Shown here: piece after piece, positions 1 through 64,000 of the stretch | Layout: each line of letters begins with the position of its first letter | Numbering within the stretch: position 1 is the first letter of the stretch | Virus record (IMG/VR): IMGVR_UViG_3300028840_008153 | Location: 99,143 to 163,142 of that record | Length of the DNA stretch: 64,000 nucleotides | Reading direction: 5' to 3' (one strand) | DNA from: a virus | Lineage: Duplodnaviria; Heunggongvirae; Uroviricota; Caudoviricetes | Made by a program: the position numbers and the translations under genes | Notes under the pieces: model-generated | The model's input: only the letters and a program-made list of their open reading frames with translations | What the model was told of the DNA's origin: nothing | The model's database searches: none

Positions 1-829
1 CGTCCGGCCACTGCGGCTCCATGGGCTCAACCTTCTGGCGGATGGTGTGAAGGTCCTTGTAGCCGTGCCAGATGTCGTCCTCCTGCGTGTACTGCTCCAC
101 GTTGTCGAAGTCGTGTTCGTAGGGCTTTTCATCGAGGAATTCGTAGACTTTGGCCATCGTGGTCTTCGGCGCGACGGTGAGTTTCTCGTACTCCACGAAG
201 TGGATGCGGTTGCCAAAGCCCCTGCGCGTGGCGTCCCGAATCATGTTGAAGGCGGCGCCCAGCGGCTGGTCGGGCTGGCACCAGACCTCACAACGCCCGT
301 CCACGGTCTGGAAGCGCCCCGGATTCTGCATCTCGCCGGGGATGGGACGAATATCCTTGTTCTTGCGATAGAGTTTCTCGAAGCTGGACAGGATGTCGCG
401 CACGTCACGCACGGGTGCAAGGATCTTGATTCGGCGTCCCAGCAGCCTCTCAGCCATCTCGATCTGTGCCGGCCAGCCACGAGACTTGTCGAAGACCACT
501 GGAAAGCGGGAGTTGTGAAAATACCCATTGAGCAGCCCACGGAGCGCCGTCACCTTCACTTCCTCATCGTAGGCGGCTCGGAACTCGGACTGGTGCTCCC
601 ACTGGTTGCGCAGCATCGTCAGCATGCCAATGATGCCGCTGGTGGGCGTGACGTCGAAACGGTGGTTCTGCGCGAGGATGTTGACGAACAGCGTCGAGCC
701 CGCGCGCGGCAGCCCGGACACGAAGTGGATGATCTTGTCCTTGCCCGTCCACGATTCGGAACCCGGATGCCGGGCCTTCTTCGGCTTGCCCTTCTGCCGG
801 GGTTGCAACACGCCGCTGCTCTTGACCAT
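1..829 (-). CDS. Sulfotransferase-family protein (partial; gene continues past left window edge)
   Basis: Reverse-complement translation from ATG at 829..827 gives MVKSSGVLQPRQKGKPKKARHPGSESWTGKDKIIHFVSGLPRAGSTLFVNILAQ... with a PAPS-binding P-loop (GLPRAGST); AGGAG RBS 7 nt upstream. The plus-strand ORF 47..874 is its antisense shadow. Not in the ORF track because it runs off the window edge. Confidence 0.6.
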   Translation of the reverse strand, partial: MVKSSGVLQPRQKGKPKKARHPGSESWTGKDKIIHFVSGLPRAGSTLFVNILAQNHRFDVTPTSGIIGMLTMLRNQWEHQSEFRAAYDEEVKVTALRGLLNGYFHNSRFPVVFDKSRGWPAQIEMAERLLGRRIKILAPVRDVRDILSSFEKLYRKNKDIRPIPGEMQNPGRFQTVDGRCEVWCQPDQPLGAAFNMIRDATRRGFGNRIHFVEYEKLTVAPKTTMAKVYEFLDEKPYEHDFDNVEQYTQEDDIWHGYKDLHTIRQKVEPMEPQWPD

Positions 830-967
830 GAGATTGCTCCTGAGTTGCCGGGAGGATATCAGTACACCCGATAATGATAGAGCAAATCTATGAGAGCGTC
901 AATGCGCATTCACGAAGAAAAGCCCGCGCGGGGCGGGCTTCCTTGTGAAGTGAAACGGCGTTGAGAA

Positions 968-1240
968 TCAGGCGCTTGAGGACGACCCGACGCCCAGCTC
1001 TTCCTTGACGCGCGTCTCGACGTCCTCCATCGAGATCGTGCCGTTCAGATCGTCGTAGGCCGCGCCTTCGTAGATGGTGAGCGGCTGCGGCATCTCCCTC
1101 ACGAACGCCCTGATGAGTTTGCGCTGCGGCAGGCACACGACGCGTGTGACCGTGACGGAGCTGAGGTTTCGCACCTGCTGCTGGCGGACCACGATGTCCG
1201 CGCCGCCGGGAATATCGATTTGGCCATTGTTCGAAGCCAT
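968..1240 (-). CDS. Hypothetical protein (90 aa)
   Basis: ORF with AAGGAG RBS directly upstream of the ATG; lies between the tail-fibre gene and the sulfotransferase. Confidence 0.45.
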   Translation of the reverse strand: MASNNGQIDIPGGADIVVRQQQVRNLSSVTVTRVVCLPQRKLIRAFVREMPQPLTIYEGAAYDDLNGTISMEDVETRVKEELGVGSSSSA

Positions 1241-1256
1241 GGTTCTTCTCCTTACG

Positions 1257-4055
1257 TCAGTTAACGTCCTCCCCGACGCCCACCCACTGAGCCACTGCGC
1301 CCCAGTTGATGCTTGTGGCCGCCTCGCCCGTTACACGGACTTCGAGGTTGTTCCCGTTTTCACTGACTTCCAGCTGCCAGTTCTGCTCATCACCACCCGA
1401 AGACGAGGAGGAGCTTCCGCACGTCTCCATGGTGGGCACTTCGCACGCGCCCACGACCACGCTGTCCGAGCCGTCACGATAGGCCGTGATTTCCCGGGTG
1501 AATCCGCGCCGATGGACGCCCCCGTCCTCATTTCCAATGACCATCAGTCGCATGTGGACGGCCGAACCCGCCGTGATGGGAATGCTCATCAGCAGCGTCT
1601 CGGTCGCGTCGGTCGTCTTCGCGTTGCCCGTCATGCGGTGATAGCCGCGTTCGGCCGTGTACGTGCCGCCCGCGCCATCCTGGAAGGCCAGACTGTTGTG
1701 GGCCAGTTCGCCGTCCTTGGCCGCCGTGGTGCGCCGCCCCATGGCGATGGCCGCAAGGCCACTGGCCGTGTTGTTGTCGCCGCCGACCACCGTGCCATAC
1801 GCGCCACTGACCGTGTTGGACACGCCGCCCAGCACGGAGCCGCCCGCCGCCGTGATCGAGACGTTCTTGCCCAGCCCGGAGGCATTCGTGCCGGCCGTCG
1901 AGACGTAGCCGATGCGCGCCACGATCACCGCGTTGAGACCGTAGTTCTTGATCTGGCTGCCGAACGACTGCGAGTTGATGCCGTTGTCGATACGCACTCC
2001 GGTGCTGATAATCGCGCCCGTCGTGTCGTTGATCGTGCCCGTGCGGTTGACGATCGTTCCCATGGCCACTGAGCTGACGGCGTGCCCCGTGTTGGAGTAG
2101 GCCGTGTAACAGTAGTAGCCCACAGCAACGGAGTTGGTCGCGTTCGCCTGCGACCAGAGGCCGTCGGCAAAGTTGTAGTCGGACGTGTAGACGCCGCCCT
2201 GGCCCCGCCCCGCGTAGCACGCGAAGCCCGTGGCCACGTTGCGCGAGCTTCCGTTGTTGGTCTTGCAGTAGTAGCCCATGGCGACCCCCCACGTGTAGGA
2301 GTCGTTGTACATGCCCATGGCCACCGACTTCGTGTAGCCGTCACCCGTGTAATTGTAGTTGCCGATCGCACAGGAGTCGTTGGCGAAAGCGTCGTTCCCA
2401 CGACCGACGGCCGAGTTGTAGCCGCCTTTACATTCGTTCTGCCGCCCGAAGGCCACGCCGCTGTATTCGACCGTGTTGTAGGAGCCAACGGCCACGCCGT
2501 GTCGCGCCGTGGACCCGTAGGTCTTGATGTAGTTGCCCACACCAAACGCCGCGCTCCACGGGTTGTAAGACCTGTTCTTGAACCCAACAGCGATCATGCG
2601 GTCGCCGTTGTAATTGATCGTGTTCTCAGCGCCGAACGCCAGACAGTAGTCGCCACCGTAGATCTTGTTGCGGCGCCCGACAGCCACGCAACCCCAACTG
2701 GTCGGGCTCTCCAGGCCGTTGATGTAGTTGTCCACGCCTATCGCAGAGGAGTTCGTGCAATAGCCGTAGATTTTGTTGGAGATGCCGAAGGCGGCATTGC
2801 GACCCGAGTCGGAGTCTCCCCGCTTGGCCGTCACGTAGTTCCAGTTGCCAAAAGCGAGATTACGCTCACCGGTGCTGGTGGTGTTTACGTAACCGACGGA
2901 GCCACAATAGTTTTCGTAGGCGTAGCAGAAAGACCCGAAAGTGAATGCCCCGGTGTCGTACGCCTTGCCGTAACGGCCGACCGTGATTGATTTACCGCCT
3001 GTGGCGTTGTTTCCGTTGCCGGCGGCAAAATCGTACCCGGTCGCAGAATTGGCCGTGTTGCCGTAACCAAAGGCGCTTGAGTAGTTGCCTCCCGCCCCGC
3101 CAGCCTGGTTGTTGACGCCAAACGTGCTGGAGCCGCCGCCCTTGGAACGGTTGCCACGATTTGCAAAGCCGGGCCCGAAGCCCGTACCCACAGCCACCGA
3201 CGAATAACCTGAAGCCTCGCTCTGCCCGCCCATCGCCACGGCGTACGTGCCGGAGGCAACCTGGTCGGCGTACTGGATGCGCGCCTGGATATCCAACGCA
3301 TAGGTGCCGCGCGCATCGCCGGGAATCTGTGTCTCGGTCGGGAAGTCGTACCCGCCGGAAGAGGACGATGACGAGGAAGAGAGCGGCAGCGGTGACGCGG
3401 GTCGGGCCAGCAGTGCGTTCACGCCGGTGCGGCGAAGCAGCAGGTTGGTGGGATTGACGGCAAGCGGCTTGTTGGTGCCGTCAAGGATCGTGCCCTGCTC
3501 TGTCTGCTCGGTATCGGCCAGAACCACGGTGCCAAGCTGCGAAAGCGTGGCAGGCGTGTCCGACCCGCCGGGACCGGTCGCTCCGGTTGTGCCGGTAACG
3601 CCCGTAACGCCTGTGACCCCAGCGCCTCCTGCCGATCCTGTTACTCCGGTAACGCCTGTCACGCCCTGAGAGCCGGCTGGCCCTGTTGCTCCGGTGACGC
3701 CGTTGGGCCCTATGGGTCCATTGGCTCCGGTGACACCTGTTACACCAAGGGAGCCCGCTGAGCCTGTCGCCCCGGTGACACCCGTCACGCCAAGGGAACC
3801 AGCTGGCCCCGTCGCTCCGGTAACGCCGTCCGTGCCTGCTGGGCCTGTCGCGCCCGTCACGCCGTCTGTTCCGGCAGAGCCCGTAACACCAGTAACGCCC
3901 GTAGCTCCCGTGACGCCCGTAACACCCGTGACGCCAAGCCCTCCCGCCGTAACGTCGACCTTGCGCGCGGCGTCGCTATTGTCAACTGGCGCGGGCAGCC
4001 CCTTCAAACGGTTGCCCTGCATGTCGATCGGGTTGAACATCGGCGTGTCGGCCAT
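1257..4055 (-). CDS. Tail fibre-like protein with a collagen-like (G-X-Y) domain and YadA/Hep_Hag-like head repeats
   Basis: 932 aa. N-terminus [35 protein letters not shown] resembles phage tail-fibre N-termini. It has a roughly 120-residue run of [10 protein letters not shown]... collagen triplets and a poly-Ser linker. The C-terminal about 600 aa is full of recurring NxVAxG/SVAMG/AFG motifs like trimeric-autotransporter head repeats. Confidence 0.65.
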
Positions 4056-4068
4056 GGAAGTATCTCCG

Positions 4069-4347
4069 TCAATCCGGCGCTTCAGTACCGTCCGTTGCGA
4101 TGACCCTGATCGAATCCGTTGGCGGAGCCGGCGTCAGCGTCAACCGTATGCTCGTGCTGTTGGGCGTCTGCTTCTCCATCTGGAAGGCCACGACATCGTT
4201 CGAGGACTGAAGCAGATCCAGACACCGCACACAGACATCCTCGGTGGAGAAGCCCAGATCGAGATCGAAGACCGTGTTGATGCCGTCTCCGATAGTCTGA
4301 TCCACTTTCGCCATTGCTTCTCTCCCGATTTCGGAACTGATTCCCAA
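4069..4347 (-). CDS. Small tail-fibre-associated structural protein (92 aa)
   Basis: Shares a DG(I/T)xTVF(D/V)(L/I)DxGF N-terminal motif and a (I/T)(R/T)LTLTPAP C-terminal motif with the adjacent 4363..4827 gene; paralogous pair immediately upstream of the fibre gene. Confidence 0.5.
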
Positions 4348-4362
4348 ATGCCTCGCCGCGCG

Positions 4363-4827
4363 TTATGGCGGGAAGACAAACGCGGCAACCCGTCCTGTTG
4401 CGGGCGCCGGAGTCAGCGTCAACGTGATCTGCGTTGGGCCCGGAGAAGCCAAGTCCTTGTCGAAGAAGAAGATGGGCCCGCCGCCGAAGTTGTCGAACAG
4501 GTAAACCTGCGCGTTTTCCGTCGCAAAGCCCGCGTCGATCACGAACACCGTGCTGGTGCCGTCGCCGAGCGTGGTCGTGAAGTAGTCACCGCCTGACCCG
4601 CCGCCACCAAAGCCTGTGGTCGTGACCAGAATCCGGTTGGTGAGCAGATCGTGGATGTATTCGTCGTGAATCTCCTTCAGCGCCGCCAGGTAAAGCTCCG
4701 TCTCCAGCGCGCCGGGAACCACGATGCTCTCATTGGTGTTGACGATCATGCCGTTGGGCGGGATGTACGGAAGGCGCCTGGTCTCTACCAGGTTCTTGAC
4801 CCGCGTCAGCATTCGCTCGTTGGGCAT
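4363..4827 (-). CDS. Small tail-fibre-associated structural protein (154 aa), paralogue of 4069..4347
   Basis: Track ORF begins at TTG 4833; the ATG at 4827 has a perfect AGGAGG RBS 6 nt upstream. GGGGSGG linker; C-terminal ITLTLTPAPATG motif. Confidence 0.5.
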   Translation of the reverse strand: MPNERMLTRVKNLVETRRLPYIPPNGMIVNTNESIVVPGALETELYLAALKEIHDEYIHDLLTNRILVTTTGFGGGGSGGDYFTTTLGDGTSTVFVIDAGFATENAQVYLFDNFGGGPIFFFDKDLASPGPTQITLTLTPAPATGRVAAFVFPP

Positions 4828-4956
4828 CGTCAACCTCCTGTGAACATGAATCTAGCCGCCACGATGACGAATGCAATAGCTCCCAGCAGCAGAAGCAGCA
4901 TGCCGAGCGCCAGTAGGATGATCAGCGCCCCGTTCGTGTTGCCTTCCTTGTTCACC

Positions 4957-5904
4957 TCAGTCTTCCATGGGCAGCGGATACGTTTCCCCGTCCTCGGCTA
5001 TCTCCGCCGGCCCTGTTGGCCCGGGCTCGTGCGTAGGCCGGGGCGGAGCGTTGTCGGGCGCGCCGGCCTTGCCGGGTATCGGACTCAGGAAAGGCTCATC
5101 CGCCCTGCGGCCCTCGGCCTGCGGACGCTGAGTGTAGCCTAAGGAAGCCAATCTGTCACGCGTCAGCTTCACCACTTCCTTCAGCGGCTTCGACAGATTC
5201 CCCGGCGTCTTCAGCGTCTCCAGAAAGTAGTGGGTCAGGGCTCCGCACGGGCGCCCGTTCACGTACGTGTCCGCGCTTGTCTGGTTGCTTTTGCAGCCAC
5301 TTACGAACCCCACCTCTAATCGCCCACACACGACCGCCCGGGGAGCGGGAGCTATGGATCGACTCAGACATGTGCGCTTCCTCCACTCGATGTCCACGGG
5401 CGTCGGGTACATCCTGGGGATCATGTCAGGCGCGTTGGGTACGGGCATGGCTCGGGTCAGATCGCCTGAGTGGCAGGAGTCGTTGACCCACGAGAAGAAG
5501 CAGCCCTTCGGGATGCGGCCGAACATGCGCACGAAGTCCTTGTCCGTGAGCATGTGGTTGAGGTCCCACTGAAAGTCAACGGGACACACGGCTTCGAGCA
5601 TTCCGTCGATCTCGTGGGCGTAGTCACGTGTTGGATACTGCACGCCATGGCCGGAGAAGTGGAAGAACACGCGAGCGCCCTTCCTCACCTTGACCAGCCA
5701 GTCGATGCGCTCCTTGATGGCCTGCGTGGTAGCTCGTTCGTCCACGAGCAGACGGATGTTCTCGGGGCTGAACCCGAAGACCTCCACCAGGGCCTCAGCC
5801 ATGTCGGAGACGTCGTTGACGCAGCCGGCCAGCGGAGCACCGGGGTAGCGATTGATCCCTACGAGGAGGGCTTTTTCTTCTCGTCTGAGTCCTTTGTCGC
5901 ACAT
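4957..5904 (-). CDS. Caspase-like peptidase (C14 family; metacaspase/orthocaspase-like)
   Basis: ALLVGINRYPGAPLAGCVNDV...FFHFSGHG (catalytic His) ... WVNDSCHSG (catalytic Cys): canonical caspase His-Cys dyad context. Confidence 0.65.
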   Translation of the reverse strand: MCDKGLRREEKALLVGINRYPGAPLAGCVNDVSDMAEALVEVFGFSPENIRLLVDERATTQAIKERIDWLVKVRKGARVFFHFSGHGVQYPTRDYAHEIDGMLEAVCPVDFQWDLNHMLTDKDFVRMFGRIPKGCFFSWVNDSCHSGDLTRAMPVPNAPDMIPRMYPTPVDIEWRKRTCLSRSIAPAPRAVVCGRLEVGFVSGCKSNQTSADTYVNGRPCGALTHYFLETLKTPGNLSKPLKEVVKLTRDRLASLGYTQRPQAEGRRADEPFLSPIPGKAGAPDNAPPRPTHEPGPTGPAEIAEDGETYPLPMED

Positions 5905-8900
5905 GACAGTTTTCTCCGTAGTGCTCGTTTCCTAAGAATAGCACCTGACTTGGCCAACGGGTAGTCATGATGCAGCGAGATGAAAGCCGGGTTGCGGTAT
6001 GCGCCGCTGGGGAACTTCTCCATGGCGGAGATGCGTGCCAGGCGCCCCTTCCAGTCCTCAGCCTCGTCCATCATCTGCCTGCGGGTGGCGTCGTCGAAGC
6101 CACCGCCCACCTTGCCCACGATCGGGCCCGTTGGGCTGAGACTGTAGTCAAAGCCGCCAGCGGCACCCTCGTACTTGCCCTTACCTGGGAAGACGTTCTG
6201 AATCCAGACATCATGCTCGGGCCGTGGCTTGACCTTGATCGCGCGTCCGGGCCTGGCAGCGGGCCACGCCACGACGCCCTCGTAGGTTGCGGGGTGTTCG
6301 CCGGACACGATGCGCTCATAGAGGGCCTTCTGCTCTTCAGGCGTCCGTGCGGTCTCAGGCAGCCGGAACTGACGATCCGGCAGGTGCTTCATCAGCTCCT
6401 GCAGCTTCTGCATGCGCTCCTCGCCGGTCAGCGTGCCGGGCTCAATCGGCGTCTTGCCCCAGCGCACCACGTCGAAGAGCATGTTCCTCATCTGGACATT
6501 CTGTGCCTTCTGCTTCTCCAGCGAGTTGGATAGCGCTGCGTTGAGTATGCCGCCCAGCTCCTGTACCGGTACTGCCTTGCCTTCACGTTCCCCGTACACC
6601 TCGCCACGGACGATCGTCCCTTGTAACTCCTTGGGAATATCGACCTTCGCCCCGCCAGGACCGAAGATCTTGTAGGTATAAAGGATCGGCCGTCCCGTCT
6701 TGGAGATTCGGTAGGAGAGGGCTTCGATTCGATCACCCAAGAGATGATACAGCGCGCTGGCGCCATCCACTTTCTCCTGAATCATGTAGTTGGGGTCAAA
6801 CAGCTTCTCCACCTTGTCGGCGGGCACCACGCCATACTTCAGCTTCTTGATGCCCACCTCTTCAGGCTTTCCCTTGAGCAGCTTGGCCGCGCTCACCGGC
6901 GTGGTGTTGATCATCAGCCACGCGCCGCCCTGCTGCTTGCGCTGACGGGCGCCTGCCGCGCTCGGCGGCCCGGACATGCGCACCATCGTGTAGAACTCAG
7001 GGAAGCGTTTGTGCGTGACCACGAACTGGATCTTGTCGCGTTCGGCCTTGGTCACGATGACCGAGCCGTAATCATGCTTCTTGACCGTGCCCTTGCCGTA
7101 GCCTTCCTCGATGTTGCCCTCGAACTCAGCGTACTGCCCACGATGAAGCGGCTGCTGGTAGAGCATGATCTTCTTACCAGGCTCGGGCAGCTCCTTGCGT
7201 GTGGCCCACGAGTAGAGCGAAGGCTCTCCGCCTTCCCTGCCCAACCTGACGTCGTAGTGGGGGCCGGCCTTCTGCGCCAGATGACGCTGCACGACCCATT
7301 TGAGGACCTCGCCGTGAGGGATCTGCCTGGGATCGCCAAAGCGTTTGGGATCGGGCAGGCCCGGAGCATAGTCCGCTTCGCCCTTCTTCAGTAGCTTGTA
7401 ACCTCCATAACTGGCAACAGGAACGCCAACCGCAGCCAGTGCGGTGAGCAGCTTGTTGCGCCGTATGGCGCCCAAGAGCCCCTGCTGCTTCTTCCAGTGG
7501 CCGTGCAACAACCTCTCGGCAAGCTCGGTATTCTCGGGTGTTAGGCCGTGCCCCGCGCGTTCGGCGAACTCTCGCAGACTCGCCACGCTCTTGCGCGCAA
7601 ACTCTGGATCACCCTCGGGCACATCAAAAAGCGCCAAAAGCGGCGCTATTCGGCCGGCCACGTCTTTCTGGCTGGAAGGGATCTGCAGCCCAACCTGTTT
7701 CCCCTTGGAGAAAAGCTCTGTGCCAAGGGGCACGTCCGTCAGCTTGCTCTTCTTCCAGTTGGCAAGATCCATGTCGGCGACTGCCTCGCCATATATCTGA
7801 CCGCGCGGGTCATTTCCACGGAAGAACTCCTTACCCATCTGGTAGAAGTCAGGCTCGACGTTTGTGAGATGCTGCGCCTTGAAGTAAGGCAGAGCCGCTT
7901 TCTTCTCGATTGTTGGTAATCCTGTGATCTTCTCAGCCAATTCCCATAGGAAATCCTGAGACTTTGGTAATTCCGTGTCATCCCATAGCAGCTCTGCGGC
8001 CTTTCTTATCTCCAGACCACGATTGGCCTCTTCGCTCGACTCCTTGAGCACTTCGAGGAACTGCGTGATGAGCTGCTGTTTGGTCTCGGAGAGGTTGGAC
8101 ATGTACTGGTCGGCGCCCGTGTCCTTCTCCACCATGCCCCAGCGTTGCATTAAGCCCCGCTTGGGGTTGGAGAAGTAGCGTCTGACCTTCACAACACGCT
8201 CTTCTTCAGGCAGGTGAGCGTGGCTTCCGTGCCGGACCGCTCGCCCTGTCATCTGATCGAGCCTGGACTGGTTCCAGTGCGGCTCCATAAGCTGCATGAG
8301 CTTGGTGCCTTTGAGGTCCAAACCCTCCGAGCCGGCGCCTGATACCAGTAAGATCTTCACATTGCCGGAGTTGTAATCCTCCACGATCTCACGGCGCTCG
8401 CTGTCCTTCAATCCGCCCGTGAACACGTGATGTGGAACGCCCTTCTTCTCCAACGCCTCGGCCAGCGGTAAGATACCGGATTGCAGGTAGTTGGAGTACA
8501 CCACGGCCTTGAAGTTGGGATCGCTCTCCAGCCCCTTGTAAAGGTCGCCCAGCATGCGCCTTAGCTTGGGAGAGTGCGCAACCGCCGAGCCCTTCATCGT
8601 CTCGTCGAAGGGCATGGGATTGTTGGACAGCTGGCGCACGGCCGAGAGGAATGCGTTGAGCTGGGCGGACTCGGCTTTGCTGGGTGGCAGGTTCTTCTTC
8701 ACCTTGTAGGCCAGCCCGACGTCCTCATTGAGGAACGCCTCATACATCGCCGTCTGCTCAGGCGTCATCTCGACTTCGATGTCTTCCTCTTCGACACGTG
8801 GGAAGTCGCCTTCGAGCGGATGGTAGTCAACACGGCCCTTGACGAGCCGTTTCAGCTCCTGCTGGTTCCTAAGGCGCTCCACCATTCCGGGCTTAACGCC

Positions 8901-9497
8901 GTGCCAAGTCTTCTGCCACCACGTGGGCCTTACCTCTACATTCTCCACGAACTTGTCACGGAAGGATTTATGAGATCCAGGCGGGTTTCGCCCCTGTGCC
9001 AGCACCTTGAGCATGGGCACGAACTCACTGGGATCGTTGCGCACGGGCGTGCCGGTGAGGAACATGACCTTGCCGTGGGCCTTTGTCGGGAGCTTGCTGA
9101 CTTTCGTGCCTGGCCGACCCATCCGATGTGCCTCATCGAAGACGGTTAGACCGGCCTGTGGCAAACCTTTGCTCACAGCCTTGTTATAAGACCGCACATC
9201 GTAGTCTGGTGCGCCCTCTGGCTGGTCGGTGAACTTCGACAGCTCCTTGCGGTAGTTCTCACGAAGCGCAGCAGGCACCACAACTGCTTTGGGGCCCTCG
9301 GTTTGCTCGCCTGCGGCGATGCTGGAGAGCGTCTTGCCCGATCCCAAGGCGTGATAGGCCAGAAGTGCAGGCTGTTGCTCCATCTTGGCAACAACACGCT
9401 CCTGCTGAGGCTGCATTTCCACCTCAGGCTTCAATGCGGCCTTCTTGGCTCTCTGCTTGGCGATCTTGATCAGGCCCATTTCGGAACCCATTCCCAA
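5859..9497 (-). CDS. SNF2-family helicase fused to a LigD-like 3'-phosphoesterase plus ATP-dependent ligase (nucleotidyltransferase) domain
   Basis: 1212 aa. N-terminus: GSGKT (motif I), DEAHR (II), LTGTPVRND (III), QMTGRAVRHGSH (VI). Middle: HYDVRLGREGGEPSLYSWATRKELP (LigD phosphoesterase HYDLR...SWAVPKG signature). C-terminus: KVDG (ligase motif I), YEGVVAW (IV), AIKVKPRP (V). Confidence 0.7.
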   Translation of the reverse strand: MGMGSEMGLIKIAKQRAKKAALKPEVEMQPQQERVVAKMEQQPALLAYHALGSGKTLSSIAAGEQTEGPKAVVVPAALRENYRKELSKFTDQPEGAPDYDVRSYNKAVSKGLPQAGLTVFDEAHRMGRPGTKVSKLPTKAHGKVMFLTGTPVRNDPSEFVPMLKVLAQGRNPPGSHKSFRDKFVENVEVRPTWWQKTWHGVKPGMVERLRNQQELKRLVKGRVDYHPLEGDFPRVEEEDIEVEMTPEQTAMYEAFLNEDVGLAYKVKKNLPPSKAESAQLNAFLSAVRQLSNNPMPFDETMKGSAVAHSPKLRRMLGDLYKGLESDPNFKAVVYSNYLQSGILPLAEALEKKGVPHHVFTGGLKDSERREIVEDYNSGNVKILLVSGAGSEGLDLKGTKLMQLMEPHWNQSRLDQMTGRAVRHGSHAHLPEEERVVKVRRYFSNPKRGLMQRWGMVEKDTGADQYMSNLSETKQQLITQFLEVLKESSEEANRGLEIRKAAELLWDDTELPKSQDFLWELAEKITGLPTIEKKAALPYFKAQHLTNVEPDFYQMGKEFFRGNDPRGQIYGEAVADMDLANWKKSKLTDVPLGTELFSKGKQVGLQIPSSQKDVAGRIAPLLALFDVPEGDPEFARKSVASLREFAERAGHGLTPENTELAERLLHGHWKKQQGLLGAIRRNKLLTALAAVGVPVASYGGYKLLKKGEADYAPGLPDPKRFGDPRQIPHGEVLKWVVQRHLAQKAGPHYDVRLGREGGEPSLYSWATRKELPEPGKKIMLYQQPLHRGQYAEFEGNIEEGYGKGTVKKHDYGSVIVTKAERDKIQFVVTHKRFPEFYTMVRMSGPPSAAGARQRKQQGGAWLMINTTPVSAAKLLKGKPEEVGIKKLKYGVVPADKVEKLFDPNYMIQEKVDGASALYHLLGDRIEALSYRISKTGRPILYTYKIFGPGGAKVDIPKELQGTIVRGEVYGEREGKAVPVQELGGILNAALSNSLEKQKAQNVQMRNMLFDVVRWGKTPIEPGTLTGEERMQKLQELMKHLPDRQFRLPETARTPEEQKALYERIVSGEHPATYEGVVAWPAARPGRAIKVKPRPEHDVWIQNVFPGKGKYEGAAGGFDYSLSPTGPIVGKVGGGFDDATRRQMMDEAEDWKGRLARISAMEKFPSGAYRNPAFISLHHDYPLAKSGAILRKRALRRKLSCATKDSDEKKKPSS

Positions 9498-9499
9498 AT

Positions 9500-9709
9500 C
9501 TAGGGCGCCCGGTCAGGTTTGAAGGCTGCAATGCGCCGGCCAAGGATGTCAGAGTACCTCGTCATGGCGGCGCGCTGCTCCTTCATGCGCTCCTGCTCGT
9601 CCTTTGGCAGCGTGGGAAAGATGTCGCCGCCCATGAACGCCTCCAGCCTCTTCGTCTTCTCATCCAACTGGCGTTTCTCTTCAACCACTCGCTCTTGATA
9701 CGGTTGCAT
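9500..9709 (-). CDS. Hypothetical coiled-coil protein (about 69 aa)
   Basis: Track ORF trimmed to the ATG with a G-rich RBS (MQPYQERVVEEKRQLDEK...). Confidence 0.4.
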   Translation of the reverse strand: MQPYQERVVEEKRQLDEKTKRLEAFMGGDIFPTLPKDEQERMKEQRAAMTRYSDILGRRIAAFKPDRAP

Positions 9710-9736
9710 GTCCCCACCCCCTGAATAGTGCACGGT

Positions 9737-10030
9737 TCAGCCGTCGTCTTCCTCCCACTCGGGGATCTCCACGACCTGACCTGCCAACTCGTGCGTGCAG
9801 TCGTCACAGAAATGCATCTTGCCGTCCCTGATGAAGCTGTGACAGCGTTTGTCTCCCGGTTTGTCCCCGTACCTCACCAGCAGGCTGGGATTGCACGTGG
9901 GCTTGTCCAGATCGCCGTTGAACTCCCAGCATGGTCCGGGGCCGCCTGTCTTGATCTGATGGTTGTCCTTGCAGCCGGGGCACCAGAACAGGAAGCGCTC
10001 GTTGTTCACGAATGCGTGGAACTTAGCCAT
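9737..10030 (-). CDS. Cys-rich zinc-finger-like small protein (97 aa)
   Basis: CPGC...C...C...H...CDDC pattern. Confidence 0.5.
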   Translation of the reverse strand: MAKFHAFVNNERFLFWCPGCKDNHQIKTGGPGPCWEFNGDLDKPTCNPSLLVRYGDKPGDKRCHSFIRDGKMHFCDDCTHELAGQVVEIPEWEEDDG

Positions 10031-10208
10031 TGGGCTCGTCCAGGTCTTCCACGGCCAGAACCAGGTGCAGCTTCACGTTCTGGCTCTTCAGCTCAAGAAA
10101 GCGCTTGTACTCCTCCCTGATCTCCTTCACGGCCATCTTGAAGGCGCCAATGTCGGTATGCTCCGCGCGCTGCTGGTCGTCGATGACAACACGTTTGTGT
10201 CTGGGCAT
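10023..10208 (-). CDS. Hypothetical small protein (about 61 aa)
   Basis: Track ORF 10023..10313 trimmed to MPRHKRVVIDD... so it does not overlap the upstream gene. Confidence 0.35.
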   Translation of the reverse strand: MPRHKRVVIDDQQRAEHTDIGAFKMAVKEIREEYKRFLELKSQNVKLHLVLAVEDLDEPNG

Positions 10209-10432
10209 CTCACATCTCCTGTCTGCCTTTTCTATGCTTCGTGTGCAGATGCGCGTCGTCGTGCACTTCCCTGCTGGCCTTCTTGGCCCACACCTGCGTG
10301 ACTGTCCAAACACCGTCCTTTAGCGTGACCTGCTTTCCCTTCTTGGCAAAGATCGCCGGTATCCAGCTGACCTGAATCCACTCTCCACGTTCAGACGGCC
10401 GCCTCAGCTCGCACTGTCTGTGATAGGCGGGC

Positions 10433-11056
10433 TCACTCAGCCCTCCCGTCAATAAGCCAGTGATCCTCGGGCCGCTTGTTGATCGTGACCTTCTCGGCGT
10501 GGTCCACCTTCGCATTGAGAGCTTTCATGATGGCCTCCGGGCCACGGGGTTTCACGTGAGGCGCCTGATCAACCGCGTTGTCGATGATAATGATTCTGGC
10601 CCCCGGCTTCAATAGGCGAGAAAGCTCTTTGGTGGTGGCCTCGAAAAGGGCGTCGTCGGTGATGTGCTGGAACACGAGACAGCCCCACAGCAGATCCATC
10701 GAATTGTCGTGGTTGAGCAGCTTCGGGGGCCACGCGGCCGTGATGGCCGTCACGTTGGGAAAAGCGCCCCTGACATGCTCAAGCATGCTCTCCAGCATGT
10801 CCACGGCCCACACGTGGCCGCAGCTGGCCGAAAGGATGGACAGGAAGCGTCCGTAGCCACACCCGAAATCAAGGGCATCGGGGAAGTAGGCGCCCATGCC
10901 CACACGGTCCCAGTAGAGCTGCTCGATACGCTGCCCCTGGCGGTTGTGGTCCTCGCCCCTGCGGCCCACGTAGGACGGGCCCTGGCGGGCCATCTTGGCC
11001 TCCCAGAACTGACGGGTCTTGAGCCACTTGTTTTCGAGTACGCCTATGGCCTCCAT
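10433..11056 (-). CDS. Class I SAM-dependent methyltransferase
   Basis: LDFGCGYGRF (motif I) ... ARIIIID; real start MEAIG at 11056 with GAGGAGG RBS. The first 99 codons of track ORF 10433..11353 are Arg-rich read-through inside the upstream GT9 gene. Confidence 0.6.
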   Translation of the reverse strand: MEAIGVLENKWLKTRQFWEAKMARQGPSYVGRRGEDHNRQGQRIEQLYWDRVGMGAYFPDALDFGCGYGRFLSILSASCGHVWAVDMLESMLEHVRGAFPNVTAITAAWPPKLLNHDNSMDLLWGCLVFQHITDDALFEATTKELSRLLKPGARIIIIDNAVDQAPHVKPRGPEAIMKALNAKVDHAEKVTINKRPEDHWLIDGRAE

Positions 11057-11853
11057 CGTCGCAGTGCCTCCTCGGTTTTCAGGGCGATCAGATCGGGGTT
11101 GGGCTGCCATCCTTCCTCCAGCACGATACACGGGGTTCGGAACGGATTCCAAAAGCTCTCGTAGCGCTTTTTGTTGGTGCCCCTGATGGCGCTGTACCAC
11201 TGCTTGTCGGTCCACACGACATGGGGCGTGCAGCACAGGCTGGCCAGGTGCATGGGGCCGCTGGAGGGGCCGATGACCACGCCGGTTGCGGCCATCAGAT
11301 CCACGAGCTTGTCCAGCGGCAGGTTTCGCCTGTCGATGGCGCCCATGGGACACTCGGCCTGGGTGCCTATGGCGGCCACCGTGAGCCCTCTCTCAACGAG
11401 CTTCTCGATGACCATCTCGGCATGCACCGGATGCCATGCGTGGGACTTTCTTTTATTTATCGGCTGCCTGACGTGCACAAGCACGTCGAAGCGCTTGTCC
11501 GGGGGCACCTTTCGGCCGTCTCCGAAGGCAAGGAAATACTGTGCCTCGATGGGGACCAGCCCCTCGGGCACGAGACTGTGCGTGTTGCCGTTGATGAGGC
11601 GGTCCACGAGCCCGTTCACCTGCAGCCGATCGCGCCTGTTGACGTCCTCGGTTCGCCAGCAGTCCTTGGTGCCGTTGAGCGTGACGGGGACGTAGACATC
11701 GGCGAAATCACTGTAGAGGGGAGCGTGGCCCGGAGGGCCCAGAACGGTGATGTGCTCGTACTTTCCACGGCGGGCCTTGTCACGTACGTGGGCCTGCCAG
11801 GACATGAGTTCCCAGCCGAATTCCCCCACCCATGGTCCGGCAATCAGATCCAT
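11044..11853 (-). CDS. Glycosyltransferase family 9 (heptosyltransferase-like)
   Basis: GPSSGPMHLASL matches the GT9 NDSGPMHLAAA motif. Confidence 0.6.
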   Translation of the reverse strand: MDLIAGPWVGEFGWELMSWQAHVRDKARRGKYEHITVLGPPGHAPLYSDFADVYVPVTLNGTKDCWRTEDVNRRDRLQVNGLVDRLINGNTHSLVPEGLVPIEAQYFLAFGDGRKVPPDKRFDVLVHVRQPINKRKSHAWHPVHAEMVIEKLVERGLTVAAIGTQAECPMGAIDRRNLPLDKLVDLMAATGVVIGPSSGPMHLASLCCTPHVVWTDKQWYSAIRGTNKKRYESFWNPFRTPCIVLEEGWQPNPDLIALKTEEALRRWRP

Positions 11854-11857
11854 TATT

Positions 11858-12235
11858 TCAACCTGAAACGGCGGGCAAAACGCTGGACGAAACGGAGGCC
11901 ATGATGGACTGCAAATCCTCCTCCGTTTGAGGCTTTCTGAAGATGCGACTGGAGACCTTCTTGTAGAAGCTCGTATGAAGCTCCGAAGGCCGCTTCAGGA
12001 CCGACCAGACGATCATGGGCACGTCGACCCGCTGAAGGGCTTCTTGCAACCCCTCGCAGTCGAAGGCGTTAATGATGTCTGCGATCATGAAATCGTAGGT
12101 GTTCATCTTCAGACGCCTGCGCAGCACGGGCACGGTGGTGGCATAGTCCACCTCGGCCTTCCGCACGTGCTTTTCCAGGAACTCGCCCACCTTCTTGGCG
12201 AACACCAGGTTGGAATCGATTATCAGGATGCGCAT
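11858..12235 (-). CDS. CheY-like receiver-domain protein
   Basis: MRILIIDSN...YDFMIADI...VPMIVWS receiver signature; ATG overlaps the upstream stop (TAATG). Confidence 0.55.
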   Translation of the reverse strand: MRILIIDSNLVFAKKVGEFLEKHVRKAEVDYATTVPVLRRRLKMNTYDFMIADIINAFDCEGLQEALQRVDVPMIVWSVLKRPSELHTSFYKKVSSRIFRKPQTEEDLQSIMASVSSSVLPAVSG

Positions 12236-12585
12236 TACGGTGCCCCTCTGTGCTTCTCCATGCACTCCTGCCGGGTGATGTAGATGGTGCCGAACCCGGC
12301 AACGGTTTCCCTCAAATCTCCCACTTGGTCCTGCGCTTCCCTGATCTGCGTGAACGCACGGTCCAGTCCGTTGTCGTGGGCCGTGGTGCGTTCGGTCCTC
12401 TCGGTCTCAATGCGGGCATACAGCCCCTGTGTACGTTCACCGAGCTTCCTGTCAAGATCAGTGACCTGCTTGCGCAGATCCTTGATGGCGCCCCAGGCGA
12501 TGCCCCACAGCACGGCCACGAGAGAGCCGATGATGCCGAGGAGCGCACCAGCCACCCACAGAAACGTGGTCATGTCAACGTTCAT
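12235..12585 (-). CDS. Membrane-anchored coiled-coil protein (116 aa)
   Basis: N-terminal TM helix (FLWVAGALLGIIGSLVAVLWGIAWGAI) followed by coiled-coil. Confidence 0.45.
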   Translation of the reverse strand: MNVDMTTFLWVAGALLGIIGSLVAVLWGIAWGAIKDLRKQVTDLDRKLGERTQGLYARIETERTERTTAHDNGLDRAFTQIREAQDQVGDLRETVAGFGTIYITRQECMEKHRGAP

Positions 12586-12597
12586 GAAGACCTCCTA

Positions 12598-14469
12598 CTA
12601 GCCTGCGGGGGCCATCTGCGACAGCACCTGTTGCTGCCCGATAGAGGCCGCCTGTTGTCGTACGTCTGAGAGTTTCTGCATGACGAGCGCGTGAAGCGTC
12701 TCGTTGGTCTTCTTGATGTTGAGCAACTCGGAGCGTCGCACCGGGTAAGGCGCGTTGACCAGCTGCATGGCAATGTTCTCGGCCTGAGCCATCATGTCCT
12801 GCGGGGTCACGCCGGGACCCTGTACGCCCGGGGCGCCTCCACCCATGGGAGGCATGGGTCCGGCCGGAGCCCCAGCCGGCGGAGCGCCTGCAGGGGCGGT
12901 CTGCATGGGCGGTCCACCTGGCGCACCTGGGGGTGCGATGCCTGCGGAGCCCTGCTGCATGGCCGCGTGAAGCTCCTGCTTCTGCGCCTGGTCCTCAGCG
13001 AACTCCTGCATGACCTGCTGAGAGTATTCCTCCTCCTCGAACATTCGGCGGATCTCTTCACGGAAATTGATGCCGAAGGGGGCGTAAGCCGTCTGGCGGC
13101 TGATCATGTGGCCTGAAGCCAGCTGAAGCTGAATCTGCTTCTTCTCAAGGTCGTCGGCCAGCGTCACTGGCTGGAGCTTGAGTTTGACCTGCTCCCAATT
13201 GAGCAGGCTGGAAAGATTGTTGGCAAGCCACTGAAGCAGACGATCGAGTCCATGAACAAGATGGACCCACGTCCGCTCGAAGAGACGCAGCGCCACGGGC
13301 ATGGCCTGGATCGTCAGGCTGCCACGGTAAAGCTCGGCCGGCACGCCCTGCGCGTTGAGGAACTCGTCCATTCCCGATGTGATAAGTTCTTGTGGCGAAA
13401 GGGACTTACCGTCTGCCGAGAGCATCTCCATCCTGACCGGGAAGGGTAGCGCATGAAGCGATGTCGGGTCGCGCCTGTGCTTCTTGAACATCTCCATGAC
13501 GCGGTTGTTGAACATGCCCAGATTCATGTGGAGAAGCGGATCGGCCTCTCGTGAGGTGCCCGGAGCCGGCGTCACCACGCGGAAGGGCACGATGTAATCC
13601 ATGGCGATGGCTTCGTTGTAGCGCTTGAGCACCTGAATGTACCACGCCTGCCTGAAATTGGACAGGATGAGCGGAATGCCCCAGCCTGCGGTGCGGATGC
13701 CGGAGGGCGCGAAGTCCTTCATGTGGAAAAGCACGCCCTGGTTGAAGCGAAACATCTCGTTCTTCTTGACGGCCTCGACGACTTCCCACGGCGTGTCTTC
13801 GAGATAGAAGCGGTTGCCCTTCTTGATGAAGCTCTTGACGCGCTCGGGGATCTCCCACATGTACTCGGTGCGGTCCGTGACTTCGTTGTGGATCGTGCGG
13901 ATCTCGTGAACGTTCCAGTGCTTGAGCTTGATCTTGTCCTCAGCCACGGACGTGCGATCGACACGCTTGAATTCGCCCTTGTGTTTGCACTTCTCATTGG
14001 GGCATGTGCCGTGAAAACCCCAGTTGTCCCATTTCCACTCCACGCGCTTGATGGGGTACTCGGACTGGCATGCCTGGCAGCGCAGGTGGCGGCGGAAGGG
14101 AACCTGAAGTGAAATGACCTCGTTGCCGTAGGTCATGAAGTTGTCGCCGGCACGGGCCAGTTCGCCTACGACGCCCATCTCCTCAAGGGTTTCCTCGTAC
14201 TTCTCCTTCTCGTTGTCGGAGGCGTCGTGGATCTCGACCTTCGTCAGGAAGTAGCGCACGACACGCTGAGCGGCCGTGCGATAGATGCCCCACGAGATCC
14301 AGACAAACTCGGCCCAGCGCATGACATCGTAGAGGCTGCGCGGCATCTGCGTGGACGAGTAGTCGAGGAAGGGGTCGGGAAACGTCTCGGCAAACCGGTT
14401 GAACTTGGCGGTGTTGTCGCCGGTCGTGGTCAACGGGAAGGCAGGAAACGACGCGAGTTGGGAGGACAT
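12598..14469 (-). CDS. Large virion-associated protein, possibly portal (623 aa) with an internal Zn-ribbon and a Q/G/P/A-rich C-terminal tail
   Basis: Its size, its place beside a scaffold-like gene and its low-complexity C-terminus (GAPGGPPMQTAPAGAPPAGAPAGPMPPMGGGAPGVQGPG) fit a portal. CQAC...CPNEKCKHKG zinc ribbon. The portal assignment is inference only. Confidence 0.45.
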   Translation of the reverse strand: MSSQLASFPAFPLTTTGDNTAKFNRFAETFPDPFLDYSSTQMPRSLYDVMRWAEFVWISWGIYRTAAQRVVRYFLTKVEIHDASDNEKEKYEETLEEMGVVGELARAGDNFMTYGNEVISLQVPFRRHLRCQACQSEYPIKRVEWKWDNWGFHGTCPNEKCKHKGEFKRVDRTSVAEDKIKLKHWNVHEIRTIHNEVTDRTEYMWEIPERVKSFIKKGNRFYLEDTPWEVVEAVKKNEMFRFNQGVLFHMKDFAPSGIRTAGWGIPLILSNFRQAWYIQVLKRYNEAIAMDYIVPFRVVTPAPGTSREADPLLHMNLGMFNNRVMEMFKKHRRDPTSLHALPFPVRMEMLSADGKSLSPQELITSGMDEFLNAQGVPAELYRGSLTIQAMPVALRLFERTWVHLVHGLDRLLQWLANNLSSLLNWEQVKLKLQPVTLADDLEKKQIQLQLASGHMISRQTAYAPFGINFREEIRRMFEEEEYSQQVMQEFAEDQAQKQELHAAMQQGSAGIAPPGAPGGPPMQTAPAGAPPAGAPAGPMPPMGGGAPGVQGPGVTPQDMMAQAENIAMQLVNAPYPVRRSELLNIKKTNETLHALVMQKLSDVRQQAASIGQQQVLSQMAPAG

Positions 14470-14473
14470 TCAG

Positions 14474-14671
14474 CTATTCCCCTGATTTGGGTTCAGGCTT
14501 GTGTTCCTCGGACAGCGTCGGCGGCGCACTTTTGAGGCTGACGATGTCCGCAGCCGATTTGGCTCTGGCGCAGTCAGTACACAGCGCGCGGACATCATAC
14601 ACCACGGACGCGACATTGCCACAGCGATCACAGCGTGAAACGCCGGGCTTCAGTTCACCCGTTTTCTCCAT
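14474..14671 (-). CDS. Small zinc-ribbon protein (about 65 aa)
   Basis: MEKTGELKPGVSRCDRCGN...CTDCARAK; AAGGAGAG RBS 5 nt upstream. Preferred over track ORF 14474..15034, which is Arg-rich and overlaps the 393-aa gene. Confidence 0.35.
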   Translation of the reverse strand: MEKTGELKPGVSRCDRCGNVASVVYDVRALCTDCARAKSAADIVSLKSAPPTLSEEHKPEPKSGE

Positions 14672-15836
14672 CGGACTCTCCTTGCAGCGCCTTCGTGGCG
14701 TCCTTGTCGATGAGGTAGATGTTGAACGCCGTCTGCTCATCGGGCATCTTGAAGTTGAGTGCCGAGTAGCACACGTAGGTCTTTCCGTGCCACTGGATCT
14801 CCACGGGCGTCTCGTTGTCACCCGGAGGCTCGTAGAAGAGCCCCTCAGCGTCGTGCTGAACCATGACCAGCTTGATGCCTTCCTTGAAGACCACGTTGTA
14901 CGCCACGGCCAACGAGCCCATGGCACTCTTGAATCGTACCTTGATTTTGGCCTTTCGCATAGGCCGCGCTTCCAGGTTCGCGTAGGCCGACTGCGGGGCG
15001 CTCTCGGCGTCCTTGGTGTTCTGAAACGTCTCATCGGCGGGCGCGGGCTTCACGGGAGCGTCTTCCATCTGCGGGGTCAGAAGCGGAGGCGGCACATTGT
15101 CCTTCTCGGAGGTGCGGCGCTGCACGGTGTAGCTGCTCAAACGCTCGGGCCCCGGAGTGGCGTCGGGCTCCTTGTCCAAGTCGGCAGGCTTCTCGACCAC
15201 GGGCTCGTACGCCTTGATCTCGGCCTTGGGCTTCGGTGGCTCCACGACCGCACAGGTGGAACTTTGCTGCACAGGTTGAGTCTCCGCCTCAGCCACCGGG
15301 GCGCTCGCCCCGGCCTGAGACGGAGCGGCAGGAGCAGGTGTGGGGGGGATAGACCCACTCTCGCCGGATTTGGGAACCGGTTCCGAATTCTGGGGCGGAA
15401 GCGCCACGGACTCCTCCACCGCAGGCTGCGAGTCGTCCTGAATCACGAACGGCAGCCCGGTGGTCGCCTGTCCAACCGCGTTGTCCACGGCAGGGCTTTC
15501 TTCAACACGATGGTAGGTGGGTGCCACGGGCGCGGCCACAGGCTTGCCCAAAGTGGTGGGATCAACCTGTTTGCCGGCGCGTGCCGCCTCGGTGGCCTTG
15601 GCCACAGCCTCCTTGTCGAGATGAACGACACGCTGCTGGCCTGAGCCGTCGATCTCAACGATGTTCTGTTCAAGCGGCTTGTTCACGTCGAAGACGGTGC
15701 CGGAGTGCTCCCGGCCGCGCTCGGCGGCGCGCGGAAGGATCGTGCCCTTCTTGCCCATCACGTTGCCTTGACGGTAGATGGTATCGTCAGACATTATGGC
15801 TTCCTCCAACAATCGAGTGTAGCTTGCCTCAAACAA
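14655..15836 (-). CDS. Pro/Ala/Glu-rich protein (scaffold- or internal-virion-like) with a C-terminal beta-rich domain
   Basis: 393 aa. A long low-complexity P/A/E/Q stretch is followed by KIKVRFKSAMGSLAVAYNVVFKEGIKLVMVQHD... Confidence 0.5.
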   Translation of the reverse strand: MFEASYTRLLEEAIMSDDTIYRQGNVMGKKGTILPRAAERGREHSGTVFDVNKPLEQNIVEIDGSGQQRVVHLDKEAVAKATEAARAGKQVDPTTLGKPVAAPVAPTYHRVEESPAVDNAVGQATTGLPFVIQDDSQPAVEESVALPPQNSEPVPKSGESGSIPPTPAPAAPSQAGASAPVAEAETQPVQQSSTCAVVEPPKPKAEIKAYEPVVEKPADLDKEPDATPGPERLSSYTVQRRTSEKDNVPPPLLTPQMEDAPVKPAPADETFQNTKDAESAPQSAYANLEARPMRKAKIKVRFKSAMGSLAVAYNVVFKEGIKLVMVQHDAEGLFYEPPGDNETPVEIQWHGKTYVCYSALNFKMPDEQTAFNIYLIDKDATKALQGESDGENG

Positions 15837-15919
15837 TGCGTCAATGCGGCGGTTCGCTGATAGCTAAAAAAAGGGCGAATGGACGGGCTCCCGAGGGAGC
15901 CCGCCCACTGGCAGTTTCT

Positions 15920-17254
15920 TCAGCTGCCGCTCGAAGCATGCATCACCTGCGCTTCGGGCACCTCGACGCCGGGAGCGCTCTTGATGGCCGCCACCCTCTC
16001 CCTGAACAGCTGGGAGCGCCGTTGCAGCGCCATGCGCGCGCATACGTGCGGGAGATCAATGTTCACGCCCGGAGACTCGTACATCAGATTGTCCTCCAGG
16101 TTGGTGACACGTTGAATCCGGCACATGAGCGCACCCATATGCACGTACGGCTCGGCGTTGCCTACCGCCACATCGACATCGAGGGCGGTCACGCCGTTTA
16201 TGTCCTGCGAAGTGGTCAGTGCGGCCACGTACTTCATGGCTTGCACGGACCCCTGTGGAAGCGGGGGCTCCTCCGTGAAAGGCATACCGGCGGCCAACGC
16301 CACGGCCCGCCGATCCTCCCACTTCCAGAAGGCACGCAGCTTCTCAAGCGTGGTGCCTTCAGGCGCCGGCGTGAACAGCGCCTGTTTTGCCCGCATGGGG
16401 ACCTCCTCCCCGGATGCAAAGGCGGGCATGAGGTCAATCCGCAATCGAACCCCGAAGATGCGAAAGACGAACTCCTCGACCGATTCCTGGATCGCGTCCA
16501 GCTCGAACAGGTCTTCACAGCCGTTGTCATGCGAGAACTCAACGGCCAGAACCGAACCGGTTTCCTTGAGGAAACCGCTCACGATCCCTTGTTGTGAGGG
16601 CGGGCCCGACTTCGTATGGAACACTCGGGCCCTGCCACGATCAGGAGCGCTCAGGCCCGACACGCCTTCCACGTGCCATTCCTGGCGCTTGAAGATGTTT
16701 TCGACCAATTCTCGGAGATGCGTGCCTTCTCTGAGTTCCAGGCAATACTTCTTGCGAGGAACCAGAAACGGAGGCGGCATGATCTCCTCGTCCCCGAATC
16801 GGTTGAAGCCGGTCTGCTCCTCAACCGAATCATCGAGCATCTGCAGGCCCCAGCGGCACAACTGCCGGTCGGCCAGAGCCCTTTCATGCTTTATCGATGT
16901 CACCAGCGTAACCTCCTTCTGCGGGTTATCGCTGACAATGTCCCGAAACTCCCCGGAGGGGCGGGAGCCGGGCACCGACTCTCTGTAGTAGAACGTCTTC
17001 GGGCCGCGCGTGCGTTGGAACCAGTTGTCGCCACCCACATGCACGCGACCGTCAAAGAAGACAGCCGGGGAGGAGATGAGGTACGCGGGGAGGGCGTCCT
17101 TCACCTCGATCTCCTTCTTCTTGAGGAACCTGTACGTCCGGGTTTTGTGTCCCCGATAGATGGCCATCACTCGGAGATCTCCCAGAGGCATGAACTCCTC
17201 ACATACCTTTCCCTGGCGGTGAAACCAGCCAACCAGGGCCCCATCCCTGCTCAT
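15920..17254 (-). CDS. Hypothetical protein (about 444 aa)
   Basis: Track ORF starts at GTG 17353; an internal ATG (MSRDGALVGW...) has a GCGGAG RBS. Confidence 0.5.
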   Translation of the reverse strand: MSRDGALVGWFHRQGKVCEEFMPLGDLRVMAIYRGHKTRTYRFLKKKEIEVKDALPAYLISSPAVFFDGRVHVGGDNWFQRTRGPKTFYYRESVPGSRPSGEFRDIVSDNPQKEVTLVTSIKHERALADRQLCRWGLQMLDDSVEEQTGFNRFGDEEIMPPPFLVPRKKYCLELREGTHLRELVENIFKRQEWHVEGVSGLSAPDRGRARVFHTKSGPPSQQGIVSGFLKETGSVLAVEFSHDNGCEDLFELDAIQESVEEFVFRIFGVRLRIDLMPAFASGEEVPMRAKQALFTPAPEGTTLEKLRAFWKWEDRRAVALAAGMPFTEEPPLPQGSVQAMKYVAALTTSQDINGVTALDVDVAVGNAEPYVHMGALMCRIQRVTNLEDNLMYESPGVNIDLPHVCARMALQRRSQLFRERVAAIKSAPGVEVPEAQVMHASSGS

Positions 17255-17503
17255 GTTCTCCGCTTTGGCGCGGAGGTTCGTCAAAAGAGCACTCGGCTTC
17301 AATTTACTTCCCTCTCTTTCGTGTTGACTTCGTCTATTCAGTTGTCCCCCCACGAGTGCTTGCGTTCTGCCACTACGAGTGCTCGCTCTGGACTCCTTCC
17401 AAGAGCTAAACCATGGTCCACCTCCTTTCGTCGGTGAGATTGATGTGAAATGGCCGATATCAGCTACAGTTCAACGTATTTTAACGCGCAACGGCCCGGC
17501 GAT

Positions 17504-17893
17504 TTAGGAGGGCTCGAACGTAGGGTTCTTCACCGGGCGCAGCGTGTAGAAGCTGCCATCGGCCATGACGGGCTCCTCGCCCACGGGCCGTAATGGAAGC
17601 AGTTTCCCGTCAGGCAGTTCGAGAATGAACACCTGGCGGGGCATGTGGAGCTTGCAGGGTTTGCCGTCAACGAACACCCAGCACCAGCCCTTCTCCACGC
17701 GATCGAGCACCTCGTAGAGGCGCTTTTGCATGGCCTCAATGCTGCCGACAGTGTAGTGCTCGGGCGTGCCTGCAGAGCTGTCGGGCACCACGATGAAGTG
17801 GCAGCCCTCCTGGCTGGGCGGAGCCGGCGGCGCGGGCGCGGGTTCCGGCGCCTGCTCAGCTGGAGTCGCTTGCGGAGGTTTTTGATCGCTCAT
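17504..17893 (-). CDS. Hypothetical protein (129 aa)
   Basis: ORF with a Pro/Ala-rich N-terminus. Confidence 0.4.
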   Translation of the reverse strand: MSDQKPPQATPAEQAPEPAPAPPAPPSQEGCHFIVVPDSSAGTPEHYTVGSIEAMQKRLYEVLDRVEKGWCWVFVDGKPCKLHMPRQVFILELPDGKLLPLRPVGEEPVMADGSFYTLRPVKNPTFEPS

Positions 17894-18362
17894 TGTGTTC
17901 CCCTATGTTTCCGAACAGATCCTTGTACTGCGACAGATCGGTGCCGTGGGCCAGCAACACGGGGGGCGCGACCTCCCGATCCTCCGGGTGCATTCTGAAA
18001 CCTTCAGGGACCGGGAAGACGCCGGCCATGACGAATGCCTTTCGCCTTCCATCGCCGTCCCGCATCGTGGAGTCCCACGTGGGTGAAGTCGCTCCCTCCT
18101 TGAGGGGGAGCGGCTTCAGCTTCTTCGATTGCTTCTGTGCGTCCTCTTCCTCTTCAAACAGGCGCCGCCTCTCCTCAGCGAAGTCGATGTCGCTCAGGTC
18201 GGCAGGCAGCGCCGCGTGGGGCTTCTGGTAGACAACCAGACAGTCCGCATTGTGAGAGAAGGAGACGGACTCGATGAAGAAGCCCGTCTGCTCGACCCAC
18301 TCGTTGATGCGATCGTCCAGCGGCTGGTTGGGGTCCCATTTGAAGAGCTTGACGTGTCTCAT
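17856..18362 (-). CDS. Hypothetical protein (168 aa)
   Basis: ORF in operon context. Confidence 0.4.
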   Translation of the reverse strand: MRHVKLFKWDPNQPLDDRINEWVEQTGFFIESVSFSHNADCLVVYQKPHAALPADLSDIDFAEERRRLFEEEEDAQKQSKKLKPLPLKEGATSPTWDSTMRDGDGRRKAFVMAGVFPVPEGFRMHPEDREVAPPVLLAHGTDLSQYKDLFGNIGEHNERSKTSASDSS

Positions 18363-18661
18363 GCCGTAAGCGGGTCCTCTTCTGCGGGAGTCGCCTGCAC
18401 GGGAGGGGCGTCACCCTGTTCGATGGGCGGCACCACGCGGGCCGAGCGGTCCTGAAGCTGGGGCTTGCCCGTCTTGCCGCTGACCTTCAGGATACTGACG
18501 CCGTGCGTCAGGCCGTCCTTGTTCAGCGTCTGGAGAACGCCCGCCGTGGCCTCATTGCCCTTGCCGTAGAAGATCAGGTCCAGCTCAAGGACACGCGCCT
18601 TGCCGTCAAACTTGACGTTCTCCACCTCTAGATCGGAAGGTAGAGTCAGTTTCATCTTCAT
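18359..18661 (-). CDS. Hypothetical protein (100 aa)
   Basis: ORF with ATGA-type overlap to the downstream gene. Confidence 0.4.
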   Translation of the reverse strand: MKMKLTLPSDLEVENVKFDGKARVLELDLIFYGKGNEATAGVLQTLNKDGLTHGVSILKVSGKTGKPQLQDRSARVVPPIEQGDAPPVQATPAEEDPLTA

Positions 18662-19604
18662 GCCTTTGCATCTCCATTAACGCCTCTTCCTCGATGACCG
18701 CATGAACGCCGGCCTGATCGTAAGCACAGGCGCCGCATGCGTTGGCAAAGCGCAGGGCCGGTACAAGGTCCTCCCCGCCCGCCAGTTTGAAAGCCAGTCC
18801 CGCCAGGAACGAATCGCCGCAGCCCGTGGGATCGCCCATCTCCCGGGCGCGTACGGGGATGCTGTAGCGCTGGTCGTAGAACCAGCCGTCCCCGTCCTTG
18901 TGCCAGTAGCCGTAGCAGCCGCGCGCCCCGGCGGTAACCACTACCAGGCGGGACAGCGCCCCGCCCGGCGCCGGGGTCCTTGCGCCGTGTACGCCACCGG
19001 CAGCGTGGAACTCACTCATGTTGGGCGTGAGAATGTCCACGTCGCCGTAGCGGGAGAAGTCCTTGCCCTTGGGGTCCACGATCACGCCCCACTCGCAGGT
19101 GCGGTGTTCGCACGCCCGCAGCCGGGACATCAACTGGGACGTCACGATGCCCTTGCCGTAATCGGAGACCACGATCATGTCCACCTTCGGGCCTTTCTCG
19201 ATCTCCTTGAGAAAGATGTCCACCTCTTCGGGCTCGGCGTTCTGCAGTCTTTCCTGGTCCACACGAACGATATGACGCCCCCGCTTCGTGAGGTAGCGGG
19301 TCTTCATGGTGGTCTGGCGCCGGTTCCGTTTCACGAAAACGACCTCGGTGTCGGGCGCGCGGGTGATCTTCTGGCTGAGCGTTCCGGCCTCTTCATCCGT
19401 GCCCGTGGCACTGAGCAGCAGCACGCGCGCTCCGAGCGACACGAGGTTGTTGGCCACGTTCGCAGCGCCGCCGGCCTTCATCTCCGTTCCAATGGGACGG
19501 ATCTTCAGGGCGGTTTCGTCCTCCGGGGAGATGCCGACCACCTCGCATGTCACGTGGCGGTCGAGCATCACATCCCCGACAACGACTACGAACGGGCGGT
19601 GCAT
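18606..19604 (-). CDS. D-glycero-beta-D-manno-heptose-7-phosphate kinase-like (PfkB family, RfaE/HldE domain I)
   Basis: Real start MHRPFVVVVGDVMLDRHV...ISPEDE...GGAANVANNLVSLGA... matches the HldE kinase-domain N-terminus. C-terminal DPTGCGDSF is the PfkB anion hole. The upstream 120 codons of track ORF 18606..19964 are Arg-rich read-through. TGATG overlap with the upstream gene. Confidence 0.7.
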   Translation of the reverse strand: MHRPFVVVVGDVMLDRHVTCEVVGISPEDETALKIRPIGTEMKAGGAANVANNLVSLGARVLLLSATGTDEEAGTLSQKITRAPDTEVVFVKRNRRQTTMKTRYLTKRGRHIVRVDQERLQNAEPEEVDIFLKEIEKGPKVDMIVVSDYGKGIVTSQLMSRLRACEHRTCEWGVIVDPKGKDFSRYGDVDILTPNMSEFHAAGGVHGARTPAPGGALSRLVVVTAGARGCYGYWHKDGDGWFYDQRYSIPVRAREMGDPTGCGDSFLAGLAFKLAGGEDLVPALRFANACGACAYDQAGVHAVIEEEALMEMQRHEDETDSTFRSRGGERQV

Positions 19605-20206
19605 CACATGTTCTCCACGATCCCCAGCGCGGCGTTGCCCAGCACCTGAACCTCCTCCTCGGGAGGCATCACCTCGAACTCCACGTACCGGCTGAGCTGC
19701 TCGACGTTCTTGGTCGTGGCGTTCATGTTCTTCGGGCGCATCAGTCCCTTCATGCCGGAGACGGTGAACACGTCCAGCGCCTCGGCCACGGCCATGTTCT
19801 TGGACTGCAGGGCCAGCGGGTCCAGCACGGGCACCAGCCAGTGCCGCGTCACGTAGAAGCGGCGCTTGGCCCGGTTGCAGAACTGCTGGGCGTGCATCCA
19901 CTGCCTGAACCAGGGAAAGCTCTCGCTGTCCATGATGTTCAGGACGAAGTTCCACACGTTGCACTGGCCAATCACGGGCTCCTCGAAGTAGACGTGTATC
20001 CCACGCGTCTCCTTGGGCTTGCCCTTCATGTGGTCCTCGGCCCCGAAGGCACGCATGAGATCCGTGTTAACCTCCGCGTACTCGTAGACGGGGCCCAAGG
20101 CGAAGAGAACGTAGCCGTCCCGACGGAGTTCCTCCATCGAGGCGGCTGCGTCCGTCTTGGGGTCCTTGAGTGGACTGAAATCAGAAGGAAGTTCGGGTCC
20201 GTCCAT
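19604..20206 (-). CDS. Hypothetical protein (about 200 aa)
   Basis: Trimmed to the MMDGPELPSDF start that overlaps the upstream stop. Confidence 0.4.
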   Translation of the reverse strand: MDGPELPSDFSPLKDPKTDAAASMEELRRDGYVLFALGPVYEYAEVNTDLMRAFGAEDHMKGKPKETRGIHVYFEEPVIGQCNVWNFVLNIMDSESFPWFRQWMHAQQFCNRAKRRFYVTRHWLVPVLDPLALQSKNMAVAEALDVFTVSGMKGLMRPKNMNATTKNVEQLSRYVEFEVMPPEEEVQVLGNAALGIVENM

Positions 20207-20811
20207 CATTCCCCCAGTAACATTGCCACGCCCATGGACAGCCTGGCCCAATCCGCTGCGGTCGCGCCCTTCGCCCCGGGGAAAGCCATATTGAGCGGTT
20301 TCTGAAGCCGAGCCAACACCAACAGCGGGTCACAGTTCTCCTCGGCCGTCGAGCTGACGAGCAGGTCGATCGGATCGAAGATCTTGGGCGCGTTCTTCGG
20401 GTCCTCGTAGATCAACGGGAAGTGCGTCATTCTGGACGTGATGATCCAGTTGCATGCTCCCAGTGTGGCGTTCCTGTCGATGTACTCCATTCGGGACAGC
20501 ACGGCCATAATGCCGGCACGCACCACGAAGATGCGTTTGTAGTTGGACAGGATCGTCAGCACGGGGCGACCGGGCCAGCCCGCTGCTCCCTTGTCCGAGA
20601 TATGGCCCTCAAGCTCGAACAGGTGGAAACCGGTGATCTTGCCGGTCAGCGGCTTGTCTTTGGCCTCAACGGCCTGCTTCTCCACGGCCTTGTTCATCCA
20701 ATCCTGTATCTTCACAGGATCTTTGTAGCTGGCGGGGGGAGTGGGCGTGGGACAGTAGCTCTCCCAATCCTCCCGTGTGTCTGTCGTGAAACCAACGTAA
20801 GCGGTTTTCAC
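20206..20811 (-). CDS. Hypothetical protein (201 aa)
   Basis: ORF in an overlapping operon. Confidence 0.45.
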   Translation of the reverse strand: MKTAYVGFTTDTREDWESYCPTPTPPASYKDPVKIQDWMNKAVEKQAVEAKDKPLTGKITGFHLFELEGHISDKGAAGWPGRPVLTILSNYKRIFVVRAGIMAVLSRMEYIDRNATLGACNWIITSRMTHFPLIYEDPKNAPKIFDPIDLLVSSTAEENCDPLLVLARLQKPLNMAFPGAKGATAADWARLSMGVAMLLGE

Positions 20812-21950
20812 TTCTTTTCCTCCTGGCCAACGGCAATGGTGTCGCTGCCAATGACCATGTGTGGCTTTTCATCAAGGACGGTGAGCGCCACCGCACAGCG
20901 GGGCAGGTCACCGTAGATCTTCTCGTCGAAGTCTTCGCTGACATCGCCCAGGATGACAGCGACCTGGTTTTCGTAGGCCCACTGATACAAACGCGCGGTG
21001 GCCTTGATCTTGACGTGCCGTTTGTCGCGCAGCCGCTCGTCCGTCTCCCACAGCTTGTCGGCATCCTCGACCAGGAGCATCACGGCATGCTCCTTGTCCA
21101 CGACCGGCTGCAGCACCTCTTCGAGATGCTTCATGTTCTCGGCCTTGCCGACCCACCATTTGGCGGCCATGACCGTGGGGTTACGCGGCTGATCGGGCTT
21201 CTCCTCGGTGCTGAGGTAGAAGGGATGCCCGAAGTTCTCCTTCATGTGGTGCATGGCGCACAACTGCAGGGCCCCACGCACCGCCTCCTTCTTGCCGTGC
21301 AGCACGATCATGTTGCCGATGTTGAAGGGCTTCTCCTCGAACAGCGCCCGCAGCGAGTGACACGGAAGGGCGATGCCCTTCTTCCCGACTCGCTTCTCGA
21401 TCTGCCTGATCTTGGCGTTCCGCTTCTTCTTCTCGGCGGCGTAGTGGGCAATGCGGTCCTGCAGGAACGGCATGCAGGTATTGAGGAGCTTGCCGCGCAG
21501 CGTGCCCACGTCAAAACCCTGCGACATGGCCGAAGCCCGCAGGTGATCGGACAGCTGCTGGATCAGCTCGTTGTTCAGCTCCTCCACGGTCATCAGCTCG
21601 TTCATGGCCCAGTAGAGCAGCTGCCATGAGGCGTGGATCGTGGTGGCGCACAGCGTAGCACGCGGGTCCTTCTCCATGATCTCGGAGAGTTTCTTGGCGT
21701 TGGCTTCGATGCGGGCCTTGACTTCTTTCTGGCGCTGGAGGGCCTGCTTCTCCAGCGCTTCCTGGTCATCTTCCCCCGGTGGCTTGACGGCTTTCTCCGT
21801 GTTAATGGGTTTGCCGTCCTCTCCCAGGATGGGAGAGTCGCCTGCCTCCTCCTTGAGCTTCTTTATCTTGTCGAGCATGCCCAGCCCTTCGGCCTGGACG
21901 GCCCGCTCAAGCGGAGTGAGTTCTTCCGGGGGGATCTGACCAGCCAGCAT
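20808..21950 (-). CDS. Hypothetical protein (380 aa), largely alpha-helical
   Basis: ORF with ATGA overlap to the downstream gene. Confidence 0.45.
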   Translation of the reverse strand: MLAGQIPPEELTPLERAVQAEGLGMLDKIKKLKEEAGDSPILGEDGKPINTEKAVKPPGEDDQEALEKQALQRQKEVKARIEANAKKLSEIMEKDPRATLCATTIHASWQLLYWAMNELMTVEELNNELIQQLSDHLRASAMSQGFDVGTLRGKLLNTCMPFLQDRIAHYAAEKKKRNAKIRQIEKRVGKKGIALPCHSLRALFEEKPFNIGNMIVLHGKKEAVRGALQLCAMHHMKENFGHPFYLSTEEKPDQPRNPTVMAAKWWVGKAENMKHLEEVLQPVVDKEHAVMLLVEDADKLWETDERLRDKRHVKIKATARLYQWAYENQVAVILGDVSEDFDEKIYGDLPRCAVALTVLDEKPHMVIGSDTIAVGQEEKK

Positions 21951-21953
21951 GAT

Positions 21954-22436
21954 TTACTCCTTCACCAGGTCGGTTTCAATCTTATTCTCCGTCACGACGT
22001 CCAAAAGCCAGAGGGCGTCGGCCTGGTTGTCGTCCTTGATGTCCTGCTCCGGCCATTTGGCCCTGGCCGCAGCAAGAACCAGCTCCTTCTTCGCGTTGCC
22101 CTTTCCAGTGGCGCGCTTCTTGATCGTGCCCACCGGGATGCCCTGGTACGGAATGGCGTTGTCCTCGCAGAACGAGGTCAGCACGGCCACGATGCCGCCG
22201 TAGATGTGTGCCGCGTCAACGCCCTTGTGGTTTCGCACCTCCTCGAAGTAGACCTCCTTGAACTGCGAGAGGGTGTGCGCCTCCTCGATCTTCTTCTTCA
22301 GCCGAAGGAAGCGCATCCCGCCTCCCTCGAACCGCCCGCCCTTGAGATTCCACGTCCCTGAAACCAGCGTACCGGAGCGGTCGCGTATGGCGAAGCCGCA
22401 CTTGGTTCCGGGGTCTATGGCGAGAATTGCATTCAC
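21954..22436 (-). CDS. RuvC-like Holliday-junction resolvase
   Basis: MNAILAIDPGTKCGFAI (RuvC motif I) ... DQADALWL (catalytic Asp). Confidence 0.7.
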   Translation of the reverse strand: MNAILAIDPGTKCGFAIRDRSGTLVSGTWNLKGGRFEGGGMRFLRLKKKIEEAHTLSQFKEVYFEEVRNHKGVDAAHIYGGIVAVLTSFCEDNAIPYQGIPVGTIKKRATGKGNAKKELVLAAARAKWPEQDIKDDNQADALWLLDVVTENKIETDLVKE

Positions 22437-22437
22437 G

Positions 22438-22737
22438 TTAACCTCTTTCGTTTATGACAGCGGCCACTAACTGATGCCACTTCAACCATTTGGCCCGAGA
22501 ATGCTCCGCGCGCTTCAACCATACACGCGTCCGTTCCAGCTGCCCCTCGTAGCTTTCTCGTGTTCCTTGTTCCAAAAGAGAAAGGTTATCACTCGTAGTC
22601 TTCAGTCTCTTGGTTGCCTTTTCTAGGTTCGCCGCACAGTGCTCAAGAAGCGTTTTCCAACTGGGCTCCCTTCCAGCCTCTTTACCGCACTGAGGGCAGA
22701 AAGGAGAAGTAAGTTCATTTCCACAACACTCAGTCAT
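22438..22737 (-). CDS. Zinc-ribbon protein (about 99 aa)
   Basis: MTECCGNELTSPFCPQCGKEAG...; the N-terminal 49 codons of the track ORF are Arg-rich. Confidence 0.4.
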   Translation of the reverse strand: MTECCGNELTSPFCPQCGKEAGREPSWKTLLEHCAANLEKATKRLKTTSDNLSLLEQGTRESYEGQLERTRVWLKRAEHSRAKWLKWHQLVAAVINERG

Positions 22738-22908
22738 GACTTGTCCCTCGGTTCGATCTTCATAGGAGGCACCTTGCTTTGCATGTCCTCCAACTCCGCG
22801 CGCACGCCAAGATCGTCGGCGAGCCTGAACATGGTACTGACCACCAGGGGGTCGCACTTCCCGGGCGACTTGAAGTCCCTCCAAAGAATGAGAGCGAGAG
22901 CCACTTCC

Positions 22909-23601
22909 TCACGCCACGCCTGGGTTCTCTCGGGCACCGCGCAATCGCTCCAATAGATAATGAGTGAGCAAACAGTCGACCGCCGCGTCGTGCGCGGCGT
23001 CCTTGTCGATGCCCGAAAGCTCCTTGAGCTTGTACTGGGCGTAGCAGTAACGGTCCAACGACCAGTAGACGCCCCTGGCCCTGACATTGCTGACCCACTT
23101 GCCGAAGCTGCGAAGCGTGTCATTGAGACGGAAGGTCATGCCCAACTGGATGGCTTTGACCAGCATCCCGGTATCGAGGATCTCGTTCTCCCCGAACTTG
23201 AAGGGGCGCTCGGCTCGACCGCACTCCCGCTCGAACAGCGGAGCGTCGAAGGCCATCATGTTGTGGCCCACGAACATGGCGCCGGCCTTCTGCCAATCCT
23301 CGAACAGCTCCACGATCCTGTGGACGATCTCCTTGAACGGCACGCCCTCGGCCATGGTCTTCTTCACGTCGATGCCATGGACCTTGAAGGCACCCTCGGG
23401 GATGTTCAGATCAGGACCGTGATTGACGAGGAAGCTGTAGCTCTTCAGGACCTTGCGGCCCTCCACGTGACAGAACCCGTACTGCAGGATGCGGCTTGAG
23501 CCGATCTGGGTTCCATTCGTCTCCGTGTCGAACACCATGTAGGTGTCAGGGAGCTTGGCCCTAGGGCAGCGCTTCGCCATTTCCGTCAGCAGTCGGTCCA
23601 T
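22909..23601 (-). CDS. DEDDh 3'-5' exonuclease (DnaQ/epsilon-like)
   Basis: MVFDTETNG (Exo I), HNMMAFDAPLF (Exo II), HDAAVDC (Exo III); real start MDRLLTEM. Confidence 0.7.
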   Translation of the reverse strand: MDRLLTEMAKRCPRAKLPDTYMVFDTETNGTQIGSSRILQYGFCHVEGRKVLKSYSFLVNHGPDLNIPEGAFKVHGIDVKKTMAEGVPFKEIVHRIVELFEDWQKAGAMFVGHNMMAFDAPLFERECGRAERPFKFGENEILDTGMLVKAIQLGMTFRLNDTLRSFGKWVSNVRARGVYWSLDRYCYAQYKLKELSGIDKDAAHDAAVDCLLTHYLLERLRGARENPGVA

Positions 23602-23611
23602 GACCAGCCTC

Positions 23612-24031
23612 TCAGTCTCGCTTGGTGAAAAACTTCTCGATCTCGTCGAGGTCGTATGTGGGCAAATCAACATCAGTCCGGGTCTTTGGCCTCGCGTCCG
23701 CCGCCCACGACCACAGCTGCCCCAGCAGCGTGGTGGTGAGCGCTTCACAGATCAGAAGCGACGCCGGCTTGTGGGTGGTCACCCAATCCCGAATCGCCGC
23801 CCTGCTCAGTTCCTTATTGGGGTGGTTCCCGTCCAGAATCGCCGTGGTGAGTTGACCCAGCGCGCCTGCAGCCTCAATCAGCTGCTCACGCTTGACGTGC
23901 TGGTCTCCTTCGAACTCGTCGAAAGATTCCAGCGCGACCTTGATGGCGCGCGGCAGCGCATACACCAGGTCCCGTTCGGGCGCGTAGAAGCGCCGATCGT
24001 GCCCGTCCCGTTGGCGAATCTGGATCGTCAT
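23612..24031 (-). CDS. Hypothetical protein (about 139 aa)
   Basis: Trimmed to MTIQIRQRD...; ATGA overlap with the upstream gene. Confidence 0.4.
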   Translation of the reverse strand: MTIQIRQRDGHDRRFYAPERDLVYALPRAIKVALESFDEFEGDQHVKREQLIEAAGALGQLTTAILDGNHPNKELSRAAIRDWVTTHKPASLLICEALTTTLLGQLWSWAADARPKTRTDVDLPTYDLDEIEKFFTKRD

Positions 24032-24924
24032 GTCGTCGTCTCCATCATGGCACGACGGCTGGCCTTGCGGCGTTCGCACAACACGCAGATCTTGCCCTTC
24101 GGCCACTGCTCGAAGAATGAGACCCGCTTGCACATCGGACACTCCACCTTGGCATAGGCCAGTGGGTGCGTCGCCAGTATGCAGCCGTTGTCGCCTCCGC
24201 TCTCGTAACCCCTGCTGCAATCGTTGCAGGGAAAATCATAGTTTGCCGGGCACTTCTTGCGTGGGCCGGCCTCTGGCACCTTGCGGTCATTCCTCAGCGT
24301 CCGGTTGTGCCGGATGATGCTGGACGCCGGATGTATCTCCTCCAGCCGGGCGCCTTTGGGGCTGAATTGAACCTCGCCCACCAGACACGCCTGCACCAGT
24401 TCACCGGGATACACCTTCTTGTAACGTGGCCAGCCTATTTCCTTTGCAAGAACGCCCGTGGCGTACTTGTAAGGCACCTGCTGACTGAAGGATAGCCCGG
24501 CAAAGCTGCCGCTCAAGATACGAAAGAACAGTAGCAGACTGGACTTACCGCTTCGCAGGGGCCGGCCGTTGCAACACTGCTCGATCTGCAGGCCCACCCA
24601 CTCCTTGGCGTCGCATTTGACGGTGTTCATGGGCTGCGATCCCGAGCGGAAATTCTCGTAATTCGCTGCCACACGCCAGTTTATGCTTCTCATGCGCATG
24701 CGATCGATCCAAGCGTTGCAGTGCATCGCCACAGCCAGCGACACTATCGTCCCGTGTTGCTTCTTCAACTTCAGGGCGTAGATGGCCGCCTGCACGTATT
24801 CGTTCATCATCTGCGGTGTGAAGCGCTCGTCGGACAGGAGCACCTGGTTGGCGCCCTCGCTGACGAGGATGTACCTCCGCAGCACGGGATTGACCGAAAA
24901 CTTGAACTGCTTAGGTGGCGGCAT
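24028..24924 (-). CDS. Hypothetical protein (298 aa) with a Cys-rich C-terminus; weak rolling-circle-Rep-like motifs
   Basis: VAMHCNAW and VPYKYATGV resemble HUH/Y motifs only loosely. The C-terminus has several CxxC pairs. Confidence 0.45.
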   Translation of the reverse strand: MPPPKQFKFSVNPVLRRYILVSEGANQVLLSDERFTPQMMNEYVQAAIYALKLKKQHGTIVSLAVAMHCNAWIDRMRMRSINWRVAANYENFRSGSQPMNTVKCDAKEWVGLQIEQCCNGRPLRSGKSSLLLFFRILSGSFAGLSFSQQVPYKYATGVLAKEIGWPRYKKVYPGELVQACLVGEVQFSPKGARLEEIHPASSIIRHNRTLRNDRKVPEAGPRKKCPANYDFPCNDCSRGYESGGDNGCILATHPLAYAKVECPMCKRVSFFEQWPKGKICVLCERRKASRRAMMETTT

Positions 24925-25867
24925 TCGCCTTACTTCTCCTGTGCATTTGAATTATGCGATCGTGGAAGTCTTGAACAGTAGGCTTCCACGACGTATCTAT
25001 CTGAGGCAGAACAGTGAACTCCCCTCGTGCGGCCTCAAGCACAGCTTCTTCAAGCTCGTTGAGTCGCACCAGATGAGGAACGTAGATGTTCGGCAGCGAG
25101 GGGAGCGCATTGTGCACCATGGTGATCGGATGACAACCGTAGGCCAGAGCCTTAAGGATCTCCGTGGGGACCACGCCACCACGAAGGTCCGTGATGCGGG
25201 GGGCCGGCAGGAAGTATTTCAGCATGCTCCACTGTTGCGCGCCGTCCCCGGAGTAGGAAATGGCATAGTCTCTAACCCTTCCCGGCAGTCGATCCTTGTC
25301 CACACGATCGTGGTAGTAGACGGCCAGCTTGTCGTCCAGACCCGCACCTTTCAGCACCTTGGCGGCGTGGTCGACCAACGCGAAGTCACGGTCCAGTAGG
25401 TTGTTCAGCACTAACCCGATGTCCCGGCCGCGCTCCTCAGCCAACGGAAGCGTGGGCACGGGCCGCCAGCAGAAGCGCGACGGGATCATCGAGGTCATGT
25501 TCTTCAGGAAGGTCTGGCAGTTCGACACGAACGCGTCGATGCCAAGCTCCGGCAACGACAGCGTGTTCGAGTAGAGCGAGTAGACATCGTCAAACGTGAA
25601 GGAGGCGACAAGCACCCACGGTCTGCCGCCGATGCGAAGGCGGTGCGAGATGTAGGCATCCAGCGACTCCAGCACGACGACGATATCCGGCTGGTACTTC
25701 TCGGGGTCCAACTCGTCCAGCTGCTTCTGGGAGTCGCTGTCCACGAGCGTGGCCGTGGTCTGATCAACCTGCGTGGCCGGGAAGCAGGCCAGCAGTTCCT
25801 CGGCCAGCGTGTCTCCTACCCGCTCGCTTGAATACAGGATCAAAGTTTCCATACGGCCCATCCCCAT
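24911..25867 (-). CDS. Glycosyltransferase (GT-B, group-1-like)
   Basis: C-terminal GGVVPTEILKALAYGCHPI resembles the GT4 E..G...lEAmAcG.PvI motif. Confidence 0.45.
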   Translation of the reverse strand: MGMGRMETLILYSSERVGDTLAEELLACFPATQVDQTTATLVDSDSQKQLDELDPEKYQPDIVVVLESLDAYISHRLRIGGRPWVLVASFTFDDVYSLYSNTLSLPELGIDAFVSNCQTFLKNMTSMIPSRFCWRPVPTLPLAEERGRDIGLVLNNLLDRDFALVDHAAKVLKGAGLDDKLAVYYHDRVDKDRLPGRVRDYAISYSGDGAQQWSMLKYFLPAPRITDLRGGVVPTEILKALAYGCHPITMVHNALPSLPNIYVPHLVRLNELEEAVLEAARGEFTVLPQIDTSWKPTVQDFHDRIIQMHRRSKANAAT

Positions 25868-25943
25868 GGGTCAACTCTGTCAAAGTTCTAGCATACTATA
25901 TTGGTGGGACTGATACGGCAAGTGGAAATTTCGGAATCAATTC

Positions 25944-26993
25944 CTATTCCTCTTCCTCTTCTTCCTCCTCGTCTTCATATTCCTCCTCGTCCTCCTCCTC
26001 GGCCTGGAGCGCGGCCTTGTCCGGCTCCCACGGCTTGACGCCCCGCATGCTGCGGCGGTTGGCCTCGCAGGTCTGGCGAAGATTGACGATGATCTCACGG
26101 ATCTCCTTGTCCATGGGCATGAGAGGCAGTTGCTCACGATAGAGGGCCTTCAACACCTTCAGGTTCTTCATCTTGGAGAACATGATGAGCGCGCGCTCGG
26201 CACGAAAGTACATGGACCGCCGCAGCTCCGCGTCCTTCTCGTCCTTGCACTTCAGGATGAAGTCACGCAGCGCGATGGCCGCCGTGTCCGTGCTCTTGTC
26301 GTTGATCATGCCCGACGCCAGGATCTCGATGAACTCGTCGAGACGCTGCCGCTTGATCTTCCGACTGTAGTAACCGCGCACCAGCACGATGATCAGAGGA
26401 ACCTTGCGAAGCATGCTGCGGCCCTGCTGGCTCTCGTAGATCTTGTTCATGACATGGATGACGCCGTCCCGCAGCTTGTCGGCAATCGCCGTCAGCTCGT
26501 TGGGCGAGAGCTTCAGGTGAAGCCCGTAGCCGAATCGCGCGAAGCCGTTGACCACGCCGGCCTCCACGTTGGAGCGCACCCACTCGTACCCGGCCAGCTT
26601 CAGCACGTCGTAGGGCGAGCGCGGGACCACCTTGTCCACGTATGCCTGGTGCTCCAACGGCTCGTTGAAGGTCACCTGCATGCGGACGGTGCACCCGCTG
26701 TTGAAGATGGCCCAGAGACGGTTCTGCCCGTCCACCAGAACGGACTCGGGAGAGAAGGCGATGCCCTGGTGTGTCGTCTTCCAGTTGTTCTCTTTCATGT
26801 CCCGCTCGTAGCGAGCAATGTCGCCGGGTTTCAGCGACCGGTTGTGGGTATTGCCTTCCAGCCACTTGGCCGCCGTGTTCGGCGTGATCTTGAAGATGCG
26901 GGTCACCTGCTTGCCACCAAGAATGTTGGAGCGGTCGGCCTTGGCAAGCTGCTTCACGACTACACGGGCACACTTCGGAAGTTCGTTGGGCAT
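25944..26993 (-). CDS. ParB/sulfiredoxin-fold (DGQHR/DndB-like) protein with a poly-acidic C-terminal tail
   Basis: SVLVDGQNRLWAI matches the ParB-nuclease/DGQHR core; the C-terminus is EEEDEEEYEDEEEEEEEE. Confidence 0.55.
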   Translation of the reverse strand: MPNELPKCARVVVKQLAKADRSNILGGKQVTRIFKITPNTAAKWLEGNTHNRSLKPGDIARYERDMKENNWKTTHQGIAFSPESVLVDGQNRLWAIFNSGCTVRMQVTFNEPLEHQAYVDKVVPRSPYDVLKLAGYEWVRSNVEAGVVNGFARFGYGLHLKLSPNELTAIADKLRDGVIHVMNKIYESQQGRSMLRKVPLIIVLVRGYYSRKIKRQRLDEFIEILASGMINDKSTDTAAIALRDFILKCKDEKDAELRRSMYFRAERALIMFSKMKNLKVLKALYREQLPLMPMDKEIREIIVNLRQTCEANRRSMRGVKPWEPDKAALQAEEEDEEEYEDEEEEEEEE

Positions 26994-27007
26994 GGTGTTT
27001 CTCCAAA

Positions 27008-27042
27008 AGAAAGGGCGGCCCGAAGGCCGCCCTCTTTGATGC
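27008..27042 (-). terminator. Rho-independent terminator (minus strand)
   Basis: Minus strand reads GAGGGCGGCC-ttcg-GGCCGCCCT followed by TTCTTTTGG, just downstream of the 27056 stop. Confidence 0.5.
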
Positions 27043-27055
27043 GAAGCAAAAGTCT

Positions 27056-27643
27056 TTACTCTTCTTTGGGAGGCGGGCCGTCTCCGGTCAGCTCCCGGGC
27101 TTCCTGGATGAGACGATCCATCGCCTCGTCGTTTTGAAGGTCGCTACCGGCGTTGAATGACTTCTTCATCCGCGCGATCATGCTCACGAAACGCACGTAG
27201 TCCTCGCGCGGCCGGCGGGCCTGGAGCCTGCCGTACATGAGGACCTCAAAACGCTCCTTCAGCGCGTCCACGACACGCTGGGCCGTCTCGTAATCCCGGC
27301 AGCGTGCCAGCTCCGTGGCGCCGCACTGCCCCCCGCTCTCGCTGTCTTTCGGCGTCGGCCAGTAAAGAACCACCTGGTTCTTGATCTGCGTGAAGCCGGG
27401 CTCCACCTGTGGGTTGTCCACGAGGCTTTTGGTCACCGGCAGCTTCTCGGCCGTCACCGTCTCGCCGACCTCCAAGGAGGCAACCCCGCCCACAGTGGCG
27501 CCGGATTTCTCCTCCGTATGAGACCGCTCCGCGTGTTTGTGTAAACACGCGGTACACAACTTCTGCCGGACTTCCTGCTCCGGGCAGCGGGAGCAAACAG
27601 CAAGAGGCACGTCCTCAGCCCCACACCACGCACACCTTTCCAT
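27056..27643 (-). CDS. Zinc-binding protein (about 195 aa)
   Basis: MERCAWCGAEDVPLAVCSRCPEQEVRQKLCTACLHKH. Confidence 0.4.
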   Translation of the reverse strand: MERCAWCGAEDVPLAVCSRCPEQEVRQKLCTACLHKHAERSHTEEKSGATVGGVASLEVGETVTAEKLPVTKSLVDNPQVEPGFTQIKNQVVLYWPTPKDSESGGQCGATELARCRDYETAQRVVDALKERFEVLMYGRLQARRPREDYVRFVSMIARMKKSFNAGSDLQNDEAMDRLIQEARELTGDGPPPKEE

Positions 27644-27653
27644 TACACCCTCC

Positions 27654-28058
27654 TTATCTGACACGGTTCGTGAACCTCGTTTCGGCCCGGCTAACCTCGC
27701 CGCGTTCGGCACGAGCAAGTCGGGCTTCTGCAGCCTTCAGTTGTCGTTTAGCTTCCCGCTTCTCAGCGGCAAGCTCTCTCTCCTCACACTTCTTGTTGCG
27801 CTGTTTGACGCGCTTGCTCTCGTCGATGACCTCCGCTTCCTTGGCCTCGAAGCGGACGATGGTCGCAACCCCGTACTTGGGAAAGGCGTTGGCCCACCAC
27901 GTGACCTGGGCGCGTGCCTGCCCGATCTTCGTGTACACCCGGGCCTTCAAAATGTCCTTGGACCAGCTGTCGCTGTAACCGCCGTATCCCTTTCGATGAA
28001 GGTACTTGCCGTCACGGCTGCGCACGAGATAGAACTGCAAGGTGTCTCCTGCCATCAT
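27654..28058 (-). CDS. Hypothetical protein (134 aa) with a basic coiled-coil C-terminus
   Basis: ORF. Confidence 0.4.
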   Translation of the reverse strand: MMAGDTLQFYLVRSRDGKYLHRKGYGGYSDSWSKDILKARVYTKIGQARAQVTWWANAFPKYGVATIVRFEAKEAEVIDESKRVKQRNKKCEERELAAEKREAKRQLKAAEARLARAERGEVSRAETRFTNRVR

Positions 28059-28303
28059 TCCTCCTGGAGTTTTTCGAGCATCTTGCGGTTGATATACTCC
28101 TCTTCAACAGCCTGGATGGCACGTGTCATGTGATCAATCACAAGACGCTCATCCGACATGGTGTATTTGCAGGAGAAAGTTCGATTGTTGTCGAAGGCGT
28201 ACCCGACATACTTGTCCCCCTCTTTGTAAACGAAGGCACAAACATGCCGCAAGTTCTCGCCTATGAAGACGCAGCACCAGGACGGCTTGACTCGTCTCAT
28301 CAC
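28055..28303 (-). CDS. Hypothetical protein (82 aa)
   Basis: ORF with ATGA overlap. Confidence 0.4.
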   Translation of the reverse strand: MMRRVKPSWCCVFIGENLRHVCAFVYKEGDKYVGYAFDNNRTFSCKYTMSDERLVIDHMTRAIQAVEEEYINRKMLEKLQEE

Positions 28304-28312
28304 TCCTCCTCG

Positions 28313-28645
28313 TCAGTTCCCGTACTTTGCTCGCAGGCGTGCCAGCTCAGCGCGCTCTTGCTGCTCTTTCCTGTTTAGTTCTCTGGCGTGTCTGGTGGCC
28401 GCAATCGAGGCGTCGATGGCCTTAACGTCAACGACGTGTACATGTTCTTCGGGGATGATCAGGATATCGCTCAGTCCCATCTCCCCTTCCAGCCGGCTGC
28501 GCTCGTCACGACCGTTGGGCCACACCGTCTTTTCCTCAACAGCCTCGATTGAGTCCGCCTCGACCCAATCAAAGCGCATGCCACAGCCGATCGAGTAGTC
28601 GCAGCCTCCGCCTGCCATTCTTTGACAAACCAAAAACCTCATCGA
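28313..28645 (-). CDS. Hypothetical protein (about 110 aa)
   Basis: Trimmed to MRFLVCQRMAGGGCDYSIGCG. Confidence 0.4.
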   Translation of the reverse strand, partial: SMRFLVCQRMAGGGCDYSIGCGMRFDWVEADSIEAVEEKTVWPNGRDERSRLEGEMGLSDILIIPEEHVHVVDVKAIDASIAATRHARELNRKEQQERAELARLRAKYGN

Positions 28646-29047
28646 GCCTCCTTGGTCCGAGCTTTCCCGCCGGGCTCGACAGGTGATCAATCCTGCCAAC
28701 CCCGACGGTACTAACCCGGTCTAAAGCGTAAATGGTGCTTGGGGCAGTCATTCCTGTCGCCTGCCAGCCGGTCCTTGCTGTAACCGGACCCCAAGCATGA
28801 AGAGGTGGGCACGGGTCGGGACTTTCCCCGGCAGCGTTCTCCTTTGACTCACCTAAGGGCGTTGCCTACACCGGACCCGACATTCCGGGGCGAACGGGTG
28901 TTCCCAACGGGCGTGCACTTCCCGTCAGGCCGCATGCGTAGTGATGTGGAGTCCTACATGTCCCCGGTCCTAGGGAATTTTGAATGACCGTGCCCCACAT
29001 CCGGGCCCGCGCGGGGAGTACACGTTCCGACGGGTCCCGGCAATCAC

Positions 29048-29758
29048 TTAAGGTGGAAGAAACCTGTCCAGATGCCCGGAGAACAGCACCGGCCACTTGG
29101 ACCGGCACTCCAGGTAAAGCGGCCTCATCATCTCGATCATCGAGGGGTGGGCCGCCGAATCCACGCGCAGCTCGAACACGTGCCGCCATTCCCGCACGTT
29201 GGCCGTCATCACGATCTCCGTCTTCAGACCGTTGGGCAGGCCATAACGGGCCTTCTGGGGCGCCCAGCCACGCTTAATCATGCGCTGGTAACGCTTCTCG
29301 TCCTCGAACAGACCCTGTGCCCAGTCCTCCAGCTCCTCGCGCTCAGAGTTGGTCCAATCGGGGTCCTGGTTGACATTGAAGAACGCGCCCAGGCTCTCGT
29401 ACTCTCCGGGTTCCACGCGCTCGCGCAGCCAACACGGAAGCACGAAGGTGCACTGGTTACCGAACTTCTTCCTGCTGTAGTTGCAATACCGCGTAGACTC
29501 CTGACAGTAGGCTGCCAACCTGTGGCGGACCAGCTCGTGTGTGACGCCTCGGTCACAAACGAACTTCACCGTTATGTTGGCGTGTTCGAGCACGGCGTGG
29601 TGTCCTCGCTCGATGATCATGCGGATGAACTCGACCGCCGTTTCCCGCGTGATGAGCCTACCCTCGCTTTTGTAGCACGTCCGGCCGGCCCGCTCGATCA
29701 GCTGGAGCAGGTCCGGGGTCGTATTGAGGATCTCGTGGCTGGGTTCAACTAGGATCAT
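29048..29758 (-). CDS. thyX: FAD-dependent thymidylate synthase ThyX
   Basis: THELVRHRLAAYCQESTRY is the ThyX RHRx7S signature. Real start MILVEPSHEIL with GAGGAAGAGA RBS; the upstream 60 codons of the track ORF are read-through. Confidence 0.8.
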   Translation of the reverse strand: MILVEPSHEILNTTPDLLQLIERAGRTCYKSEGRLITRETAVEFIRMIIERGHHAVLEHANITVKFVCDRGVTHELVRHRLAAYCQESTRYCNYSRKKFGNQCTFVLPCWLRERVEPGEYESLGAFFNVNQDPDWTNSEREELEDWAQGLFEDEKRYQRMIKRGWAPQKARYGLPNGLKTEIVMTANVREWRHVFELRVDSAAHPSMIEMMRPLYLECRSKWPVLFSGHLDRFLPP

Positions 29759-30053
29759 TCTCTTCCTCGGGTGGTTTGATGTTGTGAACCAGCTTGACCT
29801 CCATCTGGTCCCGAACCTCTTTCTCGGTGAAGCCTTGCGCGATGGCGTAGTGCATGAGAATGCACATGACGTCACCGATCTCCTCAAGATCGTTGCCCTT
29901 GCAGGTAAGTGCCTTGGCCATCTCCCCAACTTCTTCAACCAGATGTGTGAAGAGCCAGCCGGGCGCGAGCTTGATGCCCTCGTGCCGTCTTACATGCCTC
30001 CAGTTCTCGTTATGAGCACGCTCGATCCACTTCCATAGCTCCTCGAAGGTCAT
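29745..30053 (-). CDS. MazG-like nucleoside-triphosphate pyrophosphohydrolase
   Basis: MTFEELWKWIERAHNENW...EEVGEMAKA...EEIGDVMCIL (the two EExxE/D metal-binding helices). Confidence 0.65.
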   Translation of the reverse strand: MTFEELWKWIERAHNENWRHVRRHEGIKLAPGWLFTHLVEEVGEMAKALTCKGNDLEEIGDVMCILMHYAIAQGFTEKEVRDQMEVKLVHNIKPPEEENDPS

Positions 30054-30333
30054 CGCTCTCCTCTGGGTCTGCAAAGTCAAAAAGGGTGGTCTGGAACCCC
30101 TCACAATCGACGACGACAGGGTTTAACTTGATGAAGCCGCCGCCTGCGTAATCGCAGTCGACGTCGTCCCGATGCCTCCCGACACACGAGTAGGCGGCCT
30201 CGGCCGGCGCTCCGGCGTCGAGCCACTCCTGCACACTCGTCACACGTTTGCACACCGGACACACGAACCTCCACTTCTTCTTGTCCGGCCCGAATCTTCT
30301 TTCGCCGTCGGCGACCCACTCCTCGCGCGTCAT
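30010..30333 (-). CDS. Cys-rich zinc-ribbon protein (about 107 aa); may be the 3' half of a frameshifted gene
   Basis: MTREEWVADGERRFGPDKKKWRFVCPVCKR...; overlaps 30101..30598 out of frame (see findings). Confidence 0.35.
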   Translation of the reverse strand: MTREEWVADGERRFGPDKKKWRFVCPVCKRVTSVQEWLDAGAPAEAAYSCVGRHRDDVDCDYAGGGFIKLNPVVVDCEGFQTTLFDFADPEESDDLRGAMEVDRACS

Positions 30334-30598
30334 CTTTGATCTCCCCGAGAAAGAGCGTCTGCCTTGAGCCCTCACGCTCGGCCAGCTTCTTGGCCCGACT
30401 GATCCAAGAGTTCTGGGTCAGATTACAAGGACAAGGGTTGAACCACCTTCCCTGCCCACAGCCGAAAGGGATGTAATCGTGCGCCTGAATTCGGCGGCAG
30501 TCATTGTCCTGGCACTGGTAGACAGTGCGTCTCTCCCCAGAGACAAGTTCGACCCCAAGGAGCCTGTGGACCTCGTCCAGTATCTGTCCTTTGGTCAT
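30101..30598 (-). CDS. Cys-rich protein; only the first about 90 codons look genuine, the rest is Arg-rich
   Basis: MTKGQILDEVHRLLGVELVSGERRTVYQCQDNDCRRIQAHDYIPFGCGQGRWFNPCPCNL..., then the C-terminal 75 aa turn into RRRRKKIRAG...RRRL nonsense. GAGGAG RBS. Confidence 0.35.
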   Translation of the reverse strand: MTKGQILDEVHRLLGVELVSGERRTVYQCQDNDCRRIQAHDYIPFGCGQGRWFNPCPCNLTQNSWISRAKKLAEREGSRQTLFLGEIKDDARGVGRRRRKKIRAGQEEVEVRVSGVQTCDECAGVARRRSAGRGRLLVCREASGRRRLRLRRRRLHQVKPCRRRL

Positions 30599-30887
30599 GC
30601 AATCTCCTCTGGTGACCTCTTTCGGGGCGTGCTGTTACGCCAAAGGCTCCAAGGACGCGATTGCATCAAGCCCTCATAGCCCGCATGGGCAGCGACTATG
30701 AACACGAAATGCCCCACAGCTCCGCCCCGTGAGGTAGCAGAGCCTATCCTGGCAGCCAGGTCCGGGTGCCCATTACCTTCCCGGAACTCGGCGTTGAACC
30801 GGACAGTGCCTTATAGGTCTTCGCTGCCCGGACTGCCTCGCCACTCATTAAGGATGGCTGCCTCCAAGCCCACCACCCCGAAAGAGA

Positions 30888-30998
30888 TCAGAAATTGTGC
30901 AAGTTGCCGAGCTGCCTCCTTGGGCTGAGAAGACAACACCCTGAAGCCGTCACGAGTGTGAGAGCCAGCAAAACAATCAACACCACTTTGCGGATCAT
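30888..30998 (-). CDS. Candidate 36-aa lipoprotein (signal peptide plus lipobox only)
   Basis: MIRKVVLIVLLALTLVTASGCCLLSPRRQLGNLHNF; GAGGG RBS 7 nt upstream; starts 4 nt after the 31002 stop. Not in the track (under 60 aa). Confidence 0.3.
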   Translation of the reverse strand: MIRKVVLIVLLALTLVTASGCCLLSPRRQLGNLHNF

Positions 30999-31001
30999 GA
31001 G

Positions 31002-31268
31002 TTATCCCTCGGTGATCAGCTCGGCGAAGACCGGGGTGTTCTCCCCCACCCAAGCGCCTTGGGTGTTGAAGGAGAAGAACGCCTCCGCGTCCTCTTGCGT
31101 CATGCCATCTCGCTCCATCAGGATCTGGATGCACTTGTCCTTGTCGTAAAGAGCGAGGGACTTGGAGAACTGTCGCGCGATCCCTATGAGTGCGTCCTCA
31201 AAGCCGTCCGCAAAGAGGGCCCTGTCGTTCTCGAACTTCAGTTGCTCCAAGATCTCCTCGCGTGTCAT
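31002..31268 (-). CDS. Hypothetical protein (88 aa)
   Basis: ORF with ATGA overlap to the VWA gene. Confidence 0.45.
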   Translation of the reverse strand: MTREEILEQLKFENDRALFADGFEDALIGIARQFSKSLALYDKDKCIQILMERDGMTQEDAEAFFSFNTQGAWVGENTPVFAELITEG

Positions 31269-32005
31269 GCCTTTCCCTTCGATTTGGTCCTGCCGGTCTT
31301 GGTGTGCTTGGACGTTCTGACCACGGCGCTGCTCAAAGAGTCGCCCTTGGTTGTGTTCTCACCCTCCTGCTGCTCCTGCTGGGTGAAGTAGTTGTAGTCG
31401 GCCGAGCAGGGGATGCCTCTCGTGCCACGCAACCGCCTCATCCCGTCGGAGACGCCCTTGAAAGCAGCGTTCACACCCTGGCCCGTAGGACCAAAGTTCA
31501 TCGCGTTGGCGGCCTGCACGCCGATCTTGCCGCCCTCGGCGAAGGCGTCCACGTTGGCACCCAGAAAGATCACATGCCAGTTGTACTTCTCCTTCTGGTG
31601 CTCAATCATGTCGTGCACCTGCTGGCGGTTGTGCTCCTTCGAGCTGTTCTCGTGACCGTCGGTCATGATCACCAGCACGACCTTGCCCGGACGCTCCTTC
31701 TCGTCCATTTTCTCCAGTCGCGCGCCGGTGTCCAGAATTGCCTTTGCCGTGGCGTCGAGCAGCGCCGTCATGCCGCCAGGCCGGTAGCTCTCCCGGGTCA
31801 GCCCATCCACCTTCTCCAACGGCTTGCCCGTGAAGGCGAAGCTGTAGGCCGTGTCGAAGAACACCAGCGACATCAACGCCTCGCCCGGCGCCTTCAACTG
31901 CTCCTGCAGAAAGGTGTTGAAACCGCCAATCACGTCGTCCACGACGGCGCCCATGGAACCGGACTTGTCGAGAACAACGGTTATGTCAGTAAGATCTTCT
32001 CTCAT
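31265..32005 (-). CDS. von Willebrand factor type A (VWA) domain protein
   Basis: ITVVLDKSGSMG (MIDAS DxSxS) ... GGMTALLDA ... VVLVIMTDGHEN. Confidence 0.7.
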   Translation of the reverse strand: MREDLTDITVVLDKSGSMGAVVDDVIGGFNTFLQEQLKAPGEALMSLVFFDTAYSFAFTGKPLEKVDGLTRESYRPGGMTALLDATAKAILDTGARLEKMDEKERPGKVVLVIMTDGHENSSKEHNRQQVHDMIEHQKEKYNWHVIFLGANVDAFAEGGKIGVQAANAMNFGPTGQGVNAAFKGVSDGMRRLRGTRGIPCSADYNYFTQQEQQEGENTTKGDSLSSAVVRTSKHTKTGRTKSKGKA

Positions 32006-32232
32006 TTCTCCTCCACCAATTCGTAGTCATCCGAGGCGTCGGTCTCACCTGTCGTACAGGTGAAGCAAAGACCGGTGCCCGCGTACCTCCAGGCTGGTTG
32101 GCCGCACACCTGGCACTTGCGCTTCCGCCGGGCGAGCTTTCGGTAGTGCTCCACCGAATGCTCACCCTTTATGTCCTTGTGTTTTTCCGCCGCCTGCTCC
32201 GGCGTCAGGTACTGCCCGAAGTTCGGCATCAT
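32002..32232 (-). CDS. Small zinc-finger protein (76 aa)
   Basis: CQVCGQ...CFTC; ATGA overlap with VWA. Confidence 0.4.
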   Translation of the reverse strand: MMPNFGQYLTPEQAAEKHKDIKGEHSVEHYRKLARRKRKCQVCGQPAWRYAGTGLCFTCTTGETDASDDYELVEEK

Positions 32233-32572
32233 CCTCCTTTCCGATCAGGATCAGCTCGACTTCCGCCCGCAGCTCCTTGTCGGGGCTCTCGAAGTCCTCT
32301 GGTTCTGGACACCTGCGCATGTAAAACCTCGGACAGTCGATTTGCGAAGGGGGGAGAGAAGCCGCATAATTCCATTTGTTGGCTTCAGGATCGAACAGTT
32401 TGGCGATTGCGTGGCTCTGAGAGTCCATGACAGAATTGCGCTTGATATCGATCTTCACGCGGACATGAAGATTCCCCTGCTCACACGAGTGATCGATCTG
32501 CCACAGCGCGGCGTACCAGAGGTTCTGGTCGCCCCTCCACGCCTTCTTCTTCAGGTTCGTCCATTTGGTCAT
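32162..32572 (-). CDS. Hypothetical protein (about 136 aa)
   Basis: Trimmed to MTKWTNLKKKAW...; ATGA overlap with the upstream gene. Confidence 0.4.
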   Translation of the reverse strand: MTKWTNLKKKAWRGDQNLWYAALWQIDHSCEQGNLHVRVKIDIKRNSVMDSQSHAIAKLFDPEANKWNYAASLPPSQIDCPRFYMRRCPEPEDFESPDKELRAEVELILIGKEDDAELRAVPDAGAGGGKTQGHKG

Positions 32573-32964
32573 GATTGCACCCCGATCGGGCAGCGGCAGC
32601 ATCCGTCCGGCAGCTTGCGAGCCGCCAGCCATTCGAGATGCCCGTCCAAATCCTCATTCGAGCAGGGAAGAATGATCCCGTCGGAGCAGAGCCCGAAATG
32701 CTCCATCATGCCCCGGGGCATCGTCAACCCCTCCACGCGCTCATTGGCCACGGTCAACCGAGCAGGACCGAACATGGGGTGGCCTCCCAAACGTACCACG
32801 GTATCCGCCGCCTGGCAGTCCCGACAACACTGCTCGTTCGTGCTGCGAAGGCGCGCCGGGAACTTCGGCAGCGGCATCACGGCCCGTGGTTGAATCTGGC
32901 CCTCCTGCGCCAGTTTTGAACAGACCGGACAGGGTGTTCTCGTCAATCCGTCAAAAGCTCTCAT
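32569..32964 (-). CDS. Cys-rich protein (131 aa)
   Basis: CPVC...CCRDC...CCRC. Confidence 0.4.
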   Translation of the reverse strand: MRAFDGLTRTPCPVCSKLAQEGQIQPRAVMPLPKFPARLRSTNEQCCRDCQAADTVVRLGGHPMFGPARLTVANERVEGLTMPRGMMEHFGLCSDGIILPCSNEDLDGHLEWLAARKLPDGCCRCPIGVQS

Positions 32965-33335
32965 TGAATCCTCCTAGCCTTCAGTCCCACAAGGCGAACC
33001 TTGATGGGATGGCCTTTGTGCATGATTTTGCAGTAGGCTTCCTTGTGAGGAATGCTCGTTGGGTGCGAGTGGTCCTGGTACGGCGTGCTGAACTCCCGCA
33101 GCCGCACCGTCACGCGCGTGTGTTGGCCGTTGGGCCACTCGATCTCCAGCTTCTCGTCGTCCTTGAGGTCGACGCCGCCGAGCCGATCGTAGTAACACCA
33201 GTTCGAATACTCCGTGATTTTGAGAAAACGGCCTTTGGGTTTAACGGCCAATGCCTCCGGGCCTCCATGAATTGGGTTCTTCCAGATCGTACTTCTCACC
33301 GAGCCACTCCACGAACTCCTCGGGTGACTCCTCAT
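32961..33335 (-). CDS. Hypothetical protein; start uncertain
   Basis: ORF overlaps the upstream gene by 95 nt; the real start is probably downstream (TTG/GTG). Confidence 0.35.
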   Translation of the reverse strand: MRSHPRSSWSGSVRSTIWKNPIHGGPEALAVKPKGRFLKITEYSNWCYYDRLGGVDLKDDEKLEIEWPNGQHTRVTVRLREFSTPYQDHSHPTSIPHKEAYCKIMHKGHPIKVRLVGLKARRIQ

Positions 33336-33465
33336 TGTTGAACGCCTGCAGCATCCGGGGATCGTCCGGCCCGAAGCCGGCGTCCTCCCAGGAGATGCCC
33401 CACCGCTTCTTGAAGCGGAGCTTCACCGATGCGCTATACTCCCGGTAGGTCTGGAAAAGTGTCAC
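33241..33465 (-). CDS. Hypothetical acidic protein (74 aa)
   Basis: ORF. Confidence 0.35.
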   Translation of the reverse strand: MTLFQTYREYSASVKLRFKKRWGISWEDAGFGPDDPRMLQAFNNEESPEEFVEWLGEKYDLEEPNSWRPGGIGR

Positions 33466-33808
33466 GAATGTGCTCCTTCATGTTCTCCTCCATGTACTTC
33501 TGGAGCGCCTTCGAGAGCTTACGTAGCGGCCAGGTTCGCCGAGTCCACCCGTGCGGGACCTCCGCCTCCTCTCCAATGACGCCGAGCAGCTGCTTCGCCG
33601 AACCAAAGTCAAATTCAACGCCGAGCGCGACGAGGTTGCGTGCCTTGCCGGGAATGGTGTGGAACTCTTCCAACCGGTTTAGCAGCTTGAGAAGATCGTG
33701 AAGCTCGCCCAGATTCAAGGGCCAGCCGCTGAGGAGGTTCTGACGAAGCTCCTTGTACAGAGCCGGCGCCTCCCTGTCATCCAGTGTGTACGTGAACGGT
33801 GGAACCAT
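33434..33808 (-). CDS. Hypothetical protein (124 aa)
   Basis: ORF. Confidence 0.4.
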   Translation of the reverse strand: MVPPFTYTLDDREAPALYKELRQNLLSGWPLNLGELHDLLKLLNRLEEFHTIPGKARNLVALGVEFDFGSAKQLLGVIGEEAEVPHGWTRRTWPLRKLSKALQKYMEENMKEHIRDTFPDLPGV

Positions 33809-33816
33809 GACTCCTC

Positions 33817-34023
33817 CTACGTAGTGAAAAACAGCTCTCCCGGCGCGTAGAATTTGTTTGAGACCTTGCGGTCCACCAGGCCAAACTGGTATCGGGGATC
33901 ATCCAGCAGCTTCAGGTAGTGCTTCACGTCATAACGCTCTCTGTCTGTCAGCGTCGAAGGTTCTTCCAGCAGTTTCCTCAAACCCTTTTTGAAGAGTTCC
34001 CGGTAGGCTCCTGGGATCGGCAT
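33817..34023 (-). CDS. Hypothetical protein (68 aa)
   Basis: ORF. Confidence 0.3.
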   Translation of the reverse strand: MPIPGAYRELFKKGLRKLLEEPSTLTDRERYDVKHYLKLLDDPRYQFGLVDRKVSNKFYAPGELFFTT

Positions 34024-34327
34024 TCTGTAGCTCCCTTATCTGAGATTCCGAGTGCCTGCGGACCGCCGAGCGCACCATGGAGGTGGGCACCATGAACTTG
34101 CGTGCCAGCCAGCGAATGACTTCGTGCGCGTGACGATTCGTCAAAAACAGCTCCCGGCGGCTAATTGGGAGCTTTCCGTCTCGCCCGTCGGGCCCGGTCA
34201 GAAACAGCTCGTCGAAGTAATCGCAAAGCTCGTGATACTCCCGAGCCATCATCTCCAGCCGTCGCACCTCCTCATCCGGCACGCAGGGCGCGTTGAGGTA
34301 CATCGCGTAGAAGTCATCGTCGGTCAT
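33929..34327 (-). CDS. Hypothetical protein (about 132 aa)
   Basis: Trimmed to MTDDDFYAMYLNAPCVPDEEV. Confidence 0.35.
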   Translation of the reverse strand: MTDDDFYAMYLNAPCVPDEEVRRLEMMAREYHELCDYFDELFLTGPDGRDGKLPISRRELFLTNRHAHEVIRWLARKFMVPTSMVRSAVRRHSESQIRELQNADPRSLPGTLQKGFEETAGRTFDADRQRAL

Positions 34328-34488
34328 GACTCCTCCTCCATGTACTGCTTGAGCCACTGGCGGTAAGACTGCACGCCGTACACGAGAAGCGCCACGAAAG
34401 CGAGCGGGACGCCAACCATCCACTCCAAAAAACCGTCCGGGTCGAAAAGCCAGAACAGAAGCAGAAACACTCCCGCAAGAATCAGCAT
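34324..34488 (-). CDS. Small membrane protein (54 aa), paralogue of 38608..38727
   Basis: MLILAGVFLLLFWLF...LLVYGVQSYRQWLKQYMEEES; its C-terminus aligns with LIHYGIKWYKRWLDKYIEE of the 39-aa protein beyond array 2. Confidence 0.4.
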   Translation of the reverse strand: MLILAGVFLLLFWLFDPDGFLEWMVGVPLAFVALLVYGVQSYRQWLKQYMEEES

Positions 34489-34591
34489 CGTAGCCTCTCT
34501 CCCATAGCTAACGAAAAACGAAGCACTGCCCGGCACCGAAGTGCCGGGCAGCGCGCCCAAGTTCACAAGTAAGGACGCCGCCTTCTGGCAA

Positions 34592-35210
34592 GGCCCACCC
34601 GCAAGCGCGTGGAGGCACCGTCCGTATCCGATCGATCTCAGAATCGATCACCGGCTCACCCGCAAGCGCGTGGAGGGGCCCTCGGGATCGCTGCGATGCA
34701 GCGGCCCACCCGCAAGCGCGTAGAGGTACCTACTCGGCCATGGCTGACGCGAATTCCTCTGAGGGCCCACCCGCAAGCGCGTGGAGGTACCTTGAGGGGG
34801 GGGCTGTCCTCACGGCCATCACGTACGACCCACCCGCAAGCGCGTGGAGGTACCCTGGTGCTGAAGTGGGTCGGAACTCCCACCCGCAAGCGCGTGGAGG
34901 TACCCTGGTGCTGAAGTGGGTCGGAACTCGGGACACGGGCCCACCCGCAAGCGCGTGGAGGTACCGGGCTATATTTTTTTTCAGACGGTGAAGTAGCACG
35001 GCCCACCCGCAAGCGCGTGGAGGTACCCAGATGTCTCCCCACTCGTAAGTGTGAGGCTCCGGCCCACCCGCAAGCGCGTGGAGGTACCGCTCTCAGTCCA
35101 GATCAGCCCACTATTCTTGGGGGCCCACCCGCAAGCGCGTGGAGGTACCACTTCTGTGGCGCCGGTTTTGGCTTTTGGGATGGGCCCACCCGCAAGCGCG
35201 TGGAGGTACC
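34592..35210. CRISPR. CRISPR-like array 1: 11 repeats of 28 nt (GGCCCACCCGCAAGCGCGTGGAGGTACC), spacers mostly 33 nt
   Basis: Repeat starts read directly at 34592, 34653, 34703, 34764, 34826, 34876, 34937, 35000, 35061, 35122 and 35183. The two leftmost repeats are degenerate, so the trailer is at the low-coordinate end. The repeat can fold as CCAC-CCGC-AAGC-GCG-TGG. Spacers are unique except spacer 5, a 22-nt prefix copy of spacer 6. Confidence 0.8.
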
Positions 35211-35320
35211 TCTATGACAAAATGACATGGTTTGGGTGGTCAGCTCATGGAGCTTGGTGATTACTGGAGCAGTCCCTCCAGCCTGGCGCTCACCCCGGGC
35301 GCGAAGCCATGCCATTGGTA
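35211..35320. other. Leader-like flank shared by both arrays (copy 1)
   Basis: About 85 nt, GGTCAGCTCATGGAGCTTGGTGATTACTGGAGCAGTCCCTCCAGCCTGGCGCTCACCCCGGGCGC, is nearly identical at 38463..38540. It contains the hairpin CTGGAG-cagtcc-CTCCAG. Confidence 0.5.
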
Positions 35321-35321
35321 A

Positions 35322-36044
35322 TCAACTGAACTTCTTGATGATCTTCGCCAGCTCTTTCACGCTGGTGCGAACCACCTGACGCATGTTGTGTCCTACACAC
35401 TCCGCCAGAAGATACCTTGCATCGTTCGGGTCCTCCAGGACGTTGATGATGCGAAGATACTTCGGCTGCCGCGTCTTGGGACGCCGCTCATGGGGAGGGA
35501 TCTCTCCCCGTTCGGGACGGTCATAGTCGAAGATCACCTTGGCCTCTTCGGCTGTGACCTTGCTGAAGTTCTTCTCGACGGCCGTGTTCTTCTTGATCAC
35601 GACTGTCGTGGCGTCGGCATTGATGCGCTTCTGCGTTTCTTCGGGCAGCCTCAGGAAAAGATCCGTGGTCACCCATTCCTTCTCGAACGCGACCTTGCTC
35701 ATCACGCCCGCGCCGTACGCGTGGATCTTGGTGAAAAGGCCGTACGAAATGCCAGAACCAGCAACCACTTCGTTGTAGAACTCCTCCACCTGGTGGTCGG
35801 CGAGCTGGCCGATCTTCTTCTTGTGTTTCAGAAGCACCTTGCGCATGCCGGCTTTGTAGGCGACCTTGAGCTTCTCGATCTCCTTGCCGACAGCCTCGCA
35901 CAGCTTCTCAAACTCAGCCTCAGGAAGACCGGAGCCCCCCAGTCCCGGAGGAATTCGTCGAGGGGGCTTGCATGCTGGACTAATCCGTGCCATCCGTTGC
36001 CTCCTTTTTCCTTTTTCCGTAGCTGCTGACAGAGTCCACGACAT
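35322..36044 (-). CDS. Uncharacterised protein (240 aa, or 223 aa from the alternative start at 35993) encoded between the two arrays
   Basis: The alternative start MARISPACKPP (ATG 35993) has an AAGGAGG RBS at 7 nt spacing and overlaps the 575-aa gene's stop by 14 nt. No recognisable family; a Gly-rich segment VVAGSGISYGLFTKIHAYGAG. Confidence 0.5.
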   Translation of the reverse strand: MSWTLSAATEKGKRRQRMARISPACKPPRRIPPGLGGSGLPEAEFEKLCEAVGKEIEKLKVAYKAGMRKVLLKHKKKIGQLADHQVEEFYNEVVAGSGISYGLFTKIHAYGAGVMSKVAFEKEWVTTDLFLRLPEETQKRINADATTVVIKKNTAVEKNFSKVTAEEAKVIFDYDRPERGEIPPHERRPKTRQPKYLRIINVLEDPNDARYLLAECVGHNMRQVVRTSVKELAKIIKKFS

Positions 36045-37707
36045 CCGTGGAAATCTCCTTCATCAGATCCTGCAGCTTGACCAAACGCTGCTCTTCCCCT
36101 TCGGCAACCTCCTTCCGTTTGAGCTTGATCTGGGCCTCCTCTTCTTCCTCCGACAGGTTTCGGGCCTTGATTTCATCGACGGCGTCGGCCGTCTTTTTCT
36201 TCTTTTCCTCCTTCCACGTGCAGGGCCCGCTGTACGCGATGTAGAATTTCCGGCAGCGCTGGTGCAAGGCTTCATCAAAGAAGGCCCACTGGAAAGGCTC
36301 GATGCCTTCCAGTCGCTCCTCAGGCGTGTTTGGCCCGGGAAGCGCGAACAGGCTGAGGTTGCCGCAGGCCCAAGGCTTCAGCCTTCTTACGATGTTCCGC
36401 GCCAAAATCCTGATTTCCTGCTCCACCACCTTCGCCCTGCGGACGGATAGGTCCTGCAACTGCGCTCGCCATTTGGTTGCTGCCCGGCTGCGTCCATCGA
36501 CGGACTGTATGAGGTCCTTCAGCTTGTTCTTTCTCTGCCGAAGGTCCTTCAACCGGCGAACCGTGTTGTTCAGCGGAATGTGGTACATGCGCCACTTGTC
36601 CGCCTTTTCCTTGGCGCGCGTCTTCTTCTCGACAGCGACGTGCACGAGGAAGTCCAGCCCCTCATACTTGTTCTCGCCGGGAACCTCCTTGATGTACACG
36701 TACGCGCTGCGCTTGTGCTTCTGGGCCTGCCGTTGAACGGGGGGCCGAACGTAGGACACGTCCAAGAAGAGCCGGTCTTTTCGATCCAGCCGCAAGCAGG
36801 CGCACTGGTACTCCCAAGCAAGTTGCTCGACGACCTTGACCTTGCCGGTCTTCTTGTTCTTCTGCAGCTTCGGAGCCGGCTGCGGCATGAAGTGGTTGAA
36901 CACGCTGGCGGAGACGTCATCCAGCTTTTTCACCTCCGTCTTCGTCTTCCCGTTCTGCCCCATTTCAAACGGTCCTTTTGTGAGCAACCGAATGGGCGTG
37001 TCCGTGTGTGGCTCGATATTGAGTGAGAACCCCCACTTCTCCAGAATGCCGTCTTCATCGTCCTCCTCACGCTCCTTGAAGGGAACGAACTCCCGCCGGG
37101 TCTCATAACCCATGATCTTCAGCGTCGAGTGCTCCATCAAAGGAAGCGCCCTTTCCATGGAGACATGAAGAATGTCCCTGGAAATGCCCCTGCGCGGGTC
37201 CTTCGTCGTGAGCGCCGCCTTCACGTCTGAGCGCATGCAGTCCCAAACGGAAGCCTTGAAGCGGAAGGGATGATGCTTGTCGTGAGCGAATTCCTCCATC
37301 ATGGCCGCCCACTCGCCGTGAAGGCCGTAGTAGGTCACGTTGGGGTTGAAGTCCGTCCCCCGCGTCACGAGCGCCAGGAACTGCTCGATCCGCTCCCTGT
37401 CAAGCTCCGCGCGAATGTCACCGTCCTTCGTGAAGTGAAGTCTGCCCCCTAAACGAAGGCAGGCACCCCCGATGTCCACGAGCCGCTGGAGCATGAAACG
37501 GTAAGCCTGCAACATCCTGATGACCCGTTGTCTCTCCTCGAAGGTCTCGCAAACGACCCTGAAGGAGTGGCAGCACTGAAGCCAATCTTCCTGGCCGGGT
37601 TTGTTCAACGCGCCCGGCTTCCGGCCGTCGCCTCGAACCCCGCGCTTCCCTTTTTTCTTGGTCTTCTTCTTGGTTTTCTCTGCGGCCTTTTTCAGTAGCA
37701 CGGCCAT
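35980..37707 (-). CDS. Uncharacterised 575-aa basic protein between the arrays; candidate nucleic-acid-binding effector
   Basis: Real ATG at 37707 (MAVLLKKAAEKTKKKTKKKGKRG...) with AAAGGAGG RBS; the track ORF starts at GTG 37734. Lys-rich N-terminus, scattered Cys clusters (QCAC, WACGN, CRK...GPC), and a C-terminal TADAVDEIKARNL that weakly resembles a RuvC-III (DADxNAAxNI) motif. Confidence 0.6.
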   Translation of the reverse strand: MAVLLKKAAEKTKKKTKKKGKRGVRGDGRKPGALNKPGQEDWLQCCHSFRVVCETFEERQRVIRMLQAYRFMLQRLVDIGGACLRLGGRLHFTKDGDIRAELDRERIEQFLALVTRGTDFNPNVTYYGLHGEWAAMMEEFAHDKHHPFRFKASVWDCMRSDVKAALTTKDPRRGISRDILHVSMERALPLMEHSTLKIMGYETRREFVPFKEREEDDEDGILEKWGFSLNIEPHTDTPIRLLTKGPFEMGQNGKTKTEVKKLDDVSASVFNHFMPQPAPKLQKNKKTGKVKVVEQLAWEYQCACLRLDRKDRLFLDVSYVRPPVQRQAQKHKRSAYVYIKEVPGENKYEGLDFLVHVAVEKKTRAKEKADKWRMYHIPLNNTVRRLKDLRQRKNKLKDLIQSVDGRSRAATKWRAQLQDLSVRRAKVVEQEIRILARNIVRRLKPWACGNLSLFALPGPNTPEERLEGIEPFQWAFFDEALHQRCRKFYIAYSGPCTWKEEKKKKTADAVDEIKARNLSEEEEEAQIKLKRKEVAEGEEQRLVKLQDLMKEISTDVVDSVSSYGKRKKEATDGTD

Positions 37708-37818
37708 GTGGCCTCCTTTCAAAGCGCCTCCCACGGGAGGCTCAGGTCATGGACCCTGACGATTGCCGGAGCTTCCGGCATAACGCTCGCCCTAAGCGCA
37801 AACACGAATGACGAGATC

Positions 37819-38462
37819 GGCCCATCCCCACACGTATGGGGCAGCCTCAAAATCAAAGCGGTAAACTGCCGTCCCCATCGGCCCACCCCCAACTGAAAAA
37901 GGAGAACGGAACGGGTCCATCCCTACGCGTATGGGGCAGCCGCCAGCAACATCCTGCGCCACAGCCCTTGACTCGGCCCATCCCTACGCGTATGAGGCAG
38001 CCGCATGGAAATGCGTGGGCAAGTTGACGGATGAGGGCCCATCCCCACTGACACCATCTCAGACGCGCTGCGGCCCATCCCCATGCGCGTGGGGCAGTCG
38101 CGCAACTGCCGAACTGCTGAATCTACGTAGCGGGCCCATCCCGCGTGTATGGGGAAGCCTGGGACCGCGCTGAAGACCCGGCTACCGGGCGGGCCCATCC
38201 CCACGCGTACGGGGCAGCCCCCCCCTCGGGCAGTATCCGTGCTCCTCGGTCCACGGCCCATCCCCGCGCGTATGGGGCAGCCAACGAGGTACTGCTGGGG
38301 CAGGTGCAGGCCCTGGGCCCATCTCCACGCGTATAGGGCAGCGGCACAGACAATGGGAGGATAGCCATGAAAGAGGGCCCATCCCCACGCGTATGGGCAG
38401 CCCGGACATACTCGCAGACCGCAGGATGCACGCCGGGCCCATAAGCCAATATGACACAGGTG
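37819..38462. CRISPR. CRISPR-like array 2: about 10 degenerate repeats of 28 nt (GGCCCATCCCCACGCGTATGGGGCAGCC), spacers 32-36 nt
   Basis: Repeat starts at 37819, 37914, 37975, 38072, 38133, 38192, 38255, 38316 and 38375. Heavily mutated units sit at 37880 and 38036, with a truncated remnant at 38435. Repeat hairpin is CCCCA-cgcgta-TGGGG. It shares the 5' GGCCCAYCC with the array-1 repeat. The array looks decaying, with 1-3 mismatches per repeat. Confidence 0.7.
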
Positions 38463-38540
38463 GGGATGGTCAGCTCATGGAGCTTGGTGATTACTGGAGC
38501 AGTCCCTCCAGCCTGGCGCTCACCCCGGGCGCAAAACCGT
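38463..38540. other. Leader-like flank shared by both arrays (copy 2)
   Basis: Near-identical to 35228..35315. Confidence 0.5.
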
Positions 38541-38607
38541 GTCATAGAAATTGGCTGTACTTTATTTTAACGCAAACGCGCGGAGAAATTAGGGGGCGCC
38601 GGTAGGG

Positions 38608-38727
38608 TTATTCCTCTATGTACTTGTCGAGCCAGCGCTTGTACCACTTGATGCCGTAGTGGATGAGGGCAACAAGCCCGATTCCTGAGAGCAACACCAG
38701 CGTGGCCATGCCTGCAACGGTAATCAT
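38608..38727 (-). CDS. Small membrane protein (39 aa), paralogue of 34324..34488
   Basis: MITVAGMATLVLLSGIGLVALIHYGIKWYKRWLDKYIEE; AGGAGG RBS 5 nt upstream. Not in the track (under 60 aa). Confidence 0.45.
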   Translation of the reverse strand: MITVAGMATLVLLSGIGLVALIHYGIKWYKRWLDKYIEE

Positions 38728-38736
38728 CGCATCCTC

Positions 38737-38958
38737 CTAGCCTACGGCCTCCTGAAACGCCTCCATCACCTCCGGGCGCAAGCACCAGAAGTGAACACGA
38801 ATCCACGGCCCCTTCTTGCTGCCCGCATAGAAGTAGCGGGGAAAGGGGTACTCATCGTTGGCAGGCGCCCTCCAATACCATGTCGTCATCCCGTTCTTGG
38901 TGCGAACGAGGATGGCATCGTTCTCCCGCCACACAGTTACGCTCAAGCCGTCGTTCAT
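38737..38958 (-). CDS. Hypothetical protein (about 73 aa)
   Basis: Trimmed to MNDGLSVTVWRENDAILVRTKNGMTTWYWR...; the upstream part of the track ORF is low-complexity. Confidence 0.4.
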   Translation of the reverse strand: MNDGLSVTVWRENDAILVRTKNGMTTWYWRAPANDEYPFPRYFYAGSKKGPWIRVHFWCLRPEVMEAFQEAVG

Positions 38959-39031
38959 TTGATCGCTCTCAAAAGAAAGGGGAGCCCGAGGGCTCCCCAA
39001 TCTTACCGGTGCTGGCCTTTCCACCCTACTC

Positions 39032-39523
39032 TCATTCGATCTGCCGGTGTCTGTAGTCGACGAATCCGGTGGAGGCGCCGATGAAGAACGCGCCGGTAAT
39101 GCCGGCGACCTCATCGTTCAACGTCTTCCACTCAGGATGGCGCTTGAAGAGGGCGTCCAATTCTTCCAAGAGAATGCGCGCAGCCTTTTTGCAAATCAGT
39201 CGTAAGGCTTTCTTTTCGTCTCCCGGCAGCTCGTCATCGATCAGCTTCTGGAGTTCTGGTAAAGCTGAGATGAAGCCCCCTTCCTTATATTCAGTAACAC
39301 TGGCAGCGATCTTCTCCACGATGTTTTTGACCGCTGCTGCTTCCTCCTCGGTCGGATTCGCCGTCGAGAGCCACGTGAGCGTAGCAACCGACCCTGCCTC
39401 CTTTGCGAGCTTTTTGCGGCCCTCTACAGTCTCCCATGGTTTCTCGCCGCCGCCGAAACAGCCCGTCATCATTAGCAGCAGCAAACAGATACCCCCTGCG
39501 GATGTGACCCTGAAGGTCATCAT
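39032..39523 (-). CDS. Lipoprotein (163 aa)
   Basis: Signal peptide plus lipobox MMTFRVTSAGGICLLLLMMTGC. Confidence 0.5.
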   Translation of the reverse strand: MMTFRVTSAGGICLLLLMMTGCFGGGEKPWETVEGRKKLAKEAGSVATLTWLSTANPTEEEAAAVKNIVEKIAASVTEYKEGGFISALPELQKLIDDELPGDEKKALRLICKKAARILLEELDALFKRHPEWKTLNDEVAGITGAFFIGASTGFVDYRHRQIE

Positions 39524-39879
39524 GGCTTCTCCTCCTTAGCGGTTTCTCTTTTGCGCTTTGCCCTCTGCCGGATGAGGCCCAAATCGATCGGGTCCTCCGG
39601 CCAGAAGAAGCGCAGACCCTTACCATTCTTCACTAAGTACGCCGGGATCTCAACAGAGAAATTCAGGGTTGACCGGCCCTCCTGATGGGGATTTGGCAAC
39701 TCTGGAAGGTGTTCGCTGGCCCGGTCATACAGGATCTCGTAGCAGTCCGCGCAGTAGACTTCCAGGCGATGGCCGGGAATCGTGATGATCGCCCAGAGCC
39801 ACCCTTCCGGCTCGGAGCGCAACTGGCACAGGCGGCATTGGGAACTGATGTTCCGTGAGACCTGGATCTCAAGCCTCAT
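39520..39879 (-). CDS. Hypothetical Cys-containing protein (about 119 aa)
   Basis: Trimmed to MRLEIQVSRNISSQCRLCQ...; the N-terminal 77 codons of the track ORF are Ser/Arg-rich. Confidence 0.35.
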   Translation of the reverse strand: MRLEIQVSRNISSQCRLCQLRSEPEGWLWAIITIPGHRLEVYCADCYEILYDRASEHLPELPNPHQEGRSTLNFSVEIPAYLVKNGKGLRFFWPEDPIDLGLIRQRAKRKRETAKEEKP

Positions 39880-40231
39880 GCTCTCGTTGATAACGTCCTT
39901 CTCTGCGGGCAATTTCAGCCACCTCCCGAAGAGCGATGATGATGCGGGGCTCACTGCCCCGCCGGATGAAAGGCACCGTCTCCCCGTGGCCGGGAAGCGC
40001 ATATTGGATCTGCACGCGGTTCGTGCTCGGCGACCAGTTGATGACGTACTCGTCCCGCCTGAACTGGTAGCCATGCTCCACCCGCAGGATCTCAATGCCG
40101 GCCGACTCACACAGCTGCCGGATCTGGGGCATGATGCGAGCCGCGCGATCCTTGCGCTTGCGTTTGTAGAGCTTTCGGACCTTGCGAGCGGTCTTCCAGT
40201 ATTCAGACATCGGAATCGGTTCCGAAATCAC
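39869..40231 (-). CDS. Hypothetical basic protein (120 aa)
   Basis: ORF. Confidence 0.4.
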   Translation of the reverse strand: MISEPIPMSEYWKTARKVRKLYKRKRKDRAARIMPQIRQLCESAGIEILRVEHGYQFRRDEYVINWSPSTNRVQIQYALPGHGETVPFIRRGSEPRIIIALREVAEIARREGRYQREHEA

Positions 40232-40455
40232 CTGAAGAGCTTCCGAAGCAGCCGCACGATCTCCCCCTCATGAGGGAATCTACCCTCTTCTCGCTTCGAC
40301 CACACGACCTTCTCGTTGACAACGACCTCGAAGCGGCCCTTGCCGACGTCCTCCGTGGAGCACTTGATGCCCAAATACTTCTCGATTTCCCCGGCGACCC
40401 GCCGGGCATTGGGCTCGCCCCCTCACATCAGGCAGAACTTGATGCTGATTTGCAT
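40228..40455 (-). CDS. SelW/Rdx-family selenoprotein (75 aa) with in-frame TGA (Sec) at codon 11
   Basis: Minus-strand translation is MQISIKFCLM-U-GGEPNARRVAGEIEKYLGIKCSTEDVGKGRFEVVVNEKVVWSKREEGRFPHEGEIVRLLRKLFR. CLMU is the CxxU redox motif and GRFEVxVN...SK...GRFP is the Rdx-family core. AGGAGA RBS 6 nt upstream of the ATG at 40455. The TGA sits at 40425..40423. A SECIS-like hairpin CCCGGCG-GGU-CGCCGGG begins 17 nt downstream of the UGA. Missing from the ORF track because of the internal TGA. Confidence 0.6.
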
Positions 40456-40721
40456 TTACGTCTCCTGTCGGGAAACTCGGCACGAAAATCCTCGTCCGGC
40501 GGCTCGTACTCCAGTGTGCCGTCGCTGGCCGCATACCAGTATCCCAAATCCAGTATGTCAAAGCCAGTGTCCAGTTCCCCGTAGGTTTCCTTGTGCTCGT
40601 CCAGATCGAACTTGAGGATGGTGACCTCCATCGCCTCCTGAATCTCGTGCAGGTTCAAAGGCAGCCCGATCTCGTTGATCTCGAAGTCTCCGTTGGAGGA
40701 GTGTACGACCATTTCCGCCAT
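40428..40721 (-). CDS. Hypothetical acidic protein (97 aa)
   Basis: ORF; overlaps the selenoprotein start by 28 nt. Confidence 0.4.
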   Translation of the reverse strand: MAEMVVHSSNGDFEINEIGLPLNLHEIQEAMEVTILKFDLDEHKETYGELDTGFDILDLGYWYAASDGTLEYEPPDEDFRAEFPDRRRKCKSASSSA

Positions 40722-40956
40722 AAGAACTCCTGATTAATGAGCCGTGCGGGCACTCGATTAGCCATGGCCCGCTATCGAAGGACGCTTTCGGGCCTACGTC
40801 TACCGGCCCAGCCCCTCGGAAGGGGGAGAACTCCGGGGACCTTCACCCTAGGCGCAACCCTTCTCGTATATCACGGATTTGTCGCCGGCTTTAAGAGGGA
40901 GGGACGCTCGCGTCGGAGGCCGCCCCTCGCAGCCTGACGTGCCCGCACAGCTCAAC

Positions 40957-41619
40957 TCACTTGTTTCCATGCTTCTTGAGCCAGTCTTCCGTGGCTTTCC
41001 CCGGCGGGGGAAGCCACGGATCTTTAGGGTCCGGCTTCACCTCTTTCTTCTCAGCCTTCTTTGGCTCCGGTGCAGGCTCCGGCACGGGCGCCGGAGCAGG
41101 CGCTGGTTCGGGAGCCGCTGGAAGCAGTTCCCTGATGTTCTTGACGGTTACGGCCATCTCCTTGGGGAGCTTTACGGCCTCGCCCTTCACCCGAATGATC
41201 TGCGGCTCCTTCGTCTTCGGATCGAGCATCACCACGAAGGTGCTGACGCTGGGCGATGGTACAGGTTCCCTTGGAAGGGAAACCACAGGTGTCGGCTGGC
41301 TGGCGATGGCCGCCGCCAGCGTGGTGTGAAGCTGCTCCTGCTGAACTTTTGCTTCACGCTGTCCGTCCACCACTCCGGCTCCGTAGCCCCAACGCCAGCC
41401 GAAGAACAGGGCCAGGCCCACGGTCAGAAAACAGCCCAGCCAAGTCAGAATCAGGATCTGGGCCAGGTGTGCCCCTCGCATGTTCGAGATCTGAAGCGGC
41501 CCCGGGCGCTTGATGGCGTCGATCCGGTCCAGGACGGCCTGCGGCACCGTTGGTTTAACGTCTGCAGTCGACGGTGCTTCCGGCTGGACGTTGGTGGAAC
41601 CCTCTGCGCTTTGCACCAT
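40957..41619 (-). CDS. Membrane protein with a Pro-rich C-terminal region (about 220 aa)
   Basis: Real start near MVQSAEG...; TM helix AQILILTWLGCFLTVGLALFFGW; PEPAPAPAPVPEPAPEPKK. The first roughly 167 codons of the track ORF are Ser/Arg/Thr-rich read-through. Confidence 0.4.
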   Translation of the reverse strand: MVQSAEGSTNVQPEAPSTADVKPTVPQAVLDRIDAIKRPGPLQISNMRGAHLAQILILTWLGCFLTVGLALFFGWRWGYGAGVVDGQREAKVQQEQLHTTLAAAIASQPTPVVSLPREPVPSPSVSTFVVMLDPKTKEPQIIRVKGEAVKLPKEMAVTVKNIRELLPAAPEPAPAPAPVPEPAPEPKKAEKKEVKPDPKDPWLPPPGKATEDWLKKHGNK

Positions 41620-42271
41620 TCGGCCTGATTCCTTTCCAAAACTTGTGGAAAGGCAGTCCCTGTTGCCGGACCGCCTCCCCAAGCAATGTGTCGCCCCCAT
41701 TATGCTCCAAGCGCGGGTCGGGCCAATCCAAAAGCTCCTGCACGTCGCGTCGAAGCCACCAGTAGCTTCCCTGAGCAAACTCCACGATGGGTCTGGTTCC
41801 GCGCATCTTGGGCGGCAGCCCCTTATACCAGCTCGACTGCTTGATGAACTCCATCTGCCCCGGCAAGTAATCGACGAACCAGGGCTGGCCCACGTAGCAG
41901 ATGTTCTCGTTCTCACGGGCCTCGATGTACTCTCGCATTTGGTCGAACCACTTGGTGCCGTTGTCCTGCAGTTCGAGGCGTGAGTCGTCGTCAAACCAGA
42001 CGACCCACTTCTGGTTCGTGAGCTTGCTGAACATCCGCCGCATCGCCACGTACTTGTGCGTATTGCCCGGCTCATGGACGTAGCGCGTGTTGTTCGACGG
42101 GTTTCGACAGAACTGCTCAATGATCTTGAGGGACTCTGCTCCCGGCTCGTTGAGCCAGAGCAGCGCCTGGGTAACTTCAGGCTTGTGTGTCAGGATTCCC
42201 AGAACGTGCCGGTGAAGGTCGGGGTAGTCGCCGTACACCAGCGCGTGAATCTTCACTTCCTCTGGTTTCAT
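41555..42271 (-). CDS. Glycosyltransferase-like protein with a DxD motif
   Basis: Real start MKPEEVKIHALVYG...; WVVWFDDDS (DxD); overlap with the upstream stop. Confidence 0.45.
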   Translation of the reverse strand: MKPEEVKIHALVYGDYPDLHRHVLGILTHKPEVTQALLWLNEPGAESLKIIEQFCRNPSNNTRYVHEPGNTHKYVAMRRMFSKLTNQKWVVWFDDDSRLELQDNGTKWFDQMREYIEARENENICYVGQPWFVDYLPGQMEFIKQSSWYKGLPPKMRGTRPIVEFAQGSYWWLRRDVQELLDWPDPRLEHNGGDTLLGEAVRQQGLPFHKFWKGIRPNGAKRRGFHQRPAGSTVDCRR

Positions 42272-42819
42272 TAAAAGTCCTTCCATCCAGCGGCCCACTG
42301 CTTGCGCTCCACAGTCAGCCACTGCGCCGTAATGGCCTTGGAGAACCGAACATGAAGCAGCGCGCAAAGCGCATCGGCCTCCCATGTCGTGCAGTGACAT
42401 CCGATGTGCCACGACGTCGCGCAGGCCCCGGAGTCGGTGAGCAGAAAACCATTGTTCTTGACCAGGTCCACCACCTGCTTGCGCATGGACCCGCCGATCA
42501 TGGCGTTGTGCTTGCGTACGCCCTCAACGGCGTTCGGGGTGTTCTTCAGCTGCTGTACGGCCTCCTTGACGGTGTCCTCCCCCGCCTCGGTCTTGCCGCG
42601 CACGTCCACCATCCAGCAGCAGATGTGAGGAAAGACGTGAGGAAGCGACGACAGCCTGGAAACCACTTTCTGGCACTCCATGGCTGCCGCCCCAATGGCC
42701 TGCTGCCGCGCCTGGGCCTGTTCGGGGTCCATGGGGCCTTCGTTCGGCCCTTCAGCCAGCACGCCATTATACTTCTCCATGGCAGCCAGCAGCTGACGTT
42801 TGGCTTCCTCAACTGTCAT
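42271..42819 (-). CDS. Hypothetical protein (about 182 aa)
   Basis: Trimmed to MMTVEEAKRQLLAAMEKYNG. Confidence 0.4.
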   Translation of the reverse strand: MTVEEAKRQLLAAMEKYNGVLAEGPNEGPMDPEQAQARQQAIGAAAMECQKVVSRLSSLPHVFPHICCWMVDVRGKTEAGEDTVKEAVQQLKNTPNAVEGVRKHNAMIGGSMRKQVVDLVKNNGFLLTDSGACATSWHIGCHCTTWEADALCALLHVRFSKAITAQWLTVERKQWAAGWKDF

Positions 42820-43102
42820 CATCTTCGTCGTCTTCCTCGTCATCGTCCCAGCCGTCGTCTTCCTCGTCCTCGTCTTCGTAGGCGTTATAGTCCTCGTAAC
42901 AAGGGTTGCAGAGGGGCTTGCCGTCCCCATCGAAGCCCCACTCTTCGTCTTTGCACCGCTTCAGAAGCTCCTGCTGAGCTTTCATGGACGTCTCGTTTTC
43001 GTCATCTCCACTTGTTTCCAGGGTATCCGAGCACGCCTCGCAGGATATCCTGGCCACGAACCTCGGAAAGACTTCCATCGCACGTTTGAAACTGGGCATC
43101 AC
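42809..43102 (-). CDS. Acidic Cys-containing protein (97 aa)
   Basis: C-terminal DEDEEDDGWDDDEEDDEDDDS. Confidence 0.4.
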   Translation of the reverse strand: MMPSFKRAMEVFPRFVARISCEACSDTLETSGDDENETSMKAQQELLKRCKDEEWGFDGDGKPLCNPCYEDYNAYEDEDEEDDGWDDDEEDDEDDDS

Positions 43103-43398
43103 GTGCCTCCAAACGGATTCTTCTTCACTCCAGATTGCCCCATCGCACGGCGACGGCGCACGGCGTCGTAATCATCCATGGTTGCCTCTCCCCGGGCAAC
43201 CTGGCTTTGTGCGTAGGCGTCATCCATGCGGTTCAGCAGTTTCCTGACCTCGCACAGCATCGCCCACTGCTGGTTCGGGTGCAGTTGCTTTCGAAAGATG
43301 TCCTCCTCAAACATCAGCGTCCCGCCGTTCATGATGTCCCGGCCGTTGACCGTGACATCGGCGCCGTGCAGCTCAACCATCAGCTCCAGAATCTTCAT
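43099..43398 (-). CDS. Hypothetical protein (about 99 aa)
   Basis: Trimmed to MKILELMVELHGADVTVNGRD...; preceded by a 300-nt intergenic region. Confidence 0.4.
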   Translation of the reverse strand: MKILELMVELHGADVTVNGRDIMNGGTLMFEEDIFRKQLHPNQQWAMLCEVRKLLNRMDDAYAQSQVARGEATMDDYDAVRRRRAMGQSGVKKNPFGGT

Positions 43399-43707
43399 CG
43401 CCAGTTCTCCCGATAGATAAAAGGCGGTACGCCCCCGGCGGGTACGTACCTTTTCAAACGCGGGGTAAACGGCCTCTCGGCCAGGAAAAGGAAAGACACA
43501 AGCCCGAGGATGGAAAGGTCTCTGGAGCGCGGTGTCCGCGCTGCGCTTGTCTGCCCCTTCTGGCTTTCGCCGGGGCAGGAACGAACCCACGCCACATTGG
43601 CATTCGCTCCGGGGCCGGGCGGGCACCGGAGAGAGCGCGAAGCAGCGTGCGTCGTTCGAGCATGTAGGGACCTCCCAGAGTTCCAGAGCCATTATCGGGC
43701 TGACCGA

Positions 43708-44268
43708 TCATGGGTCAACCTTCTTCGGTTCGGGAAGGGAGGTCAGGAAGGGTAACGGGTTCTGTTCGCACTCCACCGAAATGCCGGAGTGCTCAAGGAA
43801 CTCGTTCACCGCTTCATCGGGGTCCTTCGGCATAGGTTCATGAACCATGACCAGCTCCCAATCATCAACCACCTGGAGCTTGAGCTGCTCCCAACACGCC
43901 TGCTCGGTGGCGCCGATGATCAGATCATTGAGGCCGTGCGGGCCGCCGTCCAGGCGCATGATCCAGACGTCGACCTTCTTCGGGCCCACGGTCAGAATCG
44001 AGCCCAGCCGCCTCATGCCGTTGTTGACGAGGCAGTAGAGCGGCTCGTAGAAGATGGGCGTGATGCCCCGGGTGCGCGTGCGGTCGAGTATCGTACGGAA
44101 AGCCCGCAGGTCCAGAATGGTCTGACCCACGGCCTTCACGATGTTGACGCGCTCGGGCGTCGAAGCCTTGTTGGAGCTGATAAGAGCTGCCTGAGACAGG
44201 TCTTTGTTCTTGTTGTTTCCCGCGCGTGGCCTTCTGGTCTTGTTCTTGGAGCCCTTCGGTCTTCCCAC
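43708..44268 (-). CDS. AT-hook-containing protein (about 186 aa, GTG start)
   Basis: No in-frame ATG downstream of the upstream stop; GTG at 44268 with a GGAAG RBS gives (M)GRPKGSKNKTRRPRAGNNKNKD... The GRP core fits an AT-hook. Confidence 0.4.
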   Translation of the reverse strand: MGRPKGSKNKTRRPRAGNNKNKDLSQAALISSNKASTPERVNIVKAVGQTILDLRAFRTILDRTRTRGITPIFYEPLYCLVNNGMRRLGSILTVGPKKVDVWIMRLDGGPHGLNDLIIGATEQACWEQLKLQVVDDWELVMVHEPMPKDPDEAVNEFLEHSGISVECEQNPLPFLTSLPEPKKVDP

Positions 44269-44270
44269 TA

Positions 44271-44522
44271 CTAGGCTTCCCTCCGTATGGGATCGTATTT
44301 CGCCTGTGGACAGCCGTAGTTGTCCAGAAACTGGTCGATGGCGATCTTGCCGTCCGGTCCGAACAGCGTGTGCACGCCGTAAATGCCGCGTTGGCAGCGC
44401 CTGGAAATGATCTCCAGGGCCTTGATGATGGCGTCGGTCTCGTCCCGGCACTCGAAGAAGGACTGGGACTCAACGCCTTCAGCCTGATTGGACAGCTTCA
44501 GTCTATACGAGCGGGATGCCAT
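44271..44522 (-). CDS. Hypothetical protein (83 aa)
   Basis: ORF. Confidence 0.4.
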   Translation of the reverse strand: MASRSYRLKLSNQAEGVESQSFFECRDETDAIIKALEIISRRCQRGIYGVHTLFGPDGKIAIDQFLDNYGCPQAKYDPIRREA

Positions 44523-45000
44523 CGGGCCTCACCTCCACGAAATCACGAACGTCCATTAGTTGACGCCCTGATTCTACCAGACGATAGGAATCTTGTGGAT
44601 CGTCCGGCGTGGAAGCCTCGATGACGGTAGTCTCGATGGCTTGGGTCCAAAAACGATGTGCAGTGTACGGTTCGAGTGTCACGACCGTTCCGGGGTACAT
44701 GATGAAGCCTTTGGGCTCCAGAAAATCGACTGTACCCTCGAAGGGAGTCTTGCGCCCGGGCCGTGGAACGTAAATCTGCAGGAACATCGTTCCACGCGTC
44801 ACGTAGAACGTCTCATTCTTCTGGACGTGGTAGTGGATCGAGCAGGCGTCCACGCCCAAGCTCTCCCGGCAGGGGAGAAGCGTCAACGTCTTGCAGGCGT
44901 ATCCGTTCTCAAAGCAGTCGTGCAGCACACTGCAAATGCAGATCTCGTAGCCCCAGGTTTTCGGAATGAGTTCCGGTTTTCGGAATAGGAATCCGGGCAT
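44503..45000 (-). CDS. Cupin-fold protein
   Basis: ACSIHYHVQKNETFYV...GTVVTLEPYTAHRF metal-binding cupin motifs; trimmed to MPGFLFRKPEL. Confidence 0.5.
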   Translation of the reverse strand: MPGFLFRKPELIPKTWGYEICICSVLHDCFENGYACKTLTLLPCRESLGVDACSIHYHVQKNETFYVTRGTMFLQIYVPRPGRKTPFEGTVDFLEPKGFIMYPGTVVTLEPYTAHRFWTQAIETTVIEASTPDDPQDSYRLVESGRQLMDVRDFVEVRPDGIPLV

Positions 45001-45944
45001 TACGTACTGTCCCTCTTTTCCCAATAGGCTTTAAGCTCTCGGACCCCCTCTTCGTGGAGCCCCCACAGTTCGGCGAACTCCGCCGGCACGTTGGTCCAGA
45101 TCACCTTGAAGTCCCGGTTGACAAACTGGTCGGCCGTGATGACCAGCCGCCCCCGGGACTTCTTTCTCGCAATGCCAAGCTGTCGTCGCCTGAACCACCA
45201 CGCCGCAGCGACCGTCTCGGTGCAGCTGAAGGCCATGTCAAACTCCGCCTTGTGGTTCTGCTCAAGACGGTTGAGTTCGTCAGCCTCGGCGCTTAGCTCG
45301 CGCGTCTCTCCGTTCTCGCGCAGGTGGTTCAGCTCCTCCTGCACGTTGAAGTCAAACAGCGCGTCGTATTTGCAGCCCACCAGTTTGTGCGCCGTCTTTG
45401 CCGCCCGCTCGCACTCGTACTCTTCCATGTGCTTGGGCCGCAGGAAGATCATACGGTCCGCACGAGCGTGAAGAGGATGACGCTCAACCACGCCCTCGCT
45501 GATGGCTTCAACAAGCCTGACAGTGGAAGGATCGTAGATGGGAACGATCGAAGCGGCGTGGCATTCGCCCTTGGCGGGGCCGTGAACGACGATCCCGGCG
45601 TGCTTGAAGCAACCGGGAATCGCCACGTTCGAGAACCAGTAGCCTTTCTTGGTGGCGAGCATGACGTCCCCGGGCTGGAGACGCTTGCACACGTTCAGAA
45701 GGGTCTCAATCTCAACGCTGTAATCGTGGTGGGTCCACGAACATGTCGGGAGAGGCAGGAACCCGAGATAGACCTGCCAGTAGAACTTGACGTCGCCCAG
45801 CCAGAAGGCAAGACGGCGCCAGGCCCGATGGAACCGATAGGAAAGCGTGTTCGGATCGGCGTCGCTCGTACCCCTGCTGATCCAGAGGAACCAGAGCAGC
45901 ACCAATACGGCGACGCCGGCCCCCCACAGCAACACGTTATCCAT
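45000..45944 (-). CDS. Membrane-anchored protein with a possible permuted papain-like (YiiX/PPPDE-like) His...Cys domain
   Basis: N-terminal TM helix; CFKHAGIVVHG region. The papain-like assignment is weak. Confidence 0.45.
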   Translation of the reverse strand: MDNVLLWGAGVAVLVLLWFLWISRGTSDADPNTLSYRFHRAWRRLAFWLGDVKFYWQVYLGFLPLPTCSWTHHDYSVEIETLLNVCKRLQPGDVMLATKKGYWFSNVAIPGCFKHAGIVVHGPAKGECHAASIVPIYDPSTVRLVEAISEGVVERHPLHARADRMIFLRPKHMEEYECERAAKTAHKLVGCKYDALFDFNVQEELNHLRENGETRELSAEADELNRLEQNHKAEFDMAFSCTETVAAAWWFRRRQLGIARKKSRGRLVITADQFVNRDFKVIWTNVPAEFAELWGLHEEGVRELKAYWEKRDST

Positions 45945-46137
45945 GGCTCAACCCTCGGCTAGTTTTGGTGTGCCGACCACCTCCCTGTTTGTCACGTCCT
46001 TGCAACTGCCGTGGCTTTCGTCTTCCGTCTCGCCTTTCTCGGCCAGCATTTTGGCCTCTTCGGAGTTGTCGGCGCGCACCCAATAGGTGGCCGTGTACGT
46101 GCGGGATTCTACCACTGGGACCTCCCAGAGGGGTAGT

Positions 46138-46707
46138 TCATTCTTCAGGGGTTTGGGGCCTCCTGTGCATTGCCTGGTTGACGTCGCTCATGTACCTGCT
46201 GACGACCAGCAAGGCTTCCTGTCGGCTGAAGCCAACTCCCACGAGCTGCTCCTGGTAGCACTTCGCCGTCTGTGCCATGGCCGTGAACATGTCCTTCGAG
46301 TCGGCCAGCACCGAGTATGTCAGCGTGAACAGCGCGTTGGTTGACTCGATCTGGGCCTGTACGGCGTTGGCCGCCTGCTCCATGTCATCGGGAGGCGCTT
46401 CGCCCTCAACCCCCACGAAATTCTGCTCGCCTGCGGACTGGACTACCGTGAAGCGCTCGTTCTTCTCGTCCACGGGCTGGACTTCGAGATCGTCGCGCAG
46501 CCAGATGCCCTCCGTGAGCTTCCTGAACCGGGCAGGGTCGTTGTTGAATTCGGAGATCCGGTTTCGAACCTGTACGTCAGTGTCGACCGAAGGGTCGACA
46601 TCAAAAACCTTGCAGACGCCTTCGGGGTTGAGGCCCCGATCGTAGGCATGGGCGGGAAGCCCTTCGAGGCCGTACACGGACACGCGGGGGGTTTGATCAA
46701 CGGGCAT
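46138..46707 (-). CDS. Hypothetical protein (about 189 aa)
   Basis: Trimmed to MPVDQTPRVSVYG... with an AAAGGAGAAA RBS. Confidence 0.5.
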   Translation of the reverse strand: MPVDQTPRVSVYGLEGLPAHAYDRGLNPEGVCKVFDVDPSVDTDVQVRNRISEFNNDPARFRKLTEGIWLRDDLEVQPVDEKNERFTVVQSAGEQNFVGVEGEAPPDDMEQAANAVQAQIESTNALFTLTYSVLADSKDMFTAMAQTAKCYQEQLVGVGFSRQEALLVVSRYMSDVNQAMHRRPQTPEE

Positions 46708-46768
46708 GAGTTTCTCCTTTGTTATCGGTTGTACTGATAACCTAAGAGAAACTTTGGGAAAGTCAAGG

Positions 46769-47008
46769 TCAATCGTCGGGAGCCGGCGGGCACTCATTGA
46801 CGGCGATGCTGCGGTTGGCGTCAGCAACCGCGCTCAGGACATGGCGGATCGCCACCGTGGTGTCGGCGCTCTGCGGACAGTTCATCAGAATGGTCCGTGC
46901 CAGCTCCCTGCCTGCGGCGCGGATCTTCTTGAATTTCGGAAGCGCTTCCGGCGTGGGCTTGTGGTAGACAAAGTAATTGTCGAGATCTTCCAGCGTGAAA
47001 CCCGGCAT
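46769..47008 (-). CDS. Hypothetical protein (79 aa)
   Basis: ORF. Confidence 0.35.
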   Translation of the reverse strand: MPGFTLEDLDNYFVYHKPTPEALPKFKKIRAAGRELARTILMNCPQSADTTVAIRHVLSAVADANRSIAVNECPPAPDD

Positions 47009-47018
47009 TGCCCTCTCC

Positions 47019-47924
47019 TTAAAGTGGGGTGGACTCCTTCAAAGCTCCCTGAAACATGTGCTGCGCCACGAACGCAGCCTGTTCCGGCGCGTTTGAGAGC
47101 GCGCAAAATACCACGGGCGCTCCGCAACTGATAGGTCTCGTGTCCGTCTTTTTGCCCGGATGTGGTGCCCAGACTTTGTAGCAGGCCAGCGTTGGGGTCT
47201 TGAAGATCGCCGCCCACAACGTCATGCCGGTCGCCCCACCCACGTACACATTCGCCTGGTTAATGATCGCCAGACTCTTCATGGGATTCAGGTTCTCGTG
47301 CCAGAGCGGGTAGACACCATCTGGCGTCCCCATGCGCTCGGCGGACTCCTTCGTGCCGACGATCACCGTAGGCACGGCGCAGCCCAACTTGAAGCAGACG
47401 GTATGCCACCACTGGGGTGACTGATTGCGGTAAGTATCGTAGCCCGCGTCGAACAGTGGGCTGACGACGGCGAAGGGCCGGGGCACCTTATACTTGTCCA
47501 GCAGCTCGTTGGCCCGAGCCGTCGCGTCCGGCGTTGGCTGGATCTTGGGGTCCACGGTGCGATGCTTCATGAGCCACAGCCATATGCGCCACATCGTGAC
47601 GTGGTAGAGCCGCTGGCCCTCGGGCGCAGGCAGCTGTTCTTCGAGCTTGGTCACGGTGATCAGGTCGTCAGCAATGCCGTCAAACAGCCACGTGCCGGGC
47701 AGATACCGGGAAGCCTCAGTGCCCGGCCTCATTGAATCCTCGTAGACGGTGAGCTTCCGTGCCGGGTTCTTGTGGCGCCAATCAGCGAGCCACAAATAGG
47801 CCGCAGCCCGGTCACCCATGCGAAATGCCTGCCCGTACCAGAAGGCTCCGGGCGGCGGGAACCGGCGCGCCATGTCGAACCACGCCGGGTTCAATGTTCG
47901 ATTGCCCAAGCGGGTGCGGAGCAC
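47019..47924 (-). CDS. Glycosyltransferase, GT9-like (low confidence)
   Basis: NQANVYVGGATGMTLWAAIF region resembles the GT9 C-terminal donor-binding segment. Confidence 0.45.
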   Translation of the reverse strand: MLRTRLGNRTLNPAWFDMARRFPPPGAFWYGQAFRMGDRAAAYLWLADWRHKNPARKLTVYEDSMRPGTEASRYLPGTWLFDGIADDLITVTKLEEQLPAPEGQRLYHVTMWRIWLWLMKHRTVDPKIQPTPDATARANELLDKYKVPRPFAVVSPLFDAGYDTYRNQSPQWWHTVCFKLGCAVPTVIVGTKESAERMGTPDGVYPLWHENLNPMKSLAIINQANVYVGGATGMTLWAAIFKTPTLACYKVWAPHPGKKTDTRPISCGAPVVFCALSNAPEQAAFVAQHMFQGALKESTPL

Positions 47925-47933
47925 AACGATCTC

Positions 47934-48638
47934 CTATACTGAGGCTTTCAGGCTCTGCCAGAGGCCGGAGGTAGGGCCGAATGCGTACGTCAGGATGTTC
48001 GGCTGCCCGTCGAGCTGGCCTCGAATGGTGTCCTCGACGGGCCCGTGCCGAATCAATGTGTGCTGGCGGAAAAGGGCCCGCAGCGAGGCCGGGCAGAAGT
48101 AATGCAGATGCTCGCCCGGCCGATAATGTCGCCAATCAAGGTTGTGCGGAAAGGTCGTGGGTCTGGCGGGAGTCGACACAATGATGTGGATGCTGCGGGC
48201 CGCAAGGTCTTTGATCGGGGCGAGGTCATCGAAGTGTTCGAGCGAGTCAAAGAGCGTGACCACGTCCCAAAGCCCCTGGTCGAGGGTCACTTCCTTGACG
48301 CCGTACTTCTCGCCGCAGCCATGAACGTCATAGCCGTAGGCAGCAAAGCCGGCCTTCTTGGCGGTGTGGATGAAGGAGCCGTTGCCGTATCCCACGTCCA
48401 ACAACCGCTTTCCCTCGGCGAACGCCTGGACGAAGCCCAGGCGCAGATGCGACATGCGCTGCACGTCCTCGCCGTAGCTGTCGTACCGCTCGGCTACGTA
48501 CTGCGCGTTGTACGCCTTTCTGATTTCCAGCGGGTCCTGCCATATGTGCGCGCACTTCTGACAGGTGAGCAAGCGATCGGAGCCGTTGCGCTGGCCGGCC
48601 TCCAATGGTTCTGTGTCGCAGATGGGGCAGTTTGACAT
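47934..48638 (-). CDS. Class I SAM-dependent methyltransferase with an N-terminal Zn-ribbon
   Basis: CPICD...CQKCAH; LLDVGYGNGSF (motif I). Confidence 0.6.
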   Translation of the reverse strand: MSNCPICDTEPLEAGQRNGSDRLLTCQKCAHIWQDPLEIRKAYNAQYVAERYDSYGEDVQRMSHLRLGFVQAFAEGKRLLDVGYGNGSFIHTAKKAGFAAYGYDVHGCGEKYGVKEVTLDQGLWDVVTLFDSLEHFDDLAPIKDLAARSIHIIVSTPARPTTFPHNLDWRHYRPGEHLHYFCPASLRALFRQHTLIRHGPVEDTIRGQLDGQPNILTYAFGPTSGLWQSLKASV

Positions 48639-48715
48639 GCGGGCTCCTTCATCGACCTGACCAATACCTGAGACTGAAGTTTTACCTCGAATTGGGCCAA
48701 ATAGGTAGTCAGAAA

Positions 48716-49402
48716 TCAGGGTTCGTCGTCGCGTTTAGCCCAAGCGTCGTGCCCACACTTCAAGAACAGGGCGTCGTCCGTCTCCACGATAAGGTCCAAC
48801 AGCTCCTTCTGCAGCCCGTGGCCGGCGTCACCGATTGCCTCTGCCAGCAGCTTGGACTCCCCCAGATACTTCGCCAGGAAGGCATCGGGAGCGTCGTCCA
48901 TTTCCCGCAGGTTGTCGATGCGGTCGATGAGTTTGATGAGCTTCGCCTCCCTCGGAGCCTCCGCCGCGTGGTCCCGGTCTAACTCCTTGCGCTCCGCCCG
49001 AGGCAGATCCCCTCGCTGCTTCGAAGGGTTGGTCAGCCATCGAACAAGATCGCAGACCCTCGCTCCGAACGTCGAAGAGATCACATCAAGATCAACGTCC
49101 TCACAGTCCTCAACGGTGTCATGAAGCAACGCTGCAATACACATGGTGATCGTGTGGTCCGGCAACATCATCACGCGGGAGCACACGCGGATCGGATGGG
49201 TCACGAACGGAGCCCCGCCGTACTTCCGAACCTGCCCGGCGTGGTGCTTGTGCGCGAAATTCAAAGCGGCGTACATGAGGTTCTCCTCCGGCTGCTTCTC
49301 AACACACTCCGGGCACGACACGTAGGCACGAACCGTTACTTCTTTGCCCACGTCGTTGGAAACTCGACTGCCGCAACGGAAACAGCGTACGTATGTGGCC
49401 AT
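48716..49402 (-). CDS. HD-domain (p)ppGpp hydrolase-like (SpoT/Mesh1-type) with an N-terminal Zn-ribbon
   Basis: CFRCG...CPEC; HKHH...AALLHDTVEDC (RelA/SpoT HD signature HDxxED). Confidence 0.65.
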   Translation of the reverse strand: MATYVRCFRCGSRVSNDVGKEVTVRAYVSCPECVEKQPEENLMYAALNFAHKHHAGQVRKYGGAPFVTHPIRVCSRVMMLPDHTITMCIAALLHDTVEDCEDVDLDVISSTFGARVCDLVRWLTNPSKQRGDLPRAERKELDRDHAAEAPREAKLIKLIDRIDNLREMDDAPDAFLAKYLGESKLLAEAIGDAGHGLQKELLDLIVETDDALFLKCGHDAWAKRDDEP

Positions 49403-49427
49403 AACCCCTCCATTTCGGAATCGGTTC

Positions 49428-50297
49428 CTATCTCTTGGCGATCCAGTACGGCCTGAACTTGAGGGGTACGCGGTACTGGCGCCCCCGGTAATTCACGCGC
49501 ACGAGCTGGCAGTTGATCGTATCGTTTGTCAAGAACGTGCCCTGGGGGTTGATGGGCAAGATACACTTTGCCCACCGGACGCCCTCATAGACACTCTTTA
49601 TTTGGCCTGTTGAGGAGAGCCGCAGTATCTTGCTCTGCTCCGAGGAGGCCACCAGCCAATCGCCACGAGGCAGCTGGACCGGACAGTGGATGAACTCGAA
49701 AGGCGGGCCGGCAAACGCCTGGACATTCTCCAGTTTCCTGTTCACAACGAGTATGGACCCCCGCTTCAGGTCCTTTCGCAGCTTGAACAGCGACAGCACC
49801 CAGCGGTCCTTGTCCAGCCGGTGCGCGTAGTTCACGTGCACCTGATGCTGGTCGGCCGTTTCGTGAATCCAGCCCCGGTTCTCTTCCCGCCTTTCAGCCA
49901 GCACGGGACCGAAGTCGGCGATCTTGCAGTTCCAGTAGAACCCGCCGGGGACCTTCTCGCCGTCCCACCCGATCTCGGTGACCTCATCAAATCCCGTGTT
50001 GGTCACCAGCAGTCCGTCCCCGGCAGGTTCCACGTAGTGAATGTCGTTGAACCACGAGAGCGACAGGCGCTTGCGCGGCTTGAACTCCAGATCCAGCTCC
50101 ATGATCTCGTAGAGGCCGCACACGAGATACCCGTCGGGGAGCGTGACCACGCTCATGGCACACGCCCCCCGCTCGGGGTTCTTCGGATTCCCCTGGATTG
50201 CCCAGTGCTTCAAAGGAAGGTGGATGATGTCCTGGTGTACCAGGGAATCCGAGAAGATGTGAAGCCTCGTCCGGTAATGCTCGCTGACAATGATCAC
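49428..50297 (-). CDS. Hypothetical protein (about 289 aa, GTG start)
   Basis: GTG at 50297 preceded by AAGGAG at 5 nt. The track ORF start at 50357 overlaps the upstream gene by 58 nt. Confidence 0.45.
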   Translation of the reverse strand: MIIVSEHYRTRLHIFSDSLVHQDIIHLPLKHWAIQGNPKNPERGACAMSVVTLPDGYLVCGLYEIMELDLEFKPRKRLSLSWFNDIHYVEPAGDGLLVTNTGFDEVTEIGWDGEKVPGGFYWNCKIADFGPVLAERREENRGWIHETADQHQVHVNYAHRLDKDRWVLSLFKLRKDLKRGSILVVNRKLENVQAFAGPPFEFIHCPVQLPRGDWLVASSEQSKILRLSSTGQIKSVYEGVRWAKCILPINPQGTFLTNDTINCQLVRVNYRGRQYRVPLKFRPYWIAKR

Positions 50298-50299
50298 GG

Positions 50300-50902
50300 C
50301 TACTCCTTGGAAAGGGCCAGATCGGCTAAGGGGAAGCGCGCCCCGCAATTGGTGCACATCACGACCTCATCCGTCGTGGAGCAGTCGTTCATCTCCGGCG
50401 GAACCCGGGAGGGCACCTCAGCGTCCTTGACCTCAAAGCCGTCGGGGTGCAAAGGTGAATTCGGGATGATCCTTTCACCGGTAACGAGCAGGGTCGCACC
50501 AACGACGAGCAGAGAAACCTCAGTGCAGGTTGGACAAGTATGACGCCACTGCGCCCATTTGTCCCGGCGCTCGGCCGCTGCCTTCTCGGTGAAGCTCTCC
50601 GGGTAGCGCTCCTTCAGTTTGTCGATGTTCTCCTTCATCGTCTTTTCCAGGTCGAAGCCGGTGGCGTTGGCCACCAGCGCGATGTACCACATCAGGTCAC
50701 CGATCTCCTCCCTGATGTTTGTTGAATCCAGCGGCTGCCCGTAAAAGACGTGTTTGTAGATCGCGCTCCACAGCTCGCCGGCCTCTTCCGAGATGCCCAT
50801 GGCCCCGTGGATCAGCCGGGCGTTATTGGTCAGCCGCCGGGCCACGTCCTTCGTGATCGGCGCCTCCGTCCGCGCCGCCAGGTCCTGGTATCTCTGGCTC
50901 AT
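50300..50902 (-). CDS. MazG-like NTP pyrophosphohydrolase with a C-terminal Zn-ribbon
   Basis: EEAGELWSAIYK ... EEIGDLMWYIA; CPTC...CTNCG. Confidence 0.65.
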   Translation of the reverse strand: MSQRYQDLAARTEAPITKDVARRLTNNARLIHGAMGISEEAGELWSAIYKHVFYGQPLDSTNIREEIGDLMWYIALVANATGFDLEKTMKENIDKLKERYPESFTEKAAAERRDKWAQWRHTCPTCTEVSLLVVGATLLVTGERIIPNSPLHPDGFEVKDAEVPSRVPPEMNDCSTTDEVVMCTNCGARFPLADLALSKE

Positions 50903-51182
50903 CCTTCCCTCCGTAAGCTGTGATGATGGTGCGGTTGTCCCCGCCTCTCAACAGGAGAACCCACTTGGCAAAGGGCATGCCCAGCGGGCACCGCGCCTTG
51001 ATCAAGTGATGCTCGTTGTACTTCTTGAGGCCCTCTTCATGCTCGGGCGCGCACTTGGGGCAATACGCGTAGCTGCCCACGAGAATGCCGCCGCTGTCAG
51101 GCTTGCCTTTATACTCCTCGTTGCAAAGATCGCACACGACGGAGTCTTCATGATCGATGACTGTCACTCGTCTCATGCTCAT
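50823..51182 (-). CDS. Cys-rich protein (about 119 aa)
   Basis: Trimmed to MSMRRVTVIDHEDSVVCDLCNEEYKGK...CPKC. Confidence 0.35.
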   Translation of the reverse strand: MSMRRVTVIDHEDSVVCDLCNEEYKGKPDSGGILVGSYAYCPKCAPEHEEGLKKYNEHHLIKARCPLGMPFAKWVLLLRGGDNRTIITAYGGKDEPEIPGPGGADGGADHEGRGPAADQ

Positions 51183-51190
51183 GACAGCTC

Positions 51191-51451
51191 CTATTTGTTG
51201 TACCAGACCACGTGCGTGGCCCAACTCGGCGGCGTCCTCTTGATCACCGTGATGTCCGACGGGAGGATCTCCGACCGGCTCTCGCCGGTATCGGTCGCCA
51301 GCCGTCCAAAGCCGTCGTAGTCGATGAAGTCGTGATCGCGCACGTACCCCAAAAACTCCTGCATGGGCATGTGATGCCCGCCGCAGGAGGAAACATCCTT
51401 CAGGTTTTCCGGCACTTCGGCCGGCCAATCGCATGTCGTGCCCATTACCAA
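51191..51451 (-). CDS. Hypothetical protein (86 aa)
   Basis: ORF. Confidence 0.35.
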   Translation of the reverse strand: MVMGTTCDWPAEVPENLKDVSSCGGHHMPMQEFLGYVRDHDFIDYDGFGRLATDTGESRSEILPSDITVIKRTPPSWATHVVWYNK

Positions 51452-51705
51452 ACCACCTCCCCCTTCGCGTCAGGTTTCCGGTCGTTCAGGTAGGCGTCGA
51501 AAGCCTCGATGAACTTGAGAGTCTTCTTGAAATGCTCGTCCGCTATCTGGATCTTGCGGTCGGGGTCGTCCGTCATCCAGAACCGGTTAGCGGCCTTTCG
51601 GGTCTTGTGGTGCAGAAGGCCAACGCCTTCCCGCACGCGAGGGTCGGTCTCGGTCGAGCCGCACCCCGCCAGTAACAGAACGCCAAGCCAAAGCCACCGC
51701 TTCAT
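51445..51705 (-). CDS. Lipoprotein (86 aa)
   Basis: MKRWLWLGVLLLAGCGS lipobox. Confidence 0.45.
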   Translation of the reverse strand: MKRWLWLGVLLLAGCGSTETDPRVREGVGLLHHKTRKAANRFWMTDDPDRKIQIADEHFKKTLKFIEAFDAYLNDRKPDAKGEVVW

Positions 51706-52190
51706 CAGTCGACGCTTCCCTCCATCAAGAAAATGGGTTGATCGCCCTTCTTGACCGCGTACTTGGGGACTTCAATCTGTACGCCGTCTGTAAGAAAGAG
51801 CCTGTATGCTCCGACGCTGGTGTTCTCAATACGCTTGATTACGCTGCCCGAAAGATCGTGTTCCCCCAGACACGCACGCAGCTCCCTGACCGTAGGCCCA
51901 CGAAGCCCGCCACGAACCCAGTAGTTATCGTCGTCTTCGTGCGTTTTCGTAGTCTTATCATGGATGAGCTTGAGGTCCTCCCAAACCTCCCGAAGCACGC
52001 GGAGCGCGTCCTGCGTAGGCGTATTGAGCCGGTCACACAGGCTGTCCACTTCCGCGTTCGTATACGGTTCCACGTCACCGAAATGTTCGGGCATTCGTGT
52101 ACGTGCTCCGTGAACTCCGTCATGATTCAGGATTTCTTCCTGCCAAAAATGCAGAGCCGCTAGCACGTTGGCTATATCTCTTTGTGTCAT
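51705..52190 (-). CDS. Hypothetical protein (161 aa)
   Basis: ORF with GAGGAGAAGG RBS. Confidence 0.4.
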   Translation of the reverse strand: MTQRDIANVLAALHFWQEEILNHDGVHGARTRMPEHFGDVEPYTNAEVDSLCDRLNTPTQDALRVLREVWEDLKLIHDKTTKTHEDDDNYWVRGGLRGPTVRELRACLGEHDLSGSVIKRIENTSVGAYRLFLTDGVQIEVPKYAVKKGDQPIFLMEGSVD

Positions 52191-52277
52191 GCCTTCTCCT
52201 CAAAACAGCCCTGACGCCGCCCCGGAGGGGATGGGTGGTACGGCGCCAGGGCGCTGCGAGCCATTAGGCCCGCAGGA

Positions 52278-53279
52278 TTATTTGGGTTTTTCGCCGAGAT
52301 GCATCAAGGGGATAGGGGCAGGACTACTCCCATTCAGGAAGTAGATCTTGGCTGCTGGATCTTTACCCATAGCCCCAAGAGCCTTAAGTGCTTCCAGCTG
52401 AAGAAAGGCCGGGTTCTGTGCGATGGCCTTGTTGATCTGAGTGATCTCATAAGCCTTCGCGTCCGCCAGGATCTTCTGCTTCTCGGCGGTCAGCGCGGCA
52501 GCGTCCTTGTCGGCCTCGGCCTTGGTGATGACCGCCTGCTTCTCAGCCTCGGCGGTCTTCACCTTCTTCTGCTGCTCCGTCTCGAACCGGCGCAGCTCAG
52601 CCTTCTCCTTCTCGGCCTCCTGGTCCCGTTTCTTCTTGGCCTCGACCCCCAATCGGATGGTCGCAGGCAGCTCGATGTTGCGAATCAGGACCGCCGTGAT
52701 GTCAAAACCGCGCGGGCCAACCTTCGTCTTCAACGTCTCAAGGATCGACGACTGAAGGTTGGTTTGCACCCGCTCAGTGAAGAAGTCCTCTGACTTCTCC
52801 ACGGCCTTTCCCTGTTCCCGCAACACGCTGCGCAGCGTCGGGACCAGATGGATGTTCAGAACGTCCTCGGCCGTGCCCGTCTCATTCAGGATCTGGGGCG
52901 TGGCGGTCATCTGGACGTTGTACTGGATGCTCACATCGAACTTCGTGAGCAGTTGATCCTTCGAAGGTACGGCCATCGTCTCTTTGTGCGTCTTCTGACG
53001 ACAGTCGTATTGAACCCAATCGAGCAGCGGGTTTTCCAGGTGAACCCCCGGCTTGCGGGGCTCGGGCTGGACGCTGCCGAAGAGCACGCCCACGCCCGAA
53101 TGCCCCGGCTCGATCGTGATCACGCACGCCAGAACAAACATCAGGGCAGTGAGCCCGGCAAAGGCAAACGTGGCCCACTTGCCCACGCGCTTCAGGTCCG
53201 CAGGATGGGTCAAAAACCACACCCCGGCAGCCAGAAGCGTCAGTATGGCAAAAACTACGGGAACACCAATGCTAATCAT
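52278..53279 (-). CDS. SPFH/band-7 (HflK/C-, prohibitin-like) membrane protein
   Basis: N-terminal TM helices, a band-7 core and a long Ala/Glu/Lys-rich coiled-coil C-terminus. Confidence 0.6.
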   Translation of the reverse strand: MISIGVPVVFAILTLLAAGVWFLTHPADLKRVGKWATFAFAGLTALMFVLACVITIEPGHSGVGVLFGSVQPEPRKPGVHLENPLLDWVQYDCRQKTHKETMAVPSKDQLLTKFDVSIQYNVQMTATPQILNETGTAEDVLNIHLVPTLRSVLREQGKAVEKSEDFFTERVQTNLQSSILETLKTKVGPRGFDITAVLIRNIELPATIRLGVEAKKKRDQEAEKEKAELRRFETEQQKKVKTAEAEKQAVITKAEADKDAAALTAEKQKILADAKAYEITQINKAIAQNPAFLQLEALKALGAMGKDPAAKIYFLNGSSPAPIPLMHLGEKPK

Positions 53280-53389
53280 TACTCCCTCCTCGCTGGAGCG
53301 GAAACGTTTACCGCCCAGACCCAAGTCCAGGCGCTTCGGTCTCGTTGATGCGCTGAGAGGCGCGTGGACTTGTGGTGGGAGAACGAATG

Positions 53390-53599
53390 TCAGGCGGGCT
53401 GGACGTTCGTGGCCTTCGGTCCCTTCTGGCTGTCGGCCACTTCAAACTGCACCTTCTGGCCTTCCGTCAGCGTCTTGCGCCCCTGTCCCTGAACCTGAAT
53501 GTCCGAATAGTGGACGAACAGGTCCTTTCCTCCGTCATCCGGCTTGATGAAGCCGAACCCCTTCTGGTCATCGAACCACTTCACTTCGCCTGCTTCCAT
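53390..53599 (-). CDS. cspA: Cold-shock protein (CspA family)
   Basis: [35 protein letters not shown] (RNP1/RNP2 motifs) with GAGGGGAA RBS. The rest of track ORF 53390..53866 is the 5'UTR. Confidence 0.8.
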
Positions 53600-53899
53600 C
53601 GTAGTTCCCCTCATATCTAAAAGTAAGCTGCCGCTGACCGGGCGCCGGAAAGGCGCCCGGTCAGGGCAAACGAAACGCGAATCGGCAAAAATGGCAGAGA
53701 TCGGCATTAGCGGTCTGAAGACTCCTATCGCGTTAGGCAGAGTCTCCCGATCCCGGGCTTTACCTCGGCTCATCACGAGCAGGCTACACACCTGCGCCGC
53801 TCCCCGAAGTCTCGTATTCAGACAGGAAACCACCCAGCGAGCCTCCCATCCTACGTGCATGGGCACCGGTTTTCGGGCCGGGCCCGTCCCTTCGTCGAT

Positions 53900-53924
53900 G
53901 ATGTAATCCCTGCCGCATCCGACC
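53900..53924 (-). promoter_or_regulatory. Copy of the dispersed promoter-like motif (GATGTAnTCCC-n5-GCATnCGGCC on plus; read on minus as GGCCGnATGC-n5-GGGAnTACATC)
   Basis: One of seven copies; sits about 300 nt upstream of the csp start. Confidence 0.3.
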
Positions 53925-53931
53925 CTCGCTG

Positions 53932-54123
53932 CTACCTGCTCGCGCGCCCGCGTACGCCTGCACGCGGCCCGCGCCCGAGGCCCCGGCCTTGACCGGTGCC
54001 TCTTCCCCGACCTGCTCCCCGGCCGCGTCCGCGTCCCGTGCCTGCCTTCTTATCGCAGGGTCCGAGATCACGTCCGGTCCGGGGCCCTTGGCCCAAGGGG
54101 CCAGTTCCATCACGGTTGGGCAT
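53932..54123 (-). CDS. Candidate Gly/Arg-rich (RGG-like) small protein (63 aa)
   Basis: Tandem GGAGG RBSs precede the ATG; [22 protein letters not shown]; lies downstream of a copy of the promoter-like motif. Confidence 0.35.
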
Positions 54124-54198
54124 GGCGCCCTCCTTTCTGCTCGCCTCCTTGGGTTACTCAGTGGCCGTCAAAAGAATTGCCGAGAGGTCACATTTTCA

Positions 54199-54225
54199 AG
54201 ATGTATTCCCAGCAGGCATACGGCC
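54199..54225 (-). promoter_or_regulatory. Copy of the dispersed promoter-like motif
   Basis: AGATGTATTCCCAGCAGGCATACGGCC; about 75 nt upstream (minus sense) of the RG-rich ORF RBS. Confidence 0.3.
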
Positions 54226-54299
54226 AAAGTGACGCTGTTGATAACGGTCAACATAAAGCCCCTCAAAGCCCCTCGGGGGTCTGGGCACACGTCGCATCC

Positions 54300-54527
54300 T
54301 TAACTCCATTCATCCGGGTTGTAGGTGACATGTCTCACCAACTCCCCACACTTGGGGCATTTCAGCACCAGAACGTGAGCCTTCCGAAAAAGTGCCGTGC
54401 CCAGTCCCTTCATGCTCACCAGAGTTTGCCCCGCTTTTTCCATCTGTTCATAAGGTGAGGGCAATGTCTGTTCGGCGACCGTCTCCCAACTGTGACGGCA
54501 CGCGAGCTTCAGCAGCCATCCCAGCAT
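54300..54527 (-). CDS. Small zinc-ribbon protein (75 aa)
   Basis: CPKCGEL. Confidence 0.35.
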   Translation of the reverse strand: MLGWLLKLACRHSWETVAEQTLPSPYEQMEKAGQTLVSMKGLGTALFRKAHVLVLKCPKCGELVRHVTYNPDEWS

Positions 54528-54604
54528 GGCGGTCTCCCTTCATCAGGCAAAAAGCGCCCAGTAGAACCACTTGATTGCGCCGATGAGCGCGCTCAAGAAG
54601 GGCA

Positions 54605-55087
54605 TCACACCTCCTTTCGTTCAGGCCCCAATTGGGGCTGCCCGACGGATTGCTGCGGCACCGCTGCCACAGCCGAAACCCCAAAAGCGACGCTCTGGCG
54701 GCTTTTCTCCTCGCACACCAGCCAGAGGAAGCAGTACACGCCCAGGTCACCCATGGTATCGCGCACGCTTTCGTTCACCGTCGCTCCGTGCTGCTTCAAA
54801 TGCCTCAAGCGCTTGATCTTGTCAGACATGCGAACCTCGATTGCGCTCAACGCGCCCATGCTCGGGTCCATGACCGGCGACTCGAACACGGACGAGCCGT
54901 AATCGAAGTTCTTGCGCAGCGCCGTGACCTTGGCCTTTTCGAACTGATGCCAGATCAGTCGCTGGTCCGGGCTCAGGCCCGCTGGCGCGGGCGCCGGGTT
55001 CAGGCCCCGAATCACGTCCTCCTCGGTAAGCGCAGGGCCCGTCGGCCCTGACGGTCCCGTTGGTCCGTCTATACCTGTCATCGACAT
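54605..55087 (-). CDS. Hypothetical protein (160 aa) with a short collagen-like N-terminus
   Basis: TGIDGPTGPSGPTGP. Confidence 0.4.
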   Translation of the reverse strand: MSMTGIDGPTGPSGPTGPALTEEDVIRGLNPAPAPAGLSPDQRLIWHQFEKAKVTALRKNFDYGSSVFESPVMDPSMGALSAIEVRMSDKIKRLRHLKQHGATVNESVRDTMGDLGVYCFLWLVCEEKSRQSVAFGVSAVAAVPQQSVGQPQLGPERKEV

Positions 55088-55089
55088 CG

Positions 55090-55896
55090 CTACATCTCCA
55101 GATGGAAGACCCCGAACGGTCTCGGAAGCGGAATGCTCTGCTTCTCCTTGCCGCTCATATCGGTAACCACCACGCCCTTCTCGTGCGTGATGATGTACCC
55201 GCCCTCGATCTGACGAATCCGCTTCACGAATTCGTACGGTAGCACGACCTCTTCGTTGACGACGAGGCCGGCCTTGGCGCCGTACACCTTCTTCTCGACA
55301 CGATCATCCCACTGGATGTCGTGCGGAAACTCGTATTTGACGGGCTCTCCCCAGCTCACATGGTCCGTGAAGGGCTTGAGCATGGGCGAGATACCCAACT
55401 TCATAAACGTCGGATGGAGTCGGCCCCATGGGCCCTTGTGGATGGAGTTGAAGCCGCCCAGCCGTTCCTCTGGCAGCGTGCGGCTCAACTGGTGGTTCAG
55501 CCAATCCGGCTCCCTCATGCGCGGCCGGAAGTTCTCTGGCTTGTCGTGGTGATCGACCAGCCACCAGTCCCACTTGATGTTTCCGTCAAGGTCCATGATG
55601 TAGACCACGTCGAGGCCGCCGGAGCCCGCCAGGATGTCCCCCTTGTACTCGCCGACCCAGTGCGCCGCATACACGTACGGCGAATAGATCTGCCGCTCCA
55701 AGGTCTTGCCGTCCAGGCTCCAGACCTGGTGGTCGCTGCGGCGGGTCAGAATGAGCTTGTCTTGGAATTCGCCCACGATGTGGACGAACCGAACCGGCGT
55801 TTTGGGCGAGTGGTCCGGGATCGTGCGTACGATCTTGCCGTTCTCGATTAGAGCTGCTTGACAGAGCGGCTCCTGGAAGGCCGTCCAAAACCTCAT
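55090..55896 (-). CDS. Hypothetical beta-rich protein (268 aa)
   Basis: ORF. Confidence 0.45.
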   Translation of the reverse strand: MRFWTAFQEPLCQAALIENGKIVRTIPDHSPKTPVRFVHIVGEFQDKLILTRRSDHQVWSLDGKTLERQIYSPYVYAAHWVGEYKGDILAGSGGLDVVYIMDLDGNIKWDWWLVDHHDKPENFRPRMREPDWLNHQLSRTLPEERLGGFNSIHKGPWGRLHPTFMKLGISPMLKPFTDHVSWGEPVKYEFPHDIQWDDRVEKKVYGAKAGLVVNEEVVLPYEFVKRIRQIEGGYIITHEKGVVVTDMSGKEKQSIPLPRPFGVFHLEM

Positions 55897-55994
55897 GTTG
55901 ACTCCTTAGAAGGTGGGGCGGCGGCGACTCTGGCGCTTTCTCTCAGGTCCATGGCCCAGTCGAGATGCGGCAATGCACACAACCGGCGCCCCAC

Positions 55995-56618
55995 CTATTT
56001 TCTTCCAATCGCTGCGAAGGAGGAGCACACGTCCACCTCCCTCTCCATGTACTCAACCTTGAAGCCGGCCATGAGCATGAGTCGGCCGAGCGTATCCGGT
56101 GTGGGCTGCCACAAATGCTCGTGGCGAACCCCCTCAAAGAGGTGCGGGTCCCACTTCGCATGGCCGGGAGCGGGCAAGTAGATAAACGTCACACCACCCG
56201 GCTTCAAGACCCGATAGAACTCCTCAAGCGCCTTCTCCGGGTCGTCCGCGTGCTCCAGGCAATGGCTGGAAAACACGTAATCCATCGACTCGTCTTCGTA
56301 TTTCGACAGGTCCGTCGCAGACCCGGAATCGGGCAGGCGGATGTCGACGGGGATAGCGCCAGGAAAAGGAAGGAACTCCGTACCATCGCAGGTCACGCCG
56401 CAAGGTCCCACGTCCAGGCCCTTGCCTTTGCAGAACTTCCGTGCGAGGCGGTAGATCCAGCGCATGCCGCTGCCCTTCATTGCTCTGTACGCCTCGGGGA
56501 ACAGCTCGTCACCAGGTTTCAGTCGAACGCGGTGCGTTATGTTCTTGATTTTCCCGTGAACGAAATCCTTCACGCGTCCTTCCTCTCTCGCACGTGCTGA
56601 TGGCCTCTCTTCAACCAT
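55995..56618 (-). CDS. Class I SAM-dependent methyltransferase
   Basis: GLDVGPCGVTCDG (motif I), DYVFSSHCLEH, LKPGG. Confidence 0.6.
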   Translation of the reverse strand: MVEERPSARAREEGRVKDFVHGKIKNITHRVRLKPGDELFPEAYRAMKGSGMRWIYRLARKFCKGKGLDVGPCGVTCDGTEFLPFPGAIPVDIRLPDSGSATDLSKYEDESMDYVFSSHCLEHADDPEKALEEFYRVLKPGGVTFIYLPAPGHAKWDPHLFEGVRHEHLWQPTPDTLGRLMLMAGFKVEYMEREVDVCSSFAAIGRK

Positions 56619-57475
56619 AACTGCAGGCTCTCGTACGGTGTCGCATACGGCGCCATGAGATGAAACCCGGACGTGGACGATACGTGCTCCGGGTCGGCGT
56701 AGGAATCAAACAGCCCGCTTACGCGCTCCCAGTTAGGAAGGTTCCCCCAGAACCACATCATGCACGGCGTGTCGAGCACGTCGGCCAGAATGCCCAGCCC
56801 GCTAGGGAACGCGAAGAAGTAATCAAGCCGCTGGATGACCCGAAACGTGAATCCGATTGGCTGATCAAGGAAGGCCACGGGGTCCTCGCCCATGGCCTGA
56901 AGGGCCGTATAGACCTCCTGCGTGCGATCGTCGTAGGGCGCCCCGATAATCACGAAGCGCGCGGTAGGCAGGTGCATCCTGACGCCCATGAGAAACTGGA
57001 CCCACTCCTTGACCTTCCAGAAGAGAATGTCCTCACGATGCTGGTAGGAGGAGCAGTAGACGCCAACCATCTGGCGCTCGTCACCGAGAATGGTCTTGAT
57101 GCGAGAGCCTGAAGAAAGCGTGGGCATGGACGGACCGTAATGATAGTCCGTGGGCTGATCCGGGTAGGCTTCGGACAAAGGCTTGCCAGACTCCAAATGC
57201 GTGTTGAGTGACAACACGTAGCGGCCGGAGTCCAGCTCGCTGAGTTTCGTGTCGGAGGGCAGCACTTCCTCGAAAGCCTTCCAGTACGGAAGGTCTTCCT
57301 CATAGCCCAAGTTTTCGATGTGGGGCAACAAGTCAACGAAGGGCTTGCTGCGATGCGGAAGATCATTGCAGATGGAGAAAGCCACGGGACGCTGCTTCGC
57401 CAGGGCCTTCACCTTGGAGTAGACCCAGGAGATGTCGCCGATCCCGGGCGGCACTACGAAATGAAGATCACGCAT
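56570..57475 (-). CDS. Glycosyltransferase family 9-like (heptosyltransferase-like)
   Basis: PPGIGDISW N-terminal motif and FPSGLGILADVLDTPCMMWF C-terminal region. Confidence 0.5.
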   Translation of the reverse strand: MRDLHFVVPPGIGDISWVYSKVKALAKQRPVAFSICNDLPHRSKPFVDLLPHIENLGYEEDLPYWKAFEEVLPSDTKLSELDSGRYVLSLNTHLESGKPLSEAYPDQPTDYHYGPSMPTLSSGSRIKTILGDERQMVGVYCSSYQHREDILFWKVKEWVQFLMGVRMHLPTARFVIIGAPYDDRTQEVYTALQAMGEDPVAFLDQPIGFTFRVIQRLDYFFAFPSGLGILADVLDTPCMMWFWGNLPNWERVSGLFDSYADPEHVSSTSGFHLMAPYATPYESLQLWLKRGHQHVRERKDA

Positions 57476-57939
57476 GGAGGCCCTCGGAAAGTTTGATCGT
57501 CAAAGAGTGGAGAGAAACGTGGTTTCTTCATTCATGGAGAAGATGTATTCCCTCCGGGCATACGATCAATACGCTGGCCGTCAAAAGGTAAGGAGAAACG
57601 GTTTCTTTTCCGAAAAAAGATGTATTCCCCTTGGGCATACGGCAATGTTGGTGAGCCGGCAAAAGATTGCTGAGACACATTTTGTCGGATGTAGTCCCGT
57701 AGCGGCATCCGGCTCGATCTCAAAGCGGGCCATCAAAAGACAGAGAGACTATTTTTACCGCTCCCGGAGCCTCCCGTCTAATGGGAGGAGGTGGAGTCGA
57801 ACCACCCGGTTCTTTTTATCAGAAAGATGTAATCCCTCCAGGCATATGGCCCTTTTTCAGGTTTGGTGGCCGGCAAAAGAACGCTGAGACGGGACATTTT
57901 GCAGATGTAGTCCCAGCAGGCATCCGGCCGATTTCAGTT
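57476..57939 (-). ncRNA. Repeat-rich non-coding region next to rsr; candidate Y-RNA-like (YrlA-type) RNA gene(s)
   Basis: No credible ORF. Five copies of an about 27-nt motif. Two 62-nt imperfect-palindrome hairpin elements (57651..57717 and 57866..57930). A tRNA-like T-arm plus acceptor fragment (GGTGG-TTCGACT-CCACC, 57745..57815). Immediately downstream of a Ro60 gene and a tRNA. Confidence 0.35.
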
Positions 57940-58016
57940 TGGTAGCGGGGGCAGGACTTGAACCTGCGACCTCCGGGTTATGAGCCCGACGAGCTGCCTA
58001 ACTGCTCCACCCCGCA
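57940..58016 (-). tRNA. tRNA-Met (anticodon CAT), initiator-type
   Basis: Minus-strand sequence TGCGGGGTGGAGCAGTTAGGCAGCTCGTCGGGCTCATAACCCGGAGGTCGCAGGTTCAAGTCCTGCCCCCGCTACCA. It has three G-C pairs at the base of the anticodon stem, an A11:U24 pair and an unpaired 1:72 position (U·U), with CCA encoded. About 85% identical to E. coli tRNA-fMet. Confidence 0.85.
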
Positions 58017-58058
58017 CCAATGGCGGACCGGCGATTATAGCGCCGGCCCGCCGTTTCT

Positions 58059-59783
58059 TCAAACCTCCACCGCCTCGATTTCGCCAACCCACTTCGCCGG
58101 GCTCAACCCATCCTTGGCGAACATGGAAACGACGTCGAACACGGTGTCCGAGAACCCGCCGACCTGCAGGATGCTGGGATCGCCAGCGCCCTTCACCTGC
58201 GTGGTCGAGTACGGCGTGATGTCGAGACACACCAGCTTCGCCTGCTTGTTGTGGCGTTTGAACCTCTGCCACGCCTTCTGAAGCTCGGTGCCGCGCCGGC
58301 CGCCATACGGGTGGGTACTGTCAATCCAGCTCTCGTAGTCCGAGACCAGGATCACGGTGTCCGCCGGGATGTTGTTGTCGTTGAGGTGATTCACCGTCAA
58401 CGAACAGTTCGTCCCGCCCGAAGGCAGCTCCGACAGGATGCGGGCGTTTGTCATGACCGTATCCCGTGGGTTGAGCCTTGGGTACTCGGACATGGTCGTC
58501 TGGTTGCCAAAGTAGTAGGCGCGCTGCTGCACGCGCCGACCGGGGAGCGCAAGATGATCACTGAACGGGATCACCTGGGCTTCCGGGTTCTTGCGCAAGA
58601 TCGCCGCCGCCATCAACGCCGCCACGTGGACACAGCTCGTCTTCGTGGAGTGGCCTCTCGGCCCCCGGCTCTGAGTGACCGGGCTGTGCATGCTCCCTGA
58701 GATATCAGGGAACACGAACACTCGGCCCTCGATTGCCGGCACGTTCTCGATGGCGACTTCCATCGCCTGTTCAAGCGCGGCCTGAACGGACTGCGGGATC
58801 TCCGGGTTGAGGTTCAGGTAGGCGGTCAGCAACTGGTACGGAAACTGACGGGCCTTCGTGATCTCTTCCCGGTTCTGCAGCCGATTCTCGACCTTCTGGC
58901 GCAGCTCCGCGTTTCCCAACACCCCGTACTTCAGGAAGTTGTTGAGGTTCATGCGCGTGAACTGCCACCTGCCGTTCCGGGCCAGGATCTTCCATTCGGC
59001 CTCGCCGATGCCGACGCCGTCGAGCATCTGGAAGGGCACATCGGGGATCGTCACGTCCTTCACGCCCGCCTTGTGCGCGGTCTTCCAGTTCTCGTATTCC
59101 TTCACCATCTCCGGCAGCTTGTCCGGCTCGTACCGGCGCGTGACCTTCTTGCCCGTAGCGGCAGGCTCCACGCGCTCCTTCCAACCGTCTGGGCCGACCG
59201 GGTCGAAACCCAACAGGTAGCCAAACAGCGCCTCCTTCTGAGGCGTGTTTGGGCTTGGGTGGGCAAGCCGGATCACATCCACGAGAGACGGATCGTTGCC
59301 GACCGAGCCCCGGAAGATGGTCTCCGGGCGGGTGCGATCGAACCAGCGCTGGATCGAGCGCCGCTGCGAAGAAGCCAGCGACTTGCGCCCGAAGACGCCC
59401 GAGCGGACGAACTGCGCGAAGTTGCGCAGCATCTTCGCGTTGTCGATCACCCGATCGAACACCTTGTCGGCCAGGTCACGAGGAGCCTTGCCCAGCGAGA
59501 GGCTCGCCGCCAGGAAGGCCGGCATGTCCTTCATGAGCCCCTTCTCACGGGCGTAGATGGCCAGCTTGGCGATGAACATGTCGTCGACATGCGCGAGCGT
59601 CGACTTGACCGTGTCCAGTTGCCCCTTGGCGGAGACGTAATACGTGTCACCGAAGCATCCGGTGACCGCGTACTGCGCCAAAAGCTCCTTGGGGCCCCGG
59701 CTGTACGCCCGGCCTCCGGCCTCGTTGACGGCATCCGTTTCCGGTGCCTGAGTGTGCGTGCTGAAAAGGCTTTTGTTAGCCAT
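58059..59783 (-). CDS. rsr: Ro60/Rsr orthologue (TROVE plus VWA domains)
   Basis: N-terminal TROVE (…GGRAYSRGPKELLAQYAVTGCFGDTYY…) and C-terminal VWA with the MIDAS motif VFVFPDISGSMHSP; GGGGAGGG RBS. Confidence 0.8.
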   Translation of the reverse strand: MANKSLFSTHTQAPETDAVNEAGGRAYSRGPKELLAQYAVTGCFGDTYYVSAKGQLDTVKSTLAHVDDMFIAKLAIYAREKGLMKDMPAFLAASLSLGKAPRDLADKVFDRVIDNAKMLRNFAQFVRSGVFGRKSLASSQRRSIQRWFDRTRPETIFRGSVGNDPSLVDVIRLAHPSPNTPQKEALFGYLLGFDPVGPDGWKERVEPAATGKKVTRRYEPDKLPEMVKEYENWKTAHKAGVKDVTIPDVPFQMLDGVGIGEAEWKILARNGRWQFTRMNLNNFLKYGVLGNAELRQKVENRLQNREEITKARQFPYQLLTAYLNLNPEIPQSVQAALEQAMEVAIENVPAIEGRVFVFPDISGSMHSPVTQSRGPRGHSTKTSCVHVAALMAAAILRKNPEAQVIPFSDHLALPGRRVQQRAYYFGNQTTMSEYPRLNPRDTVMTNARILSELPSGGTNCSLTVNHLNDNNIPADTVILVSDYESWIDSTHPYGGRRGTELQKAWQRFKRHNKQAKLVCLDITPYSTTQVKGAGDPSILQVGGFSDTVFDVVSMFAKDGLSPAKWVGEIEAVEV

Positions 59784-59875
59784 GGAAAGACCCTCCCCTG
59801 CTCCGTCAAATGGTTACGGACCAGCCCACCAGTCGGACTGGTAAAGTTACTCCGAATCTTCAGGAAAAGCAAAAG

Positions 59876-60118
59876 TCACGGAGTGGTTTTCGTGGTGGTT
59901 GCTTGGCGCCGAAACCGGGTGGGGCCATGCGTGGATTTGCATTTGGGGCACTTGCCGATCAGGTATTTCTGCGCCGGTCGCTTACCCGGGTCGACAATCG
60001 GGAGGTTGCATTTGCGGCAGTGAACGACCTTCTTCACCTGACACCGTCCTTCTTCATCCAAACCTCCATTGTGCGTGGAACACCACCAGAGCGCGTAGTT
60101 GATTTGACAATGGCTCAA
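59876..60118 (-). CDS. Zinc-ribbon protein (about 79 aa, TTG start)
   Basis: TTG preceded by GGGAGAA; SHCQINYALWWCSTHNGG...HCRKCN...CPKCKSTHG. The N-terminal part of the track ORF overlaps the upstream gene. Confidence 0.3.
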   Translation of the reverse strand: MSHCQINYALWWCSTHNGGLDEEGRCQVKKVVHCRKCNLPIVDPGKRPAQKYLIGKCPKCKSTHGPTRFRRQATTTKTTP

Positions 60119-60516
60119 ATGGTTCTCCCATACATCGTCATGTTGGCCTCGGCCCACATGGCCGAGTGGTCCTCGTAGATTTCCTGGTCTTCTCGCCAAA
60201 GCCTCCAAGCCGTGATCGTGTCCTTGATGAAATCAAGGTTCTCGATCAGATCCTCGGAGCCAAACCCGTCCTCCTGCAAAATGCGGGAGTACAGCCGCTC
60301 GTAGTAATCCACGAACCGAAAGGCGATCTTCGAGCGCAGCGCGTCGTTCTCGATGGGAACGCTCAAATCAACCCACCCCCAGTGGTCCGATGCCCAAATC
60401 TTTGACCCACGATCGGGGTCGGTGTGGAGCCAGTCCACTTCCGGGTCAAGTGGAATCGGCGGTGTTAGCGACAGGGTCTTTGGCATCTTCCGTGCTCTCT
60501 TCCTCTTCTTCGTCAA
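60115..60516 (-). CDS. Hypothetical protein (133 aa)
   Basis: ORF. Confidence 0.4.
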   Translation of the reverse strand: MTKKRKRARKMPKTLSLTPPIPLDPEVDWLHTDPDRGSKIWASDHWGWVDLSVPIENDALRSKIAFRFVDYYERLYSRILQEDGFGSEDLIENLDFIKDTITAWRLWREDQEIYEDHSAMWAEANMTMYGRTI

Positions 60517-61129
60517 CCAGCTTTTCGGCCTGCTCGTCGTACCACTCGCGCACCGTGCTAACGAGATCCTCCCATTCAGTCAGATAGATGTCCAGACTTT
60601 TGAGAGGCTCCTCCTCGCCCAGCCAGTGCACGCAATCGTCCTTCTCGTACACGCAGGACGGTGCGAAAGCCGGGTGGTGCGTAGCCAGAATGACCTGAAT
60701 GCCTTTGCTCGTGAGGTAGCTGAATGCGCCGGCCGCTTCGCCGGCCATGGCCACATCGAGCCCCGCTTCGGGCTCGTCTATCATCAGCGTGTCGCCGGGC
60801 GTGACGGCCAGCGCCTTGAGGCTGGCCTGAAAGAGCAAGCTGTTTGCTTCCCCGTGAGACAAGCTCTTCAGCCGCGTTATCGCCTCCGACCGGCTTTCGA
60901 CCGACCGGATGTCCCATCTCGTGGAGTAGTGAAAGATCTTGCCCGGACTCGGGGCCGCCGTCTTCACCACCGTACAGTCCTTGCAGGACTTGATGGCTTC
61001 CAACAGCAGCGTTTTGCCCGACCCAACGTCGCCAAGGACGACGTTGAGGCCGGGCGTGAAGTCTATCGTTTTCCAGGGATATCGAATGAGCTTGTTGTGT
61101 GTTCCGCAGAACTCAACACGATCGATCAT
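60446..61129 (-). CDS. AAA/ABC-type ATPase
   Basis: Walker A GDVGSGKT; Walker B LMIDEPEAGLD. Confidence 0.55.
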   Translation of the reverse strand: MIDRVEFCGTHNKLIRYPWKTIDFTPGLNVVLGDVGSGKTLLLEAIKSCKDCTVVKTAAPSPGKIFHYSTRWDIRSVESRSEAITRLKSLSHGEANSLLFQASLKALAVTPGDTLMIDEPEAGLDVAMAGEAAGAFSYLTSKGIQVILATHHPAFAPSCVYEKDDCVHWLGEEEPLKSLDIYLTEWEDLVSTVREWYDEQAEKLVDEEEEESTEDAKDPVANTADST

Positions 61130-61509
61130 GCTTCCTCGAATTCTTCTCCTTCCGAGAGGTCCTTAACTCCCTCCGGTATTTCCACCACAGCACCCTCAAG
61201 GTCCTTCGCCAGGTCCTCAATCTGCCTGCGTGTGGTTGTGAATTGATACTGCCGCTGGTAGCGCCCAATGCATCCGGTGATTTCGTAGACCTGGATATCG
61301 ACGCTCATGAACATCGGGCACGATTCGATGGTCTCGGCGAAGATCCGGTATTTGGGCACAACGCGAGCCTCGACTTCGGAACCCATTCCGAACTCTCCCA
61401 ATCCGCACCGACGCCAACGCCCCGAGGGCACCGCCGGCTGTTCCAAAAATCGGCGAATCCTGTTCATCTGCACATTGCCGCGCGCAATATCTAAAAGCAA
61501 GGTGCGCAC
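61126..61509 (-). CDS. Hypothetical protein (127 aa)
   Basis: ATGA overlap with the ATPase gene. Confidence 0.4.
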   Translation of the reverse strand: MRTLLLDIARGNVQMNRIRRFLEQPAVPSGRWRRCGLGEFGMGSEVEARVVPKYRIFAETIESCPMFMSVDIQVYEITGCIGRYQRQYQFTTTRRQIEDLAKDLEGAVVEIPEGVKDLSEGEEFEEA

Positions 61510-61744
61510 GGACGACTCCTAAAAGTGCCCGTCCGAGCGGTTGCCGCCGCCCGGACGGGCCGATCGGAGGATCGAGATGAAGGATCACTGCCAGGAGGAC
61601 AGCTCCCTCTGCGGTTGTTACTAGGGCAAAATGAAACCAGGTGCGAGTCGACGAACCTGGCGAGACCAACCCTGCAATAGGCGACCGACCGCAGCGCGTT
61701 GCATCTGGCCTCTCACAGAATTCTAAATGTTCCGAGGCAGGAAA

Positions 61745-62425
61745 TCAAGCCTGCTGTTGAGCAGCGACTGATCTTTTCAAAAAGGCCGCGCCGCCGCTGT
61801 CACGGCTGTGCCACCTGTAACCCCCCTCACGACAAAGGGATGGTCCATAGGCAACCATGACCGCCAACAGTTGCGGGCGAAGAGCGTAGGGATGCGGGTC
61901 CTTCGCACACGCCCTGAAGGTTTCGTTCAGGACCTTCGCTGGCAAACTGAGGGATTTGAAGTTTGCGTTGAGCACCGACCTTGCGCTCGAAAGTTGGAGG
62001 GAGAGGCGTGGGAAGTGTCGACGCACCTGTTCCGCAAAAGCCGCATTGCCTTCATCCACAAGCGTTTGAAGATTCATGAACAGGCTGTACTCGTATGCGT
62101 ACTGTCCTAAGCCGGCTATGTACGTGAACTTGTGACTGCCCCACCATTGCTCGATGTGGTTTCTCAGCCGGGAGCTTGACAGGCTCACTTCCCTCTCCGA
62201 AAGCTCCCGACCCAACGTATCGAAAATGCTCTGGAAGTCATGCCGCTCTCCCTGACGCTCAATCAAAGTCAGGAATTCGGCACACCCCTCGTTGAAACAC
62301 CTGAGAAGATCCTGGTGAGTGTCCTCGCACAAATGCGCCGGAAGCCATCGATGCCGATGCTGAACACGATACTGACTCTCCAGCCAAGCAAGCCTGAATA
62401 TAACCTCTGCAGTCTTTGGGTTCAT
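61745..62425 (-). CDS. Hypothetical protein (about 226 aa)
   Basis: Trimmed to MNPKTAEVIFRLAWL...; ATGA overlap with the upstream gene. Confidence 0.4.
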   Translation of the reverse strand: MNPKTAEVIFRLAWLESQYRVQHRHRWLPAHLCEDTHQDLLRCFNEGCAEFLTLIERQGERHDFQSIFDTLGRELSEREVSLSSSRLRNHIEQWWGSHKFTYIAGLGQYAYEYSLFMNLQTLVDEGNAAFAEQVRRHFPRLSLQLSSARSVLNANFKSLSLPAKVLNETFRACAKDPHPYALRPQLLAVMVAYGPSLCREGGYRWHSRDSGGAAFLKRSVAAQQQA

Positions 62426-63174
62426 GGTGTCTCCAAAGCGTTTTCCACACGTTTCCACCGGGACCCGTGTGGCTGGAAGCCTACGATTACCGTGCGCTCG
62501 GCAAAAGCGCAGGTCCTGCACGTAGAACAATTCTCGCATCCCCGCTGCGCAGCACAGACGAGGACCATCTTGTTTCGAGGTGTATAAGAAACCGGCGGTG
62601 TCTGCCTGCTTATAAGCGTAACTACCGGCCCCACCCCAAGTTCTGAAAGTTCATCAGCTTCGGCCATCGTGTTGGCCGACAGGTTGACAACAAATCCATT
62701 GTCATTGGCGTACTTCACGGCCTCACGGTTCTCCCTGACGGACATGGGTTTGTGAGTATACGTGAAGCCCCTTCTACCGGCATTGGCTTCGACCAGCTGC
62801 TCCAACTGCCGCCGATCGATACGATCCCCCACGCCCGGGAGATCTCCGGCTTGATTATGGCGCCACAGCGTGCCGGGCGCCAGCTTTCTTATGCCCTCAA
62901 GGAAGGCTTCCCAGCAAGAGCCCATTCGGCCGGTAGTCACATTGCGCCAGTGGAGTCCCAGATAGCTGAGATCTGAGTAGCACCCTTTACCGCGCAATGG
63001 ACAAGCAACCGGACAGGTCCATTTGGGACTGATGGAGACCGGGATAGGCCCGGTCTTCATGTTCTTGGATCGCAGCGTCAGGTGGTAGGCCATCCCGCGC
63101 TGGCTGGAGGTGTGATAATCGTGTGCATTTCGATCACAGGAACCTCCCGATAGGTAGAAAGGCAGCAGGCGCAA
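62422..63174 (-). CDS. Hypothetical Cys-rich protein (about 220-250 aa)
   Basis: ORF with several CxxC pairs; start uncertain (M28 or M39). Confidence 0.4.
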   Translation of the reverse strand: MRLLPFYLSGGSCDRNAHDYHTSSQRGMAYHLTLRSKNMKTGPIPVSISPKWTCPVACPLRGKGCYSDLSYLGLHWRNVTTGRMGSCWEAFLEGIRKLAPGTLWRHNQAGDLPGVGDRIDRRQLEQLVEANAGRRGFTYTHKPMSVRENREAVKYANDNGFVVNLSANTMAEADELSELGVGPVVTLISRQTPPVSYTPRNKMVLVCAAQRGCENCSTCRTCAFAERTVIVGFQPHGSRWKRVENALETP

Positions 63175-63231
63175 GGGGCCTGTAGAATATCAACGGAGCA
63201 GAGAAAATCAGTCCTATCTGATTTTAACCCA

Positions 63232-63741
63232 TTATACGCCTGTATTTAGCGGGTCAGGAAGGACCAGGTTGAGATCGATGTGGTCGACCGGTCCCACTGC
63301 CTGCTGGGTGGTATGGACGTCACAGGAGCGAAACCACTCCTCCGGGTGGATCGGGTCCACGTTCTCGGCCATGCGCTCGATAGCCTCACGGAGAGCAGTA
63401 TCCTCCCCGGCCCGCTCCAAACAGACCTCCTTGGACGTGGGCACCACATGGACCTCCCGCAGAAACTCCTTTGGCCAGTACCAGCTATCCCGATCTCGTC
63501 GTTTAAGGTTGGTCGCGTCCAAAATGACCCGGTCGTGCCCGGACAGAAACAAGCTGCGAACCATGACCTTGGTCGTGGCCCACACGAAGCCCTCGGCCTG
63601 CCGGACAAACGGCTGCCCTGTCAAAGCCAGTCGGACGCTGTCCGGGCATACGATCGGCCAATGGTATCGACTGCGTAAGAGGTTTGCTATAGTAGACTTG
63701 CCGCTTCTAGGTAAGCCCACCATCATGACAAGAACGCGCAT
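63232..63741 (-). CDS. P-loop kinase (AAA_33/polynucleotide-kinase-like)
   Basis: MRVLVMMVGLPRSGKST (Walker A) ... VILDATNLKRRDR. The upstream 74 codons of the track ORF are Cys/Arg/Ser-rich read-through. Confidence 0.55.
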   Translation of the reverse strand: MRVLVMMVGLPRSGKSTIANLLRSRYHWPIVCPDSVRLALTGQPFVRQAEGFVWATTKVMVRSLFLSGHDRVILDATNLKRRDRDSWYWPKEFLREVHVVPTSKEVCLERAGEDTALREAIERMAENVDPIHPEEWFRSCDVHTTQQAVGPVDHIDLNLVLPDPLNTGV

Positions 63742-64000
63742 TTTGCCTCCTCCAAACGAACTCGGGCCGAGCGCCTTTCGGCACCCAGCCCGAGTCAATC
63801 CCCCCACGAGATTAAATGGTGCGACCACGATTTGGTAGGTTTGGTCACGGAGGAAGCGAGAATCGTGGCCGCTCCACCGTGTGCATCTTTCTGTTCTCTT
63901 ACTACAACAATGCACGTGGGCACGCAACTGAAAACTACTCCAACAGCTCCACGAAGGTGTCAATGCCGTCCTTTTTCGTACATGCCATCCACGCCTTGAA

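Follow-up and report, generated by a model that had tools for sequence, protein, structure and literature searches.

Nuclease-dead relatives of Cas12 and TnpB act as natural programmable transcription factors (TldR and the dCas12f proteins that work with sigma-E) or as silencers (Cas12m and Cas12c), and for each of them the new biology was defined by the kind of partner linked to it. Within type V, binding without cutting has precedents in Cas12m, Cas12c and dCas12f (PMC12669027, PMC13472631). Cas12m (V-M), Cas12c (V-C) and Cas12k (V-K) bind under crRNA guidance without cleaving dsDNA and are often carried on mobile elements, and V-O and V-P are predicted to behave alike (PMC12669027, PMC11656645). 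The sigma-E-associated dCas12f proteins (PDB 9n9c and 9n9m) are derived from Cas12f and, being truncated at the C terminus, lack a portion of the RuvC site; the same work reported putative gRNAs that covary and precede CRISPR loci, as well as a cluster of CRISPR-array-associated dCas12f proteins (PMC13472631). Further systems counted among the closest known are the hypercompact phage nucleases CasPhi (Cas12j), Cas-lambda (Cas12l) and Cas12p with host TrxA.

The locus described here, found in a 64,000-nt stretch of DNA from a large phage (the window), is a compact CRISPR-associated module borne by the phage. It is best explained as a type V-F-derived CRISPR system whose effector, a Cas12f homologue, no longer cuts DNA and would act by RNA-guided binding, leading either to silencing or to recruitment of a partner protein. 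We put the probability of this reading at roughly 0.6.

Layout of the cassette

The features of the cassette are listed in Table 1. Two arrays were found to bracket two minus-strand genes, as the earlier note on this DNA had described, with array 2 placed as given in the table. The flank common to the arrays and the pair of tiny membrane proteins at the cassette edges were likewise confirmed, the C termini of the latter being paralogous (46% over 24 aa, E = 2e-8). Both cassette ORFs are intact and have strong ribosome-binding sites. The second gene, for which lengths of 223 and 240 aa had been offered, is a real minus-strand gene and is best read as the shorter form, since AAGGAGG lies 6 nt upstream of its ATG and this start is also used by independent gene callers.

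Table 1. Features of the phage cassette, in gene order on the minus strand
Feature	Position	Strand	Basis
39-aa single-pass membrane protein; upstream bound of the cassette (gene orientation)	38608..38727	-	ORF; gene call in independent assemblies; C-terminal paralogy
Structured flank element copy 1, immediately upstream of array 2; holds the 10-nt anti-repeat CCATCCCCAC	38442..38548	-	
CRISPR array 2, degenerate repeats, gene strand GGCTGCCCCATACGCGTGGGGATGGGCC; 11 spacers	37819..38442	-	
Flank element copy 3, divergent; between the last repeat of array 2 and the effector Shine-Dalgarno/ATG	37717..37815	-	Covariance model
575-aa Cas12f-like effector, nuclease-dead as read from alignment and model	35980..37707	-	
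223-aa conserved partner; 14-nt overlap with the effector gene	35322..35993	-	
Structured flank element copy 2, separating array 1 from the stop codon of the partner gene	35213..35318	-	
CRISPR array 1, gene strand GGTACCTCCACGCGCTTGCGGGTGGGCC; ~10 spacers	34592..35210	-	
Intrinsic terminator, 14-bp stem, 11 G-C pairs, T-rich tail; just beyond the last repeat of array 1	34523..34554	-	
54-aa membrane protein, paralogue of the 39-aa protein; downstream bound of the cassette	34324..34488	-	

The effector and the probable loss of its nuclease activity

The 575-aa protein of the window, taken alone, had no match in single-sequence searches of Pfam, NCBIfam, PADLOC, PHROG and the PDB. A word-indexed search of 5.8 billion proteins found nothing but the query on each of three occasions, single-protein searches for related loci in viral contigs gave no relatives, and the single-sequence AlphaFold model (pLDDT 40) was too poor for use. 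The protein was placed by a profile of its family, which is rare (12 cluster representatives among 1.84 billion) and mostly phage-borne. This profile matched 12 Cas12f/TnpB chains in the PDB (E 3.6e-11 to 7.7e-5), 8 of the 12 family members matched PADLOC Cas12u3/Cas12f, and the best profile and Foldseek matches were to Cas12f (type V-F, Cas14; AsCas12f, Un1Cas12f1, SpCas12f1 and CnCas12f1). The 575-aa protein is therefore a member of the Cas12f/TnpB lineage. It is also the single effector of the module, a role that the earlier note had offered as a possibility when it proposed a check for a RuvC/TnpB-like fold. That note's statement that no recognisable cas genes were present did not stand, the failure being attributed to a divergence too great for single-sequence searches; identity to Cas12f is only about 10%. 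The effector has the WED-REC-RuvC fold, with a basic disordered N terminus ahead of the WED/REC/RuvC-like core and no TNB zinc finger behind it. The conserved block NHxWA..I...A..W.CG.I corresponds to the Cas12f helix and strand running into RuvC-II.

The loss of the active site was evident at each of its parts. The RuvC-I Asp of Cas12f (IMGIDLG) is aligned with Y, F, M, S, V, H, T, A or C in the family and the RuvC-II Glu (IQMEDL) with F, P, Y or K, and none of the 12 members has an acidic residue at either column. The RuvC-III segment is missing, and the catalytic triad (Asp, Glu, Asp) is not intact. Most members have only 21 to 46 residues beyond the last RuvC strand, and the 84-residue tail of the window effector is charged and helical, without CxxC pairs. 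As read from the alignment and the model, the nuclease of the effector is lost, and the likeness to a new nuclease such as CasPhi or Cas-lambda that had been suggested for it is not borne out. Given the lost cutting site and the constant partner, the effector probably binds DNA under RNA guidance without cleavage. Cas12m, Cas12c and Cas12k provide the functional model for this by analogy, whereas they come from other lineages of Cas12, match the fold less well (Cas12m2, E about 7e-6; Cas12k, 5e-5), mostly keep a full-length RuvC/TNB with substitutions rather than a truncation, and have no counterpart of the phage partner.

Cas12f resembles the phage system in its small size, its associated CRISPR arrays and a possible tracrRNA-like partner RNA, but differs in retaining the RuvC-I Asp, the RuvC-II Glu, RuvC-III and the TNB zinc finger. 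The phage system also has an obligatory protein partner, adaptation genes of type I-E instead of V-F, and repeats of 28 to 29 nt with 32-nt spacers, while the repeats of Cas12f loci are longer. The sigma-E dCas12f proteins are likewise Cas12f-derived and C-terminally truncated and have a small, tightly linked partner gene, and 9n9c was the second-best Foldseek match of the effector. The family profile was closer to active Cas12f1 (E = 3.6e-11) than to 9n9c (E = 1.8e-5), which, as a comparison of profile scores, suggests that the nuclease was lost independently in the two. The phage system is further distinguished by its carriage on phages rather than Bacteroidota chromosomes, by long CRISPR arrays instead of single gRNAs and by the absence of an operonic rpoE.

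The partner protein

Homologues of the partner lie directly downstream of the effector, or past an intervening array, in related loci L007, L010, L011, L012, L013, L016 and L017 (BLASTP, E = 2e-16; hhalign, 98.9%). A 239-aa gene occupies the same position in a sister contig of L008, and a partner adjoins the effector in all loci with enough flanking sequence. This agrees with the proposal that the second protein is an accessory. None of 7 partners matched Cas6, Cas6e or Cas6f in Pfam, NCBIfam or PADLOC. No homologue of the partner was found in Pfam, NCBIfam, PHROGs, PADLOC or the PDB, and no transposase family was matched by the two cassette genes or the few annotated neighbours, for which reason a CAST-like role guiding a transposon was set aside. 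A match of the partner profile to a cytochrome c555 trimer (E = 2.3e-8) was rejected: it covered the Ala/Lys-rich helical N terminus only, its score was inflated because the matched chain contains three copies in tandem, and a conserved CxxCH is missing from the partners. Also rejected was the idea that the partner stands in for the second protomer as a shortened Cas12f paralogue (hhalign probability 0.03%).

Met1 is the one invariant residue of the partner alignment, in which no motif of conserved Asp, Glu or His is seen either. This bears on whether the system still cuts nucleic acid, either through the partner as an unrecognised nuclease in trans or through a rearranged effector active site. 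TnpB relatives with a rearranged RuvC site are known (PMC10691335), class 2 systems with accessory nucleases have been described (PMC12669027), and a partner with no recognised fold could hide a nuclease or RNase. The partner alignment argues against this, as do the missing acidic residues at both RuvC positions in 12/12 members and the deletion of the third motif, and continued cutting is considered highly unlikely.

An alignment without an invariant catalytic-type residue would fit an adaptor, and the partner might then be a true output module in RNA-guided recruitment, for example by binding RNA polymerase and switching on or redirecting transcription at spacer-chosen sites, or by bringing in another host machine. 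The linkage of partner and effector is as tight as that of rpoE and dCas12f, the overlap of the two genes by 14 nt points the same way, and the effector shares the C-terminal truncation of sigma-E-associated dCas12f (PMC13472631). Profile searches in Pfam, NCBIfam, PHROGs and PADLOC, however, do not identify the partner as a sigma factor or as an HTH protein, and no sigma-70 region 2/4 or HTH family was matched by the 7 partners even at E<=5. Moreover, long arrays of diverse 32-nt spacers are more suggestive of immunity or competition than of a fixed set of regulated genes, and there are no target matches by which promoter proximity could be judged. A recruiting role of this kind is thus thought unlikely.

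The reading preferred here, RNA-guided binding by an effector that no longer cuts, leaves room for an effect through binding alone or through the 223-aa partner brought to the bound site. The likeliest outcome would be the silencing of a competing mobile element or of host genes, at the level of transcription or replication. A bolder reading goes beyond silencing to a new RNA-guided machine in which the dead Cas12f would deliver an unrelated, as yet unclassifiable 220- to 240-aa protein to DNA sites set by adaptively acquired spacers, allowing large phages to reprogram host transcription or disable rivals. As a chimera, it would combine a type V effector with arrays and adaptation genes of type I-E, each array having a tracrRNA-like scaffold of its own. 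We regard this reading as less likely than not; if true, it would be grounds for a type V subtype of its own, with an output activity that is new. The lineage is very rare and combines real CRISPR arrays and type I-E parts with a constant partner that has no known relative. Should the partner carry the output activity, phages would have a new way to act on host or competitor genomes, and programmable DNA targeting would also gain a compact scaffold of two proteins (about 575 + 223 aa). If the system only blocks transcription, it would be one more independent loss of RuvC in type V, of moderate interest.

The structured flank element

The flank shared by the two arrays (87 nt, 92% identity; 35229-35315 and 38459-38545) precedes each array when read along the minus (gene) strand. 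The earlier note had taken it for a leader of about 85 nt; the flank is real, but it is more than a leader, being a structured element of ~105 nt present in three copies. The consensus fold of the window flanks has 27 pairs (2 compensatory, 0 broken) and the three within-locus flank pairs together have 98 predicted base pairs (8 compensatory, 0 broken), these folds being drawn from two-sequence alignments, which are biased to structures that both sequences can form. The third copy was detected by the covariance model R1 (39.6 bits, E = 7.6e-9) and retains the hairpins through compensatory changes, while copy 1, itself a training sequence, scored E = 1.3e-36. The window flank alone folded no better than shuffles (z = -0.81), the covariance model of the window flanks found no copies in the other loci, and Rfam gave nothing in the cassette.

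The flank of array 2 contains a 10-nt anti-repeat complementary to positions 16-25 of its repeat (shuffle p = 0.0005). Anti-repeats of 9 to 10 nt were found for this array and in L007, L008 and L012 (p = 0.0005-0.012), and only 6 to 7 nt for four other arrays, namely array 1 of the window (6 nt, not significant), both arrays of L010 and that of L011. Duplex energies between flank and repeat RNAs did not separate cognate from non-cognate pairs and were uninformative because of the GC-rich sequence. The flank element may be tracrRNA-like. Both arrays would be transcribed from the minus strand, starting inside the structured flank before each, and the flank would serve as a tracrRNA-like scaffold or a structured 5' leader, pairing through its anti-repeat with the repeat's 3' half. 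Guided by the repeat-spacer units, the dead Cas12f would then reach complementary DNA. A structured RNA element upstream of arrays is also a point of likeness to the dCas12f CRISPR loci (PMC13472631).

Arrays, spacers and adaptation genes

In array 1, GGCCCACCCGCAAGCGCGTGGAGGTACC recurs every 61 nt in 11 copies, one of which is truncated. Array 2 has about nine degenerate copies of GGCCCATCCCCACGCGTATGGGGCAGCC, with two internally truncated repeats and the first repeat cut down to the 7-nt remnant ATGGGCC. The earlier description of hairpin arrays with 28-nt repeats and spacers of about 33 nt was sound except for the boundary, which is ambiguous by 1 nt; 29 + 32 nt fits equally well, and this type I-E geometry is found in all related loci. 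Orientation was deduced from array 1, in which uniform repeats adjoin the flank and variant repeats lie at the distal end, and from the terminator beyond it. Arrays of 3 to 12 repeats with a 60- to 61-nt period occur in every locus (the window, L007-L013, L016 and L017), and twin arrays in the window, L010, L012, L016 and L017.

Searches with the spacers against phage, plasmid and genome sequences, proposed as a check, matched no target. There were no self-targets in the window and none in 50,697 phage records or 72,556 plasmids; a Brucella phage match (E = 0.5) was discarded as chance-level. Exact scans of viral, metagenome and genome contigs found no target either, these being weak scans in which the metagenome collection missed even the source contig. 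Consequently the spacers yield no PAM and no hint of the silenced sequence.

The array geometry raises the question of whether the arrays serve a host type I-E Cascade as orphan phage arrays, the dead Cas12f and partner being either an anti-CRISPR that captures type I-E crRNAs or unrelated. The repeat length, hairpin, 32-nt spacers, 61-nt period and orientation are all type I-E-like, and in L011, the only locus with them, Cas1e (E = 1.7e-112, over the curated cut-off) and Cas2e (E = 1.9e-15) adjoin the module. A phage dCas9 has been proposed to sequester crRNAs through a phage tracrRNA (PMC11656645). No Cascade gene (Cas8e, Cse2, Cas7, Cas5 or Cas6e) or Cas3 was found among the two cassette genes, the rest of the window being scanned in part. 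The repeats have G-rich 3' ends, unlike the ATAAACCG-like end of the E. coli type I-E repeat. Against a role for a host Cascade, the exact window repeat was absent from 185,579 species genomes; it was also absent from metagenome contigs. Effector, partner and arrays occur together in ~10 independent loci at 20-29% protein identity and with quite different repeats, which argues for co-evolution of effector and repeat, and the flank anti-repeats co-vary with the local repeat. The use of host Cas proteins, an alternative already raised in the earlier note, is weakened by this joint travel and is judged quite unlikely. In the preferred reading of a guided, non-cutting effector, new spacers would come from type I-E Cas1-Cas2, encoded in the L011 locus and elsewhere presumably borrowed from the host.

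The degenerate, truncated repeats of array 2 with its lost first repeat, the absence of cas1 and cas2 from the window, and a spacer content that is the same in five assemblies, with nothing to indicate continuing acquisition, could also describe a decaying, non-functional remnant. This is extremely improbable in view of the intact ORFs and their ribosome-binding sites, the retention of the two-gene module across very deep divergence, the uniform repeats of array 1 and the preservation of flank structure through compensatory changes. Array 1 also contains a 50-nt duplication of repeat plus spacer (34829-34928), which is missing in an independent assembly of the same phage.

The cassette is best read as a phage-borne, Cas12f-derived system for crRNA-guided DNA binding without cutting. 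Dead Cas12 effectors are already known, and type V lineages have lost RuvC on many occasions. The novelty lies in how the parts are combined: a Cas12f branch that is very rare and divergent and found mostly on large phages; a partner that is obligatory and lacks any known relative; arrays and adaptation genes of I-E type; and twin arrays, with a separate structured flank for each. This combination is not described in PMC13472631, PMC10691335, PMC12669027 or PMC11656645.

Layout of the cassette

The two arrays and, between them, the two minus-strand genes (here called effector and partner) that the earlier note had claimed are present in the sequence, as is the flank common to both arrays, an 87-nt sequence at 92% identity on the high-coordinate side of each. 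The small membrane proteins at the cassette edges, proposed there to be paralogous, resemble each other in a motif at the C terminus (46% identity over 24 residues, E=2e-8). The second gene, put at 223 or 240 aa, is real, and the 223-aa reading is preferred because of a strong AAGGAGG 6 nt before its ATG and because independent gene callers also begin the gene there. In array 2, two repeats are truncated internally and a further one survives as a 7-nt remnant. The same locus, with identical spacers, was recovered in five independent assemblies, among them a contig of 198 kb, and the sole difference of the window from these is a 50-nt repeat-plus-spacer duplication in array 1. This exact tandem duplication (truncated repeat and part of a spacer) is missing in L001, the independent ENA 198-kb assembly of the same phage, and is thus an assembly difference or a population variant.

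Features of the window and of related loci (L011, L013, L017)
Feature	Position	Strand	Description
Array 1	34592-35210	plus-strand coordinates	11 copies of GGCCCACCCGCAAGCGCGTGGAGGTACC, spacing mostly 61 nt
Array 2	37819 to about 38442	plus-strand coordinates	copies of GGCCCATCCCCACGCGTATGGGGCAGCC, more degenerate than array 1
Effector gene	35980-37707	minus	575 aa, between arrays
Partner gene	35322-35993	minus	223 aa, between arrays
Third flank copy	37815-37717		between array 2 and effector start codon
Intrinsic terminator	34554-34523	minus	just past last repeat of array 1
Tandem duplication	34829-34928		array 1
Collagen-repeat tail-fibre gene	1257-4055 and 3727-3935		nested 9-, 18-, 36- and 45-nt tandem repeats
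Helicase-ligase fusion	5859-9497	minus	1212 aa
PfkB-family kinase	18606-19964	minus	E=2e-29
Motif copies	57542-57923	minus	six copies with the next row
Motif copy	54200-54219
tRNA-Met	57943-58016
Ro60/TROVE-vWA gene	58059-59783
Intact Cas2e, L011	910-1218
Cas2e fragment, L011	4244-4417		downstream of array
Effector-partner-array module with its neighbours, L013	624-6340		groundwater contigs
P0006, L017	within 5409-7059		352 aa
ORF upstream of P0006, L017	5409-5870		153 aa

The effector

The 575-aa protein is a Cas12f homologue by family profile and fold match, and the earlier statement that the cassette has no recognisable cas genes does not hold. As a single sequence the protein matched nothing in Pfam, NCBIfam, PHROGs, PADLOC or PDB, and its single-sequence structure model was unusable. 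Searched exhaustively with HMMER, 1.84 billion cluster representatives yielded 11 distant relatives (23-29% identity). The profile of the family alignment matched solved Cas12f and TnpB chains, among them SpCas12f1 (9i8y, E=3.6e-11), CnCas12f1 (8hr5, E=2.4e-10), AsCas12f (E about 1e-9) and a natural "nuclease-deactivated Cas12f" (9n9c, E=1.8e-5). The AlphaFold2 model built with this alignment had a mean pLDDT of 77, and its top Foldseek matches, a check suggested in the earlier note, were all Cas12f, dCas12f or TnpB (E=1.9e-10 and weaker). PADLOC models for Cas12u3 and Cas12f matched 8 of the 12 members (E down to 1.2e-14). TnpB-like proteins, at no more than 12% identity, were the only matches among viral predicted structures, and none of the deposited phage genomes encodes a relative. 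The member P0006 is missing the N-terminal ~135 residues of the family alignment and has an ORF just upstream; its gene may therefore be split or its start mis-called.

The effector nuclease is deemed dead from the residues at its catalytic positions. HMMER alignments placed catalytic residues of Cas12f (the Asp in IMGIDLG, the Glu in IQMEDL) on defined family columns. Across the 12 members the RuvC-I Asp column reads Y, F, Y, M, S, V, H, T, A, S, T, C and the RuvC-II Glu column F, P, Y, Y, Y, Y, Y, Y, K, Y, gap, F. From the last RuvC strand to the C terminus most members have 21-46 residues, too few to hold a third RuvC motif and a TNB (zinc-finger) domain; the window effector instead has an 84-residue charged helical tail. 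This loss in RuvC and at the C terminus is of the same kind as that described for the sigma-E-associated dCas12f lineage (PMC13472631, PMC10691335). Since active Cas12f1 proteins score better against the family profile than the 9n9c dCas12f, we infer, from profile scores rather than phylogeny, that the two inactivations were independent. A nuclease hidden in the system is a less likely alternative to binding without cutting. A decaying remnant of a CRISPR locus is unlikely because the module is deeply conserved.

Arrays and flanks

The arrays are of type I-E style. The geometry noticed earlier as I-E/I-F-like recurs in every related locus (28-29-nt hairpin repeats, 32-nt spacers, 60-61-nt period), and in gene orientation the repeats read like those of type I-E (GTC.A.CCC...GGG...). 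In L011, Cas1 is of type I-E (E=1.7e-112, above the curated cut-off) and an unannotated Cas2e overlaps the end of its gene (E=1.9e-15 to E. coli Cas2), and the two genes sit immediately upstream of that for the effector. A type V-derived effector is thus combined in this family with I-E arrays and, in at least one locus, with adaptation genes of I-E type; cas1 and cas2 are both absent from the window. L011 also has a fragment that resembles Cas2e over its C-terminal two-thirds (52% identity with the intact protein across 62 aa), which suggests that an I-E cas2-array junction was once rearranged or duplicated. Arrays of this style might instead, with less probability, serve a host I-E Cascade, the dead effector being a crRNA sponge.

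No spacer of the window (20) or its relatives (43) matched the window, the related loci or 50,697 phage records, the window spacers had no match in 72,556 plasmids, and a few spacers scanned individually had none in large contig collections; these negatives are weak because the collections were without the source contig.

In array 1, uniform repeats adjoin the flank, far-end repeats carry substitutions, and a strong intrinsic terminator follows the last repeat. This fits transcription on the gene strand starting in the flank. The flank, likened earlier to a leader, is read as a structured element, probably an RNA. Twin arrays with a similar non-coding element before each are seen in the window, L010 and L016, and twin arrays also in L012 and L017. 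Two-sequence consensus folds, a biased basis for such counts, gave 27 predicted pairs for the window flanks (86% identity, 2 compensatory), 35 for L010 (65%, 4 compensatory) and 36 for L016 (86%, 2 compensatory), with 0 broken in each. A third, diverged copy was found with the window-pair covariance model (E=7.6e-9), in which compensatory changes keep the hairpins. The sole internal difference between flanks 1 and 2 is a site at which flank 2 carries CCATCCCCAC, complementary over 10 nt to repeat 2 (GTGGGGATGG; shuffle p=0.0005); flank 1 has CCACCC there, the complement of GGGTGG in repeat 1. In L007, L008 and L012, similar anti-repeats of 9-10 nt precede the arrays by 38-45 nt (p about 0.01 each) and are always complementary to the 3' half of the repeat. 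Against this, the match is just 6-7 nt at four other arrays, the window flank alone folds no better than shuffles, and the consensus folds are biased. On balance, a tracrRNA-like scaffold would be the best reading of the flank. Covarying putative guide RNAs have been described upstream of CRISPR loci for array-associated dCas12f homologues (PMC13472631).

The partner and mode of action

The second gene is a conserved partner of the effector. Immediately after the effector, or separated from it by a single array, comes a gene of about 213-267 aa in L007 and L016 (5-kb contigs), L010 (548 kb), L011 (233 kb), L012 (2.7 kb), L013 (groundwater metagenome) and L017 (phage-like context); on a sister contig of L008 a 239-aa gene was assigned by position alone. 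The partners are mutually homologous (BLASTP E=2e-16; hhalign probability 98.9%), and they matched no family in any library searched and no solved structure. The sole apparent match, to a cytochrome c555 trimer, was rejected as compositional, and a diverged effector copy was rejected by comparison of the two. Apart from the initiator Met, no residue is invariant in the partner alignment, and no acidic or histidine motif is conserved, which argues against an enzyme. The L013 module adjoins AbiEii/DUF6088, a NADAR protein and a cytosine DNA methylase, a setting that looks like a defence island or plasmid rather than a phage.

In the guided-binding reading, the crRNA-guided effector would bind DNA without cleavage and would act as a roadblock on the bound DNA or via the partner brought to the target. 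Roadblock action was shown for Cas12m and Cas12c (PMC12669027, PMC11656645); recruitment or activation through the partner is a less likely rival to it.

The carrying phage

The element carrying the cassette is a large tailed phage. The window genes lie nearly all on one strand, a collagen-like tail fibre and a Ro60-like protein are encoded nearby, and a 623-aa neighbour has matches to the portal protein in phages of 180-187 kb (Salmonella phage Arash, Vibrio phage D181; E down to 4e-65). One 1212-aa protein fuses an SNF2-type helicase, a LigD 3'-phosphoesterase domain and an ATP-dependent DNA ligase. The PfkB-family carbohydrate kinase gene sits amid phage genes and may be an auxiliary metabolic gene. 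The motif ATGCC-N(4-5)-G(G/A)A(A/C/T)TACATC occurs six times (0 expected), and Rfam recognised a tRNA alone at the cluster. Five of the copies are clustered directly after the Ro60/TROVE-vWA gene and tRNA-Met, and resemble Y-RNA-like (YrlA-type) RNAs arranged in tandem next to a phage Ro60.

Follow-up and report, generated by a model that had tools for sequence, protein, structure and literature searches.

The closest described relatives of the locus considered here are the type V-F systems, in which a compact single effector lies beside short arrays; AsCas12f (8j12), SpCas12f1 (9i8y) and Un1Cas12f1 (7c7l) give the best profile and fold matches. A second group are the natural dCas12f proteins, which comprise dCas12f-sigmaE and a CRISPR-associated cluster, and in which a C-terminal truncation removes part of the RuvC domain but leaves the Cas12f fold in place. 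The CRISPR-associated proteins have been described as a 'distinct cluster' with putative structured guide RNAs upstream of their arrays and a proposed role as repressors (Hoffmann et al., Nature 2026, PMC13472631). A third group are RNA-guided binders that silence without cutting DNA, namely Cas12m (type V-M) and TldR (PMC11656645; PMC10705468). The RuvC-like domain of Cas12m is described as inactivated, not deleted (PMC11656645).

The locus lies in a stretch of 64,000 nucleotides (the window) from a ~198-kb tailed phage, whose genes include matches to tail fibre, portal and helicase-ligase proteins. Its effector gene (35980-37707, minus strand) starts with an ATG at 37707, is preceded by the ribosome-binding site AAGGAGG, and encodes a protein of 575 aa with a Cas12f/TnpB fold. 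The profile of the effector family matches Cas12f1 (9i8y, E = 2.7e-15) and natural dCas12f (9n9c, E = 1.7e-8), the relationship to dCas12f being visible at the profile level only. For the AF2 model (mean pLDDT 81), the best Foldseek matches are AsCas12f (8j12, probability 1.00, E = 5.6e-11) and also dCas12f 9n9c. The Cas12f motif 'IQIENLEG' aligns to 'IkVyglP' in the family and to LFALP in the 575-aa effector.

The effector is Cas12f-like by fold and apparently nuclease-dead. It has the size and fold of a Cas12f (400-700 aa, TnpB/Cas12f fold) and lacks both the intact RuvC D-E-D triad and the zinc ribbon/TNB domain. At the GVDLG position it reads YVYIK, and there is no third RuvC motif. Its RuvC-I Asp and RuvC-II Glu are replaced, and neither a zinc ribbon nor RuvC-III is present. 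Throughout the family the RuvC-I and RuvC-II columns show no conserved acidic residue, and the proteins end right after the YKA..GI strand, with 10-40 aa beyond it or a charged helix. PF07282 is matched weakly (best E = 9.5e-4) in 9 of the 21 members, the 575-aa effector not among these. The family is small: only about 20 representatives are detectable among 1.8 billion protein clusters, and its effector genes invariably come with a small partner gene and with arrays, each of them behind a conserved structured RNA. In the window, the effector gene is overlapped at its 3' end by a partner gene (35322-35993, minus strand, 223 aa), which is syntenic in the related loci L001, L032, L033 and L037 and in one JGI contig. 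The partner protein has no Pfam, PADLOC, PHROG or PDB match and no homologues beyond its own cluster, and its single-sequence AF2 model (pLDDT 39) is unusable; a role in the effector system is possible but unsupported.

In its gene content the locus combines likenesses to several systems with clear differences. Unlike in type V-F, other residues stand in place of the catalytic Asp and Glu, the protein ends short of the zinc ribbon and RuvC-III, no cas1, cas2 or cas4 was found at the locus, and an overlapping gene of ~220 aa and a phage genome accompany the effector. A truncated, dead Cas12f beside arrays with a structured RNA upstream recalls the CRISPR-associated dCas12f cluster as described by Hoffmann et al. 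(Extended Data Fig. 1). From dCas12f-sigmaE the locus differs in several respects: rpoE or an HTH gene is absent next to the effector gene, the partner being without Pfam match, the effector has 575 instead of 365 aa, the genome is that of a phage and not a Bacteroidota chromosome, and two multi-spacer arrays take the place of single chimeric guides. With Cas12m and TldR, which use a TnpB/Cas12 scaffold for binding and not for cleavage and often reside on mobile elements (PMC11656645; PMC10705468), the effector would share this use of the scaffold. Its fold matches to Cas12m are weaker (8hio, E = 7e-7), and TldR, in contrast to the locus, uses omega-RNA-like guides and no arrays.

Array 1 (34592-35210, minus strand) is a real CRISPR array carried by the phage. 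It consists of 11 repeats of 28 nt, which read GGTACCTCCACGCGCTTGCGGGTGGGCC in crRNA sense and start at 34592, 34653, 34703, 34764, 34827, 34877, 34938, 35000, 35061, 35122 and 35183, and of 10 spacers of, in order, 33, 22, 33, 35, 22, 33, 34, 33, 33 and 33 nt. The 26-nt repeat core CCCACCCGCAAGCGCGTGGAGGTACC occurs 11 times at up to 3 mismatches, all within 34594-35210, compared to 0 times in 100 shuffles, in agreement with the 11 copies counted in an earlier, sequence-only reading of the window. The array shows at least three near-identical repeats of 23-47 nt and regular, unique spacers, the generic marks of CRISPR arrays, and has an adjacent cas effector in the Cas12f-fold gene about 0.8 kb away. 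The sequence-only reading had not mentioned that repeat 5 begins with GAC and that spacers 4 and 7 have 35 and 34 nt, respectively.

The low-coordinate end of array 1 (34592-34730) contains three degenerate repeats together with spacers 1 and 2. The repeats at 34592-34619 (T25C), 34653-34680 (C4T, T25G, A26G) and 34703-34730 (G20A) carry 1, 3 and 1 substitutions, respectively, which bears out the earlier observation of 1-3 changes in the three leftmost copies. Substituted positions amount to 5 of 84 nt in these copies versus 1 of 224 nt in the other eight (Fisher p = 0.0065); the enrichment remains at p = 0.037 once the two changes of the junction repeat discussed below are included. Spacer 2 (34681-34702) has 22 nt, exactly as read before. 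The idea that spacer 2 descends from spacer 3 as an old, incomplete copy was rejected, as their local alignment scores 11, which is noise level (null median 10). A degenerate terminal repeat is a marker of CRISPR orientation, as in CRISPRDirection, and duplications of repeat-spacer units occur inside arrays. Array 1 follows general CRISPR arrays in both respects: its mutated repeats gather at the leader-distal end, and a duplicated spacer adjoins its parent. The worn far-end repeats and the internal duplication are ordinary, textbook array wear.

The duplication itself is an exact tandem repetition of 50 bp (34829-34928, TRF score 202, 100% match). Its first copy (34829-34878) comprises 26 nt of repeat 5 and 24 nt of spacer, and the second (34879-34928) is the extra copy. 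Spacer 5 equals the first 22 nt of spacer 6, as had been claimed; the coordinates then given (34854-34875 and 34904-34936) are one base low and should read 34855-34876 and 34905-34937. In crRNA sense spacer 5 keeps the repeat-distal 22 nt and misses the 11 repeat-proximal nt. The repeat between both spacers (34877-34904, minus strand) indeed begins with CTC on the + strand, which are the next three bases of spacer 6, and ends in crRNA sense with GGGAG instead of GGGCC: it is a product of the 50-bp duplication. Two novel junctions arise, one at GGTCGGAACT|CCCACCCGC and one where the CTC repeat meets CTGGTGCTGAAG. The duplicated segment does not comprise a whole unit of 61 nt; its 50 nt are off-register and therefore result in a chimeric repeat and a truncated spacer, in an array apparently without acquisition machinery. 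The new unit, a chimeric repeat with a 5'-truncated spacer copy, is probably defective. An origin by slippage or recombination, suggested earlier for the spacer pair, is supported by the exact tandem structure and by the lack of the extra copy in two otherwise identical assemblies. The structure, with a junction microhomology of 1 nt, is consistent with replication slippage, the mechanism we infer.

In one of the two assemblies, L002/L030 (ENA ERZ27256798), 21.7 kb match the window at 100% identity with the exception of the extra 50 bp; in the other, L031 (SRR6963591), the GAC repeat runs directly into the full spacer. The duplication therefore probably arose very recently as a strain variant, an assembly artefact being the less likely alternative. 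An artefact that exists in no real genome, for example a full allele and an 11-bp-deleted allele (CGGGACACGGG) threaded through a collapsed repeat, would explain why other assemblies of the same phage do not have it, and such a deleted allele would yield a 50-nt unit like the older short unit 2, both short units being exactly 50 nt. Moreover, the region is hard to assemble, as is seen from the Logan contigs of this phage, in which both the arrays and the duplicated leader element are sites of breakage. Against this, the junction k-mers (GGAACTCCCACCC) would have to exist in the reads, and the duplication spans 100 nt, less than the k of 141 suggested by the 'k141_' contig names, which we take to be the MEGAHIT k-mer size and which belong to sister ENA contigs, not to that of the window. 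A related spacer pair also exists in the L036 array (spacers 3 and 5, score 24 versus a null maximum of 17), and units 3 and 4 of L033 have a common variant 5' end of the repeat (by eye), which makes a real duplication plausible. Altogether, we regard the artefact as unlikely and a real, very recent duplication as probable.

We found no sign of spacer acquisition. No cas1 or cas2 family is among the recorded Pfam matches of the 38 called genes within +/-10 kb, nor did PADLOC detect either gene in 10 large ORFs, and the spacer set of array 1 is identical in every assembly examined, with no gain at either end. The array is therefore static and changes by mutation only. Protospacers were absent from the window and from INPHARED, and from IMG/VR for spacers 7 and 10, the two spacers searched there. 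The array 1 repeat does not occur as an array in 185,579 species genomes or in IMG/VR (search with a 20-nt repeat core), and array 1 thereby differs from phage mini-arrays that hijack a host CRISPR-Cas system, for which repeats identical to a host array would be expected. Candidate host arrays were limited to 22 single matches in GTDB and 1 in IMG/VR, all of them lone, with no second copy in the locus. In IMG/VR, neither the leader core nor the effector gave a match, and the same is true of the repeat and the effector alignment in metagenome scans, in a collection that evidently does not include these samples.

A second array (37819-38441, minus strand, crRNA-sense consensus GGCTGCCCCATACGCGTGGGGATGGGCC) is decayed: each copy differs from every other, and truncations or indels affect some of the repeats. 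Its repeat consensus differs from that of array 1 at about one third of 28 positions (by eye), despite the identical 66-nt cores of their leader elements. Array 1 could be a relic without function that is approaching the same state, its wear neutral decay, with the effector mainly using another guide. The decay of array 2 lends some credit to such a fate, as do the missing adaptation module and spacer targets and the single chimeric guide RNAs, instead of arrays, of some dCas12f homologues (Hoffmann et al., PMC13472631). We consider it improbable, given that 8 of the 11 array 1 repeats share an identical 26-nt core, that spacer lengths are regular, that the sequence of the array does not vary between 4-5 samples, and that a perfectly conserved leader element and a terminator are both dedicated to array 1.

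These flanking elements also bear on the direction in which array 1 is read. Leader element copy 1 (35221-35316, minus strand) begins 6 nt past the stop codon of the partner gene and consists of a 10-bp closing stem (35307-35316 / 35221-35230) around an invariant 66-nt core (35237-35302). Copy 2 (38444-38556, minus strand) has its core at 38467-38532 and its closing stem at 38537-38546 / 38450-38459. The element is thus present on the high-coordinate side of both arrays, and the cores are 100% identical. Both copies fold into the same closing stem of 10 bp, with 2 compensatory pairs and 2 G.U pairs that are possible only in minus-strand RNA. Rfam gives no match in the locus, even at E<=1. Within copy 2, a 10-nt stretch (38460-38469) is complementary to the array 2 repeat. 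Similar Watson-Crick complementarity to the repeat, of 9-10 bp, is found 25-45 nt upstream of array 2 of the window and of the L032 and L033 arrays (p = 0.002-0.012 per locus); for array 1 it amounts to 6 bp only, compared to 10 bp for array 2. A search for anti-repeats by duplex energy in 33-40 kb was uniform at ~ -36 kcal/mol and uninformative, the search for exact complements being more useful. A structured element with a repeat-complementary stretch upstream of an array is comparable to the tracrRNA of type V-F systems, and we regard it as a candidate for such a role. The related locus L036 has two arrays, each behind a duplicated element, and a hairpin with one compensatory pair (by eye).

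On the other side, array 1 is closely followed in minus sense by a strong intrinsic terminator (34523-34554, minus strand) with a 14-bp stem, 11 of the pairs G-C, followed by TTCGTTTTTC. Homologous arrays with a period of 61 are found in five related loci, all co-oriented with the effector gene and with degenerate downstream-most repeats; the arrays of L032, L033, L036 and L037 are examples of this orientation and downstream decay. The sequence-only reading had placed the trailer of array 1 at low and its leader at high coordinates, with transcription of the minus strand. This polarity is supported by the duplicated leader element, the minus-strand terminator and the co-oriented related arrays, and the comparison of assemblies for a growing end found no growth at the low-coordinate end, nor at either end. 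Numbers of G.U and of A.C in the hairpins of degenerate repeats (arrays 1, 2 and L033) were also compared in order to call the strand; results were mixed, register shifts are possible, and the approach was dropped.

Two observations run against the preferred polarity. In + sense the hairpin of the repeat (positions 4-21) has 7 nt (AGGTACC) after it, an arrangement known from type I repeats, and these 7 nt resemble a class 1 crRNA 5' handle. Apart from the 50-bp duplication, the sole spacer difference between samples lies towards low coordinates: it is seen in the tail of the L003 contig, beyond the third repeat in the direction of the trailer and away from the leader end. A + strand reading that builds on them would place the leader at low coordinates and have a Cas6-like, possibly host-supplied enzyme cut crRNAs in class 1 style, with (G)AGGTACC as a 5' handle of 7-8 nt. 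This reading is nevertheless highly improbable, as the degenerate repeats are at the low end whereas new repeats copy the leader-proximal one, the low end has a minus-strand terminator and no conserved + strand flank, the searches turned up neither Cas6 nor any class 1 cas gene, the 185,579 species genomes hold no host array with this repeat, and the repeat family is tied to a Cas12f-like gene in one fixed orientation in five related loci.

With the leader of array 1 at high coordinates, we think it probable that array 1 forms the downstream array in a compact phage locus that derives from type V-F and has no adaptation genes. The minus-strand operon would run from a promoter-like site at ~38560 through the structured leader, the decayed array 2, the effector gene, the overlapping partner gene, the leader copy and array 1 to the terminator at 34554-34523, a layout that itself places the leader of array 1 at high and its trailer at low coordinates. 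The promoter-like site is an AT-rich motif (GCGTTAAAATAAAGT, 38559-38573, minus strand), with a similar GCGTTA-N2-AT-N-A upstream of the L032 and L033 arrays (by eye); a consensus scan of 34000-39000 found no sigma-70 promoter. The strong terminator of the upstream gene (38979-38998, minus strand) sets the 5' limit of the operon proposed here. We infer the polarity and processing of the crRNAs of array 1: they would have the polarity of type V crRNAs, in which the 5' handle comes from the repeat and the spacer forms the 3' end, and would guide the dead effector to DNA, where it may bind without cutting and most likely repress or otherwise control transcription. Point substitutions have built up in the three promoter-distal repeats, short indels would have given rise to the 22-nt spacer 2, and the very recent non-unit tandem duplication of 50 bp accounts for the chimeric repeat and the 5'-truncated second spacer copy.

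A more far-reaching proposal, which we offer tentatively and with considerable doubt, is that the phage has a self-contained RNA-guided DNA-binding regulator, made up of the dead Cas12f-like protein, its partner and a tracr-like leader RNA before each array. Its guides, without acquisition, would evolve by internal duplication and divergence and not by Cas1-Cas2 integration, and the 50-bp duplication, the L036 spacer pair and the L033 units would be snapshots of this process. Guides of ~22 nt would be tolerated in such a regulator because only the repeat-proximal ~17-20 nt matter.

A phage-borne, apparently nuclease-dead Cas12f-like system is rare, while the features of the array are ordinary. 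The wear of array 1 only fixes its reading direction; its importance lies in the effector system that it serves. If the effector is indeed an RNA-guided repressor or recruiter directed against hosts or competitors, the locus would extend the discoveries of dCas12f and TldR to the biology of lytic phages and would provide another compact programmable DNA binder. The polymorphic 50-bp duplication is in addition a dated example of change in an array without adaptation.

Array 1 consists of 11 copies of a 28-nt repeat, GGCCCACCCGCAAGCGCGTGGAGGTACC (+ strand), at 34592-35210, starting at 34592, 34653, 34703, 34764, 34827, 34877, 34938, 35000, 35061, 35122 and 35183. Its 26-nt core has 11 matches with ≤3 mismatches in the 64-kb window, all inside the array, and none in 100 shuffles. 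The sequence-only reading had counted 11 copies, with one to three substitutions in each of the three at low coordinates, and alignment of the repeats gives the same picture (1, 3 and 1, respectively). Among the remaining eight there is one real substitution, the GAC start of repeat 5, and a two-base change in the junction repeat; the density is 5 per 84 nt versus 1 per 224 nt (Fisher p=0.0065, counting the GAC change and leaving out the two-base change). The spacers measure 33, 22, 33, 35, 22, 33, 34, 33, 33 and 33 nt. Spacer 2 lies, as first placed, at 34681-34702; spacers 5 and 6 had been set one base too low and occupy 34855-34876 and 34905-34937. Spacer 2 has no detectable kinship to its neighbouring spacers, and an old deletion of 11 nt best explains its length of 22 nt. 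The 7-mer CTCGGGA opens spacer 2 (34681-34687) and recurs at 34927-34933, at the start of the 11-nt part of spacer 6 missing from the truncated copy; this is probably a coincidence, though each of the short units measures exactly 50 nt.

Spacers 5 and 6 belong to an exact 50-bp tandem duplication, 34829-34878 and 34879-34928, on which Tandem Repeats Finder and a repeat finder agree. The unit comprises 26 nt of repeat and 24 nt of spacer, and therefore the CTC correctly noted at the opening of repeat 6 is nothing but the continuation of spacer 6 by three bases. Slippage or recombination had been proposed here, and the exact tandem copy with 1 nt of junction microhomology makes that a sound reading. 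In crRNA sense, the repeat of the duplicated unit ends GGGAG instead of GGGCC and its spacer lacks the parent's 11 repeat-proximal nt; the unit is probably a crippled guide. A 198,298-bp contig of the same phage (L002/L030, ENA ERZ27256798) matches the window at 100% identity across 21.7 kb, the one difference being that it holds this unit once, giving 10 repeats in array 1. The Logan contig L031 (SRR6963591) shares the five trailer-side repeats and then runs from the GAC repeat straight into the full spacer, and hence also lacks the duplication. Since the copies show no differences and the flanks are identical, the event is very recent; it is either strain-specific or an assembly artefact. 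An artefact appears fairly unlikely, because the novel junction must occur in reads, because the 100-nt structure is shorter than the k of 141 that the 'k141_' names of the sister ENA contigs suggest for their assembly, and because arrays of the same family bear similar footprints. In the related contig L036, the first array has a related spacer pair, 3 and 5 (score 24, null maximum 17; ~83% identity over 24 nt), and units 3 and 4 of L033 have, by eye, a variant repeat 5' end in common. Short units occur in L033 (56 nt), L036 (46 and 43 nt) and array 2 (36 nt). The degenerate repeats, short spacers and duplication of array 1 are ordinary CRISPR wear and tear.

That the leader lies at high and the trailer at low coordinates, with the array read on the minus strand, is borne out by four independent lines: a duplicated leader element, terminators, degenerate downstream repeats in relatives, and minus-strand neighbours. 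The first of these involves a second array (array 2, ~37819-38441; repeat GGCCCATCCCCACGCGTATGGGGCAGCC, related to that of array 1) upstream of the effector gene. It is much more degenerate than array 1: no two repeat copies are identical, one at 38036 is cut to 13 nt, two have 1-nt deletions, a 67-nt gap contains a repeat remnant, and a 7-nt repeat end (ATGGGCC, minus sense, 38435-38441) stands exactly 32-33 nt ahead of the first full repeat. On the high-coordinate side of both arrays sits the same 66-nt leader core, GCGCCCGGGGTGAGCGCCAGGCTGGAGGGACTGCTCCAGTAATCACCAAGCTCCATGAGCTGACCA (minus sense; 35302-35237 and 38532-38467), 100% identical despite diverged flanks and marked divergence between the arrays' repeats. 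Both copies fold alike into two internal hairpins and a 10-bp closing stem, which differs between them by two compensatory changes (A-U to U-A, U-A to C-G) and whose two G.U pairs would be C.A mismatches if the RNA were read from the + strand. Logan contigs of the phage end exactly inside this core. By eye, L036 is built alike: each of its two arrays is preceded by a copy of a ~115-nt element, whose hairpin shows one compensatory pair and, in gene sense, G.U pairs. Strong terminators found by the terminator scan beyond the low end of array 1 (34554-34523, minus strand; a 14-bp stem with 11 G-C pairs, followed by TTCGTTTTTC) and upstream of the array 2 leader (38998-38979, minus strand) bracket one proposed operon. 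Degenerate repeats are the downstream-most ones, in gene sense, in L032, L033, L036 (both arrays) and L037, and the neighbouring genes all run on the minus strand. A strand call from G.U versus A.C pair counts in mutated repeat hairpins gave mixed answers and was discarded. Under type V polarity each spacer would follow its own repeat, and the array would end in a spacer-less repeat, the 11th (34592-34619).

The 66-nt core within its covarying stem is a candidate tracr-like or scaffold RNA, with moderate support. Perfect complementarity to the cognate repeat is found 25-45 nt upstream of the first repeat: 10 bp in array 2 (CCATCCCCAC, 38460-38469; repeat positions 16-25, p=0.002), 9 bp in L032 (positions 14-22, p=0.012) and 10 bp in L033 (positions 18-27, p=0.01), with p values per locus. 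The 6 bp of array 1 (CCACCC, positions 20-25) are not significant on their own; the stretch, at the homologous position, differs from that of array 2 as their repeats differ. Putative structured guide RNAs have been described upstream of arrays of CRISPR-associated dCas12f (Hoffmann et al., PMC13472631). Rfam has no match within the locus, even at E≤1.

Among the assemblies compared, array 1 grows at neither end, the low-coordinate end included: L002, L003 and L004 agree exactly in the leader-side spacers 9 and 10, as do L002 and L031 in the trailer-side units. No Cas1/Cas2 family is among the recorded Pfam matches of 38 called genes within ±10 kb, nor did PADLOC find one in ten further large ORFs. 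The JGI contig L003 is 99.8-100% identical to the window over 7.9 kb; its last ~108 nt (7921-8028, equivalent to window ~34950-35060) hold a repeat that has diverged, a spacer 8 variant identical only in the 17 repeat-proximal nt (crRNA sense) and diverging beyond, and a different 23-nt spacer. Possible sources of this tail are recombination with the array of a diverged relative, another haplotype, or a chimera at the contig end. Protospacers were found neither in the window nor in INPHARED phages, nor in IMG/VR for the two spacers tried.

The array belongs to the effector protein. The effector gene (37707-35980, minus strand; 575 aa, ATG start, AAGGAGG ahead of it) and a partner gene (35993-35322, minus strand; 223 aa) overlapping its 3' end lie between arrays 1 and 2. 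In L032, L033 and L037, period-61 arrays stand immediately upstream of the effector gene; a second array starts after the 243-aa partner gene in L037, and L036 has two arrays (1871-2244 and 3031-3355), one downstream of its effector gene and one after a 216-aa gene. The first unit of the second L036 array has a spacer of just 15 nt. The relatives' repeats, co-oriented with the effector gene in every case, mostly read GG(T/C)..CCCAC-N6-GTGGG-(A/T)TG..GG in gene sense; L032 fits less well. The partner, which has no Pfam, PADLOC, PHROG or PDB match, has syntenic, alignable counterparts in L001, L032 and L033, and its synteny is kept in at least four related loci. Across 185,579 species genomes and IMG/VR, the 20-nt core of the array 1 repeat has isolated, non-array matches only, and no host CRISPR system with this repeat is visible there.

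The effector has no Pfam or PADLOC match, and a word-indexed search returned only itself and one homologue at 46% identity. An exhaustive HMMER search of 1.84 billion cluster representatives with a two-sequence profile yielded ~20 remote relatives of 450-660 aa. The family profile matches solved structures of SpCas12f1 (9i8y, E=2.7e-15), of AsCas12f (several entries, ~1e-12) and of a naturally nuclease-deactivated Cas12f (9n9c, 1.7e-8). An AlphaFold2 model on the family alignment (mean pLDDT 81) has AsCas12f 8j12 (E=5.6e-11), SpCas12f1 and dCas12f 9n9c as best Foldseek matches, each at probability 1.00; TnpB, Cas12g, Cas12m and Cas-lambda rank lower. HMMER aligns the Cas12f RuvC-II 'CGTIQIENLEG' with 'CGtIkVyglPsg' of the family ('CGNLSLFALPG' in the effector). 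At the RuvC-I 'GVDLG' position the effector has 'YVYIK', and the family ends soon after the 'YKA..GI' strand, with the zinc ribbon and third RuvC motif absent. The sole (nearly) invariant residues are W155, G245, F150, D156, P171, C448, G449 and P457, none at a catalytic position. From these sequence features we conclude that the effector is a Cas12f derivative predicted to be incapable of RuvC DNA cutting.

PHROG matches, including tail fibre, portal and a helicase-ligase fusion, support the tailed-phage origin of the window, and the contigs named in protein lookups measure 198,298 and 198,524 bp. A 315-aa ORF (4957-5904, minus strand) matching a PADLOC caspase model (E=1.6e-21) adjoins the 1212-aa helicase/ATP-dependent ligase fusion (5859-9497). 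A 279-aa DEDDh exonuclease (22909-23748, minus strand; E=6.6e-20) matches a PADLOC model classed as CRISPR-associated; the gene, at a distance of 11 kb from the arrays, may be an ordinary phage exonuclease. The 932-aa tail-fibre protein (1257-4055, minus strand) has collagen-like triplet repeats, which account for tandem repeats of 9, 18, 36 and 45 nt at 3727-3935. A ~25-nt motif that is in part palindromic, CGTATGCCCGGAGGGAATACATCTT (minus sense), occurs in at least four copies (a fifth possible by eye) at 57540-57926, within a 580-nt intergenic stretch downstream of a phage tRNA-Met (57940-58016, minus strand).

By analogy with Cas12m, TldR and dCas12f (PMC11656645, PMC10705468, PMC13472631), the effector would most likely bind DNA under RNA guidance without cleaving it and thereby control the transcription of host or competitor genes. 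The array was described accurately, and its interpretation is sound; the interest is in the locus that it serves, a rare, phage-borne, adaptation-less and apparently nuclease-dead Cas12f-like system in which the partner gene is conserved and each array is preceded by a copy of a structured leader RNA.

Follow-up and report, generated by a model that had tools for sequence, protein, structure and literature searches.

A duplicated, structured flank heads two type I-E-style CRISPR arrays in a phage and is a candidate guide-RNA scaffold for a Cas12f-like protein

Two CRISPR arrays in a 64-kb stretch of phage DNA (the window, which is the whole stretch that was analyzed) are each headed by a copy of one conserved flank, and each copy may be a gene of about 100 nt for a folded RNA, a tracrRNA- or scoutRNA-like cofactor of a nuclease-dead Cas12f-like protein encoded between the arrays. 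We give this reading, drawn from sequence comparisons, about an even chance of being correct. The flank is duplicated, its fold is preserved by covarying changes, it carries a stretch complementary to the repeats of the adjacent array, the protein encoded next to it has a Cas12f-like fold, and all of these parts recur in related loci. These features point to a module that would be transcribed and processed, and that would be bound by the protein in a complex acting on DNA.

Results

The flank is duplicated and precedes both arrays

An earlier note on this DNA had described an about 85-nt flank duplicated beside both arrays, and comparison of the two sites bore this out. A 65-nt core occurs in two exact copies (35238-35302 and 38468-38532, plus-strand numbering of the 64-kb window) inside an extended pair of 87 nt with 92% identity (35229-35315 and 38459-38545). 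The core gave no match in 100 dinucleotide shuffles, and none is expected by chance. It has a GC content of 66%, and identity falls abruptly beyond it, to 13/35 and 17/35 positions in the 35 nt on either side. The hairpin CTGGAG-CAGTCC-CTCCAG announced in that note was found at 35264-35281 and 38494-38511; the minus-strand reading adds a G.U as the seventh pair. The truncated repeat reported next to the flank at array 2 is also present (GGCTTATGGGCC, 38436-38447) and corresponds to the repeat minus its hairpin. At array 1, the flank had been said to follow the last perfect repeat directly, which is nearly so: the repeat ends at 35210 and the conserved stretch begins 11-19 nt further on. The description of the flank as coming after the arrays had to be reversed, since the arrays are read on the minus strand and the flank therefore precedes each of them. 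On that strand, the structured modules defined below span 35221..35316 (copy 1, 96 nt) and 38445..38555 (copy 2, 111 nt), each containing the identical core.

Only these two copies of the flank were found in the 64-kb window. IMG/VR contained no exact match to a 28-mer of the core, and a 20-mer gave just four chance matches, located in an unrelated ORF, in a metagenome collection that evidently lacks this phage. Searches of GenBank phages with blastn and tblastn retrieved no match, including no tblastn match for the 575-aa protein encoded between the arrays. The att-like element once suggested for the flank found no support, as the window contains two copies only and the viral and metagenome scans retrieved no others. 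The same phage is represented by five assemblies with 99.8-100% identity and with the same spacers; the arrays are unchanged among them except for a collapsed duplication (L001) and a divergent end (L002). Short contigs of this phage end within the duplicated flank.

Arrays, orientation, and transcription signals

Array 1 (34592..35210, minus strand) is built from a 28-nt repeat, GGTACCTCCACGCGCTTGCGGGTGGGCC, with 33-34-nt spacers and a 61-nt period. Its repeats are perfect beside the module and degenerate at the far end, and a 50-nt tandem duplication lies inside it. Array 2 (37819..38447, minus strand) has the consensus repeat GGCTGCCCCATACGCGTGGGGATGGGCC, of which nearly all copies are mutated; two half-repeats consist of the 3' half alone, and the first repeat (38436-38447) lacks the hairpin. 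The repeats of the two arrays have diverged to 68% identity. Scans with IUPAC patterns for both repeat types in 185,579 species genomes found no exact array; their single, chance-level match was to a related canonical type I-E array in a Terriglobia MAG (L023), in which the order is cas genes, cas1, cas2, leader and array. The minus strand of repeat 2 has 21 of its 28 bases in common with the repeat of that array, GTTCTCCCCACGCGCGTGGGGATGGTCCG, in the same orientation.

On the minus strand, the unit runs from module 2 through array 2, the 575-aa gene, the 223-aa gene, module 1, and array 1 to an intrinsic terminator (34513..34554, minus strand) with a 14-bp stem and a T tract, which lies just beyond the far end of array 1 and closes the unit. 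The neighboring ORFs are all on the minus strand. Transcription from this strand is indicated by the agreement of genes, terminator, repeat decay, co-orientation with L023, and the G.U pairs of the closing helix described below. The locus is bordered on both outer sides by paralogous genes for small membrane proteins.

A consensus sigma-70 scan found no promoter. The region 38556..38611 (minus strand), which is AT-richer (48% GC) and contains the -10-like hexamer TAAAAT (38564-38569) 8 nt before the closing helix of copy 2, is a possible, if weak, candidate for the promoter of the whole unit; reading of the sequences showed -10-like hexamers 4-8 nt before this helix in the related loci L010 and L011 as well. 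Module copy 1 starts 6 nt past the stop codon of the 223-aa gene, which leaves no space for a promoter of its own. The suggestion that the flank might be a terminator was not upheld: a terminator scan reported no site within either copy, and no T tract follows any of the hairpins on either strand. Nor is there a terminator between module and array. Searches of the 64-kb window for Cas1e and Cas2 gave no match, and comparison of the flank with the I-E leader of L023 detected no similarity. A TTGGT leader-repeat junction, common to L008, L009, L010, L012, and L016, is absent at both arrays of the window.

A Cas12f-like protein and a partner protein are encoded between the arrays

The 575-aa gene (P0001; 35980..37707, minus strand) matched nothing in Pfam, PADLOC, PHROG, or NCBIfam when its product was used alone. 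Two word-indexed searches, one of them covering 5.8 billion proteins, returned only the protein itself, and a protein-seeded scan of IMG/VR found no relative. A HMMER scan of 1.84 billion cluster representatives identified 11 homologues with 23-29% identity. The resulting family profile matched Cas12f1 and TnpB chains in the PDB (E = 3.6e-11 to 1e-9), and in PADLOC 8 of the 12 family members matched Cas12u3 (1.2e-14) or Cas12f (4.3e-13). An AlphaFold (AF2) model built on the alignment reached a pLDDT of 77; in a Foldseek search with this model the top 20 matches were all Cas12f (best E = 1.9e-10), followed by TnpB, Cas12m, Cas12k, and others, and the second-best was 9n9c (dCas12f-sigmaE). In this model the protein has the WED-REC-RuvC fold of Cas12f/TnpB, and its nearest structural relatives are Cas12f proteins that were solved with long sgRNAs. 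In the family, F, Y, K, or P occupies the column of the RuvC-II Glu (the Glu of "IENL" in 9i8y), and the column of the RuvC-I Asp, after "..EV" (Asp in Cas12f), is non-acidic. The proteins end soon after a "KA.E.GI" motif, with neither a Zn ribbon (TNB) nor a RuvC-III segment. The 575-aa protein is thus Cas12f-like but not a canonical member, since the RuvC catalytic residues and the Zn ribbon are missing; it is probably a very divergent Cas12f-like protein without nuclease activity.

The gene of the 223-aa partner protein (35322..35993, minus strand) overlaps the end of the effector gene. Homologues of 216-267 aa are encoded directly after the effector gene in six related loci (L007, L010, L011, L012, L015, and L016). 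The partner had no match in Pfam, PDB, PADLOC, PHROG, or NCBIfam, a word-indexed search retrieved only the protein itself, and its single-sequence AF2 model had a pLDDT of 39. A profile match to a cytochrome c555 trimer was rejected as helical low-complexity noise.

Both copies of the flank can fold into the same module

Read on the minus strand, both copies can be folded into a closing helix (P1), three hairpins within the core, an unpaired C-rich joiner of 11-12 nt, and the 3' strand of P1. In copy 1, P1 comprises 10 bp (35307-35316 with 35221-35230), hairpins 1, 2, and 3 are located at 35285-35302, 35263-35282, and 35242-35254, and the unpaired joiner, the candidate anti-repeat GACCACCCAAA, occupies 35231-35241. 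In copy 2, P1 also has 10 bp (38537-38546 with 38450-38459) and is extended by 5-6 pairs (38550-38555 with 38445-38450), the hairpins are located at 38515-38532, 38493-38512, and 38472-38484, and the joiner or anti-repeat, GACCATCCCCAC, at 38460-38471; all these features are on the minus strand.

The identical core does not include P1, and in this helix the copies differ at 4 of the 10 pairs, with all ten pairs kept and none broken. Two of the changes are double compensatory ones (A-U to U-A and U-A to C-G), and the other two are switches between G.U and Watson-Crick pairs. The G.U pairs exist on the minus strand only, being A.C on the other strand. Since the core hairpins are identical in both copies, the covariation within the window bears on P1 only. 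The fold of the window copies was no more stable than that of shuffled sequences (z = -1.1 for copy 1 and z = -2.0 for copy 2). The helices of the window and L010 modules were inconsistently aligned by MAFFT, and no joint covariance model was obtained.

Rfam searches returned nothing at either copy, both at the gathering threshold and at E <= 10. ARAGORN found no tRNA at the flank, its sole prediction being a tRNA-Met at 57940-58016. A tRNA-like cloverleaf was rejected on account of this result, of the 3-nt loop of hairpin 3, and of the 11-nt joiner before the closing helix. Small ORFs of 70 and 140 aa that begin with the ATG in each flank were likewise discarded, as they run into the arrays, have no ribosome-binding sites, and encode proteins that differ outside the core.

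The joiner is complementary to the adjacent repeat

The copy 2 joiner, GACCAUCCCCAC, contains CCATCCCCAC, whose 10 nt are perfectly complementary to positions 16-25 of repeat 2 (p = 0.007 against shuffles). Overall, each joiner can pair with the 3' half of the repeat of its own array, over 11 bp at array 2 and 7 bp at array 1. In copy 1, the pairing read from the sequence involves positions 20-27 of repeat 1 and consists of 7 bp and one A.G mismatch; this complementarity is not significant on its own (p = 0.25). The same reading placed both joiners in one register on the shared repeat end, with G1-C27, an A.G mismatch, C-G, C-G, and A-U. Past this shared register, copy 1 continues with C-G, C-G, and C-G, and copy 2 with U-A and six more pairs. 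At position 22 of the repeat, array 1 has G and array 2 has A; opposite this position, the joiner of copy 1 has C and that of copy 2 has U, which makes this a covarying pair. The copy 2 joiner, CCAUCCCCAC, is also a perfect match to GUGGGGAUGG, a sequence that occurs within the canonical I-E repeat of L023 (Terriglobia MAG) too.

Perfect anti-repeats were found in L007 (9 nt), L008 (10 nt), and one L016 flank (L016A, 8 nt), and 9/10 matches in L011 and the other L016 flank (L016B). Complementarity was weak or short in both L010 flanks (L010A and L010B), and the best complement of L011 sits in a hairpin loop, not in the joiner. Over nine upstream flanks, complements of the own repeat were enriched (Fisher-combined p = 2.2e-5), as they were when the worse copy of each paralogue pair was used (p = 6.7e-4); no enrichment was seen in the trailer-side controls (p = 0.24-0.99). 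The best match falls within repeat positions 14-26, adjoining the spacer, in 6/9 cases. In these GC-rich sequences, cognate and non-cognate repeats could not be told apart by RNAduplex energies.

Related loci carry the same arrangement

Ten of the 11 effector homologues could be placed on contigs, and DNA was available for nine. These contigs are phage-like and include ones of 232 kb and 548 kb that consist mostly of short ORFs without family matches; the source genome of the window is ~198 kb long, and at least three contigs of the family measure ~200-550 kb. Every locus with enough flanking DNA contains arrays of 61-nt period with 28-29-nt hairpin repeats and a ~7-nt tail, and L011 encodes a Cas1 with a score of 375 bits against the Cas1e model of type I-E. 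This rare CRISPR-associated family combines arrays in the style of type I-E with a dead, type V-like effector and a partner protein.

In L010 and L016, alike paired flanks also head both arrays, with four (L010) and two (L016) compensatory double changes between the paralogous flanks. Both arrays of L016 share one repeat, yet each has its own module. The closing helix, three hairpins, and unpaired 3' joiner recur with unrelated sequence in L010, L011, and L012, where the folds were compared with shuffles (z = -4.0 and -5.0 for the two L010 copies, -6.05 for L011, and -8.1 for L012). In L012, the effector and partner genes are separated by 158 nt, and the module is found in this gap, at a distance of ~800 nt from the array; its anti-repeat, perfect over 13 nt, lies just ahead of the 3' strand of the closing helix (p = 0.002). 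Being apart from the array, this module must act in trans or as an RNA. In all informative relatives, the module lies inside the effector-array locus.

Discussion

The results can be accommodated in a model in which the whole unit would be read on the minus strand, from module 2 through to the terminator. The identical 65-nt core, its three hairpins held together by P1, would be the scaffold bound by the one effector. Past hairpin 3, the C-rich joiner would base-pair to the 3' half of the neighboring repeat, a few nucleotides away from the spacer; the two copies would share one register, each joiner having a sequence suited to its own array. In this way, type I-E-style repeats would become usable by a class 2 effector, and the resulting complex would bind DNA with no cutting. 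Such a scaffold would explain why there is one copy per array and why the core has remained identical while the repeats diverged to 68%. Our confidence is held at an even level because the pairing is short in copy 1 and L010, the duplex energies do not discriminate, and there are two precedents that are free of tracrRNA. Since the modules abut the arrays without an intervening terminator, the 5' part of the pre-crRNA may be the only form in which they exist. The repeats, which contain their own hairpins, could be sufficient by themselves.

The leader proposed in the earlier note stood as far as position is concerned, each flank being upstream of its array on the minus strand; a plain leader is disfavored by the covarying P1, the joiner complementarity, the detached L012 module, the failure to find cas1 or cas2 in the 64 kb, the dissimilarity to the L023 leader, and the lack of promoter room in copy 1. 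A cis-acting leader RNA, that is, a structured 5' end of the pre-crRNA that stays outside the effector complex and serves transcript stability, processing of the first crRNA, suppression of extraneous crRNAs, or anti-termination, is a tentative possibility. The module adjoins the array in most loci with no terminator between them, one module is present per array even where L016 shares a repeat, and the -10-like hexamers before P1 in copy 2, L010, and L011 would make P1 the 5' end of the RNA; as a precedent, the leader RNA of the Streptococcus pyogenes type II-A system is known to pair with the first repeat. This explanation sits poorly with L012, whose module is parted from the array by the partner gene and nevertheless has the best anti-repeat, and with array 2, where the segment needed for pairing with the joiner is missing from the first repeat, making such pairing in cis impossible. 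An identical 65-nt core beside two diverged arrays also suggests a common partner in trans. It is rather unlikely that the flank is an ordinary DNA leader, containing a promoter and the signals for spacer insertion by Cas1-Cas2, with copies alike because both arrays use one adaptation machinery. Its location upstream of the first repeat on the transcribed strand, the polarity of repeat decay in array 1, the type I-E-like arrays with their 61-nt period, the Cas1e of L011, and the TTGGT junction common to five other loci are as such a leader would have them. However, that junction is missing at the window arrays, neither cas1 nor cas2 was found in the window, and the arrays are alike in the five assemblies save for the L001 and L002 differences. 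The core is GC-rich and without a consensus promoter, copy 1 begins almost at a stop codon, and the flank is unlike the leader of the canonical L023 locus. A DNA leader does not predict the G.U-tolerant compensation in P1 or the detached L012 module either.

The flank could also be the scar or end of a mobile element, namely a duplicated or mobilizable cassette comprising array 2, the effector, and the partner, or a MITE-like element beside both arrays. Here the direct repeats bracketing a 3.2-kb cassette, the short inverted repeats bounding each copy, the abrupt drop of identity at the core edges, as from gene conversion, and the paralogous membrane-protein genes on both sides of the locus would be accounted for. 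We nevertheless find this very unlikely: the 64 kb contain just two copies, the viral and metagenome scans added none, there is no adjacent integrase or transposase, and no excised variant occurs among the five assemblies. Moreover, the inverted repeats differ in ways that preserve pairing, G.U pairs included, and other phages have, at the equivalent place, sequences that are unrelated but share the fold. A terminator of the upstream partner gene, ending its transcript before array 1, would fit the GC-rich hairpins 6-60 nt past the stop codon of the 223-aa gene, and is hardly tenable: neither strand provides a T tract, the scan is negative within both copies, a real terminator is located at 34513-34554, and copy 2 follows a different gene and precedes the effector operon. 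We also give little credence to a bolder proposal, prompted by the match of the copy 2 joiner within the L023 repeat, in which the module would be an adaptor that lets the dead Cas12f-like phage protein capture any I-E-style crRNA, including those of the host. It would then act in counter-defence, by sequestering host crRNAs or by occupying their targets on the phage genome uncut, while its own arrays silence competitors, and the locus, with its partner protein and its I-E-type arrays (plus Cas1e in L011), would represent an undescribed hybrid type V subtype.

If the scaffold reading is true, a class 2 effector has adopted class 1 (type I-E) arrays by means of a small adaptor RNA that is fitted to each array through changes in its joiner. 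The reading would also define a rare family of nuclease-dead Cas12f-like proteins, with 12 cluster representatives among 1.84 billion; together with its conserved partner, this family would be a candidate system of large phages for RNA-guided DNA binding or silencing. What look like conserved "leaders" next to type V-like arrays may then be genes for cofactor RNAs, and a compact DNA-binding effector with a short modular guide scaffold would be of practical interest. No description of the effector family was found in the literature searched. Al-Shayeb et al. in 2022 reportedly described 44 type V-related phage families, and this family may be among them.

Type V-F Cas12f (Cas12f1/V-U3) needs a tracrRNA, and the predicted module RNA resembles that tracrRNA as a non-coding RNA within a cas-array locus that has several hairpins, a segment complementary to the 3' part of the repeat beside the spacer, and a small effector of Cas12f fold. 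It differs in that the window has one copy per array, fused to the array head on the same strand, whereas the V-F tracrRNA is a single separate gene. The repeat:anti-repeat duplex is short here (7-13 bp), the repeats are of I-E type with 28-29 nt and a hairpin of their own instead of ~36 nt, and the effector has neither the RuvC triad nor the Zn ribbon. The scoutRNA of Cas12c and Cas12d is a structured cofactor RNA in which a short unpaired stretch pairs with the crRNA repeat; the module is likewise a structured candidate cofactor with a short repeat-pairing stretch, the likeness being one of description. The effector family is another, and the complementarity in the present modules is usually longer. 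With type I-E leaders, the flank shares its site directly upstream of an I-E-type array (61-nt period) and its similarity between the arrays of one genome. In contrast to them, it is GC-rich and highly structured, with fold rather than sequence conserved, it is unlike the L023 leader despite a near-identical repeat, and no Cas1 or Cas2 was found in the window.

Among dead effectors, dCas12f-sigmaE is a nuclease-dead Cas12f homologue that works with an ECF sigma factor partner in RNA-guided transcription (PMC13472631; PDB 9n9c); it is chromosomal, occurs in Bacteroidetes, and uses a single omega-RNA-like guide, with no arrays and no tracrRNA (PMC13472631). Both systems combine a naturally dead Cas12f homologue with a partner protein, but the partner described here has no detectable match to sigma factors or to other families. 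In the Cas12r-CRISPR system of Thermus Lalka phages, the TnpB-derived effector has ~564 aa and an active RuvC nuclease (D238), the arrays consist of degenerate I-E-like 29-bp repeats with 31-33-nt spacers and start 15 bp past the gene, small-RNA sequencing recovered crRNAs only, with no tracrRNA, and adaptation by the I-E machinery has been proposed (bioRxiv 10.64898/2026.04.20.719267). The family described here shares with it a phage-borne effector of similar size and I-E-like degenerate arrays; the Cas12r nuclease is active, and neither a partner protein nor a structured upstream module has been reported for it. Cas12r is the nearest analogue of the family, from which it differs in nuclease activity, RNA requirement, and partner.

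Structure of the Two Arrays

In array 1, a 50-nt unit made up of one repeat and a truncated 22-nt spacer occurs twice in perfect tandem (window 34829-34929). The same unit is present in a single copy in L001, a 198-kb ENA assembly of the same phage, versus the tandem pair of the window; this difference is due either to variation within the population or to collapse of the pair during assembly. The JGI contig L002, another assembly of this phage, departs from the window in array 1 past the first half of spacer 3: in this region (L002:7935-8028) it matches the window array up to about 35044, and then carries an inverted near-copy of spacer 3 (27 of 33 positions) plus unrelated sequence. Possible origins of this divergent end are a chimera formed in assembly, a variant array that has been rearranged, or a join to target-like sequence.

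In array 2, two half-repeats consist of the 3′ half alone, ..GTGGGGATGGGCC and ..TTGGGGGTGGGCC (window 37875-37895 and 38035-38055), and they result in spacings of 95-97 nt. The retained half is the portion complementary to the joiner, the unpaired C-rich stretch of the flank RNA modules. Among the full repeats of this array, the repeat hairpin is not maintained by the mutations.

Genes Bordering the CRISPR Unit and Elsewhere in the Window

Directly outside the CRISPR unit, two small membrane-protein genes are located on the minus strand, one on each side, coding for products of 39 aa (38608-38727) and 54 aa (34324-34488). They are paralogous, both products terminating in ...WL(K/D)(Q/K)Y(M/I)EE, and the unit may be an insertion that landed between them, or may have been duplicated along with them.

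Two further minus-strand genes of the window were noted. In one 1212-aa ORF (window 5859-9497), a LigD 3′-phosphoesterase domain is fused to an SNF2-type helicase (SNF2-rel_dom, Helicase_C), and the ORF has in addition a weak, sub-threshold match to an ATP-dependent DNA ligase domain (22.8 bits; cutoff 26.2); such a repair-enzyme fusion is unusual in phage. The gene at window 58059-59783 codes for a Ro60/TROVE protein of 574 aa that has a vWA domain (E = 1e-14), and lies directly upstream of the sole tRNA of the window, a tRNA-Met (CAT; 57940-58016, minus strand). Since the partners of bacterial Ro60 proteins are Y RNAs with tRNA-like parts, the RNA at this position may be more than a plain tRNA.

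Comparison With Other CRISPR Loci

In five otherwise unrelated loci of distant effector homologs (L008, L009, L010, L012, and L016), the final 5 nt preceding the first repeat are TTGGT or CTGGT, and in L010 and L016 this motif occurs at both arrays. Neither window array has it at the first-repeat junction. The motif could be the true leader-repeat junction signal for Cas1e-Cas2e that was lost in the window phage. Another such locus, L011, carries at the contig edge (L011:1-78), upstream of Cas1e, a short second set of repeats (GTTTGTTCCCTGATAYAT) with 60-nt spacing, dissimilar to the array located downstream of the partner gene (which follows the effector gene); this set may represent another array type within the L011 phage.

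A canonical type I-E locus, with cas1, cas2, a short leader and an array, is present in a Terriglobia MAG (L023:1-1550; JBELAJ010000274.1). Its 29-nt repeat, GTTCTCCCCACGCGCGTGGGGATGGTCCG, has 21 of 28 bases in common with the consensus repeat of array 2, and includes the exact 10-mer complemented by the copy-2 joiner, the proposed anti-repeat (38460-38471). This likeness of repeats hints at an acidobacterial host for the window phage, or at host crRNAs that could be bound.
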